Below, piece after piece: positions 1 through 64,000 of a stretch of DNA of 64,000 nucleotides. The DNA is taken from positions 704,415 through 768,414 of the forward strand of contig CBDFMZ010000001.1 of the NCBI GenBank assembly GCA_965249865.1, written 5' to 3'. A program made the translations under genes and the position numbers. Every line of letters starts with the position of its first letter. Positions within the stretch are counted from its first letter, which is position 1. Origin of the DNA: Acidobacteriota bacterium. GTDB lineage: Bacteria; Acidobacteriota; UBA6911; RPQK01; CBDFMZ01. The notes beneath the pieces are model-generated. The model was not told the origin of the DNA and ran no database searches. It saw only the letters and a list, made by a program, of their open reading frames with translations.

Positions 1-689
1 CGAGGGCCACGGTGTTACCGTCGTGTCCTACCTTGTCTCGTCAGCCCTGTCCACAACCGCGTATTAAATGGAACGAGACACTGGCATAGAGGTTCTACTG
101 TAACAAGCGAGTGAATAGTTTTCAACCCAAGCAACTTGGCCTTTCTTAATTTTGTGTGGAGGATCCTTGACACGTCGTCCAATTTCTAAGTGCCAAAGCC
201 TTCGTAGACTTTCCTTGGCGCTTTGCTATAATCCGTTTGTGCGACTTAATAGTGTTGCCTTCGAAAATGACAGCTGTATTCCCGTCAAATACACGTCTGA
301 TGGATCGGACGTGTCCTCGCCTTGAGCTGCGGTGAGGTGCGTCATGGGAGGGAGAGTTTCGCTTTGACGGTCATTAATCCCGATGCCCCGTGCGAGGATT
401 GGATTCACTGGCTGGTCTCCGATATCCTCAGGCATATTCGTGGGGTCTCCGAAGACGGACTGCTTTCTCCGCTCGCACGCCAGGTTTAAAACGATTTTAG
501 CAAGGAACCCATCGCTATCTGTTCACTCAGTATGCGCTGGGGATTGAGGTGCTCGTGGCTGGTAAGGGAAGTTTTGTCGACCAGTGCGAGAAACACAAGA
601 TTGTGAAAGCGCAACTCTATGGACAATTATTCATGCTGAAGAATTTGGCGGAGCGATAGATATGAGATTCAGTATTTGAGGTTAGAACA

Positions 690-2174
690 ATGACGGTTCA
701 GAGATTTCAAATGTACATCGGCGGCGAGTGGGTAAATTCCACCTCAGGAGACTCGTTCACGTCAATCAATCCCTATACGGGCCAGATCTGGGCAGAGTAC
801 CCGGCGGGCACTCAGGAGGATGTTGATCGTGCCGTTAGTGCTGCGCGAAAGGCCTTTGAGGGCGAGTGGGGTAAAACGCTACCCTCAGATCGTGCTCGGA
901 TCATACGGCAAATTGCCGATGCGATTGCCAAGCACGCTGATTACCTGGGGCGAATTGAAACGCAAGATAACGGGAAGCTCATCCGTGAGATGTCCGCTCA
1001 GGTGCACTATTTGGTGAACTACTACCATTACTTTGCCGGAGCGGCCGACAAAATTCAGGGAGAGGTTATCCCCGTTGATAAACCCACCATGTTTAACTAC
1101 ACACTACGCGAGCCGGTGGGCGTCGTCGGTGCTATTGCCCCCTGGAATTCACCCTTGCTTCTCTTGAGTTGGAAAGTGGCACCCGCCCTGGCGGCGGGGT
1201 GCACGGTAGTGGCGAAACCCGCTAGGCAAACGTCCGCGTCAGTTCTGGAGTTTGCACGTCTGGTGCTCCAGGAGACTGACTTGCCTGCGGGCGTTTTCAA
1301 CGTCGTGACCGGCTCTGGAGAATCTGTCGGGGCTGCGCTAGCCAGGCATCCTGGAATCGATAAGCTGGCCTTTACCGGTTCCTCCGAAACCGGGAAAATC
1401 GTTGCAAAAAACGCAGCGGAAAACCACACGCGTCTCTCTCTCGAACTTGGAGGAAAATCACCCAATATCGTTTTTGAAGACGCCGACATCGATAACGCCG
1501 TTAACGGCATTATTAAGGGGATCTTTGCGGCAACAGGACAGACATGCATTGCCGGGTCACGATTGCTGGCCCAGCAGAGCATTTTTGAAGAATTGCTTGA
1601 CCGGCTGGCTAAACGAGCCGGTAAGATCAAACTTGGCGATCCGCAAGACGTGAACACCGAAATGGGTCCAGTCGCCTTCAAGGAGCAACTCGACACAATC
1701 AAACACTACTGTCAGGAAGGTATTAAAGAGGGCGCAAAACTCGTCATTGGAGGCCAACAGCCGGAGAACAAGGAATTGACCCAAGGTTATTTTTTCGAGC
1801 CCACCATCTTCCGTAACGTCAAGAACCAGATGAAGATTGCTCAGGAGGAAATTTTTGGTCCGGTTCTCTGTGCCATCCCTTTCAGTACAGAGGAAGAGGC
1901 CGTCAGTATAGCTAACGATGTCGCTTTTGGTCTTGGTGCCGGTATTTGGACGCGTGACGTACAACGAGTCCACCGCATGGTGAAAGTGATTCGAGCAGGC
2001 ACCGTCTGGGTCAACAATTACCGGGTGATTTCTTTCGCGTCTCCCTTCGGGGGTTACAAAGCAAGTGGCTATGGCCGGGAAAATGGTTTGGAAGCTGTTC
2101 GTGAATACACACTCGTTAAAAGCGTGTGGATTGAGCTTTCCAACAAGGTCGAGGATCCTTTCATTTTGTCATAA
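690..2174 (+). CDS. NAD(P)+-dependent aldehyde dehydrogenase family protein
   Basis: 494-aa ORF with ALDH hallmarks in the translation: LELGGKSP (catalytic Glu region), FAATGQTCIAGSR (catalytic Cys) and GSSETG nucleotide-binding stretch. Confidence 0.9.
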   Translation: MTVQRFQMYIGGEWVNSTSGDSFTSINPYTGQIWAEYPAGTQEDVDRAVSAARKAFEGEWGKTLPSDRARIIRQIADAIAKHADYLGRIETQDNGKLIREMSAQVHYLVNYYHYFAGAADKIQGEVIPVDKPTMFNYTLREPVGVVGAIAPWNSPLLLLSWKVAPALAAGCTVVAKPARQTSASVLEFARLVLQETDLPAGVFNVVTGSGESVGAALARHPGIDKLAFTGSSETGKIVAKNAAENHTRLSLELGGKSPNIVFEDADIDNAVNGIIKGIFAATGQTCIAGSRLLAQQSIFEELLDRLAKRAGKIKLGDPQDVNTEMGPVAFKEQLDTIKHYCQEGIKEGAKLVIGGQQPENKELTQGYFFEPTIFRNVKNQMKIAQEEIFGPVLCAIPFSTEEEAVSIANDVAFGLGAGIWTRDVQRVHRMVKVIRAGTVWVNNYRVISFASPFGGYKASGYGRENGLEAVREYTLVKSVWIELSNKVEDPFILS

Positions 2175-2342
2175 GACCTGAGTCTTTTGGGTCGGGATGA
2201 GAGCGGAGCATGGATTCGGACATCTTTGCTCGGCCTTTGAGTTTTTCGAGAGCGTCCGATCGTTCGGTTGGAGCTCGAGGGCGACTACACTGTTGTAATG
2301 TTGGTTGCCATGCTCTCGTTATCGTAAAACCTGTCGGGTTAG

Positions 2343-3146
2343 ATGCGGCTAGCCCTTTGGAGGGAAGAGTTGAGTAAGGAATTCTGGCATACGAACATTT
2401 CCAAGGTTGAGCCTGGAAAGATTCAAGTGCGCGGCTATGATCTTGCCCTTTTGATTAGGCAAGCAACCTTTGGTGATGTAGTCTACCTCCTCTTCAAAGG
2501 TGAGTGGCCGCAGCAGGGTGAGGGCCGTCTGGTGGAGGCTATCTTGGTCTCTAGCTGCGAGCACAGTCTGCTTGCCCCTTCAGCTGATGCTACTCGGCTA
2601 GTAGCCTCTTGCGGGGTTCCTTTGCCATCGGCAGTGGCCGCAGGAATTCTGGCCATTGGCGATTACCACGGGGGAGCCATCGAAGGTTGTGCCCGCATCT
2701 TGGAGTCGGCACTGTCCTCAGAGGATGCCGACTTGACTGTCTCTGCCAACCGAGTTGTTGCCGCGGTGCTGGCTCGAGGTGAGCGCTTCCTGGGCTATGG
2801 GCACCCCATTCATCCAGAAGATCCTAGGGTTCATCCTTTATTCCAGGTTGCCAGGGAATTGGGCTTGACGGGACGTTGGGTTCAGTTTGCCCGGGAGATA
2901 GAGCGAGCTCTCCGAGAGCAGGTCGGTCGGCCATTGCCCATCAACGTGGATGGAGCTATTGCCGCACTTCTGCTTGAAATGGGTCTGGACTGGCGGCTGG
3001 GCAAGGCTCTCTTTCTGATTTCAAGGGCGGCTGGTCTCTCCGCCCATTATCTCGAGCAGGTGATGCGGGAACCACCGTTTAAGGCCCCCCGCCAAGAGGA
3101 GATCAGTTATGACGGCCCGCCCCTCCGTGATCTGCCTGAGACTTAA
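2343..3146 (+). CDS. citrate-synthase-fold protein, short form (citryl-CoA lyase-like)
   Basis: 267-aa ORF with citrate-synthase family signature LGYGHPIHPEDPR (cf. G[FY]GH.VY..DPR); much shorter than canonical citrate synthase; start codon uncertain. Confidence 0.55.
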   Translation: MRLALWREELSKEFWHTNISKVEPGKIQVRGYDLALLIRQATFGDVVYLLFKGEWPQQGEGRLVEAILVSSCEHSLLAPSADATRLVASCGVPLPSAVAAGILAIGDYHGGAIEGCARILESALSSEDADLTVSANRVVAAVLARGERFLGYGHPIHPEDPRVHPLFQVARELGLTGRWVQFAREIERALREQVGRPLPINVDGAIAALLLEMGLDWRLGKALFLISRAAGLSAHYLEQVMREPPFKAPRQEEISYDGPPLRDLPET

Positions 3147-3168
3147 AGAGGTCAAACCCTGACTCATT

Positions 3169-3900
3169 CTAGTCGTCTCGTCCCCCAAGAAGGTCGGCCC
3201 GCATCAGGAAGTAAAGCAAGGTTAGAAGAGTAGAGATAGCTGCTGCAACGTAGGTCAGAGCGGCTGCATTTAAGACGCGATCCATCCCGGCTCGTTCCTG
3301 TGGCAGGATGATACCCTTTTCGACCACCAGCGACTTTGCACGACTTGAGGCATTAAATTCCACAGGCAAGGTTATTATTTGGAAAAGGAGCACTGCCGAA
3401 AACAGCACGGCCCCGATTCCAACTAGATTGTTCGAGCCCATCATCAGCCCGACCAACATGACGATATAACCAATACTGGAGCCGATGTTGGCCGTCGGGA
3501 CCAGTAAAGAGCGAACCCACAACGGTCCATAGTTTTGGGAATGCTGCAGGGCGTGGCCGGCTTCGTGGCTGGCTGCGCCAATGGCGGCAATCGAGGACGA
3601 GTCGTAAACGTTTTTTTATAGAGCTAAGGTCTTGGTCACGGGATTGTAATGATCAGAAAGCAGGCCGTGAGTGGAAACAATCTTGACGTCGCTAATGCCC
3701 GCTCTTTTGAGCAATTCCGCTGCCGTCTCTCGTCCGGTTAAACCTCGTATAGATCGGACGGTGGAGTATTTGTTGAAGTTGGCTTTGACCCTCCAGCTAG
3801 CCCACATAGACAGCGCTAGGGCGGGTATCATGAAAAGCAGGTAAATAGGGTCGAAGAACATGATGAGTTCCCTTTTTCTTCGGTCAAAGCCCAGGCCCAC
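3169..3900 (-). pseudogene. YugP-like neutral zinc metallopeptidase interrupted by one in-frame TAA
   Basis: Two minus-strand ORFs (3616..3900 and 3169..3522) in the same frame are separated only by stop TAA (plus-strand tta 3616-3618). Readthrough gives ...NPVTKTLAL*KNVYDSSSIAAIGAASHEAGHALQH... with intact HExxH and the membrane-anchored N-terminus typical of the family. Confidence 0.6.
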
Positions 3901-4351
3901 ATTGTATTCAGGAAAGTGGAACCTGTCTAGCAGCTAGCAGTCCCGTGGTAAAAGTAGAGTGTGTTTGTCTGCCATGCATCTGCGGTTGCTGGCCATCTAC
4001 GGGAGGAGTTGATGTCGTAGCGCTGACTCGCCGTCACGCCTCAAATCAGGAACCGTTTTCAGCTGCAACAACATGGCATGTTCTTTGTGGGCCAGGATAC
4101 TAGATTCGTCGAGGTAAAAAAATGGATGATTAGGAACCGAATTTCTGTTAGATTCTCTCGTTTGACGTTGATATTATTACTCTCGGTCTCCGATTCTAGT
4201 GAAAATCTCACCATAAAACGAATGAGGAGTTGCAAGGTTCACGTGAAAAAATGCTGTATGCGCTGCAGCGCTGATATATACTATGGCCGCGCCCGGACGG
4301 GAATCCCGGCGTAGATGTCATCCTGGTGCTAGGTAGGTCAAGGAAGGGATT

Positions 4352-6940
4352 TTGCTGCGTATCCGACTGTGGTTCAGCGGTTTCTGTGTGTTGCTGATGC
4401 CTGGTGGTATTGTAGCTACGCCCACCTTCAAAGATTCCGTTCAGCCCTTTCTCAAGAATCACTGTACCTTTTGCCACAACGACGAGCTGAAAACGGCGGA
4501 TCTGTCGTTCGACCACTACCAGGATGAGAGGTCAGCACTCCAGGACGGAAAAGTTTGGCGGCGTGTCAAGCAGATGCTGGATCGCAAGATAATGCCACCG
4601 TCGTTCCGGCCGCGCCCAGCCCCCGAAGAAGTTGCCGCAGTTCTCTGCTGGATTGACAGCAATCTCGCGCCCGAAGGTATCCAACTCAATCCCGGCCGTG
4701 TGACCACCCGGCGACTGAACCGTTCCGAATACAACAATACTGTGCGAGACCTGCTGGGAATCGGCTTCCGACCCGCCGACGATTTTCCCGTCGATGACAG
4801 TGGATACGGATTCGACAACATTGGTGATGTTTTGTCGATTTCTCCAATGCTTATGGAAAAGTACGTGGCTGCCGCCGACAAGATCGTTCGGCGCGCGATC
4901 TTGATGGACCGTAGTGTCAAACCCAAAGTGCTCCGTTACAGCGCTCCGCGAGCAGAGGGTGAGGAACGTCAGATTGGAGCCGCGGGGAAAGTTCCTTACT
5001 CGCCGAAAGGCAGGCTTACCGTACGACATCTTTTCCCTGCAACGGGAGAGTACGACCTACGGTTGCAATTTGTTGACCGCCGCAGAGTTCCCCCGCGACG
5101 GCCGGAATGGACGCGTCGAGTGCCGGAACTCATTGAGCGGGTGTTGGATCTCAAGGTGGAGACGATCGACCTCGATCTGTTGGCGAAAGAATTCTACCTG
5201 AGTCCGGATCACGCTATCCAGTTCATGGAGAAATTCGATGCTCCAAAACGCGCCGGGACTTTTGTTATCGAACACGAGACGCTACTGTTAAAGCTGGTCG
5301 AATATCGGGATTGGCTCGAAGAAAACCCTGAGCCGCCCGCGCTTCCACCTCCACCACCACTGCCAGTTCTTTTCACATTGGACGGCGAGAAACTGGCGAG
5401 TTATCGTGCTGAGTATAAGCCCGATTACGAAGAGCCCCACCCCGTCCGTGTACGCGTCGAAGCCGGTGAGCGGGAATTACATGCGGAAGTCTTGAGCCCT
5501 GAAGGCGAACGCTGGAATCCAAACTTGCTTGATTGGACCGAGTACCGAATTGAGAACGACAAAAACGCGGCGAGGATGGTGTTCGCCGACTACATCGAGA
5601 TCAAGGGCCCGTTCAATCCTGAACCGGCACCACTGCCCCAGAGTCACCGCGAGATCATGGTGTGTGAGCCGGCGGACAACAGCTTTGACCGAATCTGTGC
5701 AGAAACAATCTTAGGACGTCTGGTTAGGTTTGCTTTCCGCCGGCCGGTGGCAGAGAAAGAAGTTCACAGCTATGTTCGCTTTGCCCAGAACGCTGTAAAT
5801 CAGGGTGCAAGCTTTGAACAAGGCATCCAACTGGCCTTGAAAGCCATCCTGGTGTCACCACAGTTTCTTTTCCGGATCGAGCGCGACCCTGACCCAGCAA
5901 GATCAAGCCCCACTCGTCATATCGACGACTTCGAATTGGCCTCCCGGCTCTCTTATTTCCTTTGGAGCAGCATGCCTGACGAGGAGCTGTTGAAGGCCGC
6001 GACATGTGGTGATTTACGAACAAAGGACGGACGCCGGGCGCAGGTCATGAGGATGATCCAAAACAAAAAATCCCAAGCGTTTGTCAGCAATTTCGCTGGG
6101 CAGTGGCTGCAGCTGCGGAACGTCTCGCTCGTAAAACCTGATCCGGACATCTTTCCTGAGTTTGACGAGGAGCTTCGTCAGGCGATGGTGCGGGAAAGCG
6201 AGCTTTTCTTTGATCACATCATGCGCGGAGACCGCAGCATCCTCGAACTTTTGAAAGCTGATTACACCTTCCTAAACGAACGGTTAGCGAAACACTACGG
6301 TATCGAAGGGGTGAAAGGGCAGGGATTCCGTCGGGTACGGCTCCCAGGCGAACAGCGTGGCGGAGTGCTGATGCAGGCGAGCGTGTTGACAGTATCTTCC
6401 TATCCCACACGCACCTCACCGGTTCTGCGTGGTCTTTGGGTACTGGAGAACCTGCTTGGGGACCGACCACCTGACCCTCCGGAAGACGTTCCCGCACTGG
6501 ATGAGCAGACGGTGGCTACAGAGGCCTCCTTGAGGAAAATGCTGGAGAGACACCGGGTTGACCCAAGCTGTGCGGTGTGCCATGACCGTATGGATCCTAT
6601 CGGGTTTGGCCTCGAAAACTACAACGCCATTGGAGCCTGGAGAACGAGCGACGGGAACTTCCCCATCGACGCCTCGGGTGAGCTGCCGGGCGGAACACGC
6701 TTTGATGGTCCAGCTGGCCTAAGGGCTGTGCTCTATGCGCAAAGGGACCAATTCGCTCGCAATTTGAGTGAGAAGGTGTTAACCTACGCTTTAGGACGTG
6801 GCCTTGAGAGTTACGATGAGCCGGTGATTGAAGAGATCCGTAAGGACATCGCCCGAAACGGATACCGGTTCTCGAACCTGGTTCTGGCAACTATCGAGAG
6901 TATACCTTTTCAAATGCGATTTGAGGAAAGGAGCGACTGA
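4352..6940 (+). CDS. Planctomycete PSCyt/DUF1592-DUF1588 family protein (c-type haem motif CTFCH at N-terminus)
   Basis: 862-aa ORF; N-terminal signal/TM then CTFCHN (CxxCH) motif; long conserved body; paired with a downstream DUF1552-like gene 4 bp away, the canonical Planctomycete two-gene pair. Confidence 0.8.
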   Translation: MLRIRLWFSGFCVLLMPGGIVATPTFKDSVQPFLKNHCTFCHNDELKTADLSFDHYQDERSALQDGKVWRRVKQMLDRKIMPPSFRPRPAPEEVAAVLCWIDSNLAPEGIQLNPGRVTTRRLNRSEYNNTVRDLLGIGFRPADDFPVDDSGYGFDNIGDVLSISPMLMEKYVAAADKIVRRAILMDRSVKPKVLRYSAPRAEGEERQIGAAGKVPYSPKGRLTVRHLFPATGEYDLRLQFVDRRRVPPRRPEWTRRVPELIERVLDLKVETIDLDLLAKEFYLSPDHAIQFMEKFDAPKRAGTFVIEHETLLLKLVEYRDWLEENPEPPALPPPPPLPVLFTLDGEKLASYRAEYKPDYEEPHPVRVRVEAGERELHAEVLSPEGERWNPNLLDWTEYRIENDKNAARMVFADYIEIKGPFNPEPAPLPQSHREIMVCEPADNSFDRICAETILGRLVRFAFRRPVAEKEVHSYVRFAQNAVNQGASFEQGIQLALKAILVSPQFLFRIERDPDPARSSPTRHIDDFELASRLSYFLWSSMPDEELLKAATCGDLRTKDGRRAQVMRMIQNKKSQAFVSNFAGQWLQLRNVSLVKPDPDIFPEFDEELRQAMVRESELFFDHIMRGDRSILELLKADYTFLNERLAKHYGIEGVKGQGFRRVRLPGEQRGGVLMQASVLTVSSYPTRTSPVLRGLWVLENLLGDRPPDPPEDVPALDEQTVATEASLRKMLERHRVDPSCAVCHDRMDPIGFGLENYNAIGAWRTSDGNFPIDASGELPGGTRFDGPAGLRAVLYAQRDQFARNLSEKVLTYALGRGLESYDEPVIEEIRKDIARNGYRFSNLVLATIESIPFQMRFEERSD

Positions 6941-6943
6941 CCT

Positions 6944-8293
6944 ATGAGAGGGAAATACGTTCCGAGACGGACTGTACTACGGGGCTTAGGCGCGGCAATC
7001 GCTCTGCCGTTTCTCGATTCGATGATACCCGCTTTTGCATCGCCTCTTCTAAAAACAAGCACGCCGCGGCGAATGGCGTTCGTCTATATCCCCAATGGTG
7101 CGATCATGGAGGATTGGACGCCCACGAAGTCCGGAACTGGCTACGACCTTACACCGATTCTCAAGCCGCTGGAGCCTTTCCGGGAGGACTTGCTTGTACT
7201 CACCGGGTTGGCGCAATACGAAGGGAATTCCCTCGGGGACGGACCGGGTGACCATGCCCGGGCGGGGGCGACCTTCCTAACAGGAGTTCACCCCAAGAAA
7301 ACAATGGGTGCCGACATCCAGGTTGGCATCTCAGTCGACCAGGTGGCGGCCCAAAAGGTGGGCCGCAAAACTCGTTTTGCTTCGGTTGAGTTGGGGACCG
7401 AGCCGGGGCGTTTGGCTGGCAACTGCGACTCCGGGTATAGTTGTGCTTACTCGAATAGCATATCTTGGCGATCGTCTACTACGCCGAATCCCCCAGAGAT
7501 TAATCCACGGCTGGTATTTGAAAGGCTGTTTGGAGGTGTCCGAACAGGCGAAACCCTGGACGCTCGAGCACAGCGCCTTCGGCAGGAGCGATCAATTCTG
7601 GATTTCGTGCAGGAAGACGCTAGGCGACTGCAGGTCTCACTGGGACCGACGGATCGCCGTAAGCTTCAGGAATACCTTGATGGGATTCGGGAAATCGAGC
7701 GACGGATTTCCTCCGCAGAGAAGGAAAAGATAAACTTGCCAGCGGATCTGGAAAAACCGCACGGCGTTCCGGTTGAGTTTAGCGAGCACGCGAAGGTCCT
7801 GTTCGATTTAGCAACGATCGCTTTCCAGACGGACTCGACTCGCATCCTGACTTTCATAATCGGGCCGGAGGGCAGCAATCGTAGCTATCCTGAAATCGGG
7901 GTCTCGGATGCGCACCACGGCTTGAGTCACCACCGAAGGGATCAGGAGAAGATCCAGAAGATCAGCAAGATCAACCGATTCCACATCGAGCAGTTTGCTT
8001 ACTTTCTCAGGAAAATGAAATCGGTCAGCGATGGCGAAGGAACATTGCTCGATAGCTCGATGATCGTCTGCGGTTCTGGCCTGTCAGACGGCAACCTGCA
8101 CACGCATGGAGACCTTCCACTGCTACTTGCGGGCAGAGGAGGCAACACGCTGAAGTCTGGGCGACACCTGGTATACTCGGAGGAAGCACCTCTGAATAAT
8201 CTGTTTCTTTCAATGCTCGATCGCATGGGGATACCAACCGAAACCCTGGGTGACTCAACCGGTAAGCTGGAACACCTGTCGAATATCGGATAG
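6944..8293 (+). CDS. DUF1552 family protein with twin-arginine signal
   Basis: 449-aa ORF starting 4 bp after the upstream gene; N-terminal RRTVLRGLGAAIALPFL Tat-like signal; partner of the DUF1592 family gene. Confidence 0.8.
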   Translation: MRGKYVPRRTVLRGLGAAIALPFLDSMIPAFASPLLKTSTPRRMAFVYIPNGAIMEDWTPTKSGTGYDLTPILKPLEPFREDLLVLTGLAQYEGNSLGDGPGDHARAGATFLTGVHPKKTMGADIQVGISVDQVAAQKVGRKTRFASVELGTEPGRLAGNCDSGYSCAYSNSISWRSSTTPNPPEINPRLVFERLFGGVRTGETLDARAQRLRQERSILDFVQEDARRLQVSLGPTDRRKLQEYLDGIREIERRISSAEKEKINLPADLEKPHGVPVEFSEHAKVLFDLATIAFQTDSTRILTFIIGPEGSNRSYPEIGVSDAHHGLSHHRRDQEKIQKISKINRFHIEQFAYFLRKMKSVSDGEGTLLDSSMIVCGSGLSDGNLHTHGDLPLLLAGRGGNTLKSGRHLVYSEEAPLNNLFLSMLDRMGIPTETLGDSTGKLEHLSNIG

Positions 8294-9238
8294 GTGGATC
8301 CGAGCCATTTTTACATACCTCACTGGCTGTTGTCTTCCAAGCCATGGGGTTCAATACCCTGGTGGTCGGTTCCTGCTCAGAAACGGACAGGAGCATTCGA
8401 GTGTTTGGGCTTGGGGTTTTGGATCTTTGGGAAAAGGCCTGCTACATATATATTCAAGCCCAGCAACGAACAGGTTGACGGTCTGCTCCCCTGAAGCGCA
8501 TATTTTGACCCCATTACCCATCAGGGAAGGACGGGAGCTGTTTCCTCAAACCCTCTTTTCGAAGACGGGCATCAGCGAGAGAGGGCTGAAAGATTGACAG
8601 TTTCCATACTGCGTCATTCTGGATGAAACTCTTTTGCGTGTCCCACAATCTCTAATCATCGCCCAGGGGAAGCGTACAGGACACTTCAAATCGGTTTCAG
8701 CTCTACTGAGCATTGGTTACAATTTAACTTCGCACGAAACGTCAGATGTCCGACTGGATAACACATTGCAAGTTGGGTTCGGACTTCTTGACAACACCTC
8801 AGATCCTTCCTGGATTTCCCTTCCCAATTTCCAGAGTGGTCGCCGGATCAGCTCAGAGTAGACTTAACACCGTAGGCCGATCTGCTTATCTGTGTATCCG
8901 TGCGGGCTTCAATTCTTTCGTTCTTTAATTTGAATTTGCAGGGATCTTTGGTTCGCTTCAGTAGGAAGTGGCCAGCGTTTAGAGGTCGAGTGATTAGGAC
9001 AAAGGTTTGAATCATCCAGGGAGGTTAGACCCACACCATTTGTACCTAAAAATAAGTTATAAGTACTCAGTAGAATGAAAAAAGGTAGAGAGAGCAGGAT
9101 CAACTTCATGGAAGGAGTACTCCTGCGAGTCTAAGCGAGAACGGGTGTGTGATCGTTACAAAAAAAGGCAGAAGCGGACGTTTAGGTCGTTTTGATTGAA
9201 GTCGAGAGCTGAGTGGCAGACCGGAGCTTTTGTGAACG

Positions 9239-9448
9239 GATGCGACCAAGCGGTTCAAGAAGGTGACCAAGGCCCAGACGGTCATCTGGAAGATGCTCTT
9301 GGTGGCTGAGAAAAAGTTTCGCCGCCTGAAAGCTCCAGAGCTGATGAAAAGTGTCTATGAAGGATTGAAGTATGTGAACCAGGAAGTTACCATCCAAGTC
9401 CTGTCCCAAGGCTTTGGTCATGGGCATGGTGGCTTGGCGTGCTTGTAG
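9239..9448 (+). pseudogene. possible IS256/Mutator-family transposase C-terminal remnant
   Basis: In-frame stretch DATKRFKKVTKAQTVIWKMLLVAEKKFRRLKAPELMKSV resembles the conserved C-terminal end of IS256-type transposases (..LRKVTK...ALKLLYLA..KKW). It lies in a 1.2-kb gene-poor, lower-GC gap with no intact ORF. Confidence 0.25.
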
Positions 9449-9483
9449 CGAGTGTGGAATGAAAGGAAGATAGATAGGATTAA

Positions 9484-10215
9484 ATGATCCCACTGCGTGA
9501 TGACAATCCCACCACAATCAGGCCAATTGTGACGGTGGGCCTGATCGCACTCAACGTCTTGGTCTTCTTGTACCAGATTTCACTGGGCCCAAGAACAGGT
9601 GGACTGTTTGTATACCAATATGGGGCTATTCCTGCTGTCATCTTCGGTTCCCAAGCTCTTCCGTCCGAGCTGGTAGCCATTCCCGCGTCCTTCAGCATCT
9701 TCACGAGCATCTTTCTGCACGGTGGGTTCATGCATCTGATCGGTAACATGCTCTATCTGTGGATTTTTGGCAATAACATAGAGGACTCCATGAATCATGG
9801 ACGATTCATCGTTTTCTACCTGATTACCGGTGTTATCGCCTCTATGACCCATTTTCTAATGGACGTAACGTCAGAAATTCCCACAATCGGTGCGAGTGGT
9901 GCGATCTCGGGTATCTTGGGCGCCTATATCTTGCTGTATCCTCGGGCAAGAGTTCTGGTTTTGATTCCGTTGGGCTACTTCATGCGCATAATGTACATTC
10001 CAGCTGGGTTTGTTCTGGGATTTTACTTTATACTGCAGCTCTTTCAGGGAACCCTGAGTTTGGGACAGAATAGCGGAGGAGTCGCCTGGTTCGCTCACAT
10101 CGGAGGATTTTTAGCTGGTTTACTCCTGGTAGGGTTGTTCAAGCAGCGAACAGTAAGCTTCCTTAACCAGCCACATTACCACCCTCGCCCTATCGAACGC
10201 TGGCACAGTCGCTGA
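9484..10215 (+). CDS. rhomboid family intramembrane serine protease
   Basis: 243-aa polytopic membrane ORF with the rhomboid catalytic serine motif GASGAISG and conserved HLIGNMLYLWIFG / AHIGGFLAG (catalytic His) segments. Confidence 0.85.
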   Translation: MIPLRDDNPTTIRPIVTVGLIALNVLVFLYQISLGPRTGGLFVYQYGAIPAVIFGSQALPSELVAIPASFSIFTSIFLHGGFMHLIGNMLYLWIFGNNIEDSMNHGRFIVFYLITGVIASMTHFLMDVTSEIPTIGASGAISGILGAYILLYPRARVLVLIPLGYFMRIMYIPAGFVLGFYFILQLFQGTLSLGQNSGGVAWFAHIGGFLAGLLLVGLFKQRTVSFLNQPHYHPRPIERWHSR

Positions 10216-10894
10216 CTCTATCTGTTCATTAAGCTCGGTCGTCCTGGTCGAGCAAGTTGCACGACTGCACTGGAGACGAGATCACGACCCACCTTCCTTC
10301 GCTCCTTGGTCCCCGAATTGTTAGAATGGTTTCTCATTGAAAAAGCCCGGATAGTCTGACGAGGCGAAAAGCTGGCGTCCTATCGATCCAGCCTGTCGGG
10401 TTGCTTAAATCGACAGCCCTGACAGGAGGGTAGATGTCCTCGGGTGGCTCAGAGAAATCCGGTGAATCCTTCGATGAACTGTCAAAAGAGGTTTGCAGGC
10501 TAACAGATCAGATCCGCGAAATCTACCGCCGGATATTCTAGATCAGGCAGGCTCTGCCGTCCGATATCTTGACAGCGAAGGGAAGTTTCATTTGGTGGGA
10601 AAAGGCCGGAAAGGCGTTTGAGAGGTTTCTGACCCCTGAGCAACAGATAGCTCTTCAGGAAATTAACAAGTTGAAACTGAGAGATCCTTGCTTGAAGAGC
10701 AGCTGGCGGAAAAAGAACTCCTCTTAACCATGGCTACCCGGATCTTTGAAGCACCAACACTTGATCAAGGCTGTGGGAGAGCGGTTGCAATCCGTGGCGC
10801 CTGTACAAGCTCCTACGGTAAAGAGCAGTAAAAAGCCCGGGATCGACTAGCCTCAAGAAAGTAGCTTCTTATTTGCTTCAGGAGATCATTCTAA

Positions 10895-12478
10895 ATGGCT
10901 GACGGAAATCTGGCGCGGTGGCAGGATCTGGTGGTCATCGCTCTCAATCTAGGCGTCATGGTGGCCATCGGGGTTTACTGCGCGCGCAGGACGCGTTCCT
11001 CAGACGCTTACTTTCTAGCCAACCGTAGCATGCCGGGGTGGGTAGTCGCCTTCTCCATGATGGCAACCATCGTCAGCTCGATGACTTTTCTGGGACTCCC
11101 GGGCTCTACCTTTAACGACGACTGGAGGTTTATGCTGGCGCATGCTCTCTACTTCGTTCCCGCAGCCATTGGGTGTTTTGTCTTCATGCCCTTCTTTCGC
11201 CGCGGACATGTCCGCTCAGCTTACGAATACCTGGAAAGGCGTTTTGGCACCTGGGCTCTAGTCTATGGCGCGGTGGCGTTTCTCTCCTATCACATGTTTC
11301 GAATCGGGATCATTCTCTATGCCGTAAGCCTCCCTTTTCAACGGATGAGCGGTGTGGATCTGCCCTATGTCATCTGCGTCCTCGGGATTCTAGTGGCTGT
11401 ATACACCATCGCCGGAGGGCTGCAGGCGGTAATATATACCGATTTTCTTCAGGGACTGGCTCTCATCGCCGGAGGAGCCATCTGTATGCCGATCATCGCG
11501 CAGCACCTGCCCGGTGGTTTCAGCCAGATCTTCACCGAGGCCTATGTGGACGGCAAATTCTCGGTCGGCAGTACCGGACTGAATCTGGATGAAAAGACTG
11601 TGTGGGTCATCATTCTCGCCTACCAGTTCCAGTTCCTTCAAATGGTATGCACCGACCAGACCATGGTACAGCGCTATCTGGCCATAAAGACCGACAAGGA
11701 GGCACGTCGAGGATTCGCCTTGGGGACAGCCCTGACGATTGCGGTTTGGCTCTATTTCGCCTTCGTTGGAACGGCACTCTACGTCTTTTATAAGAACTTC
11801 CCTACTTTGGCACTGGACAACGCAGAACCCGAAGTGGTCTTTCCGTATTTCATTCTTACACAAGTCCCCGCGGGTGTGGCTGGCTTCGTCATAGCGGGCC
11901 TACTGGCTTCTGCCATGTCGACGCTCGACTCTAGTATCAACGCCTCTGCCGCAATCGTGACGACCGATTTTTACCGCCGGTTCCGACCATCCGCGCGAGG
12001 CGAAAAACACTATCTTCGGGTGGGGCGCTGGTTCTCGCTCCTGTTCTCCCTGATCATGATCGGTGTGGCGTTGGTGATTCACTTCATGCGAACCGAGACT
12101 CTGATGGACATCCAGACGGTGGTCTACCCGGTTGTGAGCGCGGGTCTGTTGAGTCTTTTTGTCTTGGGATTCACGACTGTTCGTGTCGATACCCGGGCCG
12201 CTTTGATTGCTACTCTAAGCACGGTACTACTGGTCGCGGTTTGGGTCTTTTTGACCACAGGATGGGGTGAGAAAAATTTCCCCTACCTGGTTGACCGTCT
12301 GCCGAACGAGTTTTGGGTCGGGGTCCTCCCTCATCTTTTTTTTGTTGTCGTCGGGTATTTCATGAGCTTCTTGCTGCCTCGCCGCCCAGCCAAGAGTCTC
12401 GATAATCTGACCATGTGGACGAGCACTCCCCAGGGACTCCCCAAGAAAAACGCGGCTCCACTTGACCCTGACATTTGA
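10895..12478 (+). CDS. sodium:solute symporter (SSF) family transporter
   Basis: 527-aa ORF with about 13 hydrophobic segments; SSF-like motifs (GGLQAVIYTDFLQG); good RBS spacing. Confidence 0.8.
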   Translation: MADGNLARWQDLVVIALNLGVMVAIGVYCARRTRSSDAYFLANRSMPGWVVAFSMMATIVSSMTFLGLPGSTFNDDWRFMLAHALYFVPAAIGCFVFMPFFRRGHVRSAYEYLERRFGTWALVYGAVAFLSYHMFRIGIILYAVSLPFQRMSGVDLPYVICVLGILVAVYTIAGGLQAVIYTDFLQGLALIAGGAICMPIIAQHLPGGFSQIFTEAYVDGKFSVGSTGLNLDEKTVWVIILAYQFQFLQMVCTDQTMVQRYLAIKTDKEARRGFALGTALTIAVWLYFAFVGTALYVFYKNFPTLALDNAEPEVVFPYFILTQVPAGVAGFVIAGLLASAMSTLDSSINASAAIVTTDFYRRFRPSARGEKHYLRVGRWFSLLFSLIMIGVALVIHFMRTETLMDIQTVVYPVVSAGLLSLFVLGFTTVRVDTRAALIATLSTVLLVAVWVFLTTGWGEKNFPYLVDRLPNEFWVGVLPHLFFVVVGYFMSFLLPRRPAKSLDNLTMWTSTPQGLPKKNAAPLDPDI

Positions 12479-12498
12479 GTTAAGAAAGAAGGAAAACT

Positions 12499-13248
12499 AT
12501 GTGTGACCCCCTATTCGCCAGGTGCACCGCTTTGGTAACCGGCGGCTCCCGAGGCATCGGCCGAGCCATAAGCTTGATGCTGGCCCAACACGGCTCCAAA
12601 GTCGCCGTCAACTACCAGCAAAACGAAGCCGCCGCCCAGGAAGTCTGTGCCCAAATCGAAGCCGACGGCGGCCAAGCCATCGCCGTCCAGGCGGACGTTT
12701 CCCAACAAGAAGAAGTGGAGTACATCATCGCCAAAATCCGCCACCACTTCGGCCCCATCCAACTCCTGGTCAACAACGCCGGAATCGCCTCCACCGAAGA
12801 CCACGACCAATTCGGCTTTGCCCAGTGGAAGCGCATGTTCGATGTCAACGTGGATGGCCCCTTCCTTACCACCTGGGCCGTCAAAGACGAAATGATCGAG
12901 CAACGCTATGGCCGCATCGTCAACATCTCTTCCCTGGCCGGCGTCGTCCTCAAAAAGCGCAATATCCACTATGCCACCACCAAGGCAGCCCTCATCTCCT
13001 TCACCCGACACTGCGCCGAAGCCTTTGCCCCCTACAACGTCCGTGTCAACTGCCTGGCCCCCGGCCTCACCGACACCGAAATGGCTCGTACGGCCAACCC
13101 TGGCCTGGTAGACGACATCATCGGCGCCACCCCCATGGGTCGCATAGCCGATCCACAGGAAATGGCCTCGGTGGTCAAATTCCTCCTCTCCGACGACTCT
13201 AGTTTCGTAACCGGCCAGACCGTGGTCGCCTGCGGCGGTCGGACCTAA
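12499..13248 (+). CDS. short-chain dehydrogenase/reductase (3-oxoacyl-ACP reductase FabG-like)
   Basis: 249-aa ORF; TGGSRGIGRAI Rossmann motif, NNAG, catalytic YxxxK in HYATTKAAL; classic SDR. Confidence 0.9.
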   Translation: MCDPLFARCTALVTGGSRGIGRAISLMLAQHGSKVAVNYQQNEAAAQEVCAQIEADGGQAIAVQADVSQQEEVEYIIAKIRHHFGPIQLLVNNAGIASTEDHDQFGFAQWKRMFDVNVDGPFLTTWAVKDEMIEQRYGRIVNISSLAGVVLKKRNIHYATTKAALISFTRHCAEAFAPYNVRVNCLAPGLTDTEMARTANPGLVDDIIGATPMGRIADPQEMASVVKFLLSDDSSFVTGQTVVACGGRT

Positions 13249-13320
13249 CACGCTTATGGGGACTGCCGTTGACCACCCGCTGCGCGACTGTCGTGTCTGA
13301 ACTTCTGGTACGATGGTTAC

Positions 13321-13716
13321 ATGCTTTTGCGTCTTCTGCTGCTCTTTACCGTCGTCCCTCTGGTGGAGTTATATCTACTAATTCAAGTTGGAAACTACAT
13401 CGGTGCCCTGTCTACGGTTGGAATCGTCGTTGTGACGGGCATACTAGGAGGCCTATTGGCTAGAAATCAGGGGCTAGTTGTCCTGCGAAAGGTTCAGCGA
13501 GAAGTCCAGGAAGGCAGGCTACCGACAAGCACGCTCTTTGATGGCCTGCTGATTCTGATTGCTGGAGTGGTGCTGGTCACACCTGGCTTGCTAACGGATT
13601 GCTTGGGTTTCGTGCTGCTGATGCCGTGGACCAGACAAGCCTTCAAAAGGTGGCTGAAAAGCAAAGTACAGGAGAGAATCTCGCAAGGTGAGATTCAGGT
13701 CCACACCAATTTTTGA
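13321..13716 (+). CDS. fxsA: FxsA family cytoplasmic membrane protein
   Basis: 131-aa ORF; N-terminal LLFTVVPLVELYLLIQVG and conserved LTDCLGFVLLMPWTR match the FxsA (phage-exclusion suppressor) family. Confidence 0.75.
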   Translation: MLLRLLLLFTVVPLVELYLLIQVGNYIGALSTVGIVVVTGILGGLLARNQGLVVLRKVQREVQEGRLPTSTLFDGLLILIAGVVLVTPGLLTDCLGFVLLMPWTRQAFKRWLKSKVQERISQGEIQVHTNF

Positions 13717-13915
13717 GGTGTCTTCACGCGGCAGGGACCACTTAAGTCCCTAATTGCATATTGTGGAATTGAAGCATATTCCTTCTTTGATCGAGGATAA
13801 ATTGCTTTGTATCGAGGTTAGAGAGTGGGCCATGAGGCGGAGATAGAATGTGTCTGATGAGGTTTTTGCCGCGACTGGGCGCAAGCCAGGGGATTACTCC
13901 TCCAATCGCCCTATC

Positions 13916-14458
13916 TCAACATCGGTGTGGTTTTGAATCGCGGCCAGCACCTGCCGATAGTTGTTTTTGTCCAGGCGCAAGATCATATAATCTCCGTCCC
14001 CTGCTAGAATTCTTTGTAGTTTGAACGGTGAGCCAGTGCTTATTTCTCTTCAGAAAGAAAAAAGGAATCGCCATGGCCGATAGCCACGGAAACAAACCGA
14101 CACCAGTCTTCCATCTAGGATGCTTGGATTTCGAGTAGGTCAGAAGTTTCAGGTCCCCCCAGAGTACTTTGTTGAGGGTCTCTCCGGTCTTGGCATTGTA
14201 GGCTCCGATGGACTGATTTGTCAGCGTCAACTTAGCCTTTATTTCTGTTGCCTTATCGCCAACTGGTTGCATGTACTTGATTTTGGTGAAAGTCAGATTT
14301 CTGGGAAAGGACACTGGAGGGAATAGGCATACGATCATAAAGAGGGCTAGGAGGGGTTTCGACACATTTTTTCTCCTGTTGAAAGGGAGTCCAATGGCCA
14401 AATAAAAAAAGGAAAAACCGGAAACGAAAGCTTTTAAGTCGATTTTGATTGAAGACAC
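13916..14458 (-). CDS. hypothetical protein (possibly disrupted lipoprotein)
   Basis: 180-aa ORF in AT-richer DNA; start uncertain; no recognisable family. Confidence 0.3.
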   Translation of the reverse strand: MSSIKIDLKAFVSGFSFFYLAIGLPFNRRKNVSKPLLALFMIVCLFPPVSFPRNLTFTKIKYMQPVGDKATEIKAKLTLTNQSIGAYNAKTGETLNKVLWGDLKLLTYSKSKHPRWKTGVGLFPWLSAMAIPFFFLKRNKHWLTVQTTKNSSRGRRLYDLAPGQKQLSAGAGRDSKPHRC

Positions 14459-15364
14459 ACTCGTTAGGTTTGTCGATATTGTTTACTTTTGTCTCGAATC
14501 CGTTATCCAGACTACTCGGGATTGTGGATCGATTCAAACCACTCTAGGCTCCCCACCTGCGTGAGCGAGGGAGACTATGACGATGCTGCGCAATATCTCG
14601 ATCAATTCTAGGGCAAAATTTCAGGCACATTCGAACTTTACAGAAATTATCGCAATCGATAAGCTCTTTGTTATCAACGCGCGCCCGTAGCCTCAGCCTG
14701 GATAGAGCAACGGACTTCTAATCCCAACTGAAGCAAAGCACTTAACTTACATTTGCTAATAAATAAAGGGCTTTCCGGATTCTTCGCCGTTGAAGGAAGT
14801 CACTTGATTACCACTCTCTCACATCCTGCACAGGAGGCAATCTTATAGGCTACACTGGACTGCATGAGTGTTGTTGAGGAGGTAAGTTCTCACCTCCAAA
14901 CAACGAAACTTCATCCTCTACTATATCCAAACCAACGGCAATGCCCCTGAAGCTGCCATGATGTCCAACAACTGTTCCACACAGGACCGACAATGAGAAG
15001 GACCCACCTCGACCTTCACGGATAAAGATTATGAAAAAAATACCTTCAAGGAGCGAGGTGCTAAAAGTCAGAGGACCTGTGTAGGGTGCTTTGCGAAAAA
15101 AAGCGCATTAATTGACCATTCAGGTTGAACTGTCACCAGATTGCCAGGATACAATAGGCTTGGCTAAGCGACTGAAGTCAGCATTACGCACAGCTTTTGC
15201 TTTAAGAATCCCCGTTTTCATCGTCCCTCCAGGACATTTGCCCCGGTTTGAAGTGAAGTCCGAACGCTGGACTCGTTTCTGAAGTAGCCCAAGGGGCACA
15301 TTCTTCTTCAAAATAACGACTGCTGAAGTTGTAAAAACAGGGCCACGCGCGACGACTTTTAACG

Positions 15365-15394
15365 TTGACTATTTGTGCATTGAACTGCTAGGAT
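15365..15394 (+). promoter_or_regulatory. sigma70-like promoter candidate (TTGACT-18-TAGGAT) upstream of 15466 gene
   Basis: ttgact at 15365-15370 and taggat at 15389-15394 with 18-nt spacer; aggagg RBS precedes the ATG at 15466. Confidence 0.3.
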
Positions 15395-15465
15395 CGCCAT
15401 ATAAGGAAAGAGCTTTTTGGGAGGATGAAACTAGGGATTAACCCTTCCAGCTAAAGGAGGAGTCC

Positions 15466-15867
15466 ATGCGGATGGTTCTGACCGTCCTTTTAGTGATTTT
15501 CCCCGCTCTTCAGCCGGTCGCTCGAGCCGAGCAGATTTCACTTCACGTGGTACCGACAGAGGAGTTGCGGAGGACTATGGCGGCCACATTCCTCCAGCGC
15601 GAGTTGGATATCCAGGTAGTTGCAACGATGCTCCGCCACGAGGAAATCCAGAAACAGGTGGGAAGACTTGTCAACCTGGAGAGGATCGTAGAGACACTCC
15701 CCACCCTGAGTGATGAGACATTGAATCAGCTTGCCGAGGAGAGCCGGAAAGTCAACGACCAGCTCCAAGCAGGTGATTTCGGCGGGGCCTGGTTGTGGAT
15801 CGTCTTTGCTGCGGTTGCTGCCATCGTCATCTTTGTGTCGATTACCTACATCAGTGATGACGCTTAG
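15466..15867 (+). CDS. hypothetical secreted/membrane-anchored protein
   Basis: 133-aa ORF; N-terminal signal peptide (MRMVLTVLLVIFPALQPVARA), C-terminal TM helix; strong RBS. Confidence 0.5.
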   Translation: MRMVLTVLLVIFPALQPVARAEQISLHVVPTEELRRTMAATFLQRELDIQVVATMLRHEEIQKQVGRLVNLERIVETLPTLSDETLNQLAEESRKVNDQLQAGDFGGAWLWIVFAAVAAIVIFVSITYISDDA

Positions 15868-16281
15868 TGGTCTCGCTTTGTCAATAGCGAAAAAAGGTAT
15901 AACTAGGAGCAATAACCAGGCCATTCCGTGCACCACCACCATATCTTGCGGCCCCTCCCTTTCCCACTTCTCATTCGGGGCTACGGGGGCGGGAATCTAA
16001 TAAATTGAAGATGCTTATGTTCAGGCGGGTTTGGGCGATCCAAGTCTGAGATGTTCCTTTCAGCGAAGGGAGGCTGCCCGGTATTTGGGTCCTTCTTAGC
16101 GCCTCCTACACCCTGCTTTCTCCTCTCCCCTAGCGGGGGTGTTTCTGGCCTAGTGCGGACTGTTACATTAAGGGTACAGTGTTACGTAAAACATGTATGC
16201 TAAGCTCCCCGATACCCACTCGCCTCCGTATACCAATATTCCCATTCCAAAACCCCCCGCCTTAGGAGTCCAGTTCCAGGT

Positions 16282-16632
16282 TTGTCCGTGGGGATTCCCG
16301 AGAACGGCCAAGTCGAGTGTTGCACCACCAAGGGTGTCACTTGCTCGATGCTAAGTATTATAATTCGTAGGATGATAGACTATTTTATGCCCAAAAAAGG
16401 AAAGGCAGAGCCCAAGATGCTTCGGATCACCCCCATGCAGCGGGGCTGGTGCGACAAGATCCTCGAAGGCAAGAGCCAAACTGAGGCGGCAGTAGAGGCT
16501 TATGACCTTCAGAATAACCGGCGTGAGGCTGCCACTAGGGGTTACAGCTCCGGACAAAAACTGTCGTGCGTATATAGAATCACCACATGGATCACTCCAA
16601 CGCAGTACCTGAAGCTCTCCAAGCCATCATAG
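16282..16632 (+). CDS. phage terminase-small-subunit-like HTH protein (probably starts at 16387 MPKKG; possibly frameshifted into next ORF)
   Basis: Segment LRITPMQRGWCDKILEGKSQTEAAVEAYDLQNNRREAATRGYS matches the N-terminal DNA-binding motif of phage small terminases (..TPKQ..FC.EYL..gN.TeAa..AGYS). Overlaps the next ORF by 45 nt in another frame. Confidence 0.4.
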   Translation: MSVGIPENGQVECCTTKGVTCSMLSIIIRRMIDYFMPKKGKAEPKMLRITPMQRGWCDKILEGKSQTEAAVEAYDLQNNRREAATRGYSSGQKLSCVYRITTWITPTQYLKLSKPS

Positions 16633-17087
16633 ATATGCTTAAAGCCAACAAACACACACGCGAGAAAGGTAAATCAGTGGTGGTGGGGCCAGACTGGAAC
16701 GCAATACACAGAGCTGCCGAGATCATATTCAAGATAGCCAAATTCGGTGAATACCCCAAGAGTTCGGCAGATCTGGAGAAGTTTACGAAGACCCTAGACG
16801 TAAAGGCTATTGAAGCACGAACCGGAATAGTGAAGTCTGGAGAGGATATTGAGTACCTACCAACTGTAACGCCTAAGTTTGTGTCTCTCAACCCAGTGAA
16901 TTTTTCTGAAGAAAGCATCTCACGTTTAAGCCCTGTTGACGGCTCAGTCCGAGACCAAAAACCAGGGAACGACGTAGCGAATGACCAGCGGGCTGAAAGT
17001 GCAAATCTGGGCGAAGTCGAAAGGACGTCCGATTTCCCATCTTTGGAAGAGGCTGCTACCCTGCCCAAGGAGCGATACCACTATTAG
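16587..17087 (+). CDS. hypothetical protein (possible C-terminal continuation of terS-like gene)
   Basis: 166-aa ORF overlapping the upstream ORF; no recognisable motifs; acidic C-terminus. Confidence 0.35.
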   Translation: MDHSNAVPEALQAIIDMLKANKHTREKGKSVVVGPDWNAIHRAAEIIFKIAKFGEYPKSSADLEKFTKTLDVKAIEARTGIVKSGEDIEYLPTVTPKFVSLNPVNFSEESISRLSPVDGSVRDQKPGNDVANDQRAESANLGEVERTSDFPSLEEAATLPKERYHY

Positions 17088-17102
17088 ACCCCCGTTCACC
17101 AT

Positions 17103-18059
17103 ATGGGACACTCAATCTACTTCCCTTCATTTCTTGCTCAGCACAATGAAAGGTCCTGGTGCGAGGCGCTGGATAGCCTTCTGCCGCTGATCCACCCGGT
17201 CGACCAGGATGCCACTCGTGTTTGGTTTGCTTTTTGGCCTCTACATCTCTACCGGGTCATCCAACAGTCCGACAACCTCAACCAAACGGAGCAGAAGCTG
17301 GAAATGGAGGGACACTACTTGCTTGAGCAACAGCTCGACTCCTCACTCGGTTTTCTTGTGGGCTCTCAATACTGGCCTGAGGTTAAAGAAGCTGTCTGCT
17401 CCCACGCGGAGAGCTCCACATCCACTGATGGCGGCCTGGCCAATCAGATCCGTGCCATCGCGAAAAAACTAGCGTCTACTCTTCAGGTTCCTGAGTCTCA
17501 TCTCATCGGAATCACAACCGTCGCCTTGATGGCCTTACGACAGATCGGCCCGGCCGTTTTTTCTGCAACTTCCATCAAGGTCGCTAAAAGAAAAGCCTCT
17601 CCCAATCAGGTCTTGAGAGCCCGCTCCAGAAAAAGGGGCTGGTTTTTTGGCTTTCTGCACACTGTTGACTCCAAATACACGGTCATCTTTGACGAACACG
17701 ACAAAGCGTCTCGTTTCGAGGCCGTCCACGGCCAGAATATTTCAATGGCTGCTGGGAAGGATCACAGAGACTATCAATCGATCGATCCGCGACGTATTCA
17801 GGGACCGATTCCCTTCCAATGCCGTACGGGAACCTGTGGAACCTGCTGGATTGGTGTTCTAAGCGGGAAAGAAAAGTTGTCTCCGATCAGTGAATTCGAA
17901 AGGGCACGTTTGAAATACTTCGGCTACGACTTTGGTAGCTTCGACCAAGAAACTCATCCCCCCATTCGTCTCTCCTGCCAGGCCCGATGCTTCGGAGACG
18001 TTTCCATCGCTATCGCCCCCTGGAATGGGGTTCTCAACGTCCGGCGATCCGACCGCTGA
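17103..18059 (+). CDS. hypothetical protein with C-terminal plant-type [2Fe-2S] ferredoxin domain
   Basis: 318-aa ORF; C-terminal 90 aa carry CRTGTCGTC ... LSCQARC (C-x4-C-x2-C ... C), the 2Fe-2S ferredoxin ligand pattern; N-terminal 220 aa unrecognised. Confidence 0.55.
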   Translation: MGHSIYFPSFLAQHNERSWCEALDSLLPLIHPVDQDATRVWFAFWPLHLYRVIQQSDNLNQTEQKLEMEGHYLLEQQLDSSLGFLVGSQYWPEVKEAVCSHAESSTSTDGGLANQIRAIAKKLASTLQVPESHLIGITTVALMALRQIGPAVFSATSIKVAKRKASPNQVLRARSRKRGWFFGFLHTVDSKYTVIFDEHDKASRFEAVHGQNISMAAGKDHRDYQSIDPRRIQGPIPFQCRTGTCGTCWIGVLSGKEKLSPISEFERARLKYFGYDFGSFDQETHPPIRLSCQARCFGDVSIAIAPWNGVLNVRRSDR

Positions 18060-18076
18060 TATAGAAACCAAGAGCA

Positions 18077-18553
18077 GTGGCTGATCAAGAAACTCTTTGT
18101 CTTGAGCGGGAGGGACCTGACCCTCGCTCCCAAGACGTTGAAACCTTGCAAGCATTTCTGGAAGCGTTCAATCATCATGGCCAGCCCACCTTCGCGGTGG
18201 GGAGCCCGGAAGTCTTGTTCATCGCTTCGCCGAGATTCACAGAAGTGGAGAGGAACATCTTGTTTTTTCTTTATGAAGGTGGCGACTGGATCAATCTGGT
18301 GGGATCAACCCGTCAGCTGATCCATGAGGAAGGAGGGGCTTTCCTTTTTCTGCTCGCTGACTTCAGTAGTGCCGAAGCACACCGCCTTCTTGCAGGATCG
18401 TCCTCGACCCCTTCTGTGGAGCCGTCACAATCTCTCCTGGTCGCCTATAAGCTCGGCAGAAACTACCTCGGCTTCGACATCAACTCCGACTATTGGGCGT
18501 TTCTTACCGTAGGTTTTCGCACGGTTGCTCCCGCTACCCCAATTGGAACTTGA
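18077..18553 (+). CDS. hypothetical protein with degenerate DNA-methyltransferase-like C-terminal motif
   Basis: 158-aa ORF; C-terminal LLVAYKLGRNYLGFDINSDYW resembles the ..A..LGR.[FY]IGIEI..EY segment after motif I of N4/N6 DNA methylases, but the DPFxGSGTT motif is not intact. Confidence 0.3.
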   Translation: MADQETLCLEREGPDPRSQDVETLQAFLEAFNHHGQPTFAVGSPEVLFIASPRFTEVERNILFFLYEGGDWINLVGSTRQLIHEEGGAFLFLLADFSSAEAHRLLAGSSSTPSVEPSQSLLVAYKLGRNYLGFDINSDYWAFLTVGFRTVAPATPIGT

Positions 18554-18897
18554 CGGTGCGTATCTATTTATTCTTCTTTTCTTTTTTCAATTTTCGCTTT
18601 TCCTTTGGACTAAGCTGGGCCTTTTTCTGTTGTTCCCTTTTGCCTTTATCTTTACTTCCCTTATCACCCATATCTGCTTCTCCTGGATTAAAAACGAATG
18701 TTCCTCTAAGGGCCCAGCGTGCGGCGCCTCAGATGGCGATGCGCTCCACTTCGTCGAGTGTGATCTCATCCCCAGTCCGATTGTAGAGTTTCCTCAAAAA
18801 CTTCCCGACCATTTAGAGAACATCCCCTCTCTGTGGTCTCAATCCGGATCTGAAGGCTGCGGGGGAGGCCAGGCATCGATCCGCTCGCGTAGCTCTT

Positions 18898-19491
18898 TTA
18901 CCTCTTGCTCCAGCAGTTCGAGGCGAGCGTAAATCGAGGGCTGGGGTGGTTGCTCCCGGCGGCCGAGGAAGAAGGCGGCAGGGAGGGGGCTTCCTCTTGG
19001 GCAGCAGTGGCAAGGCTCCAGCGCGCCTCTTTTTGCCCGGGGAGACGGGGCAGCAACCGAACCAGAGGTTCTTCTCCGGCGGTCAGCTCTTGCAGTACGG
19101 CCTCCAGTTCCGCCGCAGAATCAAAAGGATGTAATCGTTCTGAACGGGCCCGAAGTTCTCCCGGAGTCTGGGGCCCGCGCAACAGCAGCAGGGCGAACGG
19201 GGCCTTGCGGGTCGGGTCGAACCCAATCCAGCGGTCGACGCGGTGGTTCCAGCGGTCTGCCCGGGCTCCACTGACTCGTTCCACCAGGCCGTCCTGCAGT
19301 AGGACTCTGAGGACATTGAGAACCTTAATTTCCGCCAGCTCCATCACGGGCTGCCGGTTGGTTTTCTGGTTGCAAGCCGCCACCAGGCCCTTGAGGGTCA
19401 GGGGATAGTTCTGAGGGGTGGCCAGCTCTTTCTCCAGCAGGCACCCCAGAACCCGCAGTTCCTGACCATCCAAGTCTTCCAGTCTTCTCAT
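18898..19491 (-). CDS. YceH/DUF480 family protein (C-terminus probably frameshifted)
   Basis: Translation from MRRLEDLDGQELRVLGCLLEKELATPQNYPLTLKGLVAACNQKTNRQPV matches the DUF480 (E. coli YceH-like) double winged-helix N-terminus. The expected C-terminal coiled coil (ARLELLEQEVKELRERIDAW) is encoded in a different minus-strand frame ending at 18839. Confidence 0.6.
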   Translation of the reverse strand: MRRLEDLDGQELRVLGCLLEKELATPQNYPLTLKGLVAACNQKTNRQPVMELAEIKVLNVLRVLLQDGLVERVSGARADRWNHRVDRWIGFDPTRKAPFALLLLRGPQTPGELRARSERLHPFDSAAELEAVLQELTAGEEPLVRLLPRLPGQKEARWSLATAAQEEAPSLPPSSSAAGSNHPSPRFTLASNCWSKR

Positions 19492-19633
19492 CTGGCCACC
19501 TTTACTGCCTTGCCTGCAGAGGCGGAAAAACTCCAATGTGAAAATCGCAGTGTAGGCAGTCCGCCTCACTACGGCCCATCTTTGTCGACCTTAAAACAAA
19601 CCCTAATCCAGATCACTGGCAAAGTTGAAAAAA

Positions 19634-19669
19634 TCTCCACGAGATGGGTCCTCACTTGGCGCCAAGGGG
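19634..19669. repeat. direct repeat copy 1 (about 35 bp) containing 12-bp palindrome cttggcgccaag
   Basis: atctccacgagatgggtcctcacttggcgccaagggg; near-identical copy (1-2 mismatches) 838 bp downstream. Confidence 0.7.
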
Positions 19670-19696
19670 TGATAGACTAGCAGAAATTCGCACGCC

Positions 19697-20161
19697 ATGA
19701 CTAGAAAAATCACGTTGGTCGCTCCTCTTGCAGTCTTATTCTTCTCGTCAGCGGTTGCGCAGAGCAATCTTCCAGAGAAGGTCAAACGGATTCGCGAAAA
19801 CGCCGAGCAGGGAGTCGTGAGTGCACAGTACATTTTGGGTGACATGTATTACTTAGGAAGAGGTGTACCGGAGGACTATCAGGAGGCGGTTAAGTGGTAT
19901 CGAAAAGCGGCCGAGCAGGGATATGCCTACGGTCAATATTTTCTGGGAACGACGTATATGGATGGGCGTGGCGTGCCCCAAGATGATGTTCGGGCCCACA
20001 TGTGGTTAAACCTGGCAGCATCGAAACTTTCAGGCGAGGATCGAGACAATGTCGGGGAGCAACGTGATAGTCTTGCCAAAAAGATGAGTCGGGAAGAGAT
20101 AGTCGAGGCCCAGAGGCTAGCACGTGAGTGGAAGCCCAAAGGCGAGGAAACAGGAGAATAG
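19697..20161 (+). CDS. Sel1-repeat (TPR-like) secreted protein
   Basis: 154-aa ORF; signal peptide; three Sel1-type repeats (AQYILGDMYYLGRGVPEDYQEAVKWYRKAAEQG, YGQYFLGTTYMDGRGVPQD...). Confidence 0.8.
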   Translation: MTRKITLVAPLAVLFFSSAVAQSNLPEKVKRIRENAEQGVVSAQYILGDMYYLGRGVPEDYQEAVKWYRKAAEQGYAYGQYFLGTTYMDGRGVPQDDVRAHMWLNLAASKLSGEDRDNVGEQRDSLAKKMSREEIVEAQRLAREWKPKGEETGE

Positions 20162-20301
20162 AAGGGGGGAAGGTTGCGCACCTCGAAGCACCAATCCTTG
20201 CTCCTGCAAAGGTGTTGTTAAAGGGCTATAAGGACAATCGGCACACTGTCCCAATGTGTCCTGTCCAGATAAGAAAACTGCCTCTGGGGGAGGCGGTAAT
20301 T

Positions 20302-20739
20302 TCAGGAGTAATTCGCGACCGTTCTTCGAGAGATTTCCAGCTGCTTGGCGGATCTGGCCAAGTGATTTCTTTTACTTCCGTAGCCTTCGGACTTCCCGGA
20401 TAACTTCTTCAGGAATGGGCTTCCGACCCATGGCGCTTGCCTTACACGCGCGCCCTGCTGATCCCAGAGCGAATCCGCGAGATGGGTCCCCACTTGGCGC
20501 CAAGGGGGCCAGGGGGTGGGGATACCCTGGGTGCCGTCCAGGAGTAGCTGTCCGAGATCCCAGTTCCGCAGGATGTCAATCCCATGGGTTATCGTCTCAG
20601 CGGCCTGTTTCAAACCGGGCCCGTGTTCTAGCCCACCACCCACGTATTCTCGGACTACGCGACCGCCGATCTTTTTCGAGCGAGTGTAATAGCGTCCACC
20701 CCTCTTGCGTGGTTCCCAGGCCATGGTGTTGCGTATCAA
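20302..20739 (-). CDS. hypothetical ORF spanning repeat copy 2 (doubtful)
   Basis: 145-aa ORF; C-terminal ..[14 protein letters not shown] is HTH-like; it overlaps the repeat and the start of the dehydrogenase remnant, so may be spurious. Confidence 0.2.
20472..20505. repeat. direct repeat copy 2
   Basis: atccgcgagatgggtccccacttggcgccaagggg; partner of the 19634..19669 repeat, same orientation. Confidence 0.7.
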
Positions 20740-21466
20740 TCCGCTTCAAAATAGCAACGATCCCTATTCCGTCCCGGCGGACAACCCGTTTTATGATGGT
20801 GGTTCGCTACTCGATAATGACAACAATGTGGAAGAGATCGCGGCTTGGGGCTTTCGCTATCCCCAAAACTTCAGCTTCGCCAAGAGCACTTGCGGCAACT
20901 ACCGCATGATCGTGTTTGACATTGGCGCCGGCGACTTTGAAGAAGTGAATATCGTCGACCTTGGCGACAACCACGGCTGGTCACGCCATGAGGGTTCGGT
21001 AGATGGCAACATGAAGACGTTACTCAAACTGCCGCCCGGTTCCACACTCGAATTTCCTGCTACCGTGTATGACCACAACATTCCCAACCTTCCTGGTGCG
21101 ACCCCCACAAAAAGTTCCACTGCGATCACTGGGGGCTTCGTGGTCTCCGATCCTGGCGATCCAAGTTTTCAGAACCAGGTGGTCTTTAGCGATCTAGCGC
21201 GCGGTGCTTTTTTTCACGCTGATTTTGACGATTTGCTGGCAGCCGATGCAGCCAATACTCAGGCGTCGATGTCGGTGATGGCGGTGAGTATCGACGGCAG
21301 CCCCGCGGGGCTGTTTCGTGACCTGATTGGTAAGAGCCGCGGCGATGCCCGTTTTGGCGTAGACGAAAGGGGCCGTCTTTTCATCATTAGTAGACTGACC
21401 AACGAAATCTATCTCACCGATCTGATCGCGGACCAGACTGCTGGCGATATAAATGGCAGAATGTGA
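20705..21466 (+). pseudogene. N-terminally truncated PQQ-dependent sugar dehydrogenase (glucose/sorbosone dehydrogenase-like) remnant
   Basis: Translation carries the C-terminal beta-propeller motifs of the soluble aldose dehydrogenase family (..NPFYDGG...EIAAWGFRYPQNFSF...GDNHGWSRHEG). The frame opens directly after a stop at 20690-20692 with only a TTG start, and the first ~200 aa of the family are missing. Confidence 0.55.
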
Positions 21467-21657
21467 CTCAATACCAGCCACGCGGTAGAATAACCTTTAA
21501 AATGAGGAATGTCGGGTGAGGACTTATGTCTGGTGAGTATACCGTCCTATCCACCGAATTCGATCCTGCGAAGACGTCCACTCGGAAGCGTATCCTGGGG
21601 CTTCCCATGGGACTGGTCATCGTGGTGGGAAACGTTATCAGTTACGGCATTTTCCTA

Positions 21658-22569
21658 CTAAAACGTTCTCGTCCCCGGCACCTTGGTCGCGACGTAGTAC
21701 ACGGATGTCTGTGTGGTGATGTAGAGTCCGAGAATCCCTCGGCCCCAGCAGCAATTCGTCGGCTGCTCTGGAGTGACAATCGTACCCAGGTGCTTCCCCG
21801 TCGAGCTGAAGATCCACAGTCCGCCGGGGCCAGACGAGTAAACGTTGCCCAACTCGTCGGTCTTGAGGCCGAACCGGCCGCCTGGCTCATCGGACACAAA
21901 CTCGGCAAACACGCGGCCCTGGCCCAGAGTTCCGTCGTCGTGGAGCGACTGGACACGGATGTTCTTTTGGTCGTTATCGGCCACGTAGAGCAGGTTTTGC
22001 TGCGGGCCTAGTGCAACGCCGCTAGGACGCGCGTATTCTTGAGAAACTCGTTCCAGCCTGTTTGCTCCAGGTAGCTGTGTGCGCGCGATGCGGTAGACAG
22101 CCGACACGTTGGTTCGCTGGGGGTCTATCCGGCTCCTCCGTGGCGAGTCACTGAAGTAAACAGAGCCGTCGATGTTGTAAACTAGATTACTGGGCCCGTT
22201 CAGACGCTTGCCTCCGTAACGGTCCGCCAGGACGGTGATCGAGCCGTTCTTCTCGGTTCGCGTCACCTGGCCAGTGCCCTGTTCACATGTGAGCAACCTT
22301 CCCTGATGATCGAAGGTCAGTCCACAAGCACCTTGGGACTTTTCGCGAAAGACCGTTAGCTTGCCTCCGCTTGGCTCGTTTTCCCAAACGAGAATCGTCC
22401 ATTTGTAGATCTTTTTGTCGCCCAGGTCGCTGAATAGGAGGAACCCGGTGCGGTTGAATACGGGACCTGTAGTCAACAGGAAACCGTCGGTCACTTTGAC
22501 GACCTGGGCACGTCGCTGCACCAGATCAAACAAATCGGGATGCTGGGCGTAGATTCCCGGTGCTCGCAT
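21658..22569 (-). CDS. SMP-30/gluconolactonase/LRE-like beta-propeller protein
   Basis: 303-aa ORF; repeated ..GP.F.rtG.LlfSD.. / NGL..DG.G.LY.ad propeller blades typical of the gluconolactonase family. Confidence 0.65.
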   Translation of the reverse strand: MRAPGIYAQHPDLFDLVQRRAQVVKVTDGFLLTTGPVFNRTGFLLFSDLGDKKIYKWTILVWENEPSGGKLTVFREKSQGACGLTFDHQGRLLTCEQGTGQVTRTEKNGSITVLADRYGGKRLNGPSNLVYNIDGSVYFSDSPRRSRIDPQRTNVSAVYRIARTQLPGANRLERVSQEYARPSGVALGPQQNLLYVADNDQKNIRVQSLHDDGTLGQGRVFAEFVSDEPGGRFGLKTDELGNVYSSGPGGLWIFSSTGKHLGTIVTPEQPTNCCWGRGILGLYITTQTSVYYVATKVPGTRTF

Positions 22570-22570
22570 C

Positions 22571-23875
22571 TCAGGATCCTACTCCGTGAGCGTAATAGGA
22601 TTCCGCAGTTCCTCGGTAGCGGATGTCAAGCATCGGTGTCTCGATCCGTCCCTGCCCGCGATGCCACGAGTCCATCAGGAACGAGAGCACTCCACTGGTC
22701 AGTAGCGTCCGTTCGACCGGATAGTCGAGTGTGCCCTGTGTGAACATGCGGCCAATGGAATCAACCAGTGGGCTGAAGTTATTGGAGTTTTCGATCGGGA
22801 TGTAACAAAGCGTTGCCTTCGGCTCACACTCTCCTTTGATCTTGATCGCGACCAGGTACTCAGCCACCTTGCCGCCTAGATCGAGGGCTGTACCACGAAA
22901 ACCGTCATTGTATTCAATCAAACAGGCGACGGGCCTTTCAGCTGTCTCTTCGACGGGACCCGGCGTGACCTTTTCTCCTCTTGCGAGCGCGGCATCTAGA
23001 AGGCTACGGCTCCAGCGAGCGTCGTCCGCAGCTTTCCAGACGGCATCGTCAGTAAGTAAATGCACGATCTTGACTCCGGTCTCTCCACCCGCCCGGCGCT
23101 CGGCGAAGCACTGTAGCATCTCGAGCAGTTGAAACAGCTCTCCATCGGACCCCCAACCGCCGCCGACGGCGAGAACTTCCTCCAGCTTCGTCTCGAGAGG
23201 AAAATCGAGTTCTGGGCGGCGAAACGTCACCGAAACCGACGAACCCGACATCAAGAGAAATTCTAATTCTTTCGACCAGTCGTACATCTGCTTCGACTCT
23301 TTCCAGTCGAAGGAGATGTGCTTATCATTGAAGACCGGTACAGAGCGACCCGATCGCCTGAAGACGCTCACGACCTCCTCCATGAATCGATAGCGTGGGT
23401 AGAGTTTTTGGTTCTTGACATTCGTCGGATAGTCACCGTGCTCAGCGATGAGCAGGACCCCATCCACGGCTAACTCTCTGCCGCCCAAGGTGAGCGTCTC
23501 CTGGATCGTTGGGTACGTCGAGATGCCCCAGCTCGTCGCGAGCCGCCTACTGATGTCGGCGTCGTGCTCCTGTTCGACGAACAACGACCCCACGTCGCAA
23601 GTGGGCTCGTAGTACTGATCGTTGATCCAGTAGCCCTCGAGGAAACGCGTTATGAAATTGTCGCTGTGCGAGCGGACATGATAGGTTGTCGACAGCGCCG
23701 CAATCTTCTTGCGTCCTGAAGCCAACGCCCACGACCCCGTGGCTCCAATTATTCCCGCTGTCGTCGTTTTGAGAAAGCTTCTTCGATCCATTGCAGATCC
23801 GTAGTCAGTGGTCGTTGGTCCCGCGTCAGAATCACCATACAGCTCAGGGGAAACCATAGGTCGTCTGAGTCGCAA
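22571..23875 (-). CDS. hypothetical protein with twin-arginine (Tat) signal
   Basis: 434-aa ORF; N-terminal DRRSFLKTTTAGIIGATGSWALASG Tat motif; stop abuts the downstream gene start (1-bp gap), consistent with an operon with the gluconolactonase-like gene. Confidence 0.55.
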   Translation of the reverse strand: MRLRRPMVSPELYGDSDAGPTTTDYGSAMDRRSFLKTTTAGIIGATGSWALASGRKKIAALSTTYHVRSHSDNFITRFLEGYWINDQYYEPTCDVGSLFVEQEHDADISRRLATSWGISTYPTIQETLTLGGRELAVDGVLLIAEHGDYPTNVKNQKLYPRYRFMEEVVSVFRRSGRSVPVFNDKHISFDWKESKQMYDWSKELEFLLMSGSSVSVTFRRPELDFPLETKLEEVLAVGGGWGSDGELFQLLEMLQCFAERRAGGETGVKIVHLLTDDAVWKAADDARWSRSLLDAALARGEKVTPGPVEETAERPVACLIEYNDGFRGTALDLGGKVAEYLVAIKIKGECEPKATLCYIPIENSNNFSPLVDSIGRMFTQGTLDYPVERTLLTSGVLSFLMDSWHRGQGRIETPMLDIRYRGTAESYYAHGVGS

Positions 23876-24074
23876 GAGTGCAAAACAACCGACCGGAGAC
23901 GCGCCTGTCGATCTGCTGTCGGCCTCTGAAGTAGTAACAAGAATATGTCATCCTGACTATTAAAACTACTTCTCAAACAAGGATAAAAGGCTTGCGAGAG
24001 AGGCACAGGAGATCAGGAGTTCTGAAGTTGGGTCTCCTTGCCACCGACCAAAGACCAGATACCACAGACTTCTT

Positions 24075-25418
24075 TCACACGTCGACGACCGCAGCCTGAG
24101 CTATGTTGGAGATGCTGTTCAACAAGACTTCTCGCCGATGAGACCGAGTGGTCAGTAGCACGACAATCAGTTGACGTGCCGGATCAGCCCAAGCCACGGT
24201 ACCGGTGGCTCCCACGTGGCCAAAGGTGCCGGCCGATGCCAGGTTTCCAAAGTAATTCCACACAGGCGAGTCTCTCAGTGCCCAACCTAGTCCCCAGGGA
24301 GCCCCAATGGTGCTATTGTGATTTCGGGTCATGGCGGCCGTGGTCATTGGTGAAAACAGTCGAAACTGGCCGTACTCCCCGCTGTTGAGGAATGTTTGGA
24401 GCAGTATGGCAAGGTCGCCAGCGGTACTGTGCAGGCCGCCCCAGGGATGATGACCCATGTCGCGCCAGTAGGGCGAATTGGGGCCCCACCTCCGCGAGTT
24501 CTCCGAATCACCGTGGTTCTCCTGGACGATAGCGGTGTCTTTGATACTCAATCCGTCTAGGCCGAGAACCGAGCTCTTCATGTTCAGCGGCTCGAATATC
24601 TCCTGGCGCAAAAAGTCGCGCAAACGGTTTCCCGAGACACGCTCAGTGATTTCCGCGGCCAGCAGTGTTCCCATGCTCTGATAAGCAAACTGGGTGCCTG
24701 GTGCATACAACAATGACGTCTGCAGCGCTCCGGCGACGAATTCGCTTAGCGGGGCATGAGCCCGGCGCAACTCGACGTTTGCTGGCAGCATGTCGGGCAT
24801 TCCTGAAGTATGAGATAATAGATGCCAAACCTTCACCTGATCCTTATGATCGCCCTGGAATTCTGGCAAGTAACGCTGTACAGGGTCCGATAGTACCACC
24901 TTGCCGCCTTCGACCAGCAACATCAACCCGCAAACGCTGACCGGCTTGGAAATGGAAGCAAGCAGATAAATGGTGTCCGGTTGGGTGGCCGGGGAATCAG
25001 GATGTGGATTAAGCTTGCCAAATCCACGATGGAGGATCACTTTGCCGTGGCGGGCCACCAAGACTGATGCAGAAGTGACATCACTGTTCTGAGTTTCGGC
25101 TTCAAGGTGATCGGTAATTCGCGCGAGTCGTTCGGCTGACATCCCGACGTCGGCCGGTTTGCCTGTTTCGAGAACTTGCGTACCCCTAGTTTGAGGTCCT
25201 ATTGTCAGCTTAGTCGTGTTCCGGGAATCGGCCCGATCCTGCAAAAACCCAGCTTGGCTGATGCCCATAACGCCGAGTATCCCGGTTTGCAACCAGCCCC
25301 GTCGTGTGTATGTGCTGCACGGTCGCGTCGGTGAGTTCATGGGTTTTTCTGGTCTCTGGAGTTTGACGTTTGGATTGTAGGCCTCTTGAAACAGCCTCAC
25401 AATAGCCATACAACTCAC
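24075..25418 (-). CDS. serine hydrolase, beta-lactamase/transpeptidase-like family
   Basis: 447-aa ORF; N-terminal Tat-like signal; S-x-x-K active-site motif in LASISKPVSV and YxN-like downstream motifs typical of class C beta-lactamase-related esterases. Confidence 0.8.
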   Translation of the reverse strand: MSCMAIVRLFQEAYNPNVKLQRPEKPMNSPTRPCSTYTRRGWLQTGILGVMGISQAGFLQDRADSRNTTKLTIGPQTRGTQVLETGKPADVGMSAERLARITDHLEAETQNSDVTSASVLVARHGKVILHRGFGKLNPHPDSPATQPDTIYLLASISKPVSVCGLMLLVEGGKVVLSDPVQRYLPEFQGDHKDQVKVWHLLSHTSGMPDMLPANVELRRAHAPLSEFVAGALQTSLLYAPGTQFAYQSMGTLLAAEITERVSGNRLRDFLRQEIFEPLNMKSSVLGLDGLSIKDTAIVQENHGDSENSRRWGPNSPYWRDMGHHPWGGLHSTAGDLAILLQTFLNSGEYGQFRLFSPMTTAAMTRNHNSTIGAPWGLGWALRDSPVWNYFGNLASAGTFGHVGATGTVAWADPARQLIVVLLTTRSHRREVLLNSISNIAQAAVVDV

Positions 25419-25940
25419 TGGCAGTCATAGGTTACTTTTGTCGCAATGGTTTAACCTGATATTCCTCATATCCACTTTGGACATGAGTTCCTCTGATCTC
25501 TCCGTGACGAATGATCGAAACCTATCATCATCCCAACATTGGAGCAAACGTTTTCCCTGAACAGCACCTCTGATCCCTTTGTTATCAAGATGCTTTTGTC
25601 AAAATTTGCTCGGTGGATACAATTCTCCACCCACTCGATCAGAATCACTTGGTGCTAAGCTTTACCAACGTCGCGATCCCAAAAGCCCAGCCTTCAACTC
25701 CTCCATCGACTCCACATCCAAAATCACTTTGGTAACCCAGGGATCACAAGCCCTTTTCAGCCGAAAAATGAGGAAAAAAGAGGGGGGGGAGTGTAAAGAA
25801 AAGTTACCCTGTGTTAGTTCACCCTCGAAATGCCCCAAAATGACAGACAAATGGGAACATTTTGGAAACATCTGCCAATTTGAGTGGTTTGGATGCGGCA
25901 GCGTAAAGACAGTAACCTACTGAAAATACTAACGAGAGGC

Positions 25941-25985
<45 letters not shown>

Positions 25986-26179
25986 ATCGTTTCAGCCCTT
26001 CACCGATCTCCTAGCGGGTCAATATTTTCCTAATTTCTCAATACCTTACGATTGTCATTCTCTGGGCCAGTTAGTTTCAAATTCCCCGGAAAACGTCAGT
26101 AAAACGTCAGTAAATGAGGAACGGGGGGCGCCGGTTTGGACCGATTACGAGGTGACAATGGAGAGGGGGATCTAGGATT

Positions 26180-27154
26180 TTGGCACGAATAAGATACATC
26201 AAGCCCGAATTACCCATGAACGAAGATCTGGCGGATCTGGGTCACACGGCCATGCTGTTGTTCGCCATGCTGCCCATGCTGGCAGATCGGGAGGGCCGTC
26301 TGGAAGATCGCCCGAGGCGTATTAAGGCCCAACTCTTCCCGCATGACAATACCCAAATCGAAATACATCTAGACAATCTAGTGAAAGATGGATTTTTGCG
26401 TAGATATGAAGTGGATGGTGAGGCGTACATTGCAATTGTGAACTGGACTAAGCACCAGAGACCGCACGATACGGAGAGAAAGTCTGAGATCCCAGAACCC
26501 CCTATTATTCAACAAGTTAAAGAAAAGACCGTTAACTCACCGTTAGATAACCGTGAACTCACCGTTAACTCACCGTTAGATAACCGTGAACTCACCGTTA
26601 ACTCACCGTTAGATAACCGTGAACTCACCGTTAACTCACCGTTAGATAACGGAGAAAATCCGCCCTTAATGGGGAAGGGAATGGGGAAGGGAATGGGGAA
26701 GGGAATGGGGAAGGGAATGGGGAATGGGGAGTGTGCACCTACGGTGCACCACGCGCGCGCGCAAGGCAAACCACCAGACACGACGTGTGAACGGGTTTTT
26801 AACCACTGGAATTCCTGTGATGCCTTGACTCGTCACCGAAACCTGACCAGCAAGATGAGATCTGGAGTTACTGCGCGACTAGAGGCTGGCTATCGCGAAG
26901 ACGATCTCTGCCAAGCAATTAGTCGGTATGCTGAGATGTGCCAGAAGCAAAGAGCACCAGGCCACAATCAGTGGGGTCTATATCAGCTCATGACACGTGA
27001 TGAAGGGGGTTGGATTGACCGGATGCTGAACCCGGAATACAAAGGAATCCAAACGAACAGTTCGCCGCAACCTGGACACACAAAGCGGAGTCAGCAAAAC
27101 GTGAAAAATGCCGAAGATTGGGTCAAGAGGAGAAAGCAACATGAACGCCAATGA
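26180..27154 (+). CDS. phage replication-initiator-like protein (lambda O-like arrangement with internal iterons)
   Basis: 324-aa ORF; N-terminal winged-helix-like region; internal protein repeats ELTVNSPLDNR x4 and GKGMGK x4 are encoded by DNA iterons; first gene after attL. Confidence 0.5.
   Translation: MARIRYIKPELPMNEDLADLGHTAMLLFAMLPMLADREGRLEDRPRRIKAQLFPHDNTQIEIHLDNLVKDGFLRRYEVDGEAYIAIVNWTKHQRPHDTERKSEIPEPPIIQQVKEKTVNSPLDNRELTVNSPLDNRELTVNSPLDNRELTVNSPLDNGENPPLMGKGMGKGMGKGMGKGMGNGECAPTVHHARAQGKPPDTTCERVFNHWNSCDALTRHRNLTSKMRSGVTARLEAGYREDDLCQAISRYAEMCQKQRAPGHNQWGLYQLMTRDEGGWIDRMLNPEYKGIQTNSSPQPGHTKRSQQNVKNAEDWVKRRKQHERQ
26526..26650. repeat. 4 x 33-bp tandem iterons (each built from about 11-bp sub-repeats [tc]accgt[tg]a..) - candidate phage ori
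   Basis: accgttaactcaccgttagataaccgtgaactc repeated at 26526, 26559, 26592 and (partial) 26625. Confidence 0.75.
26662..26760. repeat. G-rich 12-bp tandem repeat (ggggaagggaat x4-5) followed by palindrome gtgcacc..ggtgcac and (cg)5 tract
   Basis: Direct reading of 26662-26760; G-runs of 3-4 on + strand could form G4; alternating CGCGCGCGCG follows. Confidence 0.7.
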
Positions 27155-27827
27155 GCAAGCCACTTTCAGCAAAATTATCGCGGCCTACGCCAACACCTTG
27201 AGGCACGACATTTCCGCAGATGCCATCGAAATCTGGTGGCGCAAGCTCTCAAGGTTCGACCTATTTTCTATCGCTAAGGCTTTTTCCGATTATACCGAAA
27301 AAGGTCGGTTTTTCCCGTCACCGTCAGAAATAATTAGCCTTTTAGAGCCCGAGAAAGGAGGTTCACCTCTGCTGGCCTGGGTGGAAGTTGAAACAGCAAT
27401 AGTTCGGCATGGAGGTTATGTCACAGTTCAATTTACAGACCTGGTGACTAACGCTGTGATCCGCGATCTTGGCGGATGGCCCTGGCTGTGCCAGCAGAAC
27501 CTGGATGAACCCTGGATGCAAAAGGAGTTCGAGCGTCGCTATGGCGAGTACCATCAACACAAAGTGAACTACTCAACGCCACTTCAGGGGCTGGTGGAGC
27601 AACACAACCGCCTGAAGGGATACCACGATCACATCCCAGAACCGGTCGTGATCGGGGAGGGCCCAGTGGCATTGCCAGAGCCGGATCGGACCCGCGAGGT
27701 GCTCTCCAAACTCGGAGAACTCGTGAAGCAAAAGGAGAAGCCGGAAGGCGGGGAGACGGCCTCTCGGAAAGCGAAGCCGATGCCACCTGCTGCTGCCTTG
27801 ATCGACGAAGAGGAGGTGCCGGTTTGA
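27108..27827 (+). CDS. hypothetical phage protein (replication-module position)
   Basis: 239-aa ORF overlapping the upstream gene end; no recognised motifs. Confidence 0.45.
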   Translation: MPKIGSRGESNMNANEQATFSKIIAAYANTLRHDISADAIEIWWRKLSRFDLFSIAKAFSDYTEKGRFFPSPSEIISLLEPEKGGSPLLAWVEVETAIVRHGGYVTVQFTDLVTNAVIRDLGGWPWLCQQNLDEPWMQKEFERRYGEYHQHKVNYSTPLQGLVEQHNRLKGYHDHIPEPVVIGEGPVALPEPDRTREVLSKLGELVKQKEKPEGGETASRKAKPMPPAAALIDEEEVPV

Positions 27828-28018
27828 GCCCGCATATGGGCGCCTATCTCGGGGTTGATCCAGGGGCATCGGGAGGAATTGCGATGGTTGATGGCGATCT
27901 GGCGCAAGTTTGGGCATTCAAGAAACTGACGGAGCGGGACATCTCGGATCTGTTCGAGTGTTTTGAGGCCCGAGGGAATGTGGAGGAAGGACAATCAACC
28001 AAGACCGCCGCCCCCTGA
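27824..28018 (+). pseudogene. RuvC-like Holliday-junction resolvase N-terminal fragment
   Basis: MSPHMGAYLGVDPGASGGIAMVDGDL resembles the RuvC-fold N-terminus (I.GIDPG...G.A..). The ORF ends after 64 aa and is followed by about 170 bp of GC-rich sequence with no coherent frame before the cargo region. Confidence 0.4.
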
Positions 28019-28183
28019 TCTGCCCCCACTGCCAGGGCGCCATCTCGTCTTCCCTGGTCGCCAGGTACCTTGGCGCTCCCGGGTCCGCTTCCAAATCTCC
28101 CAAGAAGGTCGCCTCCGCCATGCGCAACATCGCCAAGGCGCAAAAGGCCCGGTGGAAGGGCCACCGGAGGAAGAAGGCGAAGC

Positions 28184-30649
28184 ATGGAATCTGTCGGCCA
28201 CGCCGACTACAATGTGAACCGTAAAAAGTGGAACTGCATCCCAAGGTTGAAGAGGTATTTTGTGTTTAAAAAGGGCCTGTTCGTTTCTGTCTTAGGTCTA
28301 CTGTCGGTTGTAGCGGCGGACCTTGTCACTGCTGCTGCACCGAGCGTGGAGATCTACACCCGAAACGGGAAAGGCACGAATCAAGATCCTGCCAAATCGA
28401 ACGCCTGGTTTAGTCCAAGGGCCAGGATCAATGGGACGGATGGGGAGCTTTTGGGCGGATATACTTTTCGCTGGAGATCCGAACCGCCCATGGTTTTTCT
28501 TGGTACGGATACGTGCTGTGCCCGGTTTCTTCTCCCAGAGGGTTGGGAAACGCTCACCGAATTCACAATTGTTCTTGAATTGGTCACTACCTCGAGGACG
28601 ACGATCCACACGCAATCCTTTTGGGCAAAGGAGGAATCCGGTGATGGAGGAGGTGAGTTGACACTCCCCTCCAACGTAGTAGCGCAGGTCAGCCCAGAAA
28701 TAGCGAGTTTAGGCGGTATCTTTTCCTTGACGGGTTCAGCTAGCGGGACAGTGGACCAATGGGCTTGGCTGGTGAGCAACACTTCGACAGACAAAGGGCT
28801 TGTCGTTAGAACGACGCAGAATGCTTCCTATCCGGCACCTCAGTATAGTACCAACCTTTACTTCACCCTGGAGGCTTCCAACAGCTTAGGGACCACTCCT
28901 AGCCTTCAGGTCAAGGTTGAGACCCGTGAGGAGAGTGATTCGAGTACGCCGAAAACGTGCAACGACTGCGCCACGGGTAATTCTCCCCAGGTGGATGCTG
29001 GTTCTATCAGTGAAACTATTCAGGGGGGACAGGTGCTCGCCCTGAATGGTAGCTGTATTGACCGTAATTCATATGGGGGGGCGGTCTCACCTGTCTCTCG
29101 AACCTTCCTGTGGGAGATCATCAATGACCAGGGATTGACGAGCTCGGGGTTGAAAATTGACAGTGCGGACGAACAAAATGCTTTCCTGGTGACGCCTTCG
29201 GTGGATGAGGATAAGCCACCTATTGAGATTCGGTTCAGCTGCATAGTCAACAGTTGTCCCTGCGAGGATTTGATTCTGGTGACTCTGAACAAGGACGCGC
29301 CAAGCCAAGTGGATGCCAGGCTGCAATACGGGGTGGGAGCCGATGGCGGCTTGATCGATGCCCCGGAGCAGCTAGTCGAGGTGTATTCTGCAGTTGAAAT
29401 CATTCTTGAAGCGAGTGGTAGCATTGGGGACAACTTGAGTGACGCGAACTTCGAGTGGACAAAGCAGGAAAATATCACCAGTGAACAGGGAGGAGTCGTC
29501 CTTGTCAAAAATGGCATGACTGCCACGCTGGTGCTTTCAGGAGGTACTGAGGGGACAATCACAGTCATAATCACGGTGACGCAAGGTAGTTCCACTTCGA
29601 GCAAATCAATAACTTTTAACGTTAGTGCTTCCACTCAACAGCCTTTAGCCCAGGTTCAGGTTTTCGTACAGGGTCGGGAAGTCCCTGAAGACGTCCCTTC
29701 GCCAATCGAAGTCGCAGAAGGTGTGTTGGTGGTCTTGGATGGTTCTGACAGTTCTTATCCGAATGGAAGTAAGCCCAATTTGACCTTCGACTGGCAGCAA
29801 GTTGGAGGAACACCCGTGAATCTGATTGGGCTCGATCAGGACCAGGCACGATTCATCGCACCGGATGCGAATGGTGAGGAGGGAATTCTTAAGTTACAGC
29901 TTACGGTGCATGATGGGGAGATCAGCTCCGAGCCGGAGTTGGTGGAGATTCGAGTGGTAATCGCACCTTTCTATTTTGCTCAAGTCGGAGTGGGTCCTGT
30001 GGATACTGAGTACGAGTTTCGGACAGTTTTGTTGTTGGTGAACAACACAGACCAGTTGGCGGAGAACGTTTTGGTTGAGTTCACCGACTGGACGGGTGTG
30101 CCTTTGGAAACGACGGTTAATGAGCAAGCTTGGGAGAATGCTCCGTTTGAAATCAATTCTCTCTCCTTTGCGCGGCTGGAGCTTCGAGGAGATACTCTTC
30201 AAGAAGGTTGGGCTTGTGTGAAGTCCGCTGTGGAATTGACCGGTTTGGTACTCTTCCAGGTCGTTGAAAGCATGTCTGGAAAGGTAGACCGGGAGGTAGC
30301 CATCTTCGAATCGCCCAGTGCCACAGGATTTGTGACCTACTTTAATCGGTTGGAACAAACAGTCGCTGCCATCGCCAATCCGGGAGAGCAAGTAGCAACG
30401 GTAAGGCTAACGATTAGCGATACAATTCTGGGCGAAGTGAAATCTAAACTTCTAGAGATTGGGTCTAGAGAGCACGTAGCCGAATTTTTGAATGAGGATT
30501 TCTTTGGGGAATTCCTTGAGGGCTTTGAACAGGGGACGCTCGTAATAGAGTCTGACTTGCCCGTGATTGTGACCATTCTGAAGACCGAAAAGGGGCTTGT
30601 GTGGTCTACGACGCCGATAGGCATCATTCGCCCGCAATTTCTTCTCTAG
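28184..30649 (+). CDS. large secreted protein with PKD/Ig-like repeat domains
   Basis: 821 aa from ATG 28184 (the listed 28070 TTG extension looks spurious); signal peptide VFKKGLFVSVLGLLSVVAA; PKD-like segment VVLDGSDSSYPNGSKPNLTFDWQQVGGTPVNL...ARFIAPD...LKLQLTVHDGE; Thr/Ser/Val-rich beta composition. Confidence 0.55.
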   Translation: MESVGHADYNVNRKKWNCIPRLKRYFVFKKGLFVSVLGLLSVVAADLVTAAAPSVEIYTRNGKGTNQDPAKSNAWFSPRARINGTDGELLGGYTFRWRSEPPMVFLGTDTCCARFLLPEGWETLTEFTIVLELVTTSRTTIHTQSFWAKEESGDGGGELTLPSNVVAQVSPEIASLGGIFSLTGSASGTVDQWAWLVSNTSTDKGLVVRTTQNASYPAPQYSTNLYFTLEASNSLGTTPSLQVKVETREESDSSTPKTCNDCATGNSPQVDAGSISETIQGGQVLALNGSCIDRNSYGGAVSPVSRTFLWEIINDQGLTSSGLKIDSADEQNAFLVTPSVDEDKPPIEIRFSCIVNSCPCEDLILVTLNKDAPSQVDARLQYGVGADGGLIDAPEQLVEVYSAVEIILEASGSIGDNLSDANFEWTKQENITSEQGGVVLVKNGMTATLVLSGGTEGTITVIITVTQGSSTSSKSITFNVSASTQQPLAQVQVFVQGREVPEDVPSPIEVAEGVLVVLDGSDSSYPNGSKPNLTFDWQQVGGTPVNLIGLDQDQARFIAPDANGEEGILKLQLTVHDGEISSEPELVEIRVVIAPFYFAQVGVGPVDTEYEFRTVLLLVNNTDQLAENVLVEFTDWTGVPLETTVNEQAWENAPFEINSLSFARLELRGDTLQEGWACVKSAVELTGLVLFQVVESMSGKVDREVAIFESPSATGFVTYFNRLEQTVAAIANPGEQVATVRLTISDTILGEVKSKLLEIGSREHVAEFLNEDFFGEFLEGFEQGTLVIESDLPVIVTILKTEKGLVWSTTPIGIIRPQFLL

Positions 30650-30756
30650 CCGCTGATTTTTATGGCGGCTATCGCGCAGCGCATGGAGAATACCCAGCTT
30701 CGCTACAAGGATTTGGTGGCATAGTTGTGGCGACAACACCCTTCCAGGACTAAGAA

Positions 30757-33081
30757 ATGACGGACAAAAAGCGCCAAACGGACCCAAAGGAATCCGCGAC
30801 GCGGAAGAGGATCGATATTATCCTCAACAACCTCAAATGGAATACTAATGAGTCGTCCCCACATTGCAACGTCTTCACGGAGCGGGCCAAAACTTCTGAG
30901 CAGCACCGCGCACTCCGAGGACGGCACCCAGACTATGTTCTCTATCGGTCCGGGACCGACACGCCGATTGCAGTCATTGAGGCGAAACGCTCCGGTCAGA
31001 GCCTCGAAAAGGCACGCAAAAAGGCCATCCTATATTATTCCACGCCCTTGAAGGTGCAGATCGTCTTCCTGGCCGATGGGTCACTCATCGAAACCTTCGA
31101 CCGACGAAGCGGACGAGCGCTGCTCGACGATGGTGAGCCGATCACGTCATTGCTCTCAGAGAAGCAATTGCTCCGCTTTGTGGAAGAAGGACCTGAAATC
31201 CAAACCCCTCCAGTTGTCCAGCATACGAAGCAGGAATTGATCGCAGTATTTAAGGAAGCGAACGATTTGCTCCGGCGTGAGGGCCTGCGAGAGGGGATCG
31301 AACGCTTCACGGAGTTCTCCAACCTTCTGTTCCTGAAACTCATCAATGAGATTGAGCAGGAGCGCGAGAGTCGAGGCGATCAGAGAATCTTGGAGAAGAA
31401 ATACTGTTGGGATGCCTTCTATCAACGGACGGGTGAAGATATGCTCGACTATATCAACGACACGATTTTACCCCGACTGGTCAATCGGTATAACCATAGT
31501 GGCGACGTGTTCCAGCCGAGGCTCCTAATTTCTTCCCCGAACACGCTCAAGCGAATTGTCGATAAGCTCTCGGCACTCACGTTGGTTGACACTGATTCAG
31601 ACATTAAGGGAGACGCCTTTGAGTATTTCCTGAAGAACTCGATTTCTGTAGGCAATGATCTGGGCGAATACTTTACGCCACGCCATATCGTTAGGCTCAT
31701 GGTTGATCTTGTGGACCCGCGCTTTGGTGAGCTCATCTACGATCCGGCGTGTGGAACAGGTGGTTTTCTGATTCAGGCGTTTCGACATATCAAGAACAAG
31801 GTGCGGCAGACAAAGCCGAATCTCCGGCGACTGAGAGAGCGAACTGTATACGGGCGTGAGCTGACAGGCACCGCTAAGATCGCCAAGATGAACATGATAA
31901 TTATTGGCGATGGGCACACAAACGTTGAGCAGAAGGACAGCCTGAAGCATCCGGTGAGACAAGCCTATGATGTGGTGCTCACGAACTATCCGTTTTCCCA
32001 GGACACCGAGTTTTCCAACTACTACGGGCTCACGACCGAGAGCGCAAACCCGGTGTTTTTGAAGCATGTGATTGATGCGCTCAAAAACGGAGGACGCGCC
32101 GCTGTCGTGGTGCCGGAGGGTTTACTGTTCGATGAAGGGTCTCAGTGCGAGAAGGTTCGCAGAATCCTTCTGGAGACGTGCGGCCTCGAATCGGTCATCA
32201 GCCTCCATCAGTACGCGTTTCGCCCGTATACTGGCCAGCCGACTAGCATACTCGTATTCCATAAAGGGAGTCCTACTCGCAAGGTCTGGTTTTTCGACAT
32301 TCAGGAAGATGGATTTGCCAAAACACTTAGGCTCACAGGTAGACCTACCATCAAGGAGAACGACATTCCACTACTGCGGCAATTGTGGTACGAAAAGTCC
32401 GATTCTGACAGGTCATTTTCCGTTGGGGTTGATTCAATACGCACACATGGTTATAAGCTTACAGCCGATGAGTATCGCGAGACACACGGAAAAGACGGGT
32501 GGGTGCCACTCGGAGGGAATCGTGGCCTGTGCGATCTCGTGATCGGTGGCACACCGTCTCGAAAGAAGCTTCAGTATTTTGGCGGTCCGCATCTATGGGT
32601 CAAGATAGGGGACATATCGAACGCAAACGGCCTGCCTATCACCGAGACGAATGAAACGATTACAGATGAAGGCGTCGATAAATCGAACGTGAAGCTGGTT
32701 CCAAAAGGCACGGTGTTGTTGAGTTTTAAGCTATCTGTCGGCAAGGTAGCGATTGCCGGTTCTGACCTGTATACCAATGAAGCGATTGCCGCGCTGATCC
32801 CTAAAGACAAACGCATACTCCCGAAGTATCTCTATTATTTGCTCCCAAGGCTCGATGGTCTTGGAACTCGGAAGGCCGCGAAGGGCATAACGTCTAGCAA
32901 GGCACGTTTAGCCGAAGTGCTTGTTCCGCTTCCTTCACTCCGCGTTCAGAAAAAACTTATTAAGGAAATGGACGGGCAAGAAGTCCAGATTAGGGCCTAT
33001 GAACAGAAGATTAAGCGGGCAAATGCGAGAGAGGAAACCCTCGTGAATGAACTGACACTCCCGTTGAAAGACAACGCATGA
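30757..33081 (+). CDS. single-chain Type IIG-like restriction-modification enzyme (PD-(D/E)xK nuclease + gamma-class N6-adenine MTase + HsdS-like TRD)
   Basis: 774 aa. N-terminus has HsdR_N-like nuclease motif (HPDYVLY ... IAVIEAKR). Middle has MTase motif I DPACGTGGFL and motif IV TNYPFS. C-terminal about 200 aa resemble a type I specificity-subunit target-recognition domain (..VPKGTVLLSFKLSVGKVAIAG..). Confidence 0.65.
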   Translation: MTDKKRQTDPKESATRKRIDIILNNLKWNTNESSPHCNVFTERAKTSEQHRALRGRHPDYVLYRSGTDTPIAVIEAKRSGQSLEKARKKAILYYSTPLKVQIVFLADGSLIETFDRRSGRALLDDGEPITSLLSEKQLLRFVEEGPEIQTPPVVQHTKQELIAVFKEANDLLRREGLREGIERFTEFSNLLFLKLINEIEQERESRGDQRILEKKYCWDAFYQRTGEDMLDYINDTILPRLVNRYNHSGDVFQPRLLISSPNTLKRIVDKLSALTLVDTDSDIKGDAFEYFLKNSISVGNDLGEYFTPRHIVRLMVDLVDPRFGELIYDPACGTGGFLIQAFRHIKNKVRQTKPNLRRLRERTVYGRELTGTAKIAKMNMIIIGDGHTNVEQKDSLKHPVRQAYDVVLTNYPFSQDTEFSNYYGLTTESANPVFLKHVIDALKNGGRAAVVVPEGLLFDEGSQCEKVRRILLETCGLESVISLHQYAFRPYTGQPTSILVFHKGSPTRKVWFFDIQEDGFAKTLRLTGRPTIKENDIPLLRQLWYEKSDSDRSFSVGVDSIRTHGYKLTADEYRETHGKDGWVPLGGNRGLCDLVIGGTPSRKKLQYFGGPHLWVKIGDISNANGLPITETNETITDEGVDKSNVKLVPKGTVLLSFKLSVGKVAIAGSDLYTNEAIAALIPKDKRILPKYLYYLLPRLDGLGTRKAAKGITSSKARLAEVLVPLPSLRVQKKLIKEMDGQEVQIRAYEQKIKRANAREETLVNELTLPLKDNA

Positions 33082-33374
33082 CTACGACACCTAAGCCAAA
33101 GCAGGGCGAGGTTGCGATAAAGAAACCCAAGACCGTTAAAGAGTACGTCAGAGGCGATGTTCACACCAATGGCATTGAGTCTCTATGGTCCATGCTCAAG
33201 CGCGGATATGTAGGAACCTATCACCAGATGAGCGCGAAGCACGTCCATCGGTACGTTAGAGAGTTCGCCGGTCGGCAGAACCTTCGGGAGTTCGACACCC
33301 TGACGCAGATGGGCCTCCTCGCTAAGGGACTGGACGGAAAGCTCCTCCACTACCGTGATCTGATTGCGGACTGA
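33078..33374 (+). pseudogene. IS1595-family (ISXO2-like) transposase C-terminal remnant
   Basis: From EYVRGDVHTNGIESLWSMLKRGYVGTYHQMSAKHVHRYVREFAGRQNLRE.. about 70% identical to the C-terminus of the full-length transposase at 37924..38958; the N-terminal 250 aa are missing; overlaps the stop of the upstream RM gene by 4 nt. Confidence 0.7.
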
Positions 33375-33454
33375 GGAAAACTTTGTGAAAGTCTTGTTGA
33401 TAAGGTGTTAACTTCTTGTGAATCAACTGTTTACGGACGATTTGTGTTGACGGA

Positions 33455-34303
33455 ATGAGCCAAGCTGCGTATATTCTCCACGTGCCAAAGGTGCCGTCGA
33501 TAGACCCCGTTGTTTCCACGGATTTAGGGAAGCTCTACCAAGCCGATTGCTTGGAAGTCTTGCCGGGGATACGCAGTGATTCGGTCGATGCTGTGTTTGC
33601 CGATCCTCCCTTTAATCTTCGGAAAAACTATGGCGGTCACGTGAAAGACGATAGGAGAGACTATCTCGGGTGGTGTCTCGCATGGTTGGAGGAGTGCGTT
33701 CGCATCTTGCGGCCCGGGGGGTCGGTATTTGTCTACAATCTGCCGAAATGGAACGTGCAGATTGCCGGTGCACTTGAAGGCATGGGGATGGAGTTTCGTC
33801 ATTGGATAGCCGTAGAGCAGAATAACCGCCTCCCGATCCGTGGGCGGCTGTACCCTTCGCACTACTCTCTGATCTACTACTCGAAGGGAAGCCCTAAAAC
33901 ATTTCACCATATCCGTACCCCAATAACCACGTGCCGACATTGCGGGAAGGAACTCAAAGACTATGGGGGCCACCGGAAAGCGATGCACCCGGACGGAGTG
34001 AATCTCAAAGACGTGTGGACCGACATCCCTCCTGTTCGTCATTGGAAGTTCAAGCCGACCACTCGGAACTGCAATTCTCTGAGTACCAAGCTCCTAGAAC
34101 GTGTTATTGAAATCAGCACGGAGCCGGGGGACGTTGTGCTTGATCCGTTTGGAGGAAGCGGAACGACTTACGCTGTATGCGAACAGAAGTCCCGCAAGTG
34201 GATCGGGATAGAAATAGAAGACCTTAGTTCCATCTTGGAGCGCCTGAACGGAGGGGTTTATAACCACTCCAATGATGATGTGGTGGAGTTTTGCCAGTCA
34301 TAA
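33455..34303 (+). CDS. DNA methyltransferase, beta-class (N4-cytosine or N6-adenine; DPPF motif)
   Basis: 282 aa; motif IV FADPPFNL near N-terminus and motif I LDPFGGSGTT near C-terminus (circularly permuted beta-class order). Confidence 0.8.
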   Translation: MSQAAYILHVPKVPSIDPVVSTDLGKLYQADCLEVLPGIRSDSVDAVFADPPFNLRKNYGGHVKDDRRDYLGWCLAWLEECVRILRPGGSVFVYNLPKWNVQIAGALEGMGMEFRHWIAVEQNNRLPIRGRLYPSHYSLIYYSKGSPKTFHHIRTPITTCRHCGKELKDYGGHRKAMHPDGVNLKDVWTDIPPVRHWKFKPTTRNCNSLSTKLLERVIEISTEPGDVVLDPFGGSGTTYAVCEQKSRKWIGIEIEDLSSILERLNGGVYNHSNDDVVEFCQS

Positions 34304-34821
34304 CTGAACGCCAAAGTTTCAACGGGTTTGAAGTAAAGATCCAGCGGCTTAACCTGGAAGAAGTGATCGCCGAAGTATACGAAGCGGTAGAGTCTTTCGA
34401 GCTTCGAGTTGATGAGCGGATACACGCAAACGGGACTCGGTGGATTCGTCAGCAAATCGACACCCACTTTGAACGAGTGGGAGGCTGGGAAAACACCGTT
34501 GTGGGTGGGGTGGATTGGAAGAAGTCAAACTCTCGCGGGAGTACAGTCGCCGTTGAGGTTCAAGTCTCCGGGAGAAGTGACCTGCTTGCGGTGGATGTCT
34601 TGCACCTTGGGCGGGTTCTTACCGGGGGAACTGTTGATGTCGGTTTGATTGTAGTACCTGACGATACCTTGTCAAGATTCCTAACCGACCGGACACCCAA
34701 TCTCAGAACAGCATTGAGGCACATAGACGGGGAAATGGCAGTTCAGATAGTTGCGTTCCGGCATGACGGGGCTGGACCCGCTTTGCCAAAAATGAGAACT
34801 AATCTCGGGAAGGCTCCATGA
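34291..34821 (+). CDS. putative Type II restriction endonuclease partner of upstream MTase
   Basis: 176-aa ORF overlapping the MTase stop by 13 nt; no recognisable family, assignment by context; contains acidic/lysine candidates (VEVQVSGRSD..). Confidence 0.35.
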   Translation: MPVITERQSFNGFEVKIQRLNLEEVIAEVYEAVESFELRVDERIHANGTRWIRQQIDTHFERVGGWENTVVGGVDWKKSNSRGSTVAVEVQVSGRSDLLAVDVLHLGRVLTGGTVDVGLIVVPDDTLSRFLTDRTPNLRTALRHIDGEMAVQIVAFRHDGAGPALPKMRTNLGKAP

Positions 34822-34991
34822 AAGACCGAACGAAGCCCAAACGCAAGCCTGGCCGTCCCTCCAAGCCTATCCCTAAGCTGGATGCTACGCCGGAGGAAAT
34901 AGCCAGGAGAATCTTTGAAAACGCCAAGCCCCCGGACCCGTCAATTCGAGTCAGGAACAAACCGGAGAAATTAGGAGGGTTGGCTAGTTAG
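34818..34991 (+). CDS. small basic protein (57 aa), AT-hook-like GRP motif
   Basis: MKDRTKPKRKPGRPSKPIPKLDATPEEIARRIFENAK..; ATG overlaps the upstream stop (atga); ends at the inverted-repeat junction. Confidence 0.35.
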   Translation: MKDRTKPKRKPGRPSKPIPKLDATPEEIARRIFENAKPPDPSIRVRNKPEKLGGLAS

Positions 34992-35040
34992 GTATGTAAT
35001 CCCCTTCGTTTAGGGGATTATATACTAAAGTAGCGAAGCA
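34980..35040. repeat. two IS1595-type terminal inverted repeats abutting outward-to-outward, 7-bp spacer (ttcgttt)
   Basis: 34980-35004 ttggctagttaggtatgtaatcccc (degenerate, about 17/23 match to the 38961-38989 end, same orientation) and 35012-35040 aggggattatatactaaagtagcgaagca (23/26 match to the reverse complement of 38961-38989). Confidence 0.6.
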
Positions 35041-35046
35041 CCTGAC

Positions 35047-35223
35047 TCACTTTGACTCCTTCTCAGGCATGACCTTGCGAATCCTCACAGGTTTTACCAG
35101 TGCCTGAATCGCTTCCTTGAAGGTGCCCTTGATCCGCAAGTCTTCGCGCAGTTCCGCACGGCTCGGTTGGTAGTCGTGAGAGACGATCTCGACCGTTGGA
35201 GTCTTGTCTTGCTTCTTTGTCAT
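35047..35223 (-). CDS. small hypothetical protein (58 aa) downstream of Type IIG gene
   Basis: MTKKQDKTPTVEIVSHDYQPSRAELREDLRIKGTFKEAIQALVKPVRIRKVMPEKESK; 24 bp after the Type IIG stop, same strand. Confidence 0.3.
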   Translation of the reverse strand: MTKKQDKTPTVEIVSHDYQPSRAELREDLRIKGTFKEAIQALVKPVRIRKVMPEKESK

Positions 35224-35247
35224 CACATCCTCCTCAGAGTTCGATCA

Positions 35248-37914
35248 TCATACTGACGACAGTACATGAGCGAGCGAGTCCGACACTGCATCAGCTTCCT
35301 GCCTCAATGACGTCGATCTATCCAATTGCTCTAACGCAACGTCAACGGACGCCTTCTGTTCATGCTTGTCGGGTGGATACAAAATTCTGAGTGCTTTAAT
35401 GGCCGGATAGTCCAATGCCAACCGAGACGATCCTGTAACCGCTCGATTGAATTGTGACCGGCATAAGTCGGAATTAAGAAACAGGCACAGATACTCCGGC
35501 ATGATCTCATTGTTAACTTCTATCTTTACAGAGTGTTGATTGATGTTCGCAGGCGGGAATCCTTTCTGGACCACTGCCGCGATTCCGTAGGTTCCTGTAA
35601 TCGTCAACACGACGTCTGATTCGCACAACTGCGACCTGCGCAGCGCGTCATGTGTCCTTGTTCCAATACACGGATCGTCTTCTGGGCTCCATTCCAGTCT
35701 CATCGGCTTTACGTTCTGGACCCGCACAAACTTTGGGCCGTCGTCAGGATACGATGCGCCGCGCGGAGTTGCTCCACCAGCCAGAGCGGTCTTGCTGCTC
35801 TTACGAAGCAATTCCCCGAGTGGCTTGATGAACCATGCACGCTTGGATGCCACTTCGTCCAGCGTATCCATTGTGTCGAAGTAGCGCGGATCGAAGAAGT
35901 GCGCGTCAAGTCGAAGCGTTGGATTGTGTGAGCGAAGGTCTGGCACGAGAAACGCCCGGTCCTTCCCGCGCAACTTTCCAGTAGAATCGAAATTCTCGAA
36001 CTCCTCCAGGATCTGCGGCAACTCATTGAGGTGTGGACGCTCCTTTCCTGAATCGCTATGCCCAACGTTCTTGCAAATGGCCATGAAAACATCAGCCTGG
36101 GGTTCCGATGGATCTGTCTTCTTCCGTAAGTAGATCACTGACGTCCTGACTGAGCCTTGTGCCTTGACGAACGTGTTACGCGGAAGCGAGATGACTGCAC
36201 GCAGAACAAACTTCGCCAGAATATATTCACGAAACGGTCTTGACGTTAGTGTGTTGAGGACGCTTTCGTCCATTATGGTGACTAAGCGACCCGCGCCCAG
36301 GTCAGAATCTCCACCTGTTAGTAGATCATGGTAGCGTTCGAGGAACATCACCGATGAACGCAGAGATGCCCGTGGCTTTCCATCCTCGTCTGTTGCTAGC
36401 GCATAGTCACTAAGTACCGAGAGTTCGCTTGGCTCCTTCCGTTCGTACGTCATAGAGAACGGTGGATTGCTGAGAACGCAGGAAAAAGTTGTCTTCCCGG
36501 TCGTGATCTCAGATCGCAGTTCGTCGATTTCAAGTTGCATTGGAAGCGGCAGTCCGTCCTCGGTGAGGAGGCGCTTATCTAGGGCGTCAGCAAAGTAGAT
36601 GCGACTTCCACCGTCCTTGTGCAGCAACATATTCAGGCGAGCTATACGCGCCATTTTCGGATCCTTGCCGGCATCAATGCCCCACAACATTCCTTGCCGC
36701 AGTCGCCGGAGTAGCTTTGCCTTCTCTGCCTTGGTAATCGATTTGCTTCTGAGCACCTTCCCTGTCATTTCGGCCATGGCTTCGATGAGGAAACCGCCGC
36801 TGCCGCAGCAGCCGTCCAAAACCAAATCCATCTTGGCCTTTGAGGCCCGCAATTTCGCAAGTTGCACCATGAACTTAACAACCGCGCGGGGTGTAAAAAA
36901 CTGCCCTAATGCCTTACCACGCATTGTTGCGGTGAGAAACGTTTCGAACAAGCGGCCGTTCAAATCCTCATCGACAGTGTAGAGGTCAAGGTGCTCAAGG
37001 AATAAAACCGCAGCCTTCACAGTCAGAGGCGCTAGTTGAATGCCCTCACCGGGCTCAAATATCCGCTTCTTTTCACCTTTTGCGATCTGAGCCTCAAGTT
37101 GCTTTGCGAGTTGAGCGAAAAGGATCGTATCGATGGGGTTGTCCGTCGTACTTTCCATCTGCTCAATCCAATCAACAGAAAAGCGAACCGCATCGGCTGG
37201 CACGGCCTCCGCCCCGGCTTCGATCTTGTTTTCAATCAAATACTCACGGAGGCGACGGTCTTCGTCGATCTTCACAAACATGACCTTGGCGAACTCGTAA
37301 AACGCAGAGGCGGGGCTTCGCTTTTCGGCTTTCCAGATCCTCCGATGGCAAGACTCGAAGATAGCCGGAAGCTCCACAGGTGCAACAGAGCGAAAATCGA
37401 AGGTGTTCCCCTTCGTGCCTTGACCTGTAGGGATCTCAGTCAACGAATCGCGGGCTATAGCTGAACAAAGGGCCTCAAACACGGGATGCCCATCAACAAG
37501 TTCAGCGAACGCCAGTGAATGCATCACTTTGTCGCTATCGTAGTGCTTGACGACCAACCGATGCCCGTTGATGCCCATGCAATACTGCTCGGGCTTCGGC
37601 TCCGACATTCGTCGGCGAATCACTGAGGCGTAGAGCTGCGCATCGTGGACTCCAGCTTCAGCGCTTTCATTGGGGTGTTTGGCGTCAATAATCAGAACAG
37701 GCTTGACCCTGGCGCGCACTGTATAGGCAAGGTAATCAGGAACGTATCCTCTATTCTTCTTCCTTCCCTTGCCTATTGATACCGCATCGATAGAGGCTTT
37801 GGTTTCAAGATAGTCTGCCCCGTACCCAAGATGTGCCAGTAGGGGCGCAACCAGAAACTGTTCGACATCGCTCTCGTTCCGAAGATTCTTGAGCTTGCAG
37901 AACAAATTCAACAT
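35248..37914 (-). CDS. single-chain Type IIG-like restriction-modification enzyme, second paralogue (nuclease + MTase + TRD)
   Basis: 888 aa. N-terminal PD-(D/E)xK (VPDYLAY ... VLIIDAKH), MTase motif I LDGCCGSGGFL and motif IV SNPPFS, C-terminal HsdS-like TRD; same architecture as 30757..33081 but divergent sequence. Confidence 0.65.
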   Translation of the reverse strand: MLNLFCKLKNLRNESDVEQFLVAPLLAHLGYGADYLETKASIDAVSIGKGRKKNRGYVPDYLAYTVRARVKPVLIIDAKHPNESAEAGVHDAQLYASVIRRRMSEPKPEQYCMGINGHRLVVKHYDSDKVMHSLAFAELVDGHPVFEALCSAIARDSLTEIPTGQGTKGNTFDFRSVAPVELPAIFESCHRRIWKAEKRSPASAFYEFAKVMFVKIDEDRRLREYLIENKIEAGAEAVPADAVRFSVDWIEQMESTTDNPIDTILFAQLAKQLEAQIAKGEKKRIFEPGEGIQLAPLTVKAAVLFLEHLDLYTVDEDLNGRLFETFLTATMRGKALGQFFTPRAVVKFMVQLAKLRASKAKMDLVLDGCCGSGGFLIEAMAEMTGKVLRSKSITKAEKAKLLRRLRQGMLWGIDAGKDPKMARIARLNMLLHKDGGSRIYFADALDKRLLTEDGLPLPMQLEIDELRSEITTGKTTFSCVLSNPPFSMTYERKEPSELSVLSDYALATDEDGKPRASLRSSVMFLERYHDLLTGGDSDLGAGRLVTIMDESVLNTLTSRPFREYILAKFVLRAVISLPRNTFVKAQGSVRTSVIYLRKKTDPSEPQADVFMAICKNVGHSDSGKERPHLNELPQILEEFENFDSTGKLRGKDRAFLVPDLRSHNPTLRLDAHFFDPRYFDTMDTLDEVASKRAWFIKPLGELLRKSSKTALAGGATPRGASYPDDGPKFVRVQNVKPMRLEWSPEDDPCIGTRTHDALRRSQLCESDVVLTITGTYGIAAVVQKGFPPANINQHSVKIEVNNEIMPEYLCLFLNSDLCRSQFNRAVTGSSRLALDYPAIKALRILYPPDKHEQKASVDVALEQLDRSTSLRQEADAVSDSLAHVLSSV

Positions 37915-37923
37915 GTCGATGCC

Positions 37924-38958
37924 CTAGTAGCTCCGCGCTCCCGAGTCGAGCCCATTGTCAGCAACCAGCTCTCGGTAACGCAGTCTCTTGCCGTTCATGC
38001 CGTCGCTGACAGTCTGCATCTGCTCGATGGTGTCCTGTTCGCGGACGTTGTGACGGCCAGCGAACTCCTGGACGTAGCGGTTCAGGTGCTTCGGGGAGAG
38101 CTTGTGGAACGTGCCCTTGTGCGCCCGTTTGAGCATGGACCACAGTGATTCTATGCCGTTGGTATGGACATCTCCCTTGACATACTCGGAGAGCGAGTGC
38201 TTGATGACTGCATGATCGAATGGAAGCGACTCATAGGCGGCTGCATCATCGGTGTAAACCGTAGCTCCTGGTGTGGCGTGATCCTTGACGAAACCTTGCA
38301 GCGTTTCCTTGTCGGCAAACCGAACAACCTTAGCAGCGACCTGCTTGGTAGCCCTATCCTTGGCTCCGACGACGGCGGTCTTGCCTACCGGCCCTCGTCC
38401 AGTGTCCGCCAGGGCCTTGCGCTTTGCTGTGCTCATATTCCGGCGACGACCCCCAAAATAGCTCTCGTCTACCTCGACCGGGCCACTAAACAGCGTATTG
38501 TCATCCTGTGACAAGGCGGAACGCAACCTCTGGGCAAGAAACCATGCAGACTTTTGAGTTATTTCAAGATCGCGGCTCAACTTCATGCTCGACACACTCT
38601 TCAGGTTGGTCATAATCTCGAACGTTGCGATGATCCAATCCTGATAACCGATCTTCGAGCCTTCCATCACCGTCCCAACCTTTGCGCTGAACAGCTTTCC
38701 GCATTCCTTCTCACGGCAGCGGAATGGCATGGTGGGATGCTTCGCTCCAGTCTGAACATTCAGCGACCCACACTTAGGGCAACACACGCCATTAGGCCAG
38801 CGTTGCTCAATAAACCACTTCTCCGCCGTTTCGTCATCGGGGAACATCCGCATGATCTGCTTGAGGGAGATGCCCTTGCGGAATGCCTTTCCAGGTGCCT
38901 TCTTTCTTCTCTTCTTTTCCATACTCAATATCTTACACGAGAGTAGCGGTGGCGTCAA
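37924..38958 (-). CDS. IS1595-family (ISXO2-like) transposase, full length
   Basis: 344 aa; N-terminal zinc ribbon (CPKCGSLNVQ...FRCREKECGKLF); DDE region; C-terminal HTNGIESLWSMLKR..HLNRYVQEFAGRHN typical of the ISXO2-like transposase domain. Confidence 0.8.
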   Translation of the reverse strand: MTPPLLSCKILSMEKKRRKKAPGKAFRKGISLKQIMRMFPDDETAEKWFIEQRWPNGVCCPKCGSLNVQTGAKHPTMPFRCREKECGKLFSAKVGTVMEGSKIGYQDWIIATFEIMTNLKSVSSMKLSRDLEITQKSAWFLAQRLRSALSQDDNTLFSGPVEVDESYFGGRRRNMSTAKRKALADTGRGPVGKTAVVGAKDRATKQVAAKVVRFADKETLQGFVKDHATPGATVYTDDAAAYESLPFDHAVIKHSLSEYVKGDVHTNGIESLWSMLKRAHKGTFHKLSPKHLNRYVQEFAGRHNVREQDTIEQMQTVSDGMNGKRLRYRELVADNGLDSGARSY

Positions 38959-38960
38959 GT

Positions 38961-38989
38961 ATTTTCGCTACTTTCGTATATAATCCCTC
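38961..38989. repeat. terminal inverted repeat adjacent to transposase start
   Basis: attttcgctactttcgtatataatccctc; reverse complement matches 35012-35040 at 23/26 positions. Confidence 0.65.
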
Positions 38990-39261
38990 TCCTATTCTAG
39001 GGGCATTATATAGCATAGTGCCCAGGGGAAGGAGATCACTCCAGCCAGTGCCGGAGTAAAACCCACACTGTGAGCGTCACCCCCTATCTGCTAACCTACC
39101 AGGGAGGTGGGCGGGCTGAGGTCTAAAGCTCTAACCCCTACTAAGTAACTAACTCAATGAGTACTGTGACTATGAGTAACCCTAACCTACCGCATCCTAA
39201 GACTAGAGCAACTCTATCCTACCCCTACCCACCAGATGAGTAACCCTGATCAACTTAACCC

Positions 39262-39852
39262 ATGAGCAATGCTAAGATTTCCGCCCCCACACCCACCAAA
39301 AAACTCACCCGCCAGCAATCCCTCTTCATCCGCTACTACCTCCAGTGCTTCAACGGCGCAGAGGCCGTAAGACAAGCCGGATACAGCCTCAAGGCAGCAA
39401 ATAGACAGGCCGTGCAGCTTTTGTCCATGCCTGTCGTCGTGTTTGAGATCCAGCGGCGCATGGCGGTGCTCCTAGGCAAGCTGGACATCTCGGCAGAGCG
39501 GGTCATTGCGGAAATGTGCAAGGTGGCGTTCTCAGACCTCTCGGAAGTGGCCGAATGGGGTCCGGATGGTCTAAAACTGAAAGATTCCGCCAGCCTCGAC
39601 CCCAGTGCTGCCGCATCCGTGCGCACCATTGCCGAGAAGCACACCAAGTACGGCAAGAGCCTGGCCATCCAGCTGCATGACAAGGTGAAGGCGCTGTACA
39701 CCCTGGGCAGATGGCTCAAGCTGGGCGAGGTGGAAGAGGGGCTGGGACCACGGCTGACAACGGGCATTCCACACTGTGAGGAACTGCCGGAGCAGGCAAC
39801 GAACAGGCAACAACAGGATCTGGCGGCCTCTCCTGGGGATGACCTTCCGTAG
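39262..39852 (+). CDS. phage terminase small subunit
   Basis: 196 aa; N-terminal LTRQQSLFIRYYLQCFNGAEAVRQAGYS matches the small-terminase HTH signature; immediately upstream of the large terminase. Confidence 0.7.
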   Translation: MSNAKISAPTPTKKLTRQQSLFIRYYLQCFNGAEAVRQAGYSLKAANRQAVQLLSMPVVVFEIQRRMAVLLGKLDISAERVIAEMCKVAFSDLSEVAEWGPDGLKLKDSASLDPSAAASVRTIAEKHTKYGKSLAIQLHDKVKALYTLGRWLKLGEVEEGLGPRLTTGIPHCEELPEQATNRQQQDLAASPGDDLP

Positions 39853-40106
39853 ACCCCCCCCCACCGTCCTGCTACCCCCCCTTCGCATCTCTATATGCGC
39901 CCGTCTGGGTGAAAACGGAAAAACGGAGGAATGGAAAGGGCGCCTCGGAAAAATAGAGAGAGGGAAAACTGGGGTTGTGAAGGGGGAGCGCGAAGGTTGG
40001 TGCAGTGGCATAGGGGGTCTCGTGACTATCGCCTGACCTATGGCGCGGTAGTGTATCATTGCGAGAGCCCCGTTGGAGTCGCCTGATGAATTAGATTGGA
40101 GGATAG

Positions 40107-41576
40107 GTGGCTTCCACCCACACGCAATCCGGCCTGGAGCGTCTTAGGCTAGAGTATCAGGGCTACACGCCTTTCCCGAAACAGGTGGCGTTTCACAAGT
40201 CTGGGGCACGGTATCGCTTGTTTGGGGGAGCGGCGGGTCCGGGAAAGAGTATTGCGCTGATCATGGAGGGGGTGAAGTTTGCTGGGGAGATGTACGACAA
40301 GGTAAGCGTGCTGATTTTACGGCGGACGTTCGAGGAGTTGGAAGGATCGATCATTTTGAACTTTCACCGTCAAGTCCCCCGGGAGTTGTATAAGAGCTAC
40401 AGCACCCAGAAGCACCGGGTGGAGTTTCACAATGGATCGATTCTGAAGTTCGGATATTGCAAGCATGAGAACGACATCTGGCAGTACCAGGGACACGAGT
40501 ACATTTTGGTGTTATGGGATGAGCTGACGCAGTTCACGCTTTCGCAGTGGCAGACGATGAAGGGGTGGAACCGCTCGCCGTATGGGCCGGGGAAGATGGC
40601 GGGGGCGACCAACCCGGTGGGAGTGGGCTGGAAGTGGGTCAAGCAGCTGTGGATCGACCGGGAGCCTGCCGATGGGATGGATGAGAACGAAAAGCGCCGG
40701 TATCAGCCTGCGGACCACCACTACATCCCGGCCAACTACACGGACAATCCGATTTACGCCAAGGACAAGAGCTACATTGCGGCGCTGGAGGCCCTGCCGA
40801 CACACCTGAAAGAAGCCTTGATGGCGGGGCGTTGGGACGTGCGGGCCGGGAGTTACTTCGATATTTTTGATCCGGCCACGATGTGCGGTCGGCCCGAGCT
40901 ATGGGAGATTCAGCCCTGGTGGCCGAAGTGGATCTCGATCGACTGGGGGTTCAATCATCCGGCGGCCGTGTACTGGCACACGCGGGACGGGCATGTGACG
41001 TACACCTACCGGGAGCTGATTGCCAGGAAGACGAAGCCGGGGGACTTGGCGGAAATGATCTGCAAGCGGTCCCTGGCGAGGCACGGGGAGCAGGAGAAGG
41101 TGGAGGCGGTCTATCTTTCGCCGGATGCCTTCTGGGACCGGAGCGGAGGCGGCACGATTGCGGACCAGATGCACGAGGCGTTTCGGGCAAAAGGATTTCC
41201 GACGGTGGCTCAGGCGGACAATGACCGGGTAGGGGGCGCGATGCTCATGTATAGCCTCTTGAGCGATGGCCTGTGGAAGATCGGGACCAACTGCACGAAG
41301 CTGATCGAGTGTTTGCCGATGATGCAGCGGGATGAGAGGAACGTCGAGGACGTGGCCAAGATGGACGGGGACGATCCGTATGAGGGAGCCAGATATGGGT
41401 TAAAGAGCCGTCTTTCGCCCAAGCGCACGCCGGTGATGCAGCGGATTCGCGCCGAGATCACGGCCGAGGACAAGAACGCGCAGGCGATGCAGATCCGCCG
41501 GGCCCTGGCCGAAGAGGAAAAGAAGGTTCAGCCCAGAAGGCTCCGGTACCGGCGGCGGCGAAGAAGAACCTGGTAA
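40107..41576 (+). CDS. phage terminase large subunit
   Basis: 489 aa; Walker A GGAAGPGKS, Walker B-like VLWDELTQF, C-terminal nuclease-like region with conserved Asp residues; position before portal. Confidence 0.8.
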   Translation: MASTHTQSGLERLRLEYQGYTPFPKQVAFHKSGARYRLFGGAAGPGKSIALIMEGVKFAGEMYDKVSVLILRRTFEELEGSIILNFHRQVPRELYKSYSTQKHRVEFHNGSILKFGYCKHENDIWQYQGHEYILVLWDELTQFTLSQWQTMKGWNRSPYGPGKMAGATNPVGVGWKWVKQLWIDREPADGMDENEKRRYQPADHHYIPANYTDNPIYAKDKSYIAALEALPTHLKEALMAGRWDVRAGSYFDIFDPATMCGRPELWEIQPWWPKWISIDWGFNHPAAVYWHTRDGHVTYTYRELIARKTKPGDLAEMICKRSLARHGEQEKVEAVYLSPDAFWDRSGGGTIADQMHEAFRAKGFPTVAQADNDRVGGAMLMYSLLSDGLWKIGTNCTKLIECLPMMQRDERNVEDVAKMDGDDPYEGARYGLKSRLSPKRTPVMQRIRAEITAEDKNAQAMQIRRALAEEEKKVQPRRLRYRRRRRRTW

Positions 41577-41668
41577 CCACGTTCCACTTGAACTTCGTCA
41601 GCCGATAGAAGTATCCTGTGAGGCGCCGCGCCCTTGTGTGAAGTCACCGCCAAAGGAGGAAGCTTTCG

Positions 41669-42004
41669 ATGTCGGACTTCACGCCCGTTCCCGCAAAAAC
41701 CGTTGCCTACATCGGTCCCGCCGGTGGCGTTCATGAGGCCATCGTGTGCCGGGTCAATGGCGACAGAACCATCAATCTGGTTTACGTGGACATCCTCGAT
41801 GGCGAAGACGCGCATGGCCTGAACCGCTGCGAGCTGGCCGGTGTGCCCCCCATCACAGAGAACTGGCGGCGCGGCTGTTTCGCCAAAGACGCGGAGACGG
41901 CTGAGAAGCTCCGCGATCGATTCGATAAGGCCGTCCAGACGCGACAGAAAGCGGATCAGAAAGCCGCCCAGAAGCGCCGTGCCAAGGTTCGGAAAACGTC
42001 GTGA
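41669..42004 (+). CDS. hypothetical phage protein
   Basis: 111-aa ORF with RBS (aaaggagga); basic C-terminal tail. Confidence 0.4.
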   Translation: MSDFTPVPAKTVAYIGPAGGVHEAIVCRVNGDRTINLVYVDILDGEDAHGLNRCELAGVPPITENWRRGCFAKDAETAEKLRDRFDKAVQTRQKADQKAAQKRRAKVRKTS

Positions 42005-42354
42005 GAAGCTGGCTGGGGCGGTTATCCGCTTACGTCCGGCGCCTGGAGCTGGACGTGGAGGAGTTAAAGCGGGAGCGGTGGTTGCTGTGGCAAACGATCG
42101 CTCAGATGCGAGGGGTGGCGTTACCGGTTGCCTCCGATCAGACTGGAGAGGAGAGCCAGGCGCAGGCGGAACAATCCCCGCGCAAGCCATGGTTTCGTCC
42201 CAATGTCCAGCGGTTGGTTCAAAAAATCCAAGCGAAAGAACGGGATATGATTGAGACGGTGGAGAAAAACCTTCGGCTGGCCCGGGATGAGCGGCTACGC
42301 CAGGGAAAGGTTAAAACCCATACGGATCCTAGAGGGGAGGCTGCCGATGCCTGA
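42001..42354 (+). CDS. hypothetical phage protein (coiled-coil)
   Basis: 117-aa ORF overlapping upstream stop (atga). Confidence 0.4.
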   Translation: MRSWLGRLSAYVRRLELDVEELKRERWLLWQTIAQMRGVALPVASDQTGEESQAQAEQSPRKPWFRPNVQRLVQKIQAKERDMIETVEKNLRLARDERLRQGKVKTHTDPRGEAADA

Positions 42355-42518
42355 GTCCAAGTCTCAGGTTCGCCTGGCTCATGCGGTGCTCTCGGGGCAA
42401 GCCCGGGATGCTTCCATGTCCCGGGGCATCGCTCGTGAGATCGTTCGCGAGATGCACGGGCGGCGGCTGTCCCGGCTACCGGAGAAAAAGAAGCGGAGCC
42501 GCATGAGGAGGCGAACGC

Positions 42519-44837
42519 ATGGTTGACGCGATGGCGGCCTCCGGTCTTCAAGGCGATCCAGTCGCAGGCACGGCCGGCACGGTGGTTCCCGATGAGGGGC
42601 AATCGGTCGGGGTCTACTACGAACGGATGGATGAGCGGCTGAAGTCTGCGCTCAAGCGGCTCAAGGACGATTACAAGTTTGAGGATATCAACTCGCGCCG
42701 GGAGGAGGTTCGCAAGGTCCGAAAGGCGCGGGAGTTCTGGCGGGGACATCAGAATATCTACTGGTCCGAGACTCAGCAAGCCTGGCATCTGCCCACCGAG
42801 AACCCCTACCAGATTGAAGTTGGCGAGCAGGATCAGCCGAAATTCGACTTCGTCACGAATATCTACCAGGCCTTCGGACTGTCGCTGATCGCCGTGCTTT
42901 CCCAAAGCGTGCCCGCCACTCGCCTGCAGCCCCAGAGCGTGAATCAGCAAGGAGACGTGGCCACGGCCAAGGCCGGAAACGAAGTGATTAAGCTGATTGA
43001 GCGCAACAACGACGCGCAAGCTCTTCTCACCGATCTGTCCTACTACTTGTGGACGGACGGCAAGGCCGGAGGCTATATCCGCTATGTCGTCGATGGAGGC
43101 CGTTTCGGGTATGACGAGGTTCCGATTTTGGAGCCCAATCAGATCAACCTCGCCCCCTCTTCAACCTGTCCCGTGTGCCTGGCGGAGATTCCCTTGGTGA
43201 ACTCCGGGGAGTGTCCCAACTGCGGGGCCCCCATCCCGGAGGACCTGTACGCTCAACCGGCCTATTCGATGCCTTATCCCGAACAAGCCGGGACCCGGCG
43301 TTTCCCCCGAGGCCAGGAAGTGATGGACGTGGTGGGGGCGCTGGAGCTACGCACGCCGATGTGGGCCAACAAACAGGAGGAGTTCCCTTACCTGATGTGG
43401 TCGGTTGAGATGCACGAGTCCCGTTTGAAAGCGGCCTACCCGCATGTGGCCGACAAGATCGGATCTCAGTCCTTCAGCGGCGGCGATAGCTATGAGAAGG
43501 TCGCCCGGCTGAGAATCCAGTACGGGGGGGCGGCTGAAGGCGAGGGCACGCAGCCCTATGGCTCGATGGCGACCTATGATCGCGTGTGGCTGAGGCCCTG
43601 GGCGCTCTACAAGATCGGGGACGAGGAGATTCGGAAGGAATTGCTCGAAATGTTTCCCGATGGGGTCTATTGCGCCTTTGCGGGAGACGTGTTTTGCGAG
43701 GCCCGGCCCGAGAACATGGACGACCACTGGTCCGTCATGCAGGCCCTGCCGGGGGACGGGCAGAACCGGCCCGCCATCGGGACCAGCTTCATCTCCATGC
43801 AGGAACGATTCAACACGCTCTCGAATCTCATCATCGAGAACATCGAGTACGGGGTTCCTCCGATCTATGCGGATGCCGCCATGCTCGACTTCGACCAGCT
43901 GCAGGACACGACGGCCCAGCCCGGAGCCATCTATCCGGTTCAGAGGGGTGTCGGGAAATCCATTCAGGAGGGTTTTTTCCAGCCGCGTCCCGCGCAGATT
44001 CATCAGGACGCCTACCGGCTTATGAACGATCTTCTAGGCCCTCATGGGCAGTTCGTGACGGGCGGTTTCCCGGCCCTTTTCGGTGGCTCGATGCAAAACG
44101 TCGATACGGCATCGGGCTACGCCATGGCCCGCGATCAGGCCCTGGGGCGGACCGGGATCATGTACCGGGGGATCAAGTCATTCTGGGGGCGGCTGATGCT
44201 CAAAGGGGTGAATGTGGCCCGCACGCACCGCCTGGAGGATATCGAGAACTCCATCCTGGGGGAAGGCGGGCAGTGGATGGGAGCTTTCATCCGTATCGCC
44301 GACCTGAAGGGAAACGTGCAAGTCTACGAAGACACCAGTGAGCAGTTCCCCAGGCTGTGGACCCAGCAGCGGGCGATCATGCTCCAGCTTCTCGACCGGG
44401 GCAATGAGAGCGTGATGGCGCTGCTGTTCCAGGACCCAGACAACTTCAAAGAGCTCCAGAGGTTAATCGGATTGGAGAACTTCAAGGCGCCGTTCGAGAA
44501 CGAGCGGGACAAGCAAATGCGCGAGATCGCACAGCTGCTGGAGGAGCGTCCCATCGAGCTTCCGGACGGACGGGTGTACGCGACCATCCTTCCGGATGAA
44601 TTGGTGGACAACCATGAGGTCGAAGCCCAGGCGGCGCGGTCCTGGCTCAGCTCGCCGGAAGGGTTGGCGGCGGCTGAGAAGAACCCGGAAGGGTGGCTCA
44701 ACGTGCGGGCGCATCTGATGATGCACGAATTGATTGTTCAGCAACGACAGGCCGCGCAAACCGTCATGACAGCGGCCGAGGAGGCGGAGGCGAACTCGCC
44801 TGCTGAGCCAGCCCAGAGCAAACCCAAGGGAGAGTAA
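42519..44837 (+). CDS. phage portal protein (putative)
   Basis: 772-aa ORF between large terminase and scaffold/capsid genes; size and position typical; contains a Cys4 cluster (CPVC..CPNC). Confidence 0.6.
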   Translation: MVDAMAASGLQGDPVAGTAGTVVPDEGQSVGVYYERMDERLKSALKRLKDDYKFEDINSRREEVRKVRKAREFWRGHQNIYWSETQQAWHLPTENPYQIEVGEQDQPKFDFVTNIYQAFGLSLIAVLSQSVPATRLQPQSVNQQGDVATAKAGNEVIKLIERNNDAQALLTDLSYYLWTDGKAGGYIRYVVDGGRFGYDEVPILEPNQINLAPSSTCPVCLAEIPLVNSGECPNCGAPIPEDLYAQPAYSMPYPEQAGTRRFPRGQEVMDVVGALELRTPMWANKQEEFPYLMWSVEMHESRLKAAYPHVADKIGSQSFSGGDSYEKVARLRIQYGGAAEGEGTQPYGSMATYDRVWLRPWALYKIGDEEIRKELLEMFPDGVYCAFAGDVFCEARPENMDDHWSVMQALPGDGQNRPAIGTSFISMQERFNTLSNLIIENIEYGVPPIYADAAMLDFDQLQDTTAQPGAIYPVQRGVGKSIQEGFFQPRPAQIHQDAYRLMNDLLGPHGQFVTGGFPALFGGSMQNVDTASGYAMARDQALGRTGIMYRGIKSFWGRLMLKGVNVARTHRLEDIENSILGEGGQWMGAFIRIADLKGNVQVYEDTSEQFPRLWTQQRAIMLQLLDRGNESVMALLFQDPDNFKELQRLIGLENFKAPFENERDKQMREIAQLLEERPIELPDGRVYATILPDELVDNHEVEAQAARSWLSSPEGLAAAEKNPEGWLNVRAHLMMHELIVQQRQAAQTVMTAAEEAEANSPAEPAQSKPKGE

Positions 44838-44840
44838 CCC

Positions 44841-45185
44841 ATGTCTTTTGACACGCCGATACTGTTAACCCAACTCATTGCCATTGTCGTCGATGCCGCT
44901 ACCGAAACGGGGGTGGCCCGCAGCCAGGTGTTCCAACTTCCGGTCAAGGATTCCCCCTCGGCCCACAAAATTCATCTTCAGCACGTTCCCGAAGGGACCT
45001 TTACGGTCCTGAAATTTGGGATCGAGCTGAGCCTGGACGGCGGAACGACGTTCGATGAGCTTCAGGAATGGGACGCCTTCTCGGATCCCGTGATTAGCCT
45101 CGATCTGGCGCGTTCGGGCCTGTACCGGCTCAAGGTCAAGACCTTTACCGGCGGGACCAGCAGCATCGTTCGGATTGGGGTGTGA
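44841..45185 (+). CDS. hypothetical phage structural protein
   Basis: 114-aa ORF 4 bp after portal stop. Confidence 0.4.
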   Translation: MSFDTPILLTQLIAIVVDAATETGVARSQVFQLPVKDSPSAHKIHLQHVPEGTFTVLKFGIELSLDGGTTFDELQEWDAFSDPVISLDLARSGLYRLKVKTFTGGTSSIVRIGV

Positions 45186-45294
45186 GGGTTGCGTTCAGAG
45201 GGGCACTAGGTAAGGCCAGGACGGCTTCTCACCTAAATGCAGTCCCTCACTTGACACACCCTGTCAGACCTGGTCTATAATATTTGCAAGGTCG

Positions 45295-46725
45295 TTGAAG
45301 TCACCAGGATTAGCCGAGGGCGAGTTTGGTGACTTCAACGAGGCTGTCATGGTGGCTTCCGATTTTCTCTCGGGGATCCGAACACCCCGCCTGCAAGACA
45401 GGGAAATCGGGAGAAACGCCATGGGAGACAGTCTGAGTCCAATCGAGGAGGCCCTGAGCGCGGGGGCCGCTAAACCACCCGAAACGCATGCCGATCCTTC
45501 GCCACCGCCAACGGAGGAGTCGGTAGATCCTGCCGGGGGCGAAAGCCCTCCGCCGCCAGAGCCCGGGGCGCCCGAAGGGGAAACGGGCACGGCAGACGCC
45601 TCTGAGGAAGGAGTCGAGACGGATCTTGACGCCTTGCCGGAGGAACGCCCTCTGGGTGAAGTCACCGAACCGGACGATTTCAAACCAGTCTTCAAAAGCC
45701 ATCCGAAGTTACGAGACGCCTGGTATGCCGCGGAGGCGTATCGGGAGGTCTTCGGGACCGTCAAGGAAGCGCAGGCCCTGCGCGATGCGCTTCCAGAAGG
45801 GATGGGCAGCCTTACCGAGATGCAGGAAAGCCTAGACGAGTTATCCGGCCTGGAAGATCTATTCTCCTCCCGCGAGGAGGACGGACCCGACCGGTTCCTC
45901 TCTGCCCTGCATGAAAAAGACGAGTCCGCCTATTCGGTCGTCTCGAATGCCAATTTCCGGAACCATCTGACTTGGCACCTGCAACAGGCGCACTCCCGCG
46001 ACGATCAGGAGTGGACTGAGGCTATTCAGGTCCTGTGGAACCGGTCCCCTGCTACTCAGAACAGCTCGTTTCTCGGCCAGGATCGACCGATGGGATCTGG
46101 ACCGCAGTCCGACCAGCGCCTTCGGAATCTGGAGGTGAGAGAAAGACAGCTGCGCGATCAGGAACTGGAGCATCAGCAACAGTCTCAAGCCGCCTTTGCC
46201 AATCGGGTTCAAGACGATATCGACTCTCAGGCGGACGAGGCCATTCGCTCTCATTTGAAGGTCACGATCGGAAAACGCACCGCACTGAGCGAGGGGGCTT
46301 TAAACCGGATGGCGAGTGAAATTTCCGATGGGGTCAACGAGCGAATCAACGGCAATGCTCAGATCCGGCGATTCGTAAAGCAATCGGTGAAGTCTGGAGA
46401 TCTCGGCCAAAAACATGCTTCCGGTCTCGTGGAGACGCTGGTGAGGCGCTATCGGCAACTCGTGCCCGGCGTGGCTGCCAAAGTCGTCAAGGACTGGAGC
46501 GACACGGTTCTTAACCAAAACAAAACAAGGGTGAGAGAGAGAGAAACCCAGGCGGAACGAGTAGATCTTGGCGGTGGCGGCTCCCCCGGAGCCCAAGGGG
46601 TCACCGGCGGTCAGTCTCCCGGCGCAAAGGAGATTGACTACCACAAGACCACCAACGACATGATTCTGCGCGGCGAGTACGTTCTCAAGGATGGACGGAA
46701 AGTCCAAACCCAACTGGGCCTCTAG
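45295..46725 (+). CDS. acidic scaffolding-like protein (start uncertain)
   Basis: 476-aa ORF rich in E/D/A with predicted long helices; located between portal and capsid genes. Confidence 0.45.
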   Translation: MKSPGLAEGEFGDFNEAVMVASDFLSGIRTPRLQDREIGRNAMGDSLSPIEEALSAGAAKPPETHADPSPPPTEESVDPAGGESPPPPEPGAPEGETGTADASEEGVETDLDALPEERPLGEVTEPDDFKPVFKSHPKLRDAWYAAEAYREVFGTVKEAQALRDALPEGMGSLTEMQESLDELSGLEDLFSSREEDGPDRFLSALHEKDESAYSVVSNANFRNHLTWHLQQAHSRDDQEWTEAIQVLWNRSPATQNSSFLGQDRPMGSGPQSDQRLRNLEVRERQLRDQELEHQQQSQAAFANRVQDDIDSQADEAIRSHLKVTIGKRTALSEGALNRMASEISDGVNERINGNAQIRRFVKQSVKSGDLGQKHASGLVETLVRRYRQLVPGVAAKVVKDWSDTVLNQNKTRVRERETQAERVDLGGGGSPGAQGVTGGQSPGAKEIDYHKTTNDMILRGEYVLKDGRKVQTQLGL

Positions 46726-46756
46726 CCTCTCTTCCCCCTAATCGGAGGAAAGAGCA

Positions 46757-48013
46757 TTGCAACAAAGAAACACCGATGTTGTCGCTCTTCAGCTGGAGAA
46801 GGTACGTGAGAAGCTTCCCCAGCTCTATGAGCGAGACGATACGCTACTCACCATGATCCAGGAGCGGGGCGACGTGGAGCCGGTCTCCAGTCGCAACATG
46901 AGGATCCCCATTCAGATCCGGCCCGGCGGCAAGTTCGGGCAGGTCAATATGGATGGAGGAGACCTGGGGCGCGGCAGCGGGACCAAGTATCAGCCTGCCC
47001 AGGTATCCCCTATTTCGTTCCGCTTCGCCACGGAGATCTCCAAGCTGATCGAGTACAGCACCAATAGCGATGAGAAGGCGATCCGAAACGCGGTGGACCG
47101 GGAGATCGTGCAATCCATGGCCCAATTCCGTAACGTCCTGGAACGTTATCTGCACACGGCCGGGGACGCTGTCATCGGAGAGATCGACACGGGCGGCGTC
47201 AACGGCAATACCTTGACGCTCAAAGACCCGCACCGGGCCGATCTGATGTACTTCAACCAGGATGTCTCGATTTACAACTCCGGTTTGGACACCAAGCGCG
47301 GAGAGTCCGACATCACGGCCATCGACTACGAGGCTGGAGAGATCACGCTTGCGACGGCGCCCTCGGGGACCCTTGCGGGCGACAAGGTGCTGGTCTCGGG
47401 CGTCCTTGGGGCCAACCCAGTCGGACTTTATGGAATCAAGTACCATCAGAACAATGGCACCACTGGCATGTGGCTTAACTTGAACCGGGCCACCTACCCG
47501 GAGATCCGCACACCCCGTGTCAACGCTAACTCGTCGTCCCTGACGACAGGCCCCATCCGCTTGGCGCTCAACAAGCTGCGCAAGGCGCTGGGTGCGAACG
47601 TCCTGCAGCAAAAGCGGCTAATCGCCTGTTTGAACGTCGAGCAGGAAGACGCCTACGAGCAGCTGGGGATTGTCATCAGCGAGATCATTAAGGAGAGTTC
47701 GGCCCGCCAGGGCATGGATCTGTTCTTTAACGGCCCCAAGACGATGGCCAGCGTGCCCATGTACCCGAACGTGCATGCCGATCCGCTGCGGATTGATTTT
47801 TTGGCCCTGGAGCACTGGGGAAGGGCCGTTTCCAAGGAGGTCGATTTTTACGAGGTGGATGGCACTAAGATTTTTCCGCTCTACAACACCACGTCGGGAG
47901 GGGTCGAAGCCGCGTTCGTTTACTACTACGTGACCACCTTCCAGGTGTTCACGGACAATCCGCGGTGCGGCGCTTACATCGACAATTTGATCCGGCCCTC
48001 CGGTTACAACTAA
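46757..48013 (+). CDS. major capsid protein (putative)
   Basis: 418-aa ORF with strong RBS (ggaggaaagagca-TTG); position after scaffold-like gene; size typical of P22/other coat proteins; no motif confirmation possible. Confidence 0.5.
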   Translation: MQQRNTDVVALQLEKVREKLPQLYERDDTLLTMIQERGDVEPVSSRNMRIPIQIRPGGKFGQVNMDGGDLGRGSGTKYQPAQVSPISFRFATEISKLIEYSTNSDEKAIRNAVDREIVQSMAQFRNVLERYLHTAGDAVIGEIDTGGVNGNTLTLKDPHRADLMYFNQDVSIYNSGLDTKRGESDITAIDYEAGEITLATAPSGTLAGDKVLVSGVLGANPVGLYGIKYHQNNGTTGMWLNLNRATYPEIRTPRVNANSSSLTTGPIRLALNKLRKALGANVLQQKRLIACLNVEQEDAYEQLGIVISEIIKESSARQGMDLFFNGPKTMASVPMYPNVHADPLRIDFLALEHWGRAVSKEVDFYEVDGTKIFPLYNTTSGGVEAAFVYYYVTTFQVFTDNPRCGAYIDNLIRPSGYN

Positions 48014-48020
48014 TCGTGGC

Positions 48021-48638
48021 ATGCAGATCCGGATCGGTTGTGAGCAACAAGACGTCCCGCGAGAGCTGCAGTCCCGTGTAGCTCGCGCGGGGGGGTTCAA
48101 CTTCTTCGGGGAACCCTATTTTAGGGTGGTCTGGGGTTGGTCCCGCCTGACCTTGATTGGAGGGGAATGGGAGGACTATGACCAGAATGGGTCCCTGTTG
48201 CGGCGCGCGATCGAGTTTCGGAAGGAACCCAAGTACTTTTTGGGCCTCGATCGGTTTCACATGGAAAAGTGGATGCCCCCGGAGACCTTCGGGACTCCCC
48301 GGCAGTGGTACGAGATGACTCAGGAGGTGGTGGGCGGAAGGACGATCTCAGCCAGCGGTCCTTACCCCAGCCGGGGAGAATACGAGCACTGCTGGACGAT
48401 TCAAACCCCAGCCGGAGAGTTCGCCCCCTTGGATGTCTCGATGTGCGAGACGGTTGTGCGGGCCGTGGAGTTCTCCCGGCATCTCGTCCGGTCCGACCGC
48501 AAAGCGGCTATTGATCGAAGAGAGGAACGCAAGAAAAAAGATTTCGAAGAAGAAGGTATGGCTCTTATGGAAGATGCGCGGCCCGCCTTCCTGGGCCAGC
48601 CGCAAGTCCGAGTGCCCGAGATTGGAGAATCGCAATGA
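48021..48638 (+). CDS. hypothetical phage protein
   Basis: 205-aa ORF, 8 bp after capsid gene. Confidence 0.45.
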   Translation: MQIRIGCEQQDVPRELQSRVARAGGFNFFGEPYFRVVWGWSRLTLIGGEWEDYDQNGSLLRRAIEFRKEPKYFLGLDRFHMEKWMPPETFGTPRQWYEMTQEVVGGRTISASGPYPSRGEYEHCWTIQTPAGEFAPLDVSMCETVVRAVEFSRHLVRSDRKAAIDRREERKKKDFEEEGMALMEDARPAFLGQPQVRVPEIGESQ

Positions 48639-49240
48639 ACACTATCGTTGTCGCAAGTATTTGTCCCTATCCGCTGCGGTTTCAACGCCGGTTCTGCCGC
48701 TATGAGATCCAGGCCGCCGAGTGGAAACGGCCGCTGCTGGGCGCCTCGTCCATTGTCCCGGCCACCGTGACCATGAAGGACGAGACAGACCAGATCGATG
48801 CGGGGGATGACCATTACTATCCCCAGCCGATCCCGGTTCAAGATCTGGTGGCCGACTGGGCGCGGGACGACGAGCTCAAGGAAGGCCTGTTCGCCTGCAA
48901 TGGCAAGAGGCCGCTCAAGGAAGAGATCGAGGCGGCCGTGGCTCGCCGCCAGCAGTGGAACGCCGGTTTGATCCAACAGGGGGATTACCTGTGGGAGCGC
49001 ACCCACCGTCACGAGCATATCTCGGACGCCATGCGCCGCGCCTGCTCCGAGATGGGCGTGAAGCGCGAGTGGGGGACCAAGCTGCTGCGGATGATCGAAT
49101 GCCCGGCCTGCGGGGAGGACATTCGCGGATCGGCCGCTTGGTGCCGTCACTGCAGCTGCGTCATCGATGAGGCGGCCTACAACAGGCTCAAATTTCACGC
49201 GGTGGCTCCTCATGCCGCCCAGGAGGCTCAAGCCGTATAA
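48635..49240 (+). CDS. hypothetical phage protein with C-terminal zinc-ribbon (CPACG...CRHCSC)
   Basis: 201-aa ORF overlapping upstream stop. Confidence 0.45.
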   Translation: MNTIVVASICPYPLRFQRRFCRYEIQAAEWKRPLLGASSIVPATVTMKDETDQIDAGDDHYYPQPIPVQDLVADWARDDELKEGLFACNGKRPLKEEIEAAVARRQQWNAGLIQQGDYLWERTHRHEHISDAMRRACSEMGVKREWGTKLLRMIECPACGEDIRGSAAWCRHCSCVIDEAAYNRLKFHAVAPHAAQEAQAV

Positions 49241-49243
49241 AAG

Positions 49244-49891
49244 ATGCCCGCGCTGGCCGATGTGACCCAAGCCGTCCAGCACTTGTTGCTGGACAGAGCA
49301 GGCAGCATTCTCACCGACAGCTACCAGCTCGTCTACCAGAATATCGTCTGGAGGAAACTGCAGCGGGCCATGGAGGAGACGGGATTTCTCGACGTGGTGG
49401 CGACCACGGAGATCTACAACGTTCCCGCCATCAAGACGAGTTTGGCCAACGGAGGAAACTCGGAATTACCGGATCGGGCCATCCGGGCGCATCGAATGGA
49501 GGAACGGCCGAGCACCGGAGGGGAGTGGGCTCTCATGAGCTATTGCAAGTACCACATGCCGGTCCTTCCCGCAGCCGCCACCCGGGACGTTTGGACCTGG
49601 GAGAACAACCGGATCGAGATGAATGCGGGCGTCGTTGCCAACGACTTCCGGATCCGGCACACGCAATACTTCGATGATCTGGTCAGCGGCCAAGGCATCC
49701 CGCTCACGGAAGTCCGGGAAGCGTTGATTTTCGGGACCGCCGCGCTCATCGCCCGCGCCAGGGGCGTTCGCGCCGCTGCCCTCGACTACAACGCTCAGTA
49801 CGAAAATGAGGCCAAAAAGATCTTTGGACGGGATTCTCTTTCGGAATTCGCCAAGCTCCTGGAGTTCGAGGCTGAGGAGGATTCCGCGTGA
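49244..49891 (+). CDS. hypothetical phage structural protein
   Basis: 215-aa ORF in tight co-directional array. Confidence 0.45.
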   Translation: MPALADVTQAVQHLLLDRAGSILTDSYQLVYQNIVWRKLQRAMEETGFLDVVATTEIYNVPAIKTSLANGGNSELPDRAIRAHRMEERPSTGGEWALMSYCKYHMPVLPAAATRDVWTWENNRIEMNAGVVANDFRIRHTQYFDDLVSGQGIPLTEVREALIFGTAALIARARGVRAAALDYNAQYENEAKKIFGRDSLSEFAKLLEFEAEEDSA

Positions 49892-50538
49892 TTCTTCAGG
49901 AAGTGTGTGAACTAGTCCGGGTCCTGTTGGGGGATCTCCCAGGCCGGACCTGGCCGGATGACGTGTTGCTGCCTTTGGTGAATTCGTCCTATCGCCACGT
50001 GCAACGGCAATTGGCCATGAACGGGATTCCGGTTCTGATCGACTATGCGGAAGAGGATCTGGCGGCATTCGCCAAGACGTTCTCCGGGGCGAACCTCCCG
50101 GACGATCTTGTGTTTCCGCACCGGCTTTGGGAGAAGGACCAGAGGACCACCGGTAGGTACGTGCCTATGAAACGAGTCTCAGGCGGCTTGCCCGATGTGG
50201 ATTCAGTACCCCGGCTCGGGGTCTGGGAATGGGCCGGAAACCAGCTCCGGTTTCTGGGGTCAAACCAGGCTAAGACGGTGCGAATCCGCTACGAAAAACG
50301 CCTGCCTCTTCTGGGCTACCGGTCCCCCGATAACTTCATCGAGGTCCGGGATGGGGGAGACGCGATTGCGGCCGGGACGGCCATGCTGGCTCCGGGGAAG
50401 CGCAAGGAGTTTACACCCCTTTTCAGGTCTCACCTCAATGACCTGATTGCCGATTACATCCGAAACGAGCAACGAGTCTCGCGCCGGCGCCAGCCCTACG
50501 GATACCGGGACTATCTGCGCCGTGCGCTGCGCGGGTAA
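49888..50538 (+). CDS. hypothetical phage structural protein
   Basis: 216-aa ORF overlapping upstream stop. Confidence 0.45.
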   Translation: MILQEVCELVRVLLGDLPGRTWPDDVLLPLVNSSYRHVQRQLAMNGIPVLIDYAEEDLAAFAKTFSGANLPDDLVFPHRLWEKDQRTTGRYVPMKRVSGGLPDVDSVPRLGVWEWAGNQLRFLGSNQAKTVRIRYEKRLPLLGYRSPDNFIEVRDGGDAIAAGTAMLAPGKRKEFTPLFRSHLNDLIADYIRNEQRVSRRRQPYGYRDYLRRALRG

Positions 50539-50563
50539 CGAAAGAGAAAGGAGACAAGAAACA

Positions 50564-50917
50564 ATGCCTTTAGCCGTTACAGTCAAGAAACACTGGTGGG
50601 ATGGGAAGATCTTGCATGCGATAGGCGATGTCACCCCATCCGGGAGCTATTCGACGGGAGGGGACGCCTTCTCGTTTGCCAACCTCCCCGAGGTTAAGGC
50701 GCAACAGGTGAATCCGCCCCTGGAAGTCACGGTTCGCGGCTTGGCCGGTTACGTGTACAGCTACAAGGAAGGCAATAACCGGGACGACGGCGCTCTGTTC
50801 GTGCACGAATCGGGAGCGGACGGGTCCGCATTGGATGAGCTCGGCGAGGCCGACTACCCCAGTGCCGTGACCGGCGACGATATCCGGTACCACGCGCTCT
50901 TTAAGGGCATCGTCTGA
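50564..50917 (+). CDS. hypothetical phage structural protein
   Basis: 117 aa from ATG 50564 preceded by aaggagacaagaaaca RBS (the listed 50447 start is an upstream extension). Confidence 0.45.
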   Translation: MPLAVTVKKHWWDGKILHAIGDVTPSGSYSTGGDAFSFANLPEVKAQQVNPPLEVTVRGLAGYVYSYKEGNNRDDGALFVHESGADGSALDELGEADYPSAVTGDDIRYHALFKGIV

Positions 50918-50928
50918 GGGAGGTCTTT

Positions 50929-53301
50929 GTGATCGAAGGCTTGACGCCGATCCCGGTGGAGAATTTCGGAGGCCTCGTGACGCTACCGGCGCTGTCCGAT
51001 CTGGCCCGGGGGATGAGTCCCGACTGTCAGAACGTTATCTTTCCGCCGGGCCAGGTGAGGACGCGCGAGGGACTGAGCGTGCCGTTTACCGCCGTGGGGA
51101 GCGTGAAATTCCACTCCATCGCCAGGTACGCCACCCCAGGATTCGTGAAACGGATCATGGCGTTCGGATCCAATGGTACGCTCTACAAGGAGAGTCCGGC
51201 GGGAACCTTGGCCGTGGTTCGCTCGGGCCTGGTTGCGGATTCCTACATGATCACGGATACCTTGTTCGGGCGCCTGTACTGCGCCTTCTACAACGGTCGG
51301 GTGGGTGGGGATATCCCCCTCTCGTTCGACGATGACTCCGTGTACCGGGTGTCTCCTGAAGGACCCGGCGCTGGTCCTTCCCTGATCGACGATTCATCTC
51401 TCACGACGGGTCGGATCCCGGCAGGCTTGCACAAGGCGGTCTGCTGGTTCGAGACCGCGACTGGGTACTGGACCAAGTGCTCGCCTCCAGTCCAGTGGTC
51501 CGCAGAAGGGGCCAAGCGGGTCAATATCACCGATATTCCCACCGGACCCGGCTGGGTGAAAAAGCGGTTCCTGGCCTTCACCACGGCCGGTGGGGAGAGC
51601 TACTACCATGTCCCGACCACGATGGTTATCGATAACAACACCACCACTGCGGTGACGCTCGACTTTTCCCTTGAAGAGCTGACGGCGGGGGAGCTGGTCG
51701 ATTATCTCTTTCGCATCCGGCAGGTCTCCAAACCCCTGGGCGTGTTCGCTACCGTGAACCGGCTGCTGTGGTGGTCGCCCCGGGCTTTGATGAGCAGCTG
51801 GCGGAACCTAGCCTTCGATGGCGGGTTCGCCTCGGGAGGCGAGCCGTTGGGATGGAGCCAAGGGACAAACTTCGCTGGAGGTTCTCAGGAAACTACTGAC
51901 ATAGTTTTTGGTCATGCGTGGCGGATTCAGGGAAATGGGACCGCCAGCATCAGGGGAGAAATCACTCAGGCGGCGTTCCGAGACGCCTGGGGAGGAGCCC
52001 GTCAGATTCGCGCCAACACCCGCTACAAGGTCCGGGCCCGGGTTCGCAAGAGTTCAGGTCTCGACTCCGGCCGTCTGAACATCGATCTGTCCTTCGACAG
52101 CTTTAATACGTCGGGTCTTCAAGTGAGCGCCTCTGACGCCACTACCGATTTCGCGGAGTATGAAGGGAATCTTACGGCGGGACTCAACTCGATTTCGACG
52201 GGCCTGGTCCTGCGGGTGTTTACCGATGAGACCCCGACCGATGGCGAGTCGTTCTATGTGGATGAGATTGAGATTTTCGAGGCGGCCGAGCCCTGGCATG
52301 CCTCCACGGTTTTCGTCTCCAAGCCTTTTCAGCCGGAAGCGCTCGATGCCATCGAGGGGCTACTCCAGGTGGCCCGTGATGACGGCCATGCGCTGCGGGC
52401 CATGTTCTCCCTGAACAACCTGATCTATCTGATCAAGGAACGCTCCATCTGGGTCACTGAGGACAACGGCGTCACCGAGGCCGATGGATGGACCCTGCGC
52501 CTGGTCTCCCCTTCGGTGGGGACCTTCTCTCCGCGCGGCGTGGCTGTGGGGGAGGATTGGGCCATCATCCTGTCCTTTGACGGGGTGTATCTGTTCGATG
52601 GGAGCCAACCGAAGCCCATCTCCGATGAGATCCGCCCGAACTGGCAGCGTATCAACTGGCCCGAGGCGCATAAGAGCTGGGTGGAAGTCGATCTCGTCGC
52701 CAAGCGGGTCTATATCGGCATCCCCACGGGCACGGCCACCGAGCCGGACCGGGTCTTGATGCTCGACTACACGGAAGGGTTCGCGCTGGAGGGCTTCAAG
52801 GCGGTCCAGGAAGGACAGGCTGTCACAGGCCGGGGACGCAAATGGACAACCTGGACCATCCCGGCCAATGCGGGGCGTTTTCTTCGGCGGGAGAATCGAG
52901 CCGCCCGCGCCATGCTCTTTGGCAACAACGTGGGCAACGGGAAAATCTACGAGCTCGACCCGGCGGCTTTTCATGACGACGGTTCGGCCATCGATTCCTA
53001 CTACCGGACGGGCCCGGTCAAGGCGAGCGCGGCGGTGCTGGATCTTTACGGATATCTGAGCGCCTACGTGTGGGGATCGGGAACACTCTCGATCCATCTG
53101 TACCAGCCTGACAACTCGCATGAATCCGTGACGAGCCATTCCCTGTCCAATCCCGCCGACGAAGACCTGGAACGGTTTCTGGAGCTTGAAGCGGAACGGG
53201 CTAGTGTCCAGTTTCGCACGAACTCCTCTGGAAATTGGTTTGCTCTGAGCAAATGTGTCCTGTGGGGAGCGCCCCACCCCATGATGCCGGTTCGAGGATA
53301 A
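50929..53301 (+). CDS. large phage tail protein (putative)
   Basis: 790-aa ORF preceding the fibre gene; beta-rich. Confidence 0.45.
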   Translation: MIEGLTPIPVENFGGLVTLPALSDLARGMSPDCQNVIFPPGQVRTREGLSVPFTAVGSVKFHSIARYATPGFVKRIMAFGSNGTLYKESPAGTLAVVRSGLVADSYMITDTLFGRLYCAFYNGRVGGDIPLSFDDDSVYRVSPEGPGAGPSLIDDSSLTTGRIPAGLHKAVCWFETATGYWTKCSPPVQWSAEGAKRVNITDIPTGPGWVKKRFLAFTTAGGESYYHVPTTMVIDNNTTTAVTLDFSLEELTAGELVDYLFRIRQVSKPLGVFATVNRLLWWSPRALMSSWRNLAFDGGFASGGEPLGWSQGTNFAGGSQETTDIVFGHAWRIQGNGTASIRGEITQAAFRDAWGGARQIRANTRYKVRARVRKSSGLDSGRLNIDLSFDSFNTSGLQVSASDATTDFAEYEGNLTAGLNSISTGLVLRVFTDETPTDGESFYVDEIEIFEAAEPWHASTVFVSKPFQPEALDAIEGLLQVARDDGHALRAMFSLNNLIYLIKERSIWVTEDNGVTEADGWTLRLVSPSVGTFSPRGVAVGEDWAIILSFDGVYLFDGSQPKPISDEIRPNWQRINWPEAHKSWVEVDLVAKRVYIGIPTGTATEPDRVLMLDYTEGFALEGFKAVQEGQAVTGRGRKWTTWTIPANAGRFLRRENRAARAMLFGNNVGNGKIYELDPAAFHDDGSAIDSYYRTGPVKASAAVLDLYGYLSAYVWGSGTLSIHLYQPDNSHESVTSHSLSNPADEDLERFLELEAERASVQFRTNSSGNWFALSKCVLWGAPHPMMPVRG

Positions 53302-53306
53302 GCCTT

Positions 53307-55745
53307 ATGGGACTCGCGCTGCATCAGCTCAACGAGATCAAGCACAGGGACCCGCACCTGTACGAAGTGCTGTCGGAGATCCTCAAGAGGGTCCAAAACG
53401 TCGAGTTCGAGACCGGAACCGAGCCTCCCGCTCCGGGGAGCCTCAAGCCGCAATCGCTGCCCGGAACCCCCGGATCGATCGACCACCCGGAGGCCCCGTT
53501 CGTCTTCGCGGATGCCATCGGCCTGGGAATTACCTTCAATATCGTGCCGCCCCAGGGCGCGAAGAATTACCAGAGCTTCAAGCACTATACGATCTCCCTC
53601 TATACGGACCGGGAGCGCAGAAAATTGGAAAGGACGCACAAGGGCTCTCAGGTCGAGTGGGCAACATCCCTAACGGTGATGACTCCAGGCGTCTATTACT
53701 GGTCCGTGACGGCGATCAACGCAGTGGGAGAGGGGGCTCCCGCGACCGGGAAGGCTTTCGTTGACGGCGTCTCGCCCGCCCCGAAAGACGGGGTGCCGGG
53801 AGTACCCTCGGTCTCCCTGGTTCAGAAAGTGATGGGAGGCGATCAGGCCCAGTTTCGTCTCACCCGGCCCTCCACCGGCTTCAACCAGATCGGACTCTAC
53901 CTGATCGTGGCGCGGGAAAACTCCACCTTCGATTTTCTGTACAGCCCCACCTCCTTTACCGGGAGCACCATCAAGGGAAGCAGTCTCTTGAATTCCACCA
54001 CCATCGTGTTCGCCTCCGGGGACGTAGGGAAACTGGTGGAACTCACCGGGGTCGAGTTCAATCTGGTCACCGGGCAGCGGCATCTTTACATCATCAAGGA
54101 GGTCGTCAGCGGCTCCCAGGTGCGCCTGCATGTCAACTTACCCTTCACTCAGGCGAGCGTGACGGGCAGAATCGGCACACCCTGGTGGAAGGACTCCCAG
54201 TACGTGAACCGCTGGGACATCTTCGTTCAGGGACCCCAGGCCACCCAGTCTCCGGATCACGAGTCGTTCGCCTTCCACCTGCCCTTCGACGGAAAGACGG
54301 TCTACCTGGCGGCCACCGCCATCAGCGTCTATGGATACTCGGACTGGTCCTCGACCATCGCCGTCACTACCGGAAGCCGGGCGTTGGCGTCCTCCCGGGG
54401 CATTCAGCCCGTCATCGGGACCAGCTTTACCCCCACCTCTTACCGGCGCGTCTCCTGGACCTCCGGCAGCGTCTACTACCCCGATGGAGGAACCGAATCT
54501 ATCAATAGCGGGAGTACTGGCAATTTGCCCACCAACGTGACTCGCTGGGTTTACAAGGTCCGGGGCAATGTGAATCTTCAAGTGAGCAGCTCCATTGCAA
54601 ACGCGACCGGCTTGGACCGGTTCCCGGTCGCCATCGTGCGCACTACCTCGGACACGGGCGAGTTTGCCTCCGTCGTTACCCTGGTCGCCAACAACAAAGG
54701 CTCCGTGCTCTCGGCCCGCAATCTCACCGTGGGAAAGCTCTCCGCACTGAGCGCCGACCTGGGAGAAATCACGGCGGGCAAGATCACGGGGCTGCAGATT
54801 AAAACGAGCTCCAGCGGCTCTCGCATCGAGTTGGATTCCACCAATGGATTCCGGGCCATCGATAGCTCGGGGGACGTCCGGGTGAAGATTCCCACTAGCG
54901 GAGATCTGGTGGAATTCTCCGGTTACGGCCGGATTACAGGGGACATACTTATTGACCCGAACACCGGTCTCGGCGTGGGATCGATGTTCCTTCGTCCCGT
55001 TTTCCCTCAAACAAACAATTTCTTTCTGGGAAGTTCCATATCGGAATGGTGTCGGATCAGCATACAGGCCAGCAATCAAATCTATATCAACTGCGGCGAG
55101 CTCCGGGTCGACGGCGCTCTCACGATGGTCGGCACAAATTCCGACATCGACTTATCGGGCAACGATATTGGTAGCGTGGGCGACGTGGAGCTGGACTCGT
55201 TGACCAAGGATGGAAACGGCAACATTTCGGTTAATGACGATCTGAACCTCTCGGGCAACGATCTCCTCAACGTAGGCGATGTGGAGCTGGACTCGTTGAC
55301 CAAGGATGGAACCGGGGACATTTCGGTTAATGACAATCTGGACCTCTCGGGCAACGATATCCTCAACGTGGGCGACGTGGAGCTGGACTCGTTGACCAAG
55401 GATGGGACCGGCAACATTGCGGTCAATGACAATCTGGACCTCTCGGGCAACGATATCCTCAACGTGGGCGACGTGGAATGCGACTCGTTGACCAAGGATG
55501 GGACCGGCAACATCCTCTTGAACGACGCCATCGTTCCTTCTGGCAGCGGGGATACGGATCCTTTCTTGGGGACGACGGCCATCCCATTCAACCGGGTTTC
55601 GGTGCACCGCGTTTTGTTTGACGAACGGGGAGCGCCCGCAACACCATCCAGCACTCATGCCTGGCTCTACACGGATTCTAATAGCGGCGACCTGGTCGTT
55701 AAATTTGACTCAGGGAACACTGTCACAGTGGCAACCTATGTCTAA
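53307..55745 (+). CDS. tail fibre/spike protein with internal 20-aa tandem repeats
   Basis: 812 aa from ATG 53307 (RBS gaggataagcctt); four tandem copies of DLSGNDILNVGDVELDSLTKDGTGNIxVNDNL near the C-terminus. Confidence 0.55.
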   Translation: MGLALHQLNEIKHRDPHLYEVLSEILKRVQNVEFETGTEPPAPGSLKPQSLPGTPGSIDHPEAPFVFADAIGLGITFNIVPPQGAKNYQSFKHYTISLYTDRERRKLERTHKGSQVEWATSLTVMTPGVYYWSVTAINAVGEGAPATGKAFVDGVSPAPKDGVPGVPSVSLVQKVMGGDQAQFRLTRPSTGFNQIGLYLIVARENSTFDFLYSPTSFTGSTIKGSSLLNSTTIVFASGDVGKLVELTGVEFNLVTGQRHLYIIKEVVSGSQVRLHVNLPFTQASVTGRIGTPWWKDSQYVNRWDIFVQGPQATQSPDHESFAFHLPFDGKTVYLAATAISVYGYSDWSSTIAVTTGSRALASSRGIQPVIGTSFTPTSYRRVSWTSGSVYYPDGGTESINSGSTGNLPTNVTRWVYKVRGNVNLQVSSSIANATGLDRFPVAIVRTTSDTGEFASVVTLVANNKGSVLSARNLTVGKLSALSADLGEITAGKITGLQIKTSSSGSRIELDSTNGFRAIDSSGDVRVKIPTSGDLVEFSGYGRITGDILIDPNTGLGVGSMFLRPVFPQTNNFFLGSSISEWCRISIQASNQIYINCGELRVDGALTMVGTNSDIDLSGNDIGSVGDVELDSLTKDGNGNISVNDDLNLSGNDLLNVGDVELDSLTKDGTGDISVNDNLDLSGNDILNVGDVELDSLTKDGTGNIAVNDNLDLSGNDILNVGDVECDSLTKDGTGNILLNDAIVPSGSGDTDPFLGTTAIPFNRVSVHRVLFDERGAPATPSSTHAWLYTDSNSGDLVVKFDSGNTVTVATYV
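55149..55525. repeat. 4 x 60-bp tandem repeat inside tail-fibre gene
   Basis: Near-identical 60-nt units encoding the 20-aa repeat; copies differ at a few positions (N/T, S/A, L/C). Confidence 0.8.
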
Positions 55746-55773
55746 TCTAAAACGGGCGGAAAGGAGATCGACC

Positions 55774-55944
55774 ATGCAACCCATTCAACTGGACGACCAG
55801 GACATCAAGAAGGGATTCGGGGAACTCTACACGGAGATTCTTCTGCTCAAAAAGCAGCTCCTGATTGAGCGGGCGGCCAACGATCAGCTCCAGCAGGCAC
55901 TCCAGGAACTAAAACAAGACGACCAGGAGGAAGAACAGGGATGA
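55774..55944 (+). CDS. small coiled-coil phage protein
   Basis: 56 aa; aaggag RBS 7 nt upstream. Confidence 0.35.
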   Translation: MQPIQLDDQDIKKGFGELYTEILLLKKQLLIERAANDQLQQALQELKQDDQEEEQG

Positions 55945-56357
55945 TTCGAGTTCTGCGGTCCGAGGACGCGCCCCATCTGGAGCGGATGTTCGAGCAACAG
56001 CATGCCCCCGAAGAGACCTTGGATGGCTTCGAAGCCGGCTTTCTGGGGGATGGCCTGGTGAGCAAGTTCGTCTGTTGCGACGAGGAGGGGCGGCCCCGCT
56101 TGGCGATGGTGGCGCGTCTGACGGCGGAAGTTGCGGTCTTCGGAGATCCCAACTGGAGGACGCCCAAAGAACGGTTTCTCTTAGGTGCTCAGCTAGAGCG
56201 GATCCTGTGCGAGGACCTGAAACAAAAGGGCCTGGATTCCCTGGTGGCCTTCATTCCGAGGACCTACAGGCGGTTTGCCGAGAGGATCGGGCAGCTGGGG
56301 TGGAGGGCGCAGACTTGGATTTCCATGAGAAAGGATTTGACCGATGGGCAGAAATAA
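55941..56357 (+). CDS. hypothetical phage protein (small alpha/beta; possible acetyltransferase-like)
   Basis: 138-aa ORF overlapping upstream stop (atga). Confidence 0.35.
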   Translation: MIRVLRSEDAPHLERMFEQQHAPEETLDGFEAGFLGDGLVSKFVCCDEEGRPRLAMVARLTAEVAVFGDPNWRTPKERFLLGAQLERILCEDLKQKGLDSLVAFIPRTYRRFAERIGQLGWRAQTWISMRKDLTDGQK

Positions 56358-56919
56358 AGGCAGCGAAGAGCAAAGAGATCTATCCAGAGAACAGCTGAGA
56401 ATGGACCAGCAGTGGCGTGCCGATCAACGGCGGGAACGTCAAGAAATGCGATCCACTCTCATGCCCGAGATCATGGGAATTCCGACCGAGTACGCGCCCG
56501 AAGAGAAGCAATCGATCATGCAATCCGCCCTGGACGCCACTGGGGGAGTGTATGACGTGGCCCGGGCGCGGGCCTCGCGGCACCGGGGACGCACCCGCCA
56601 GACGGCTGGGTACTCGGAGGCCGTGGGCGAGCTGACGCGCCAGGAAGCCGGCCAAAAGGCGGGATCCCGACGCTCTATCGAGAGCCAGTTTGCGGATGAG
56701 AAGTGGAGGCGGACCCTGGCCCGGCTGGATGCTCTGGCCAGCTTGTATGGGATCGACACGCGGCTGCTGGCCTCGACGGCCGGATTGTCGAGCCGGTCTC
56801 TGTATGGCCATGCCCAGGGGATCAGCCGGGGAAGCATCTGGGGAGATGTGATCAGCGGGGCCGCCCAGGTGGGCGCGGTAGGACTGGGAGGAATACAAAA
56901 TGCACAGACCTCTGGTTAG
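56344..56919 (+). CDS. hypothetical phage protein
   Basis: 191-aa ORF. Confidence 0.4.
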   Translation: MGRNKGSEEQRDLSREQLRMDQQWRADQRRERQEMRSTLMPEIMGIPTEYAPEEKQSIMQSALDATGGVYDVARARASRHRGRTRQTAGYSEAVGELTRQEAGQKAGSRRSIESQFADEKWRRTLARLDALASLYGIDTRLLASTAGLSSRSLYGHAQGISRGSIWGDVISGAAQVGAVGLGGIQNAQTSG

Positions 56920-56999
56920 AGCTCCGGTTCCAGGATATGAAAAAGAGCGGAACCCCTTTAGAGCTCCGGTTCCAGGATATGAAGAAGAACGGAACCCCT
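56917..56999 (+). terminator. two tandem 41-bp stem-loop repeats immediately after stop codon (terminator-like)
   Basis: tagagctccggttccaggatatgaaRaagaRcggaacccctt x2; each has ccggttcc ... ggaacc(cc) arms; the second is followed by ttttt. Confidence 0.45.
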
Positions 57000-57016
57000 T
57001 TTTACACGCGCTGAAG

Positions 57017-58246
57017 ATGAGGCGCCGCCGGCAGGATCCATCGGGTGGGTTTCCCGATCCTCCGGTCATGCCCCCAGCTCCGAAGCCCCCGGATTACGGC
57101 GATAGGCCACAGTACGAGCCTCCTGTGCAACCGGGATTGTGGAAGTCATTGCTGGCCATAGGTTTGGGATCGGCTGCGGAGGCGGGCCGTCCCGGCGGGG
57201 CCCAGCAAGTAGCGCACAACGTCTTTGAGGCTCCCCGTCAGAGGGCGCTCCAGCAGCATCAGCGGGCTCTGGGCAAACATTATGACAAGATGGGCGTCAT
57301 TCAGCGGGCGTATGAGGATGAATGGCGGAGGAGAAACTCAAAAAAGGACGAAAGGCTAGCACAATACGACTCCGAGATAGACCTTGCACTCTTTAGCTCC
57401 CGTCGTGAGGATGCTAGGTTGAAGCGGCAAGCTACGTCCGACCGGTGGAACGAGGAAATGAAGTTGCAGGAATCGCAAACCGAAAACCAGAAGTCGTATT
57501 GGCAAGCTATGTCCGACCAGCAGGAAAAGCGACTTGAGTTGGAGGAATTGCGAACCAACGCTCTGCTCCTGGAGATGAAGGCCAAGACTGAAGCTGGAAA
57601 GAGCCTAAGTCCAAGTCAAAGGGCGGATATGGCACGGGACTACACCAGAGCGCAAGGAGAGATCCGGGATCGTTATGCGAAATGGATGTCTTTGTCCAGT
57701 GATGAGGAGGGGCTGGAACTAAAACGGCAGATGGATAAGGAGTTGCAAGAGTTGAAAGAACTCTTCGAATCTAGTGGACTCCGGTTTCCTCCTCCAGCGC
57801 CAGGCTCAGAAGGCTTTAATCTGGTATCATCCCATGATCCAGCGCCAGGCTATCCCAATGGGTCCGATAACCCCCGGGATGTCATACCCGAGGACCGGTT
57901 GTTAGAGATGTCAAATACTGGTCGAGTTCCAGTTGCTCCATATCCAGACTTAAGAGACTCTAATCTGCCGCCAGGCTTAGGAGGCTCTAATCTGCGACCA
58001 TCCCATGTCGTATCCAAGACATCGAAGCCACGCTTTCGAAATCGGTCCGTAGGCGTTAATCCGCGACAGTCTGCTTCAGCGTCAGGCTTAGGAGGCTCTA
58101 ATCTGCGACCATCCCATGCTCCAGATCCAGGCTTAGGAGGCAAAAAATTGACGACAAAGGAAGCTGAGAAGTTTTTTAAACTGGCTAATTCCAATCCAAA
58201 AGAGGCGCGGCGATTAGCTCGTGCGGCTGGATATTGGTGGGAGTAG
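57017..58246 (+). CDS. hypothetical phage protein with coiled-coil core and Pro/Gly-rich termini
   Basis: 409 aa from ATG 57017 (the listed ORF from 56900 would read through the stem-loop repeats); repeated GLGGSNLRPSH motif near the C-terminus. Confidence 0.45.
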   Translation: MRRRRQDPSGGFPDPPVMPPAPKPPDYGDRPQYEPPVQPGLWKSLLAIGLGSAAEAGRPGGAQQVAHNVFEAPRQRALQQHQRALGKHYDKMGVIQRAYEDEWRRRNSKKDERLAQYDSEIDLALFSSRREDARLKRQATSDRWNEEMKLQESQTENQKSYWQAMSDQQEKRLELEELRTNALLLEMKAKTEAGKSLSPSQRADMARDYTRAQGEIRDRYAKWMSLSSDEEGLELKRQMDKELQELKELFESSGLRFPPPAPGSEGFNLVSSHDPAPGYPNGSDNPRDVIPEDRLLEMSNTGRVPVAPYPDLRDSNLPPGLGGSNLRPSHVVSKTSKPRFRNRSVGVNPRQSASASGLGGSNLRPSHAPDPGLGGKKLTTKEAEKFFKLANSNPKEARRLARAAGYWWE

Positions 58247-61200
58247 TCATGCCAGATATTTTTGACCGGTTGGCGGACTCTTTTCCCACCTCATCGAAGA
58301 CACGTAAAAAGGATATTTTCGATGAGGTGGAGGAGAAATACAAAAAGGAGACTCAAGCTCCCATCCCCTTGGAACATCGCCTCGACTGGAGTCGTCCGCG
58401 ACCCAGCAGCCTGGAATCGGCTTACCGCTCCTTCGGGAGGAGTTATCTTCACGGAGTGGGGTCAATCCCCAAGTACGTCGGCATCGCGGCCAAGGCCATC
58501 GGCGAAGATCGTCCTCTGGAAGAGTTAGCCAGCTATCGGCTAGGGTCCTGGATCCAGGAGTACGGTGAGGAGGCATTCCCTCGCGACACCCGGGTCGGAA
58601 AATCGTTCTGGAAGCACACGCTGCCAGGGGCTTTTGGGTCCATGGCCGCCTTTCTGACTGGAGGAGTGGCTGGCAAGGTTCTCAAGCTTGGCACCGCTGG
58701 GGCCACGGCAATCTCTGGGGTGACTGGGGTCGCCATGGAATCCAGCAACCAGTACGAAGAGGCGAAGGCTGCAGGGGCTTCTGACGATGATGCCATGAAT
58801 GCTTGGCTATGGGGCCATCCCATCGGAGCCATCGAGGCGGTTCCGATTGGACGGGCCTTGCGCCGATTCGACCGGGTGACAGGCGGAGGACTGCGAGCCG
58901 TGTTGTCCTCTGGATTTAAAGGAACGGCCGAAGAAGCCATTCAGGAAGCCGTGCAGCAGGTTGGATCCAATATTGTTGCCCAACAGATTTACGACCCGGG
59001 CCGGTCCTGGTCTGGAGGTATCGGCGAGAGTGCCGCAGCCGGTGGCATCGTGGGCGCGGCAACCAACATGGCCTTAACCGCCGCTGGGTTGACTACCCGG
59101 CGCGGAAGGGCTTTCGGGCTGCAGCAAAAAATCTCCAAACTCGAAAAGCAGCTCGCAAGTTTCGATCAGCTGAAGGCGGTTGACCAACAACCTGGGACTC
59201 CGAAAAATCGAGTGGAATGGGTTTCCACAAATCAGATCGAGGTTCGTCCCGACGACATGCAACCCCGCCATGGGCGCGGCAAGTACCGCACCATTCCCTC
59301 TCATGTCGAGTCGATTCAACGCAGCATGCAAACGTCCGGCTTCAAGACCGAGTTTCCGTTGCGGGTATGGGAAGATCCCACCACTGGGCAAAAGGTCCTG
59401 TTGGAAGGGCACCATCGGCTAGAGGCCGCTGAAGGAGCGGGATTGGATCAGGTTCCCGTACAGCGCGTCACGGGCAGTTACGAGGAAGCGGCGGCCCAGG
59501 CGCGTCGTTCCAATTCTCAGAATGTCCCCCTGTCTACGATTGAAGAATCCCGGGCTTTCGCCAAGGAAGCCCAGGAGGGCAAGAGCACCGAGGAGATCGC
59601 TAAACTCTACGGCGGAATCAAGGTTTCCAAGGTTGAAGACCGCTTGGCGCTCAACCAGCTTTCGCCTCGTTTGCAGGACCTAGTTCAACAAGAAGTATTT
59701 GATCTAAAACTGGCTGAAGTCCTCGGCCGCAAGTCCCACCAGCACGGGTTGCCTCCAGCTGTTCAGGAAGAGATCTTCGATAAGGTCATCCTGAAACAGG
59801 ATCTTACCAAAATGGAGCTCGAAACCTTGATCGACACGATAGCCCCGGAAGCGACCAAACAGTTGACTATGGGGCTGGGATTTAAGATCGATCAAGGCAT
59901 CGTGGACCCTCTCAAGGAGATTGTGGCTAAGATCCGCAAACTTACCAGTGAGCGAAAGGATGCCAACAAGATTCGCCGCTATATTCGCCGGAAAGAAAAA
60001 GCGGGAGAAAAGATCGCTGGTTGGAGGAGGACAGCCCTAGGAGAAACCAGCGCCGAAGTATCCAGACTGAGTAAAGAGCTCAAGGACCTAAAGAGATCTA
60101 TTGGCCGAGGGCCTAAACCTACGGCTGCAGGAGTCTCCGCGCAAATCGAGAGCGATAGGGTTAAACTGCAGAAGAGTGAGGATATCTTAACCCAACACGA
60201 AATTGATCCACTGTCTTCTACCCAGACTCCTGGGACGGTCAAGAAGGCGCTGGAGTCCCCCGGTCCCGTCAGCCGTAGCCAGATCGTGAAGCGACTCTCG
60301 GAAAGTCTTGATATCCCCATTCGTGGGAGGATCGGGAAGTTTAGTGGAATTTACAAGCCAGACTCTAAGGTCGTTCGCACCAGGCGGGACTTTGATATGA
60401 CGACCATCGCGCATGAGGTGGGTCACCACCTAAATCTTTTCTGGTGGCCTTTCACAGACCCTAAGACCGGTAGAACCCATCTGGATCTGAAGCCATTGAA
60501 AGCATTCGAGGATGAGTATACTCCCCTCCTCGCTCATCTCGACCTGAGCGCTTATCAGCCTAGCGCGTACCCGAAAGAGGGGTGGGCGGAGTTCGTTCGG
60601 CTCTATCTGACGGAGCCAGAGAAGGCTCGAACGAAGACCCCAAAAATGTACGCCATGATGGAGTCGAAGTTGGATGAGAGCCCGGATATTCGGGACATTA
60701 TTTACCAGTTTAGAAGCGATTATCAGCGTTACGACAAGCAGCCAGCAACCCAAAAAATACTTTCCATGATTTCCAAGGAAGATCCGCCGCAGCCCAGCAA
60801 CCGTCTGGAATCGGCTGAAACGAAATGGCTCGACCATCTCAGCCCACTCAGGAAAGCCGTGGAGTCAATGGGGGATGTTCCGACCAATCGTAATGCCTAC
60901 GAGCTGGCCCGTCTGTTGGCCGGCTGGTCTGGAAAGGCGGATCATTTTCTCAAGCACGGCACATTCGGTTTCCGGGAGCAAGGGATCACCGGGGAGGCTT
61001 TCGTCCAGATTCTTGAACCATTCCGGGACAACTTAGACAACTTTGCTGCATACCTGATCGCTCGCCGGACACTTGAAAAGAGCCATCAGGGGATCGATAC
61101 GGGGATCTCGCGGCAGGTGGCCCAAGAATCGCTCGCAGAACTCAGCTCTCCCGAGTTCGAGCAGGCGGCTAAGAAGCTGTACCGCTATCAATCGGACCTG

Positions 61201-63324
61201 CTCAAGTATCTGGAACAGGCTGGAGTTCTCTCGGCGGACCTCCGGGGGAAGATCGAGAAATGGAATCAGGACTATGTGCCCTTCTATCGGGTGATGCAGG
61301 AGGACTCTGGCTCCTTGGGCCAGCGGGGAGAGGAGATGGCTAACCTTTGGCATCCCATCAAACCGATGAAAGGTTCTCGCCGCGACATCGTAAATCCCCT
61401 GGAATCTATCGTGAAAAACACCTATGCCTTCATCCATCTGGCGGAGCGCAATGCGGTGGCTCAGGCGCTGGTGAGACAGGCCCGAAACACCGAAGGCGCC
61501 GAATGGATCGCCAAGCAGATTCCACCGGACACAAAACCCACGAAATTCAGGCTCTTGGAGATCCAGAAAGATTTAAAAAACCTGGGCGTGGAGTTGACCA
61601 GCGAGCAGCTCCAGGAAGCGGCCGTGATTTTCCGGCCCTCGGCCTATGCCTCCTCACGCGAGAACATCATTCGGGTCTTGGAGGGTGGTCAGGCGAGTTT
61701 TTACCAAGTCCACCCGGATGTCTACCGCACGTTGATGGCTCTGAATGAGGAGCAGGCCAACTTTGTTTTACGGGTGCTGGCCGCTCCAGCCCGCTTGCTC
61801 CGTCTGGGAGCCACCGCCCTGGGCCCCGAGTTCGCGGTCAGAAACCCGATCCGGGACACGTTGCAGGCCGCGCTTCAATCCGATGTGGGGTTTATTCCCT
61901 TCCTCGATACAGCCCGTGGGCTGTTCCACGTTCTCAAGCGGGATGGACTGTACCAAGAGTGGATGCGCAGCGGAGGCCCTATGGCCGCTTTGGTGAGTCT
62001 GGATCGCAAGAATCTCCAGAGCAATCTGAAGGACCTGACAGGTTCAAAGCTGAGCTGGGTCATGCGCCATCCAATCGAAGCTCTGCGCCTCTTCTCGGAG
62101 ACTTCCGAAGAGGCCACCCGAGTAGGCGTCTTTGCCAAGGCGAAAGCCCAAGGGATGAGTCTTGAGGCCGCAGGGTTGGAGTCCCGGGAGGCCACGATAG
62201 ATTTCGCCAAGAAGGGGCAATACGGCAAGAACATCAATATGGTGGTCGCCTTCTGGAACGCCGGAGTTCAGGGTACGAATAAATTCATTCAGGTCCATCG
62301 AAAGAACCCGAGACGAGCGGCTGCCATGGGTGCGGTCATGACGGGCATTAGCTTAATGAACTATGCCCTGAATCGGGACGATCCCGATTGGGAAGAAGTT
62401 CCCGACTGGCAAAAAGATTTTTTCTGGCTTTTCCCAGTGAAGCATACGCCTTTGGCTGGCGTTATGGATCAACTCCCTGAGTGGCTCCAGACGAAGTGGA
62501 TTCGGATCCCCAAGCCGTTTCTTTGGGGGATGCTCTATGGGTCCACCATGGAGCGTGCGGCCCGCTGGGTAGATCGGAAGGACCCGGCGGCTTTTGATGA
62601 TTTAGCAGAGAATCTCCTGCAAGCCACCATGCCTGGGATTGTTCCAACGGCTGCGATCCCACCGCTGGAACATTGGGCCAATCGGAGTTTTTTCACCGGC
62701 CGCGTGCTCGTTCCCGAGTACATGTCGGGAATCAAAGCAAAGTACCAGGACAGGCCCTACACCTCGGAGTGGTCCAAGACGACCTCTGAAGCACTGGACC
62801 GAATGGGGATTCCGATATCGCCCATCCATCTGGACAACTACCTGTATGGGTATACAGCCGGAGCGGGGCGGCTTCTGAGTGATATCTCGAACAAGATTGC
62901 GAAAAAGGGGGATCCCGCTCGAACCATGGCGGACGTGCCTTTGCTGCGAGCCTTCGCCGTTCGGTTCCCAAGCGGCTCGACCCGGTCAGTCCAGGATTTT
63001 TATGACGATATAGGCAAGCTCGATCAAAAGAAGAGAACCATCAATGCGCTGCGGAAGCGAAAGCAGCGGATTCCTCAAGCCGATCGGATGACCCTGCGAG
63101 AATCCTTCCGCTTGGAGCGGTTTCGTAAAATCAGCGATCATCTCCGCCAGATGAATCGACAAATTCGTTCCATCTACAGATCGCGCCAGTTGCCCCCCGA
63201 AGAAAAACGGAAGCGAATCGATTCCCTGCAGCTGAGAATAGGGAGGCTGGCTAGGCGTGCGTTGGGAAGAGGAAATAAACAGAAAAAACAAAACCCATCG
63301 AATCGCGTCATGGCCAAAGAGTAA
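58234..63324 (+). CDS. giant (1696 aa) phage protein with ParB/Srx-like nuclease-type domain and HExxH zincin-like motif - candidate polyvalent ejected protein
   Basis: ParB-like segment (nt about 59220-59470): IEVRPDDMQPRHGRGKYRTIPSHVESIQRSM...KVLLEGHHRLEAAEGAG. Zincin motif at nt 60412-60429: TIAHEVGHHLNLF with downstream EGWAEF. Gly/Ala-rich hydrophobic N-terminal region; rest unrecognised. Confidence 0.6.
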   Translation: MVGVVMPDIFDRLADSFPTSSKTRKKDIFDEVEEKYKKETQAPIPLEHRLDWSRPRPSSLESAYRSFGRSYLHGVGSIPKYVGIAAKAIGEDRPLEELASYRLGSWIQEYGEEAFPRDTRVGKSFWKHTLPGAFGSMAAFLTGGVAGKVLKLGTAGATAISGVTGVAMESSNQYEEAKAAGASDDDAMNAWLWGHPIGAIEAVPIGRALRRFDRVTGGGLRAVLSSGFKGTAEEAIQEAVQQVGSNIVAQQIYDPGRSWSGGIGESAAAGGIVGAATNMALTAAGLTTRRGRAFGLQQKISKLEKQLASFDQLKAVDQQPGTPKNRVEWVSTNQIEVRPDDMQPRHGRGKYRTIPSHVESIQRSMQTSGFKTEFPLRVWEDPTTGQKVLLEGHHRLEAAEGAGLDQVPVQRVTGSYEEAAAQARRSNSQNVPLSTIEESRAFAKEAQEGKSTEEIAKLYGGIKVSKVEDRLALNQLSPRLQDLVQQEVFDLKLAEVLGRKSHQHGLPPAVQEEIFDKVILKQDLTKMELETLIDTIAPEATKQLTMGLGFKIDQGIVDPLKEIVAKIRKLTSERKDANKIRRYIRRKEKAGEKIAGWRRTALGETSAEVSRLSKELKDLKRSIGRGPKPTAAGVSAQIESDRVKLQKSEDILTQHEIDPLSSTQTPGTVKKALESPGPVSRSQIVKRLSESLDIPIRGRIGKFSGIYKPDSKVVRTRRDFDMTTIAHEVGHHLNLFWWPFTDPKTGRTHLDLKPLKAFEDEYTPLLAHLDLSAYQPSAYPKEGWAEFVRLYLTEPEKARTKTPKMYAMMESKLDESPDIRDIIYQFRSDYQRYDKQPATQKILSMISKEDPPQPSNRLESAETKWLDHLSPLRKAVESMGDVPTNRNAYELARLLAGWSGKADHFLKHGTFGFREQGITGEAFVQILEPFRDNLDNFAAYLIARRTLEKSHQGIDTGISRQVAQESLAELSSPEFEQAAKKLYRYQSDLLKYLEQAGVLSADLRGKIEKWNQDYVPFYRVMQEDSGSLGQRGEEMANLWHPIKPMKGSRRDIVNPLESIVKNTYAFIHLAERNAVAQALVRQARNTEGAEWIAKQIPPDTKPTKFRLLEIQKDLKNLGVELTSEQLQEAAVIFRPSAYASSRENIIRVLEGGQASFYQVHPDVYRTLMALNEEQANFVLRVLAAPARLLRLGATALGPEFAVRNPIRDTLQAALQSDVGFIPFLDTARGLFHVLKRDGLYQEWMRSGGPMAALVSLDRKNLQSNLKDLTGSKLSWVMRHPIEALRLFSETSEEATRVGVFAKAKAQGMSLEAAGLESREATIDFAKKGQYGKNINMVVAFWNAGVQGTNKFIQVHRKNPRRAAAMGAVMTGISLMNYALNRDDPDWEEVPDWQKDFFWLFPVKHTPLAGVMDQLPEWLQTKWIRIPKPFLWGMLYGSTMERAARWVDRKDPAAFDDLAENLLQATMPGIVPTAAIPPLEHWANRSFFTGRVLVPEYMSGIKAKYQDRPYTSEWSKTTSEALDRMGIPISPIHLDNYLYGYTAGAGRLLSDISNKIAKKGDPARTMADVPLLRAFAVRFPSGSTRSVQDFYDDIGKLDQKKRTINALRKRKQRIPQADRMTLRESFRLERFRKISDHLRQMNRQIRSIYRSRQLPPEEKRKRIDSLQLRIGRLARRALGRGNKQKKQNPSNRVMAKE

Positions 63325-63380
63325 ACTGTTTTTCAACCCGCCCTCTCGCACTGAAGTCACCATTTAGGAGTAAATCTTCG

Positions 63381-63692
63381 ATGTCTGACTTCATGCACAT
63401 CCTGGAACGCTCAATCATTCACTTTTTCAGTTCAGCCGGCTTCTACCTCATCGCGCTCTGGGGTTTCTGGATGCTGGAGCGGAAATGTCTCTGGTGGCCC
63501 CAGCTTCAAGACTGGTGGAAGCTTGTCTTGCTTGTCGTGGTGTCGTTTCTGTTCCTTTCTTTTAGGGAGATCTTCGACGTGAACGCCGGTGGATCCGCCG
63601 TGGAGTCGGTTTGCGATTGGCTCAGTTGGTTTGTGGGCCTGGGGGTGAGCGCGTGGGCAATCTACCGCCTGTTTCCGATGCGCTTGGCGTAG
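63381..63692 (+). CDS. small 3-TM membrane protein (holin-like candidate)
   Basis: 103 aa with three hydrophobic helices; follows the giant gene. Confidence 0.35.
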   Translation: MSDFMHILERSIIHFFSSAGFYLIALWGFWMLERKCLWWPQLQDWWKLVLLVVVSFLFLSFREIFDVNAGGSAVESVCDWLSWFVGLGVSAWAIYRLFPMRLA

Positions 63693-63720
63693 ATCATAGC
63701 TGAGATTAAGGAGGCGTCCG

Positions 63721-63975
63721 ATGACCGGAATTGACGACAACAACGCACTTGCGGTTCTCGTGGTGCTGATCCCACTGCTGGGCGTTGGCGTTCTGCTGTG
63801 GCAACGCACGACTGCCGAGGGGCGAAAGATGGCCGACTGGAGGGGCCGGGTCAATGAACGATTGAAGAACGTGGAAAAACAGCTGGAGAAGCTCGATAAG
63901 CTCCAAAGCTGCGTGCAGGATATTCGCCTGCAGTTGGTTTCGGCGATTGACCGAGACAGGAGAAAGAACCCATGA
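63721..63975 (+). CDS. small N-terminal-TM coiled-coil protein (spanin/holin-like candidate)
   Basis: 84 aa; one N-terminal TM (ALAVLVVLIPLLGVGVLLW) then coiled coil. Confidence 0.3.
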   Translation: MTGIDDNNALAVLVVLIPLLGVGVLLWQRTTAEGRKMADWRGRVNERLKNVEKQLEKLDKLQSCVQDIRLQLVSAIDRDRRKNP

Positions 63976-64000
63976 GGCCTTTAACTCGATTCTATGAAAA

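Follow-up and report, generated by a model that had tools for sequence, protein, structure and literature searches.

Gene content of the locus

The locus belongs to an integrated element in the window, that is, the whole 64-kb stretch of DNA analysed here. The following features were identified (window coordinates and, where assigned, strand).

25941-25989, minus strand: tRNA 3'-half-like fragment (T-arm, acceptor 3' strand and CCA), from the sequence and a sub-threshold Rfam match
26180-27154, plus strand: replication initiator gene, 324 aa, TTG start (ORF list, phrog_16167)
26180-26509, plus strand: N-terminal winged-helix domain, aa 1-110 (AlphaFold2 pLDDT 88-98, H-H-E-H-H-E-E topology)
26180-26206, plus strand: basic N-terminal arm M-A-R-I4-R-Y6-I-K-P, within the part coding for the N-domain
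26528-26650: array 1, 11 quasi-palindromic boxes (T)MAC-C-GTKA (Tandem Repeats Finder, TRF, and box positions)
26647-26656: degenerate 12th box, TAACGGAGAA (from the sequence, compared with related loci L001, L003 and L171)
26668-26729, plus strand: array 2, AATGGGGAAGGG x4.8 plus GGGAATGGGG (TRF, composition profile)
26733-26749: palindrome GTGCACC-TAC-GGTGCAC with 7-bp arms (coordinates from the sequence)
26752-26761: (CG)5 tract where the C-domain module begins, coding for Ala-Arg-Ala (from the sequence)
26777-27151, plus strand: C-terminal helical domain, aa 200-324 (AlphaFold2 pLDDT mostly above 80)
27108-27827, plus strand: downstream partner gene, DUF6475 (Pfam PF20081, E=3.4e-15; phrog_10105, E=1.7e-38)
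40107-41576: terminase gene, downstream of the initiator gene

The tRNA-like fragment is a sub-threshold match to the Rfam tRNA model (18.2 bits), and no whole tRNA was found in the window with ARAGORN. The fragment marks the left edge of the integrated element, and the same arrangement is present in the closest relative, L001. With this fragment on the left and the terminase gene downstream, the initiator gene is the first gene of the prophage, as the initial annotation had proposed. The element also has a 64-aa resolvase-like stub (27824-28018), behind which come a large unassigned ORF, genes for RM methylases and that of an IS1595 transposase. Given these features, the prophage is possibly in decay, and the copy in the window need not be active. 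A promoter and terminator scan of positions 25850-27300 gave nothing above the shuffled expectation.

The initiator and its partner protein

The TTG start yields the N-terminus of the family, MARIRYIKP. The product matches phrog_16167, 'replication initiation protein' (E=1.9e-54, residues 1-317), a name that is a PHROG annotation and not a tested function, and phrog_12556 (E=2.9e-35). No Pfam or NCBIfam model matched the protein, the Pfam scan at E<=1 giving only a spurious C8 hit, and no PDB sequence match was obtained; 2480 homologues of the initiator were found. Foldseek searches with the N-domain model returned ArsR/MarR/HlyU winged helices and the N-terminal domain of the plasmid initiator RepA (4pt7) at E about 0.02-0.05, the latter being the second-ranked PDB fold match and a weak one (E=0.04). 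Structural matches to a BFVD 'replisome organizer' and to the replication protein of phage RSK1 had E values of 1e-13 to 1e-16, and the BFVD proteins with the name 'replisome organizer' gave values from 4e-13 to 1e-6. Residues 112-195, approximately, are predicted to form a disordered linker (AlphaFold2, pLDDT<50), and both arrays map to residues 117-184, inside it.

The same C-domain (58-68% local identity to the query) is found in the homologues P0004-P0006 behind unrelated N-termini and is, judging from this comparison, a swappable module. One of them, P0006 at locus L176, has this C-domain and the DUF6475 partner together with a different N-domain and palindromic boxes of its own, while family members with C-parts of the DnaD, DnaT, Phg_2220_C or HNH type keep the arrays. 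The arrays travel with the N-domain rather than with either the C-domain or the gene of the partner protein. The pair of initiator and DUF6475 genes is also present in L001, L004, L176 and L177. The DUF6475 protein has a weak match to the 'helicase loader' phrog_2289 (E=0.002) and is considered here a candidate helicase-loading or recruiting protein.

Repeats in the linker-coding DNA

All the repeated elements lie in the ORF 26180-27154, inside the initiator coding sequence as previously described, and the translation carries TVNSPLDNRE-L x3.7 and GKGM x4 with the reading frame intact. In array 1, the 33-bp unit ACCGTTAACTCACCGTTAGATAACCGTGAACTC is repeated 3.7 times with 100% matches (26528-26650, TRF), and the same stretch is also scored as an 11-bp period repeated 10.6 times with 77% matches. 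The sequence AC[CG]GT occurs at 11 successive positions from 26528 to 26638 at a spacing of exactly 11 bp, so that the box centres are exactly 11 bp apart and each 33-bp unit contains three boxes. In register with them is the degenerate 12th box, at the place where relatives have TAACGGTGAA. The four 33-bp iterons reported at first are therefore a real tandem repeat built of sub-repeats of about 11 bp, as had also been noted, but with 3.7 copies plus the degenerate box instead of four. The functional unit is apparently the 11-bp box MAC-S-GTKA and not the 33-bp unit. On both strands of the window, MACSGTKA has 31 matches, compared with 11.9 +/- 3.9 in shuffled sequences; 20 of these matches correspond to 10 palindromic boxes of array 1, and no second cluster was found in the window, including the 38 kb of the element that it covers.

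AC[CG]GT boxes at exactly 11-bp spacing are also present in relatives of 32-80% identity, and loci with the boxes at this spacing include L001, L002/3, L004, L013, L030, L033 and L171-175. Relatives down to about 35% identity have two to five boxes each, in numbers that are not multiples of three. Among 147 loci of the family, the linker has 4.9 boxes per kb, compared with 0.7-0.9/kb in controls, and the spacings between box pairs are 11 bp (81 pairs), 22 bp (39) and 33 bp (24), with approximately none elsewhere. Phased boxes occur in each of the three reading frames (51/32/53, not counting the window). The autocorrelation of the linker DNA at lags of 11, 22 and 33 is 0.36, 0.36 and 0.35 against a background of 0.25, even in the 164 loci without a strict box, with a flat control in the DNA coding for the N-domain. 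Selection on the peptide cannot account for such conservation in distant relatives, with exact spacing and in all frames, and array 1 is, on this comparative evidence, under DNA-level selection. Only 42 of the 147 loci have strict MAC-N-GTK boxes in phase, the others having other 11-bp words, and a single conserved surface reading a single conserved core would therefore be an over-simplification. The mutual information between recognition-helix residues and box type (central S versus W) is low and diffuse (n=36).

Array 2 follows, with the 12-bp G-rich unit AATGGGGAAGGG repeated 4.8 times with 100% matches (26668-26724, TRF), close to the five or so units first counted, and a G-rich run extending to 26729. 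The sense strand carries every G (GC skew +1.0). The array is of the GGGAAT type (words GGGAAT/GGGGAAG), here with a tandem structure of 6/12 nt. Arrays of this type are kept as DNA in L171 (56% GC), L172 (48%), L173 (36%), L174, L184, L232 and others, in contigs of 34-70% GC and on either side of array 1. In a sister type, CTGATTC is present at least twice in 104 of 147 linkers and in none of the DNA coding for the N-domain or upstream; it is always on the sense strand and uses both of the frames without a TGA stop (214/149). In high-GC loci, ATT makes up 48% of the Ile codons in the linker and 19% elsewhere. At L060 and the frameshifted L177, a C-rich sense-strand tract replaces the G-rich array and encodes unrelated peptides, for example SPSPHSSSPS. 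Array 2, like array 1, is conserved as DNA.

The repeat copy number, a comparison already suggested in the initial annotation, differs among related prophages, with two to five boxes in relatives and 11 here, and with two to 13 G-rich units, which agrees with the view that the predicted disordered linker tolerates changes in repeat number. The box array of the window is the largest among 238 loci, its copy number being taken from an assembly, which can miscount repeats.

A conserved G-quadruplex was considered for array 2 and rejected. The array has 10 tracts of at least three G and accounts for two of the six plus-strand G4 motifs of the window, where about three would be expected on both strands, but the number of G3 tracts varies from 1 to 13 in relatives of the same type, and sequence-specific reading of GGGAAT fits better.

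Palindrome, (CG)5 tract and base composition

The palindrome and the (CG)5 tract had been included in the candidate origin; both are indeed present after the arrays, but the comparison with L176 and L001 gives no support for an origin role. Individually, neither the 7-bp palindrome nor the 10-bp CG run is beyond chance in 64 kb. The palindrome stem is identical in L001, with a TTC loop, while distant relatives keep only a GAGTGTKCA word, and no covariation was found in it; kept in L001 alone and not beyond chance, it is unsupported as a part of the origin and belongs, probably, to the C-domain module. Runs of (CG)3-5 (GCGCGCGC, or GCGCGCG at least) are conserved in L001, L177 and L176, and since L176 has the tract with the same C-domain behind a different N-domain and different repeats, the tract is probably not part of the origin; it would instead belong to the C-domain module or to a recombination junction. 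Both elements were set aside as origin parts, and no support was obtained for a structural role such as Z-DNA.

In 40-bp windows, the GC content is 55-60% in array 2 and 70% at the palindrome and (CG)5 tract, with the lowest value (32.5%) in a single window just upstream of array 1 (26500-26539). No lambda-like AT-rich region adjoining the repeats was found in this analysis.

The initiator family

The family is characterized by an N-terminal M-A-R-x-R-x-I-K-P winged-helix domain and corresponds to PHROGs 16167, 12556 and 1408. When the N-domain of the window initiator is compared with 20 diverse members, the identity is approximately 50-60% and 21 residues are invariant; its profile finds 33,025 cluster representatives (50% identity) in many bacterial phyla. 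Of the 150 best matches listed, nearly all begin at residue 1 or no more than one residue away from it. In the window initiator, N-domain homology is accompanied by 11-bp-phased linker repeats and by a second array matching its arm.

The family is found in temperate phages of Pseudomonas aeruginosa, Ralstonia, Bordetella, Vibrio and E. coli, including Stx phages. Homologues in phages F10, JBD44, RSK1 and Bordetella IFTN1 are next to or near DnaB/DnaC-like genes, and that of HK639 lies between cII and a P-like helicase loader, which is the position of lambda O; elsewhere, a DnaC-like, DnaB-like or P-like gene follows the homologue. A literature search found no description of this two-array type of origin and no binding or replication experiment for any family member; the helpful precedents it gave were those of lambda/Stx phages, SPP1 and P1 RepL.

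At the level of sequence, this two-part arrangement of repeats is seen again in a very large phage initiator family that has no Pfam model: an 11-bp periodicity is present in the linker-coding DNA of 238 unique family loci, and a second short tandem array comes after it. It is this context, with approximately 33,000 cluster representatives at 50% identity and neither a Pfam nor an NCBIfam model, that adds value to the locus. The arrays stay in the initiator gene whatever the place of integration or the flanking genes, and an attP arm, a pac site and a partition site were discarded as explanations.

A proposed replication origin within the initiator gene

Here it is proposed that the region is probably a prophage replication origin located, as in lambda O, within the stretch of its own initiator gene that codes for the disordered linker. 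The lambda-like arrangement envisaged in the initial annotation is thus borne out as far as the gene family, the predicted linker, the DNA-conserved boxes and the variation in copy number can indicate.

The following scheme is suggested for which part of the protein would bind which array, for origin firing and for the place of unwinding. The first part of the origin would be the 9-bp quasi-palindromic MAC-S-GTK boxes, and because these are exactly one helical turn (11 bp) apart, N-terminal winged-helix domains could line up on one face of the DNA, forming an O-some-like nucleoprotein complex. The second part would be the GGGAAT/GGGGAAG array, read by the basic arm M-A-R-I-R-Y-I-K-P, and distortion or opening of the duplex would occur there. 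Together with the DUF6475 protein, the C-terminal domain would then recruit the host helicase.

An origin inside the initiator gene is the textbook situation in lambda, P22 and SPP1, and on that account the locus in the window, taken alone, is a predictable prophage feature. As in lambda O, with its DNA-binding N-domain and loader-binding C-domain, the repeats lie centrally in the initiator gene and separate its two domain-coding portions; their copy number can change in frame, and a gene for a candidate loader-type protein is next. Unlike lambda O, there is no sequence homology (Phage_rep_O, Pfam E<=1) and no AT-rich tract, and a second tandem array follows; the boxes are 9-bp quasi-palindromes every 11 bp here, and the lambda iterons are inverted repeats of approximately 19 bp about two turns apart. 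In RepA_N initiators (RepA of pSK41/pTZ2162) and TP901-1 Rep, the origin repeats are in the central, linker-coding part of rep and are bound by an N-terminal winged helix; however, these have a single kind of iteron with no second array, sequence homology is lacking and the fold match is weak (E=0.04). Rep_3 initiators of iteron plasmids (RepA, pi, TrfA), with tandem WH1-WH2 domains and iterons of 17-22 bp outside rep, differ, as the protein in the window has no Pfam match, a single winged helix with a helical C-domain, and intragenic 11-bp repeats. The locus resembles SPP1 gp38/oriL in having repeats in its own gene and a 'replisome organizer' among the best structural matches, although it has no match to Pfam Phage_rep_org_N and no counterpart of oriR, the second SPP1 origin copy, was seen in the window. 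SPP1 origins also differ in having an AT-rich DUE. In SPP1, gp38 binds direct repeats of oriL inside gene 38 (PMC6316719), and the origin of lambda and Stx phages is in the middle of gene O, where four versus six iterons alter O by 13 residues (PMC7466680). In another report, the repL gene of P1 was recoded synonymously (PMC9948254).

The arrays could instead be protein-bound control sites (for autoregulation, titration or handcuffing, incompatibility or superinfection exclusion, or with a centromere-like function), with the origin elsewhere. The evidence at the DNA level speaks for a conserved recognition element and not for the function of the complex, there is no AT-rich unwinding element at the arrays, and the expanded copy number resembles what a titration site might show. 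Moreover, SPP1 has a second gp38-bound site, oriR, which was proposed to stall forks (PMC6316719). This possibility is nevertheless unlikely, since the 38 kb of the element has no second box cluster, and hence no other candidate origin of this type, since the arrays lie between the two domain halves exactly as in the proven origins of lambda/Stx and SPP1 oriL, and since no partition genes are nearby.

For the origin proposed here, the 11-box array would have arisen by a recent in-frame tandem duplication of the 3-box (33-bp) unit, tolerated by the linker, the extra boxes being regarded as recent because the copies are 100% identical; they could be functionally neutral. In its strongest form, this idea would have only two to four boxes and two to three G-rich units functional, all other copies being neutral products of recent slippage or unequal crossover, or an assembly error, in a prophage that is perhaps defective. 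The identity of the copies, the smaller arrays with which relatives manage, and the IS and truncated early gene in the element are in its favor, as is the finding that Stx phages bind well only four of six iterons (PMC7466680). This form is nonetheless quite doubtful, because the gene is intact, with its reading frame preserved, and because the extra iterons of Stx phages are still required for plasmid establishment (PMC7466680); it is, in any case, compatible with the origin reading rather than opposed to it.

It is very improbable that the repeats act as protein, with the linker peptides TVNSPLDNGE and GKGM binding a host partner or setting the distance between domains and the DNA repeat as a footprint. 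In favor of this are repeat lengths (33 and 12 bp) that preserve the frame, the position in a linker predicted to be disordered, and the presence of the peptides in distant homologues as well. Against it, the protein sequence does not reveal the 11-bp sub-period, boxes are read in all three frames and in relatives are not in multiples of three, array 2 is on either side of array 1, a C-rich tract encoding unrelated peptides takes the place of the G-rich array in L060 and L177, high-GC hosts have fixed rare codons such as ATT, and the DNA words are conserved from 34 to 70% GC. Being read in all three frames, the boxes make the peptide TVNSPLDNGE a by-product of selection at the DNA level. The region also illustrates clearly how a DNA element can impose a conserved 'peptide motif' on a disordered linker, which is a trap for protein-motif searches.

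If the two-part design is true, sequence alone would suffice to locate the origins in thousands of phages and prophages, and a compact system would be at hand for the study of DNA opening by an initiator without an AT-rich element.

Arm residues and the word of the second array

The word of array 2 varies together with residues 4 and 6 of the arm. In the 238 loci, TGATTC is present at least twice in 151 of the 182 with Asn6 and in none of the 56 without it (Fisher p=2e-32, a statistic that ignores kinship), and G-rich arrays are present in 16 of the 29 with Ile4 and in two of the 209 without it (likewise ignoring kinship). The window has an I4/Y6 arm and a GGGAAT-type array, matching other I-Y loci. 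Other arms have words of their own, such as CTGACTC with A-S, CAGATAC x9 with K-L and CGGATAC x7 with T-L, among others. By the rest of the domain, these other-arm loci are nested among the Asn6 types, with nearest neighbors of 62-80% identity, which implies several independent switches.

A tentative explanation, less likely than not, is that the arm is a two-residue DNA-recognition module in which the identity of residues 4 and 6 determines the 6-8-nt word of array 2, A/S-N corresponding to CTGATTC, I-Y to GGGAAT, and so on for A-S, K-L and T-L with the words above. The array, and not an AT-rich tract, would then be the site of duplex opening by the initiator oligomer, which might grip one strand, this binding of a single strand being a conjecture. 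Such an array would be a phage counterpart of the DnaA-trios, with a readable and swappable code. In the DnaA-trio, as with Rep on the DUE strand in iteron plasmids, a short tandem word adjoining the boxes is engaged by the initiator at opening. Array 2 is similarly a tandem of a short period (6-8 nt in the family, 6/12 nt here), with CTGATTC always on the sense strand; it differs in having a period of 6-8 nt instead of 3, in a word that is not AT-rich, and in the variation of that word by lineage with the two arm residues. If the two-part design, with phased boxes and an arm-matched array, is true, origin specificity, and hence the replication incompatibility of co-resident phages, would be predictable from two residues.

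A reading of array 2 as the reverse complement of CTGATTCC, with ATTCCC in common, was considered; the similarity extends to 6 nt, and the corresponding arm residues differ.

Repeat arrays in the initiator gene

The initiator gene of the prophage (26180-27154, plus strand, TTG start, 324 aa) encloses two tandem arrays that are far beyond chance, together with a palindrome and a CG run, neither of which alone is beyond chance:

26528-26650: array 1, 33-bp unit x3.7 with 100% matches, also scored as an 11-bp period x10.6 (Tandem Repeats Finder)
26668-26724: array 2, 12-bp unit AATGGGGAAGGG x4.8 with 100% matches (Tandem Repeats Finder), its G-rich run reaching 26729
26733-26749: palindrome GTGCACC-TAC-GGTGCAC
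26752-26761: (CG)5, encoding Ala-Arg-Ala

The initial annotation had described four 33-bp iterons of about 11-bp sub-repeats, five or so G-rich units, a palindrome and (CG)5 as a candidate origin (ori) inside the initiator gene. The elements were recovered as described, including the 11-bp period, with a copy number of 3.7 in place of four, and the ori reading is supported in silico. In array 1, the core AC[CG]GT occupies 11 consecutive positions spaced exactly 11 bp apart (26528 to 26638), followed in register by a degenerate 12th box. The motif MACSGTKA has 31 matches in the window versus 11.9 +/- 3.9 in shuffles; array 1 accounts for 20 of them, and the 64-kb window has no second cluster. 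The GC profile showed no AT-rich unwinding element at the arrays, the sole low-GC patch (about 40 bp, 32% GC) lying directly upstream of the boxes. Array 2 has 55-60% GC with every G on one strand; it has G-quadruplex potential, but relatives do not keep it, and a conserved G-quadruplex is not supported.

The initiator, whose translation includes ...KEKTVNSPLDNRELTVNSPLDNRELTVNSPLDNRELTVNSPLDNGENPPLMGKGMGKGMGKGMGKGMGNGECAPTVHHARAQ..., matches phrog_16167 'replication initiation protein' (E=1.9e-54, residues 1-317), several sister PHROGs match its first ~120 residues, and no Pfam or NCBIfam model matches it. AlphaFold2 (93-sequence alignment) predicted a winged-helix N-domain (residues 1-110, pLDDT 88-98), a disordered linker (residues 112-195, pLDDT below 50), to which both arrays map, and a helical C-domain (residues 200-324). 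Foldseek matched viral 'replisome organizer' proteins and the replication protein of phage RSK1 (E 1e-13 to 1e-16), as well as ArsR/MarR/HlyU-type winged helices and the N-terminal domain of plasmid initiator RepA (4pt7), the latter two only at E about 0.02-0.05. The family is PHROG-only: its N-domain matches no Pfam-A or NCBIfam model, and a profile of that domain retrieves 33,025 cluster representatives at 50% identity (21,609 of them with E<=1e-10). Nearly all of the 150 best listed align from residue 1 or its immediate neighbour. No published description of the family's origin was found in the literature searched.

Phased boxes across the family

The copy-number comparison in related prophages suggested by the initial annotation showed that unit number differs. 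P0001 and P0002, which at 59% identity are the nearest relatives, are shorter by ~48 residues and have fewer repeat units, and 2-10 boxes occur elsewhere. In locus L001, 5-6 boxes stand 11 bp apart, accompanied by a GGGAAA/GGGAAT run that is irregular; exactly 11-bp spacing is also found in the much more distant homologues L002/3 (10 boxes), L004 (4 boxes) and L013, L030, L033, L065 and L171-175 (2-4 boxes each). The window array is the longest seen, with 11 boxes versus 5 in the next among the relatives sharing its Ile4/Tyr6 arm (the N-terminal M-A-R-x-R-x-I-K-P) and 10 in L002/L003.

Among 147 unique loci from IMG/VR and GTDB genomes, [AC]AC.GT[GT] occurs at 4.9/kb in the linker region (300 nt after the N-domain) versus 0.7-0.9/kb in three control regions, and box-to-box distances are 11 bp (81), 22 bp (39) or 33 bp (24) and essentially none otherwise. 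Because 11 mod 3 = 2, consecutive boxes are translated in frames 0, 2 and 1, and the peptide seen repeatedly, (L)TV(N)SPLDNGE, amounts to no more than the translation of three boxes; with the window excluded, phased boxes are distributed 51/32/53 by reading frame. Judged from these comparisons, the repeats are elements of the DNA rather than peptide motifs. The 11-bp-phased array is a hallmark of the whole family, since autocorrelation persists in the 164 loci without a strict box (0.36/0.36/0.35 at lags 11/22/33 versus ~0.25); N-domain-coding DNA has no peaks at these lags. RSK1 is an example, with a 33-bp x2 repeat composed of GCACCAGAAGA + GCACAGTGCTA + GAACAGTGCAA.

Besides the linker cluster, some relatives have a second small group of boxes near codons 58-70, where the N-domain is encoded. 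In L004 this group consists of three ACGGT boxes 11 bp apart (4007-4029). The initiator of L176 is of a different type, and its palindromic GGGTATCGATACCC boxes occur both here and in the linker (4173-4211 and 4384-4416).

The second array and the N-terminal arm

The G-rich array is likewise kept as DNA: relatives from contigs of 34 to 70% GC carry 2-13 ATGGGGAAGGGAATGGGG-like units in a run on one side of the boxes or the other. In L060 and the frameshifted L177, a C-rich sense-strand tract replaces this array, and the peptide is entirely different. Most family members have CTGATTC(C) repeats at 7-8-bp spacing in this place, including all cultured phages examined (F10, JBD44, Bordetella IFTN1, HK639, RSK1 and a Vibrio phage). 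At least two CTGATTC are present in 104 of 147 linkers, versus 0 N-domain-coding, 0 upstream and 8 downstream regions. The repeats, translated as 'PDSLIPDS', use two frames (214/149), both avoiding a TGA stop. In high-GC loci, ATT makes up 48% of Ile codons in the linker versus 19% elsewhere in the gene, as forced by the CTGATTC word.

The arrays follow the N-domain. They are retained by members of the family whose C-terminal parts and partner genes vary widely. P0004-P0006 have the C-domain and DUF6475 partner in common with the window and an unrelated N-domain; the locus of P0006, L176, has neither window-type boxes nor the G-rich array, and carries its own palindromic GGGTATCGATACCC boxes instead. 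Of all N-domain columns, residues 4 and 6 of the otherwise invariant arm distinguish GGGAAT-type from CTGATTC-type proteins best (mutual information 0.84 bits each). Among 238 unique loci, counted without phylogeny correction, at least two TGATTC occur in 151 of 182 Asn6 loci, all with Ala or Ser at position 4, versus 0 of 56 without Asn6 (Fisher p=2e-32, likewise uncorrected), and G-rich words occur in 16 of 29 Ile4 loci versus 2 of 209 others (also uncorrected); a protein-only set is in agreement. Other arms are accompanied by other words:

Arm and array-2 word
A-S: CTGACTC
K-L: (CAGATA)9
T-L: (CGGATA)7
M-S: CAGATCC
A-T: CAGATCA
A-I: AAGATC
A-F: ATCCTGT
T-F: TGCGGAG

By residues 11-99, the loci with these other arms fall within the Asn6 proteins, their nearest neighbours being 62-80% identical, which indicates that several independent arm changes coincide with array changes. 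The best available evidence thus suggests that the initiator reads array 2 via its arm; by elimination, the winged helix would read the phased boxes. Mutual information between recognition-helix residues and box type was low and diffuse (n=36).

The long perfect hexamer arrays in linkers, (CAGATA)9 and (CGGATA)7 (L138, L053/L317), translate as DTDTDT... and are microsatellite-like extremes of array 2. In the close relative L177 (P0003), a sense-strand polypyrimidine tract of ~100 bp stands in the G-rich array's place (3340-3540), and the initiator frame breaks there into 212-aa and 98-aa ORFs, reflecting either a pseudogene or a homopolymer error of long-read assembly.

Proposed mechanism and comparison with known systems

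In the proposed mechanism, every helical turn would present a box on one DNA face to an N-domain, and the bound N-domains would oligomerise like lambda O in its O-some; the arms would engage the adjoining tandem array, where the duplex may be strained or opened, and the C-domain and DUF6475 protein would recruit the host helicase. The 100% identity of the window copies points to a recent triplication of the three-box unit, and extra boxes could be either helpful (e.g., raising local initiator concentration) or neutral. The linker probably tolerates in-frame repeat gain or loss, as the initial annotation had proposed, in line with lambda and Stx phages, where 4 versus 6 iterons make a difference of 13 residues (PMC7466680).

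As in ori-lambda/O and SPP1 oriL/gp38, the repeats of the candidate origin lie inside the initiator gene. The proposed lambda-like arrangement holds to this extent; however, the initiator has no homology to the O family, and its repeats have another geometry and another flanking element, an AT-rich element being absent. RepA_N plasmids and TP901-1 also resemble the window arrangement. As a single locus this is ordinary for a prophage; the interest lies in the family-wide two-part design and the arm/array correspondence, which are directly testable.

An ori role for the palindrome and (CG)5 was not borne out. Among relatives, only L001 retains the palindrome; the loop differs there, and covariation is absent. 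The (CG)n tract at the start of the C-domain module is kept as (CG)3-5 runs in the window (26752-26761), L001 (6445-6452), L177 (3511-3517) and L176 (4526-4535), which has a different N-domain yet keeps it; it probably belongs to the C-domain module or a recombination joint, and may be a joint for exchange of initiator modules.

State of the prophage

The genes and fragments around the initiator are as follows:

25941-25989, minus strand: tRNA 3'-half-like fragment, upstream of the initiator (sub-threshold Rfam tRNA match)
27108-27827: DUF6475/phrog_10105 gene, directly after the initiator (weak 'helicase loader' match)
27824-28018: 64-aa ORF after the DUF6475 gene (weak Holliday-junction-resolvase match, E=0.003)
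within 28070-38958: 859-aa ORF after the resolvase-like stub, no Pfam match
30757-33081: N6-adenine methylase/type-I-like gene
33455-34303: further DNA methylase
35248-37914, minus strand: N6-adenine methylase/type-I-like gene
37924-38958: IS1595 transposase

The tRNA-like fragment adjoins the element and retains the T-arm GGTTCGAATCC, acceptor strand and CCA; its anticodon-loop remnant suggests Arg-TCT, and the close relative L001 has the same junction. With this junction upstream, and DNA methylases, the IS1595 transposase and the terminase large subunit downstream, the initiator is the first gene of an integrated phage-like element, as previously annotated. ARAGORN found no whole tRNA in the window, so the far end of the element is either lost or situated past position 64000. 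Cargo genes or insertions seem to break up the early region; the element may therefore be degenerating and the prophage defective, and the candidate origin may be inactive in this copy.

The direct repeat AAAACGTCAGT (11 bp, x2.3; 26090-26114) precedes the initiator start by about 70 bp and recurs unchanged in the related prophage L001 (5821-5845). In L176 and L177 its position is occupied by another 11-bp x2 repeat, CTTSCGGTTTG. The repeat in the window may serve the early operon as an operator or promoter element.

Follow-up and report, generated by a model that had tools for sequence, protein, structure and literature searches.

Organization of the cluster

The window, the whole 64,000-nucleotide stretch of Acidobacteriota DNA that was analysed, carries a cluster of three restriction-modification (RM) systems, all intact-looking, in phage DNA, with a phage replication initiator on one side and terS/terL on the other. 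An earlier reading from the letters of the DNA, here called the sequence-only reading, had reported three prophage-borne RM units encoded by four ORFs; the setting, the count, and all four ORFs with the motifs described for them are borne out at the positions given below. As it also reported, the middle pair of genes (plus strand) is convergent with the gene for an 888-aa protein (minus strand).

The 888-aa gene is the cargo of a complete element, E2 (35013-38988, 3,976 bp). The inverted repeat (IR) at the end distal to the transposase gene (35013..35037; GGGGATTATATACTAAAGTAGCGAA) has a 24-nt arm that is 96% complementary to 38964-38987, with 3,926 nt between, and the IR at the transposase end spans 38964..38988. 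Three genes, all on the minus strand, are enclosed: a complete gene for an IS1595-family (ISXO2-like) transposase of 344 aa (37924..38958), identified by profile matches (DDE_Tnp_IS1595, 1.2e-38; Zn_ribbon_IS1595, 1.1e-7; NF033547, 8.5e-52); the 888-aa gene (35248..37914), which starts 9 nt after the transposase gene ends; and a conserved 58-aa small ORF (MTKKQDKTPTVEIVSHDYQPSRAELREDL...; 35047..35223) with a GAGGAGG ribosome-binding site ahead of it. The nearest relatives of the transposase, at 84% identity, occur in Acidobacteriota metagenome-assembled genomes (MAGs). Neither the transposase gene, which lies inside the interval covered by the sequence-only reading, nor the terminal inverted repeats had been noticed there.

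The middle pair lies in a sister element, E1 (33133-35004), from which the left end and the greater part of the transposase gene have been lost. It begins with an 80-codon 3' fragment of an IS1595-family transposase gene (33133..33374, plus strand; DDE_Tnp_IS1595, 1.5e-12; NF033547, 4.1e-13), 63% identical to residues 255-334 of the 344-aa transposase. The cargo follows on the same strand: a gene for a 282-aa DNA methyltransferase (33455..34303) and, overlapping it by 13 nt, one for a 176-aa protein (34291..34821), whose stop codon is in turn overlapped by the ATG of a 57-aa small ORF (34818..34991). This ORF is a diverged member of the small-ORF family associated with these insertion sequences; its KLDATPEEIARRIF resembles ...IDATPEELAKAI... 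of the member at locus L078, a weak match with an E-value of 0.01 in a small database. A terminal repeat in right-end orientation (34980..35004; ...GGTATGTAATCCCC), with 4 mismatches in 20 relative to the E2 repeat, closes the element.

All that remains of E0 (30650-33136) is the end of a transposase gene, the gene for a 774-aa enzyme, and the beginning of a small ORF. The transposase remnant (30650..30724, plus strand; last ~24 codons, stop codon at 30722-30724) translates as PLIFMAAIAQRMENTQLRYKDLVA, comparable to the transposase C-termini ...MALIAENMTGSQLRYKDLVA at locus L001 and ...RLMDGQRLRYKDLVG at L174. The 774-aa gene (30757..33081, plus strand) is followed by 19 small-ORF codons (33078..33136, plus strand) that match the start of a 75-aa ORF at L001 (12322-12380) at 56 of 59 bases; the two diverge past ...AAGACCGT. 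Those 19 codons are fused in frame to the E1 transposase fragment, which together make a 98-aa ORF (33078-33374, plus strand). The sequence-only reading had overlooked this ORF and with it the trace of a second IS1595 transposase gene, whose 3' end makes up the last 80 codons of the ORF. Both E0 and E1, being without left ends, cannot move on their own.

Beyond E2, 11 nt from its end, lies a solo IR-like left end (39000..39025; GGGGCATTATATAGCATAGTGCC). It fits the family IR given a 1-nt insertion, with the inner AGTGCC included, and no transposase-like sequence follows it; it marks a fourth, otherwise absent element, E3.

Related insertion sequences and their cargo

Eighty loci were fetched with the E2 transposase. 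Elements with GGGGATTATATAC termini, as in E2, occur at 50 of these 80, in MAGs of Acidobacteriota and of other groups; all are 1.2-4.1 kb long except for one of 7.9 kb. The IR pair is kept in other copies, and many relatives with the same termini show perfect 8-bp target duplications, among them the cargo-bearing elements at L011 (AAACGAAT), L015 (TAACGAAA), L026 (ATTCGAAA) and L027 (AATTAATA), the last two being one element that is present twice, at different sites, in a single genome. Between the left and the right IR, members of the family have first the transposase gene, then the cargo slot, and then a conserved ~58-aa ORF. Cargo sits right behind the transposase gene on the same strand, often with overlapping stop and start codons, and ahead of the small ORF. 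In most related elements a homolog of the E2 small ORF (E-values 1e-18 to 1e-5) lies 35-50 bp ahead of the right IR; of the cargo-free elements, all but two have one as well. Recognizable methyltransferase or restriction endonuclease genes are found in 19 of the 35 cargo-bearing elements, or 13 of the 26 distinct cargo types, and include methyltransferase-HNH fusions, a D12 methyltransferase with NotI, a methyltransferase with BglII, a C5 methyltransferase, and Eco47II.

In the window, the segment 30693-33136 is 98.5% identical, starting at 30693, to 9937-12380 of L001, where, in a different genome, the 774-aa gene lies inside a complete 4,586-bp element with perfect 20-nt IRs at its ends; L168 has the gene in a partial IR-bounded element. 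For E1, L174 offers an intact element with transposase, methyltransferase, nuclease and small-ORF genes and an 8-bp duplication (CAAATATA); its nuclease, to which alone the figure applies, is 72% identical to the 176-aa protein. An enzyme of the 888-aa family is the cargo of an insertion sequence at L015, and similar genes lie in such elements at L172 and L173. The closest copy of the 888-aa gene itself, 98.8% identical to window positions 35236-37909, is not in an insertion sequence; its contig (L002) also has NikA-like and RepA_C genes. Most metagenome members of the 774-aa family are not beside an IS1595 transposase gene, and the BamHI-like pair is chromosomal, with no insertion sequence, at L175 and L176; the association with insertion sequences is therefore lineage-specific.

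Insertion sequences of this kind have precedents. Transporter insertion sequences were defined from the IS1595 family, as described in PMC3129680 with reference to Siguier 2009. The transposase of the present elements has a DDE_Tnp_IS1595 domain and a zinc ribbon at its N-terminus; in this, in short terminal IRs that enclose passenger genes, and in the 8-bp target duplications of relatives, the elements agree with such insertion sequences and with the ISNwi1 subgroup. They appear to differ in the share of DNA methyltransferases and restriction systems, which make up half of the cargo types, in the fixed cargo slot between the transposase gene and the ~58-aa ORF, and in the end-to-end placement of several elements, 8-11 bp apart. 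In ISfinder, ISNwi1 members reportedly have IRs that begin GGnnATTAT and total lengths of 1.7-4.7 kb, with which the present elements agree. Transposon-like RM units with imperfect IRs and an 8-bp target duplication on insertion have also been described, including a Neisseria gonorrhoeae unit in which a Type IIG homolog adjoins a transposase-like gene (Furuta, Abe & Kobayashi 2010, PMC2853133); its authors refer to Siguier 2009 for insertion sequences with which RM or M genes are associated. Unlike those units, the elements described here have an intact and identifiable transposase and many sister elements, and are nested in a prophage. Transport by insertion sequences is a known route for the spread of RM systems.

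The encoded enzymes

The two large proteins each join a nuclease, a gamma-class N6A methyltransferase, and one target recognition domain (TRD), with no helicase, and the designation Type IIG-like given by the sequence-only reading stands: in its predicted structure, the 774-aa protein aligns with BpuSI over its full length (E-value 8e-22) and also matches DrdV (DrdV/MmeI, Type IIG/IIL) and the RM subunit of BsaXI. Among proteins of solved structure, the sequence of the 888-aa protein matches RM.BsaXI best (9.8e-23). Sequence identities to BpuSI, DrdV/MmeI, and BsaXI/BcgI are 12-19%, and in BsaXI and BcgI (Type IIB), unlike in the window enzymes, the S subunit is a protein of its own. Type I HsdM (5ybb_A, 28% identity) is the closest match to the methyltransferase core of the 774-aa protein. 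Pfam returned N6_Mtase for both large proteins (1.9e-57 for the 774-aa, 8.7e-26 for the 888-aa), Methylase_S for the 774-aa protein (2e-13), and N6_N4_Mtase for the 282-aa methyltransferase; HSDR_N stayed under the gathering score in the 774-aa protein (4.8e-5), and the TRD of the 888-aa protein escaped Pfam, being seen only by NCBIfam (MAD5, an S-subunit model, residues 662-876, 7.8e-11, under cutoff) and via PDB 7vru_C (1.7e-5). Alignment upheld the catalytic motifs. Among 37 homologs of the 774-aa protein, P58-D59...E75-x-K77, motif I (D329-P-x-C-G-T-G-G), and motif IV (N410-Y-P-F-S) are invariant; among 31 of the 888-aa protein, P59-D60...(D77)-A78-K79, motif I, and N483-P-P-F are invariant or nearly so.

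Such fusions had been called uncommon. At E<=1e-10, however, the 774-aa protein has more than 4,000 homologs and the 888-aa protein more than 1,400; the top matches mostly have the length of the window proteins, and their recorded Pfam domains agree. About 40% of the genomes in REBASE have a Type IIG system by the count of Loenen et al. (2014, PMC3874165). The architecture is, therefore, common. Single-chain Type IIG enzymes with Type-I-like TRDs, HaeIV and AloI, have been described (Loenen et al. 2014, PMC3874165). The window proteins resemble HaeIV, as judged from its description, in the N-terminal PD-(D/E)xK domain, the HsdM-related gamma-class N6A methyltransferase, the Type-I-like TRD, and the lack of a translocase; enzymes of the AloI/PpiI/TstI type, in contrast, have ~1,250 aa and two TRDs. 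Both large enzymes would recognize DNA through the single Type-I-like TRD, use AdoMet to methylate adenine, and cleave DNA that lacks the modification a fixed distance away by means of the N-terminal PD-(D/E)xK domain. Because each has one TRD and one long C-terminal helix, as seen in the 774-aa protein, the most likely arrangement would be a homodimer bound to a bipartite site with symmetric halves, by analogy with what has been proposed for HaeIV (PMC3874165, PMC4027205).

Could the large proteins instead be methyltransferase components of a multi-gene methylation-associated defense system, MADS- or BREX-like, and not stand-alone restriction enzymes? Their top NCBIfam matches are to MADS MAD2 (1.1e-38 and 4.2e-44), and the C-terminus of the 888-aa protein matches MAD5; matches to BREX PglX are weak. 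The scores, however, come nowhere near the curated cutoffs (720 bits for matches of 133 and 151, and 400 for one of 41), no further MADS or BREX genes lie nearby, the N-terminal PD-(D/E)xK motif is conserved, and each large gene moves alone, as the sole cargo of an insertion sequence. We regard this explanation as extremely improbable.

The middle pair belongs to another class. The 282-aa protein, an N6A/N4C methyltransferase (N6_N4_Mtase, 2.2e-40), is of the beta class by motif order, with DPPF preceding DPFGGSGTT. Its 176-aa partner, listed as unknown in the sequence-only reading, is a restriction endonuclease with the BamHI/BglII/BstYI fold: Foldseek matched its AF2 model (pLDDT 91) to BamHI (3bam_A; TM 0.85, E-value 3e-10), OkrAI, and BstYI. 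Pfam matches of the protein itself are all under threshold, and a profile of its family matches BamHI in the catalytic region at an E-value of 0.0078. Residues D75, E89, and Q91 are invariant, in the D...E-x-Q arrangement of BglII, and the LTDR motif is common to the BamHI/BglII/BstYI/OkrAI group. As in Type IIP systems of the BamHI type, a beta-class methyltransferase gene adjoins and overlaps the nuclease gene; the protein is, however, shorter (176 aa against about 200-220) and only 16-17% identical to BamHI. Given the fold, the pair is probably a classical, ordinary Type IIP system.

Origin and activity of the cluster

The presence of three unrelated RM systems side by side is explained by their being cargo of IS1595-family transposable elements. 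We consider it likely that transporter insertion sequences of the IS1595 family (ISNwi1-like), each with one RM system as cargo, are nested here within a prophage. The elements would have been inserted into, or recombined within, the prophage between the replication module and terS, and the order of events may have been tandem insertion followed by deletions, or recombination. The sequences flanking E2 (left TTCGTTTA, right CTCCTATT) have no matching 8-bp duplication in the window, and its own transposition into this site is therefore not demonstrated; a search for an empty-site relative of this phage found none.

The sequence-only reading had taken the large enzymes for two paralogs with recently shuffled specificities. 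A defense island evolved on the phage, with morons and with the two enzymes diverging there through recent TRD exchange, would fit the position of the cluster in phage DNA between replication genes and terminase, and the domain order common to both. Yet the 774-aa and 888-aa proteins are just 25% identical over nuclease plus methyltransferase, their TRDs cannot be aligned, and in each family TRD identity tracks that of the rest of the protein; they are, therefore, not recent paralogs with shuffled specificities. Each large gene has a ~98% identical copy in a different context, outside any phage (the L001 element and contig L002), and in the window the genes are bracketed by transposase genes and IRs. 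Among 2.9 million viral contigs, searches with close-relative patterns found no relative of the 888-aa protein and only three of the 774-aa protein. An origin of this kind is very unlikely.

Truncation of two of the three elements, together with the solo IR, might suggest a decaying graveyard of insertion sequence fragments in a defective prophage, its RM genes silent or inactive leftovers. The E0 gene has no upstream transposase gene and hence no co-transcription with one, the E1 cargo begins 80 nt past the transposase fragment, a promoter scan found no more sites than in shuffled sequence, and an insert of ~8 kb may exceed the packaging capacity of the phage. We nevertheless think decay improbable. 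None of the four RM ORFs is shortened relative to its family or has lost an invariant catalytic residue, and a match to TTGACG-17-TATATT (33447-33475) lies just upstream of the methyltransferase start in E1. From what is established for RM systems, a restriction gene that is intact should be lethal where its methyltransferase is not expressed, so that the presence of complete nuclease and methyltransferase pairs speaks for systems that work. As cargo of the nested insertion sequences, the three systems would be addictive, and in the lysogen they would restrict incoming DNA.

Probable nested insertion sequences in the island

The three restriction-modification (RM) systems between positions 30757 and 38989 are probably the cargo of nested IS1595-family transporter insertion sequences (ISs) in a prophage, cargo being the gene or genes between the transposase gene and a small open reading frame (ORF) of such an element. 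RM genes that ride as IS cargo would account for three unrelated systems standing side by side. The sequence-only reading of a prophage defence island holds in part: its RM units and its phage DNA stand, its paralogy and shuffling of the two large enzymes do not, and it missed the IS1595 transposase genes and terminal inverted repeats (IRs), omitting from its interval both a complete transposase gene (37924-38958, minus strand) and a 98-aa ORF (33078-33374, plus strand).

The complete gene encodes a 344-aa IS1595-family transposase with matches to DDE_Tnp_IS1595 (PF12762, 1.2e-38) and to a zinc ribbon (PF12760, 1.1e-7), scoring 176 bits against a cutoff of 75 for model NF033547. The last 80 codons of the 98-aa ORF are the 3' end of another IS1595 transposase. 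A composite transposon built from two copies of one IS is ruled out as the source of the array, because this fragment shares only 63% identity with the 344-aa transposase and every unit carries its own IR.

The element designated E2 spans 3,976 bp between IRs of 24 nt (GGGGATTATATACTAAAGTAGCGAA, 96% complementary, arms 35014-35037 and 38964-38987), which enclose the transposase gene, the gene for the 888-aa enzyme, starting 9 nt past the transposase stop codon, and a 58-aa ORF (35047-35223, minus strand) with a strong ribosome-binding site. Apparently complete and carrying a full single-chain enzyme, it offers a testable case of an RM system with its own transposase. No 8-bp target duplication of E2 is found in the window, where the flanks differ (TTCGTTTA versus CTCCTATT), which leaves insertion of E2 at this site putative. 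Ends of other ISs adjoin E2 on both sides, so these flanks are unlikely to represent its first target site: a right IR-like end (34980-35004) lies 8 bp from E2, and a left IR-like end starts at 39000, 11 bp from it. Such elements could build RM arrays by inserting beside each other's ends.

The end at 34980-35004 closes E1, a left-truncated element in which a transposase 3' fragment, a methyltransferase gene, a gene for a BamHI-like nuclease, a 57-aa ORF and the IR follow in that order. For the third unit, the region of the 774-aa gene (30693-33136) matches a stretch of metagenome contig L001 at 98.5% identity; there the 774-type gene stands within a 4,586-bp element with perfect 20-nt IRs (GGGGAATTATATACAAAACT), a gene for a 313-aa IS1595 transposase upstream and a 75-aa ORF downstream. 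In a nearby chromosomal gene the genome of L001 is 89% identical. Three pieces of an L001-type element survive in the window as E0, namely the end of the transposase gene (its last ~24 codons, PLIFMAAIAQRMENTQLRYKDLVA*), the 774-aa gene, and the first 19 codons of the small ORF, which run on in frame, from 33136, into the transposase fragment of E1. The succession of events behind E0 and E1 is one that we infer. A scan for promoters and terminators gave counts not above those of shuffled sequence.

The closest copy of the 888-aa gene, 98.8% identical over 35236-37909, is on the 8,977-bp contig L002, with similarity running from codon 3 to 12 nt past the stop codon. There the 888-type gene overlaps a NikA-like gene and has a RepA_C gene after it. 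The contig carries two 440-aa SLFN_AlbA_2 genes, near its two ends, and this pattern suggests a small plasmid, a putative circle, that was sequenced through more than once; an exact terminal repeat was looked for in L002 and not found.

Sister elements and their cargo

A search with the 344-aa transposase in one genome per species returned 80 loci, mostly in Acidobacteriota metagenome-assembled genomes (MAGs) (Bryobacterales, Terriglobia and others), which also hold the nearest transposases, with some in Alphaproteobacteria and Chloroflexota. Nearest relatives of this origin make an acidobacterial host probable. Elements at 50 of the 80 loci have GGGGATTATATAC-type termini, and their sizes range from 1.2 to 4.1 kb, with one of 7.9 kb. 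Perfect 8-bp target duplications flank many relatives, cargo-bearing ones included: L011 (AAACGAAT), L015 (TAACGAAA), L017 (TTACATTT), L031 (TTAATATA), L174, and L026 and L027, where a single 3,433-bp element occupies two positions in the same genome, each with a different duplication. L174 (2,560 bp, duplication CAAATATA) is an intact counterpart of E1, with transposase, methyltransferase, BamHI-like nuclease (72% identical) and 59-aa ORF in the same order. Relatives of the large enzymes lie in elements of this kind too: a gene 82% identical to the 774-aa protein has a right IR at locus L168, and a gene 78% identical to the 888-aa protein has a degraded transposase gene and a right IR at L172 and L173.

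Cargo lies 3' of the transposase gene on the same strand, often with overlapping stop and start codons. By Pfam it includes an 888-family enzyme (L015, 40% identity), N6_N4 methyltransferase-HNH fusions, a D12 methyltransferase with a NotI-like nuclease, a methyltransferase with a BglII nuclease, a C5 methyltransferase and an Eco47II nuclease. Methyltransferase or restriction genes are recognisable in 19 of the 35 cargo-bearing elements (13 of the 26 distinct types). RM systems have reportedly been regarded by Kobayashi and co-workers as selfish mobile units, a view supported by sister elements in which half of the cargo types are of this kind.

The downstream edge of the cargo slot is the small ORF, ~55-65 aa long with the consensus ...V.L....YQPS.AEL.ED.R.DA.FEE..KA...PV.I... 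and no family match. It sits 35-50 bp before the right IR in most related elements, whether or not they carry cargo, and only two cargo-free elements lack it; examples are L001 12322-12549, L174 4530-4709 and many of the loci L003-L082. The cargo-free copies L048-L061 (about 1,476 bp) and L024 (1,389 bp) keep the first ~45 residues of an N6_N4-type methyltransferase, in stubs that begin MSALELNTLYYGDCLDWM... and MALNVRNRT...; in L024 the stub and the small ORF form one fusion. Such copies seem to have arisen by deletion from elements that carried a methyltransferase, so that methyltransferase cargo seems to be the ancestral state, at least for the cargo-free copies that were examined. Backbone and cargo have histories of their own: between L015 and E2 the transposases are 78% and the enzymes 40% identical, whereas between L172 and E2 the figures are about 50% and 78%, a discordance that points to exchange of cargo modules.

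A stronger proposal is that this IS1595/ISNwi1-like clade specialises in carrying DNA methyltransferases and restriction systems. In its support, the cargo slot between the transposase gene and the conserved ~58-aa ORF is fixed, and cargo is often translationally coupled to the transposase; we nevertheless consider the proposal unlikely. Were methylation or restriction tied to the biology of the element, these would be self-mobilising RM transposons in a class of their own and not a product of chance hitch-hiking, and the tie might be methylation-gated transposition, or post-segregational killing that stabilises the IS. Dam gates the transposition of IS10 and IS50 by methylation.

An IS link for the 774 family as a whole was ruled out, since 80 metagenome loci of the family have neither an IS1595 transposase nor the IR motif. 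The BamHI-like pair is likewise found without an IS. With both the wider 774 family and this pair standing free of ISs elsewhere, their capture is specific to this lineage.

The ISNwi1 subgroup (ISfinder) has ends GGnnATTAT and cargo-bearing members of 1.75-4.75 kb, an end sequence and a size range that fit these elements. The definition of transporter ISs comes from the IS1595 family (Siguier et al. 2009, cited in PMC3129680), and the same work is cited for RM or M genes linked to ISs by Furuta et al. 2010 (PMC2853133). These authors reported RM units that resemble transposons, with IRs at their borders and 8-bp duplications, and one such unit holds a Type IIG homologue beside a transposase-like gene. 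Every component of the region is therefore of a known kind. What may be new is a matter of degree: the dominance of RM cargo in the clade, the fixed slot, the discordance of backbone and cargo, and end-to-end stacking.

Two further arrangements were seen among the comparison loci. In L167 (603-7370), on a long contig from the same sample as L001, the gene of a different IS1595 transposase (30% identity) extends into the beginning of a gene for an 892-aa enzyme (HSDR_N_2 plus N6_Mtase), whose divergent neighbour encodes a protein of 789 aa from the 774 family (78% identity); genes for Peptidase_M15 and GTA_holin_3TM lie nearby, making this a second pairing of both enzyme types near phage-like lysis genes. 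In a Bryobacterales MAG (OX638379.1), two identical 2,137-bp elements, L035 and L038, lie about 17 kb apart without duplications of their own, and their right flanks are mutually reverse complementary (TACCCAAA / TTTGGGTA), the signature of a putative inversion by recombination between inverted IS copies.

Enzymes encoded by the island

The 774-aa protein (30757-33081, plus strand) matches Pfam N6_Mtase (1.9e-57) and Methylase_S (2e-13), and its target-recognition domain (TRD) matches the S subunit 1yf2 at 6.9e-32. The HSDR_N match is weak (4.8e-5, under the gathering score), and the N-terminus resembles that of an EcoAI-type R subunit (NCBIfam NF046051, 3.5e-8). In an alignment of 37 sequences, 36 of them homologues, the nuclease motif P58-D59...E75-x-K77, methyltransferase motif I, D329-P-x-C-G-T-G-G (DPACGTGG), and motif IV, N410-Y-P-F-S (NYPFS), are invariant. 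The 888-aa protein (35248-37914, minus strand) matches N6_Mtase at 8.7e-26, and its C-terminal 215 residues resemble S-subunit models (NCBIfam MAD5, 7.8e-11; PDB 7vru_C, 1.7e-5). Its motifs P59-D60...D77-A78-K79, DGCCGSGG (motif I) and N483-P-P-F (NPPFS) are invariant or nearly so among 31 sequences.

Both proteins have the gamma-class order, with motif I before motif IV and the TRD C-terminal, and neither matches a helicase domain or an ATP-dependent translocase in Pfam or NCBIfam. By predicted domains they are Type IIG enzymes of the R~gammaM~TRD form, with putative cleavage at a fixed distance from a site that the same protein would methylate. These domain matches and alignments bear out the ORFs and motifs first proposed, and the conserved catalytic motifs and matched domain models uphold the architecture of nuclease, methyltransferase and TRD without a helicase. 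Its supposed rarity does not survive: at E<=1e-10 the 774-aa family has >4,000 homologues, most of the best 120 being 760-790 aa long with the same domains, and the 888-aa family has >1,400, and about 40% of the genomes in REBASE have a Type IIG system (Loenen et al. 2014, PMC3874165).

The two enzymes had also been taken for paralogues with recently shuffled TRDs. Only 25% of positions are identical between them in the nuclease and methyltransferase parts, and no alignment of their TRDs is possible. Within each family the TRD keeps pace with the divergence of nuclease and methyltransferase in nearly all homologues, with mean identities in a per-domain comparison of 62% for the TRD versus 60% for the nuclease and 70% for the methyltransferase in the 774 family, and of 64% versus 62% and 66% in the 888 family. 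A replaced TRD was seen only in the distant members P0219 and L015. Divergence of the TRD in step with the rest of the protein gives no sign of a recent specificity swap.

The structure model of the 774-aa protein (pLDDT 81.5) has an N-terminal alpha/beta domain (residues 1-150), an HsdM-like methyltransferase, one TRD and a single C-terminal helix of 45 residues (728-772). With this model, Foldseek returned Type I HsdM first, then BpuSI over the whole length, then BsaXI and DrdV; the best solved-structure relative of the 888-aa protein is RM.BsaXI. One TRD with one C-terminal helix is compatible with half-S-subunit-like pairing, and from the single TRD and single S-like helix we infer that these enzymes may act as putative Type IIB homodimers on a symmetric bipartite site, as is probable for HaeIV, which is also single-chain and has a symmetric site (PMC3874165; see also PMC4027205). 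Shortening of the 774-aa protein by the downstream IS fragment was ruled out, its homologues being 760-790 aa long and aligned to the end.

Membership of the large proteins in MADS was likewise rejected: MAD2 scores are 133 and 151 bits versus a cutoff of 720, the MAD5 score is 41 versus 400, and no MADS partner genes lie near the large-enzyme genes. Matches to BREX models in NCBIfam fall far under their cutoffs, and partner genes are absent in this case too.

Between the two large genes, the 282-aa protein is an N6_N4_Mtase (2.2e-40) with beta-class motif order, and the ORF for its 176-aa partner overlaps its gene by 13 nt. The partner, first labelled unknown, has a BamHI fold. Its AlphaFold2 model (pLDDT 91) matches BamHI 3bam_A in Foldseek with a TM score of 0.85 (E 3.1e-10), OkrAI and BstYI coming next. 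It has 323 homologues, mostly about 175-185 aa long, many with faint BamHI or BglII matches in Pfam; a profile of 27 of them finds BamHI in the PDB (E 0.0078), placing the invariant D75 and E89-x-Q91 of the family on D94 and E111-x-E113 of BamHI, with an LTDR motif in common. Endonuc-BglII is matched at E<1 by 20 of the 27 (best 1.5e-4). The protein in the window falls under the Pfam gathering scores for BamHI and Endonuc-BglII (14.6 and 14.5 bits versus 22.8 and 26), and as judged from sequence it is a distant relative of BamHI/BglII at the superfamily level only. Profile and model together make the middle pair a predicted ordinary Type IIP system with a distant BamHI-superfamily nuclease, and the same methyltransferase-nuclease pairing occurs in L174, L175 and L176. 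No GATC-core palindrome is depleted in the window, as avoidance of a Type IIP site might have left (GGATCC 22, AGATCT 20, TGATCA 10, CGATCG 16); the rarest palindromes there are the usual CTAG- and TA-rich ones.

Phage setting

Left of the island lie a replication initiator (phrog_16167, 1.9e-54), a DUF6475/phrog_10105 protein and an 859-aa ORF, and right of it are terS (Terminase_2, 5.6e-26), terL, the major head protein and other virion genes. Phage replication genes on one side and packaging and structural genes on the other place the island inside phage DNA, as had been proposed. DNA left of about 25.5 kb carries metabolic enzyme genes. The window contains no integrase or att site, and no empty-site phage relative was found, the one viral-contig TerL match (28% identity) being of no use; close-relative patterns likewise detected no relatives of the 888-aa protein among 2.9 million viral contigs. 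What is annotated as a prophage defence island can be a pile-up of cargo-carrying ISs, whose gene content reflects IS traffic and not phage evolution. Such elements also suggest a way for lysogens and prophages to acquire several specificities together.

The island has a G+C of 0.51-0.54, the structural module (41-55 kb) one of about 0.60-0.61. The climb from about 0.52-0.54, in the island and the chromosomal left part, takes place at 39000-41000, and this step marks the prophage as compositionally distinct from both host flank and island. The 859-aa ORF directly left of the island (28070-30649, plus strand) matches nothing in Pfam or PHROG; its N-terminal segment is hydrophobic, and it resembles a secreted protein rich in repeats. 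Because its G+C (0.51-0.55) is like that of the island rather than the structural module, it may be imported cargo too. Just before it, a 64-aa ORF (27824-28018, plus strand, start MSPHMGAYLGVDPGASGGIAMVDG...) resembles the N-terminus of a RuvC-like Holliday-junction resolvase, appears truncated or frameshifted, and has no PHROGs match. In the virion or tail region, a 96-bp unit is repeated in tandem about four times (83-90% identity) at 55149-55513, within an 836-aa ORF (53235-55745).

What the first reader, a model, noticed from the sequence alone, without database searches (positions are those of the whole stretch)
34980..38989. IS1595-family transposase units appear to carry the RM genes as passengers; two IR termini abut at 34980-35040
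The full transposase (37924..38958) is flanked on its start side by an IR (38961-38989). The matching inverted partner lies 3.9 kb away at 35012-35040, so the IR pair encloses the 888-aa RM gene and a small ORF (a transporter-IS layout). Immediately left of that partner, after a 7-bp spacer, is a further degenerate IR copy in the opposite orientation (34980-35004). That is where the right end of a second unit would lie, one whose transposase survives only as the C-terminal remnant at 33078..33374 and whose cargo would be the MTase/nuclease pair. This is direct evidence that IS1595-type elements mobilise defence genes.
Basis: seen in the sequence. Interest (0 to 1): 0.65.

Follow-up and report, generated by a model that had tools for sequence, protein, structure and literature searches.

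The report
RM-carrying IS1595 transposons stacked in prophage
A jumping gene of the IS1595 family sits in a prophage with a complete restriction-modification gene inside its ends, next to the wreck of a second such element; the layout is real, but it is a known kind of element (a "transporter IS").

Summary
35013-35040 and 38961-38988 are true terminal inverted repeats (23/24 identical). A weight matrix built only from IR ends of other genomes scores them 32.9 and 36.9 bits. The best shuffle reaches 13.7.

Unit 1 (35013-38988, 3976 bp) is a complete transporter IS: IRL, intact DDE transposase, an 888-aa nuclease-methylase-specificity fusion, a 59-aa ORF and IRR. The 59-aa ORF is a conserved part of the element, not cargo.

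Unit 2 (33132-35004) is a 5'-truncated sibling carrying a methylase and a BglII-like nuclease. An intact homologous element elsewhere (L088) has perfect IRs and an 8-bp target duplication.

In 48 related elements plus L088, 29 have perfect 8-bp duplications around 1.2-7.9 kb units. Same-genome copies with RM cargo are 99.9% identical exactly tip to tip. A 99.45% identical copy of unit 1's cargo end lies in unrelated DNA. The cargo ORF alone is 98.8% identical on a small plasmid.

Unit 1 has no target duplication in the window, and no empty site was found.

This is a new member of a known kind (Siguier 2009; Furuta 2010). The abutting ends remain unexplained.

The parts
35013..38988 (-). Unit 1: complete IS1595-family transporter IS, 3976 bp (IRL, transposase, RM gene, small ORF, IRR).
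   Evidence: IR pair. Conserved end modules with a variable middle. The boundary at the IRR tip is confirmed by a second copy, L091.
38961..38988 (-). IRL of unit 1 (AGGGATTATATACGAAAGTAGCGAAAAT read inward).
   Evidence: PWM score 36.9 bits. 23/24 identical to IRR.
38930..38958 (-). Promoter-like site TTGACG-17-TAAGAT just inside IRL, upstream of the transposase ATG.
   Evidence: Consensus scan. Function is inferred only.
37924..38922 (-). Transposase, 332 aa from the ATG (the mechanical ORF runs from a TTG at 38958). Zinc ribbon plus DDE domain, apparently intact.
   Evidence: PF12762 and PF12760. NCBIfam transpos_IS1595. D164, D237, E270, K277 and C60, C63, C81 are invariant in 32 relatives. 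Up to 84% identical to relatives.
35248..37914 (-). Cargo: 888-aa single-chain restriction-modification enzyme. It has an N-terminal PD..DAK nuclease motif, a gamma-class N6-adenine methylase (DGCCGSGGF, NPPF) and one HsdS-like specificity domain. Its start codon is 10 bp after the transposase stop.
   Evidence: (best PDB match RM.BsaXI). Some homologues carry PF04313. It is 98.8% nt identical as an ORF-sized block on plasmid-like L092.
35047..35226 (-). 59-aa ORF conserved in this IS lineage (motif SYQPSxAELxEDLR..ATFEEAxKAL..PV). Part of the element, not cargo. Function unknown.
   Evidence: Homologues lie next to IRR, or directly after the transposase, in 26 elements. At least 797 database clusters, none with a Pfam domain among the 120 listed. 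No fold match.
35013..35040 (+). IRR of unit 1 (GGGGATTATATACTAAAGTAGCGAAGCA read inward).
   Evidence: PWM score 32.9 bits. In L091 similarity to the window ends at this tip.
35005..35012 (.). 8-bp spacer TTCGTTTA between the tips of unit 2 and unit 1. It has the length and composition of a target-site duplication.
   Evidence: Read directly from the sequence. Compare duplications such as AAACGAAT and TAACGAAA.
34977..35004 (-). IRR of unit 2 (GGGGATTACATACCTAACTAGCCAACCC read inward), degenerate.
   Evidence: PWM score 19.3 bits against a shuffle maximum of 13.7.
34818..34991 (+). 57-aa ORF of unit 2, in the position of the conserved small ORF. Homology is not established.
   Evidence: tblastn E=0.004 to one family member. 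Profile comparison not significant. BLASTP not significant.
34291..34821 (+). Cargo of unit 2: 176-aa BglII/BamHI-like type II restriction endonuclease.
   Evidence: Homologues carry PF09195 and PF02923. The same gene lies in the intact element L088.
33455..34303 (+). Cargo of unit 2: 282-aa N4/N6 DNA methyltransferase, overlapping the nuclease gene by 13 nt.
   Evidence: PF01555 at 2e-40. PADLOC MTase_II at 3e-97.
33132..33374 (+). Transposase remnant of unit 2 (last ~80 residues; the ORF runs 33078-33374). IRL and about 237 codons are deleted.
   Evidence: tblastn homology starts sharply at 33132. PF12762 positions 104-153 of 153.
39001..39028 (+). Fourth IR-like end (GGGCATTATATAGCATAGTGCCCAGGGG), pointing towards terS. 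It is a solo IR with no transposase fragment beside it.
   Evidence: PWM score 19.9 bits. No transposase homology to its right.
38989..39000 (.). 12-bp spacer CTCCTATTCTAG between unit 1's IRL tip and the solo IR.
   Evidence: Read directly from the sequence.

Best explanation
The stretch 33132-39028 holds three insertions of one IS1595-family lineage. They lie between the replication genes and the small terminase gene of a chromosomal prophage-like region.

Unit 1 (35013-38988) is a complete transporter IS. A DDE transposase with an N-terminal zinc ribbon is expressed from a promoter just inside IRL. It would bind the ~25-bp terminal inverted repeats and move everything between them, duplicating an AT-rich 8-bp target.

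Between the transposase stop and the ribosome-binding site of a conserved 59-aa ORF lies an exchangeable cargo slot. In unit 1 the slot holds a single-chain nuclease-methylase-specificity enzyme. The transposase, cargo and 59-aa ORF genes lie on one strand, 10 and 21 bp apart, and are probably co-transcribed.

Unit 2 (33132-35004) is a dead sibling. It has lost IRL and two thirds of its transposase but keeps a methylase and BglII-like nuclease pair and a degenerate IRR. 39001-39028 is a solo IR.

Shown: the anatomy, the family assignment, the mobility of such units with RM cargo in relatives, and a second copy of unit 1's cargo end elsewhere.

Inferred: transposition chemistry, co-transcription, RM activity, and the order of events (units 2 and 3 older, unit 1 recent).

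Unit 1's missing target duplication is best explained by a later rearrangement, for example recombination between two copies.
For: - IRs significant, and scored with a matrix independent of the window.
- Transposase domains and invariant D164/D237/E270/K277.
- The same IRs bound elements of 1.2-7.9 kb in relatives, 29 of them with perfect 8-bp duplications that are 83% AT.
- Same-genome copies with RM cargo are identical only between the IR tips.
- Cargo among 78 passenger ORFs: 11 N6_N4 methylases, 2 C5, 1 D12, 1 N6_Mtase, 7 HNH, NotI-like and Eco47II-like nucleases.
- L013 has homologous cargo in the same slot, with a duplication.
- End modules are conserved at 68-77% nt while the middle is variable.
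- L091 is a 99.45% identical second copy whose similarity stops at the IRR tip.
- L092 holds the cargo ORF alone at 98.8% identity on a plasmid-like circle.
- L088 is an intact counterpart of unit 2.
- L012/L042 have swapped flanks, which shows that recombination between copies erases duplications in this lineage.
Against: - Unit 1 has no target duplication: TTCGTTTA on one side and CTCCTATT on the other, 4/8 matches.
- Only one copy of unit 1 is in the window, and the host genome is not available.
- No close relative of the phage, and hence no empty site, was found.
- L091 shows only one end of the second copy.
- Homology of unit 2's 57-aa ORF to the conserved small ORF is not established.
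- No enzymatic activity was tested.
Confidence: 0.85

Rival explanations
1. The transposase belongs to a plain ~1.1-1.4 kb IS, and the 888-aa gene is merely a neighbour. On this view the IR at 35013-35040 is a solo end of another, deleted copy, so the RM gene is trapped between ends of two different elements, as in a composite or pseudo-composite arrangement.
For: Elements of 1.35-1.39 kb without cargo exist (L022, L028). Unit 1 lacks a target duplication. Solo IRs do occur here, at 39001-39028.
Against: No IR-like sequence lies between the transposase stop and the RM start, a 10-bp gap, and the PWM finds none inside unit 1. The conserved small ORF plus IRR module sits at the far end, exactly as in relatives. 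L091 carries the same RM gene, small ORF and IRR block in other DNA. L013 has homologous cargo within a unit bounded by a duplication. The short elements are deletion derivatives that retain methylase start codons.
Confidence: 0.07
2. The two palindromic sites (34977-35040 and 38961-39028) are host or phage regulatory elements, such as bidirectional terminators, operators or recombination sites. On this view they flank an RM 'moron', and their resemblance to IS ends is incidental.
For: The left site folds as a strong hairpin in single-stranded DNA (-17 kcal/mol, z = -5.7). Both sites lie in intergenic DNA just upstream of terS.
Against: The right site does not fold better than shuffles (z = -1.6). 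No T-run terminators were detected at either site. The arms match a matrix derived from IS ends in unrelated genomes. In about 150 ends elsewhere the IR is not palindromic with its flank. In L091 the same IRR has no outer arm.
Confidence: 0.03
3. The abutting ends are not a coincidence. Either elements of this lineage insert preferentially at the tip of a resident end, or they re-use the resident's own duplicated 8-bp target. RM-carrying units would then stack tail-to-tail or head-to-head and build a defence cluster.
For: Both tips of unit 1 abut another IR, at 8 and 12 bp. The 8-bp spacer equals the duplication length. L078 shows an element whose 8-bp target, duplicated 7/8, lies directly against a solo IR. 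Chance adjacency in genomes of several Mb is very unlikely (my estimate, not computed).
Against: Only 1 of 96 other flanks shows this, and 0 of 153 hits at 14 bits or more. The right spacer is 12 bp, not 8. Unit 1 has no duplication. Survival of insertions only in a short permissive, AT-rich intergenic patch could give the same picture.
Confidence: 0.25

Closest known systems
Transporter IS (tIS) of the IS1595 family (Siguier, Gagnevin and Chandler 2009, as cited in PMC3129680 and PMC11891212).
   Same: One DDE transposase with a zinc ribbon, short terminal IRs, an 8-bp target duplication, and passenger genes unrelated to transposition carried inside the IRs.
   Different: The closest annotated plasmid-borne IS1595 transposases are at most 37% identical. 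This lineage has a conserved 59-aa second ORF at the IRR end and a defined cargo slot, and DNA methylases or RM systems dominate its cargo. I recall that the IR tip GGnnATTAT fits the ISNwi1/ISNwi1+ subgroup of ISfinder. That is from memory and was not tested.
The Neisseria gonorrhoeae NCCP11945 unit with 26-bp IRs and an 8-bp duplication, carrying a Type IIG RM homologue, an S-subunit homologue and a COG3677 transposase-like gene (Furuta, Abe and Kobayashi 2010, PMC2853133).
   Same: An RM gene of the fused nuclease-methylase type lies inside a small IR-bounded unit together with a transposase-like gene. Insertion makes an 8-bp duplication.
   Different: There the transposase looks inactivated and the IIG gene truncated. 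Here the transposase is intact, the RM gene is full length, and many sister elements with other RM systems show recent transposition.
Defence-carrying transposons such as Tn7-like elements with defence cargo (from general knowledge; no paper was read here).
   Same: Transposons act as vehicles for anti-phage systems.
   Different: Those elements are tens of kb long, use several transposition proteins and target specific sites. Here the vehicle is a 1.3-kb IS backbone with a single small cargo slot.
IR-targeted insertion of IS30 and IS911 (from general knowledge; not tested here).
   Same: Ends of two elements abut, separated by a few base pairs.
   Different: This is not known for IS1595. Here the abutting ends belong to diverged elements, and the spacers are 8 and 12 bp.

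Membership tests
IS1595 family (ISfinder) | DDE transposase with the ISXO2-like catalytic domain and an N-terminal zinc ribbon. | tested here: met
   PF12762 at 1.2e-38 covering 3-153 of 153, and PF12760 at 1e-7. NCBIfam NF033547 at 176 bits against a cutoff of 75. D164, D237, E270, K277 and three Cys are invariant in 32 relatives.
IS1595 family (ISfinder) | Short terminal inverted repeats at both ends of the element. | tested here: met
   23/24 identical. PWM scores 36.9 and 32.9 bits. The IR is conserved in about 60 related loci.
IS1595 family (ISfinder) | 8-bp target-site duplication, tested on the lineage. | tested here: met
   29 perfect 8-bp duplications, 83% AT, around elements with 57-84% identical transposases.
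IS1595 family (ISfinder) | 8-bp target-site duplication, tested on the window's own copy. | tested here: inconclusive
   Flanks are TTCGTTTA and CTCCTATT, 4/8 matches. A duplication is a footprint of insertion, not a part of the element. 20 of 48 relatives also lack a perfect one, and L012/L042 show flank exchange by recombination.
Transporter IS (tIS) | Passenger gene(s) unrelated to transposition located inside the IRs of an otherwise IS-like element. | tested here: met
   The 888-aa RM gene lies between the transposase and the small ORF plus IRR module.
Transporter IS (tIS) | The whole unit, cargo included, moves. | tested here: met
   For relatives: identical copies tip to tip at different duplicated targets (L024/25 and L068/69). 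For unit 1 itself: L091 shows the cargo, small ORF and IRR at 99.45% identity in unrelated DNA, but only one end is visible.
ISNwi1/ISNwi1+ subgroup of IS1595 | IR tip consensus and transposase clade of the subgroup. | not testable with these tools
   No ISfinder reference sequences are held here. The fit of GGGGATTAT to the subgroup consensus is recalled from memory only. A text search for the consensus found nothing.
Type IIG-like (fused R-M-S) restriction-modification enzyme: the 888-aa cargo | Nuclease, methylase and specificity domains in one polypeptide. | tested here: met
   PDY..IIDAK motif, DGCCGSGGF and NPPF. N6_Mtase. HsdS-like region 662-876. PADLOC MTase_II profile covers residues 51-830. 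Some homologues carry PF04313. Best PDB match is RM.BsaXI.
Type IIG-like (fused R-M-S) restriction-modification enzyme: the 888-aa cargo | Cleavage and methylation activity at a defined recognition site. | not testable with these tools
   This needs a methylome or biochemistry.
Type II RM system: cargo of unit 2 | A separate methylase and a cognate endonuclease in one operon. | tested here: met
   PF01555 methylase. Homologues of the 176-aa ORF carry PF09195 (BglII) and PF02923 (BamHI). The genes overlap by 13 nt. The same pair occurs in L088, L089 and L090.
Composite transposon | Two complete IS copies flanking the cargo. | tested here: not met
   There is only one complete transposase and one remnant. 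The remnant belongs to a different unit that faces unit 1 tail-to-tail.
IS200/IS605-type element with hairpin ends | Subterminal hairpins and a Y1 or TnpB protein. | tested here: not met
   The hairpin arises only from two abutting IRs. It is absent at other copies, and the transposase is a DDE enzyme.

The most novel reading that the evidence does not exclude
This IS1595 lineage is widespread in Acidobacteriota, Bryobacterales and alphaproteobacterial MAGs. It may be a specialised vehicle for DNA methylases and RM systems. It has a fixed cargo slot between the transposase stop and a conserved, uncharacterised 59-aa protein. Its members may insert preferentially at the tips of resident copies, or re-use their duplicated targets. 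RM cassettes would then stack into a defence cluster, here inside a prophage.
Probability: 0.25. Interest if true: 0.55.

Novelty: new member of a known kind. Interest (0 to 1): 0.4.

Why it matters
The locus shows, with tip-to-tip evidence from many genomes, that a minimal one-transposase element can carry complete restriction-modification systems between chromosomes, plasmids and a prophage. The same 888-aa gene is 98.8% identical on a small plasmid, and 99.45% identical inside a second copy of the element.

That gives a concrete route for the fast turnover of RM systems in uncultivated Acidobacteriota-type bacteria. It also shows how a prophage can acquire them.

Three specific questions follow. 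What does the conserved 59-aa protein do? How is an ORF-sized cassette swapped into the cargo slot? Are resident ends preferred targets?

The general principle is already published: transporter IS of the IS1595 family, and RM genes in small IR-bounded units with 8-bp duplications. The result is therefore confirmatory rather than surprising.

Tried and rejected
- **Hairpin-ended element.** I first suspected an IS200/IS605-like element or a terminator, because each site is a palindrome. I rejected this: the palindrome is two abutting IRs, it is absent at other copies, and only one site folds well.
- **Close relatives of the phage, to find an empty site.** None turned up in the phage collection, viral contigs or metagenome contigs. 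The terS, 888-aa and 332-aa transposase proteins are not on record as exact sequences.
- **Locating the host contig.** I tried through the identical 176-aa protein (P0001). It is known only to lie on a 1.40-Mb contig, with no accession or DNA returned.
- **Homology of unit 2's 57-aa ORF to the conserved small ORF.** hhalign gave 8% probability, BLASTP E=0.86, and one tblastn hit reached E=0.004. This is unresolved.
- **Function of the 59-aa ORF.** No hit in Pfam, NCBIfam, PADLOC or PHROGs. The AlphaFold model (pLDDT 78, beta-alpha-alpha-beta) has no PDB match better than E=4.9.
- **Subgroup assignment within IS1595.** No reference is available. The text search and two paper look-ups failed. 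Plasmid relatives are at most 37% identical and are annotated only as 'IS1595 family transposase'.
- **A larger unit including the 774-aa and 859-aa genes.** No IR lies upstream; the PWM finds nothing above chance.
- **Tandem repeats upstream of terS.** TRF finds none.
Full report
**1. The observation**

- Arms 35014-35037 and 38964-38987 are 24 nt and 96% complementary.
- The pattern occurs only at these two places in the 64-kb window, and in none of 100 dinucleotide-preserving shuffles.
- The ORF between them at 37924-38958 (- strand) is an IS1595-family transposase. It matches Pfam DDE_Tnp_IS1595 at 1e-38 over the full domain, plus Zn_ribbon_IS1595. It matches NCBIfam transpos_IS1595 at 176 bits against a cutoff of 75.
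- The 98-aa ORF at 33078-33374 matches only the last third of that domain. tblastn shows its homology starting abruptly at 33132, about residue 238 of roughly 326.

**2. The IR is the terminus of a whole lineage**

A scan of one genome per species returned 80 loci with transposases 57-84% identical to the window's. They come mostly from long-read MAGs of Acidobacteriota, Bryobacterales and Alphaproteobacteria.
- In nearly all of them the same sequence, GGGGATTATATACGAAAGTGSCGAA, lies in inverted orientation on both sides of the transposase. One copy is about 65 bp upstream in most elements. The other lies 0.3 to 7 kb downstream of the transposase stop.
- Taking the four-G tip as the end, 28 of 48 elements have perfect 8-bp direct repeats flanking the whole IR-to-IR unit. 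Unit lengths run from 1219 to 7939 bp. With L088 that makes 29, and the duplicated targets are 83% A+T.
- Copies in one genome are 99.6-100% identical exactly from tip to tip and unrelated beyond (L024/L025, L068/L069, L006/L007, L012/L042, L033/L034).

These are the signatures of an active IS1595-type element that moves everything between its IRs.

**3. Four ends in the window, not three**

I built a 28-column weight matrix from the 59 distinct ends of the other loci and scanned the window.
- The four best scores are 36.9 bits (38961-38988), 32.9 (35013-35040), 19.9 (39001-39028) and 19.3 (34977-35004).
- The fifth best is 5.3, and the best score in 50 shuffled windows is 13.7.
There is also a fourth, abutting the transposase-side end.
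- The spacers are 8 bp (35005-35012, TTCGTTTA) and 12 bp (38989-39000).
- No transposase fragment lies to the right of 39028, so that end is a solo IR.

**4. Anatomy of unit 1 (35013-38988, 3976 bp, read on the - strand)**

In order the unit contains:
- IRL;
- a promoter-like TTGACG-17-TAAGAT;
- the transposase, 332 aa from the ATG at 38922;
- a 10-bp gap;
- the 888-aa gene;
- a 21-bp gap containing GAGGAGG;
- a 59-aa ORF;
- 6 bp;
- IRR.

The transposase keeps every residue that is invariant in 32 relatives. These include D164, D237, E270 and K277, and the zinc-ribbon cysteines.

The 888-aa protein has four recognisable parts:
- an N-terminal PDY...IIDAK nuclease motif;
- the methylase motifs DGCCGSGGF and NPPF, in a Pfam N6_Mtase domain;
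- an HsdS-like specificity region at 662-876;
- a best solved relative in RM.BsaXI.

Some homologues carry the HSDR_N nuclease domain PF04313. I read the protein as a single-chain, Type IIG-like restriction-modification enzyme. Its activity was not tested.

**5. The small ORF is not cargo**

The 59-aa protein has homologues in 26 of the related elements.
- They usually lie 30-45 bp from IRR. In the cargo-less forms they lie directly after the transposase.
- A profile search finds at least 797 database clusters. None of the 120 listed has a Pfam domain, and the few source names among them are only 'hypothetical protein'.
- DNA comparison shows unit 1 to be modular. IRL plus transposase (positions 1-1056) and small ORF plus IRR (about 3790-3976) are 68-77% identical to relatives. 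The middle is unrelated.
- Cargo therefore sits in a slot between the transposase stop and the small ORF. In many relatives the first cargo gene overlaps the transposase stop codon.
- The function of the small protein is unknown. It gives no family hit. An AlphaFold model at pLDDT 78 has no structural match.

**6. What the lineage carries**

I took 78 distinct non-transposase ORFs of at least 90 aa inside the related elements and scanned them against Pfam.
- 11 are N6_N4 methylases, 2 are C5 methylases, 1 is a D12 methylase and 1 is an N6_Mtase.
- 7 carry HNH domains. In the one checked individually (L024), the HNH domain is fused to a methylase.
- One is a NotI-like and one an Eco47II-like endonuclease.

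Units with perfect duplications include:
- L009, a D12 methylase plus a NotI-like nuclease;
- L068/L069, a methylase plus an Eco47II-like nuclease;
- L024/L025, a methylase plus a methylase-HNH fusion;
- L013, a 906-aa protein 40% identical to the window's 888-aa protein, in the same slot.

The two shortest intact elements (L022 and L028, about 1.35 kb) still carry the first codons of the methylase gene after the transposase stop. They are deletion derivatives, not ancestors.

**7. Direct evidence on unit 1 itself**

Two database contigs bear on it.
- L091 is a 7-kb ENA contig that is 99.45% identical to window 36822-35006. That stretch covers the 3' half of the 888-aa gene, the small ORF and IRR. 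Beyond the IRR tip it continues into unrelated DNA, a PAS/histidine-kinase gene. Unit 1, with this cargo, therefore exists at a second place, and its boundary is the IRR tip. Only this one end is visible.
- L092 is a circular element of about 7.5 kb with NikA-like and RepA_C genes. It is 98.8% identical to window 37909-35236, which is just the 888-aa ORF. Similarity runs from its fourth or fifth codon to 12 nt past the stop. L092 has no IR and no transposase. The cargo is thus an ORF-sized cassette recently shared with a small plasmid. The direction of transfer is unknown.

**8. Unit 2**

The 176-aa ORF gave no direct family hit. Its homologues, however, carry the BglII and BamHI endonuclease domains.

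One homologue, 72% identical, lies in L088. There it sits inside an intact element with 25/25 IRs, the duplication CAAATATA, and the order transposase, methylase, nuclease, 59-aa ORF. The RM pair of L088 is 69% nt identical to the window's.

It is a transporter IS that has lost IRL and about 237 codons of its transposase. It keeps its Type II RM pair and a degenerate IRR.

Its terminal 57-aa ORF is in the right place, but its homology to the small-ORF family is not established.

**9. What is not explained**

*Missing duplication.* Unit 1 has no target duplication: TTCGTTTA against CTCCTATT. Unit 1 is 99.45% identical to L091, so decay cannot explain four mismatches in eight. A later rearrangement is more likely. 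L012 and L042 carry each other's flanks (TATTTTTT and AATACAAT), so recombination between copies does erase duplications in this lineage. In all, 20 of 48 relatives lack a perfect duplication.

*Abutting ends.* Both tips of unit 1 abut another IR.
- Elsewhere this is rare: 0 of 153 matrix hits at 14 bits or more, and 1 of 96 flanks.
- The one case, L078, is instructive. The element's 8-bp target (duplicated 7/8) lies directly against a solo IR, just as the 8-bp spacer does at 35005-35012.
- Re-use of a resident element's own duplicated target, or capture by transposase bound to a resident end, would give exactly this spacing.
- Survival of insertions only in a short permissive, AT-rich intergenic patch upstream of terS is the dull alternative.
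- I cannot decide between these.

**10. Context**

- Window 1-25.4 kb holds ordinary chromosomal genes: aldehyde dehydrogenase, DUF1592-family proteins, a symporter and a beta-lactamase-family protein.
- A replication-initiator gene at 26180, then terS at 39262 and the 489-aa ORF at 40107 that I take to be the large terminase (distant relatives only; no family scan), mark a prophage-like region.
- The identical 176-aa protein is recorded on a 1.40-Mb contig, so the region is chromosomal.
- Between the replication genes and terS lie three RM systems in a row: the 774-aa nuclease-methylase-specificity fusion at 30757-33081, unit 2's pair, and unit 1's enzyme.

**11. Comparison with what is known**

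- The term transporter IS was coined for IS1595-family elements with passenger genes by Siguier et al. 2009, as cited in PMC3129680 and PMC11891212.
- Furuta et al. 2010 (PMC2853133) described a Neisseria unit with 26-bp IRs and an 8-bp duplication. It holds a Type IIG RM homologue and a COG3677 transposase-like gene. They cite Siguier 2009 among reports of RM and solitary methylase genes flanked by IS elements.
- The present case is a new member of that kind.
- I found four things not described in the held literature: the conserved small ORF, the fixed cargo slot, the predominance of methylase and RM cargo in this lineage, and the stacked ends.

**12. Verdict**

Novelty is modest. Interest is 0.4.

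Noticed in passing
It points towards terS and abuts unit 1's IRL with a 12-bp spacer. It is a solo IR with no transposase fragment beside it.
   Followed up: yes
window 35047-35226 (-) and 26 related elements: The 59-aa ORF belongs to a large uncharacterised family: at least 797 clusters, none of the 120 listed with a Pfam domain, motif SYQPSxAELxEDLR..ATFEEAxKAL..PV. It is always at the IRR end of these IS1595 elements. The predicted beta-alpha-alpha-beta fold has no PDB match.
   Followed up: partly
L092 3485-6158 (ENA ERZ28669063 ctg101062): A circular plasmid-like contig of about 7.5 kb (NikA-like and RepA_C genes, 1.5-kb terminal redundancy). It carries the 888-aa gene at 98.8% nt identity with no IR or transposase. 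Similarity covers only the ORF, from codon 4-5 to 12 nt past the stop.
   Followed up: yes
L091 1-1817 (ENA ERZ25067264 ctg511094): A second copy of unit 1's cargo 3' half, small ORF and IRR at 99.45% identity, next to a PAS/histidine-kinase gene and Mu-like transposition genes. The contig starts inside the RM gene, so the other end is unseen.
   Followed up: yes
L022 and L028 (elements of 1389 and 1351 bp): The 'plain' short IS forms keep the first codons of the methylase gene (MALNVRNRT...) after the transposase stop. They are therefore secondary deletion derivatives of methylase-carrying elements.
   Followed up: partly
L012 and L042 (same Bryobacterales MAG): Two 100% identical 2967-bp elements carry each other's flanking 8-mers (TATTTTTT and AATACAAT). 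This implies reciprocal recombination between the copies.
   Followed up: partly
L078 11009-11071: The only other abutting-IR case among 96 flanks: ...TATATAATCCCC-TTATTTT-GGGAATTATATACC..., where the second IR is solo. The element's target (duplicated 7/8) lies directly against it.
   Followed up: partly
window 28070-33081: Upstream of the transposase remnant lie two genes. One is a third RM enzyme of 774 aa (HSDR_N-like N-terminus, N6 methylase, HsdS-like domain; partial match to MADS MAD2). The other is an 859-aa protein with weak similarity to the C-terminal regions of M36 metallopeptidases. No IR bounds them. The 774-aa stop codon (33079-33081) overlaps the start of the 33078-33374 ORF, about 50 bp before transposase homology begins at 33132.
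   Followed up: partly
window 1-26180: The first ~25 kb are ordinary chromosomal genes. The phage-like region seems to start between 25418 and 26180 with a replication-initiator gene. No integrase was seen on that side.
   Followed up: no
window 39172-39254: Three imperfect 19-nt repeats (ATGAGTAACCCTAACCTAC-like) at 32-bp spacing, just upstream of terS. They might be a packaging or regulatory site. TRF does not call them.
   Followed up: no
L038 6847-14785: The largest related element is 7.9 kb with a perfect duplication (CTTGAGAA). It holds nine ORFs of 120-511 aa between its IRs; I did not annotate them individually.
   Followed up: no
L089 and L090 (ENA ERZ19489113): The same methylase plus BglII-like nuclease pair as in unit 2 also occurs without any IS1595 transposase or IR, between housekeeping genes. 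The pair therefore exists both as IS cargo and as a fixed chromosomal RM system.
   Followed up: partly
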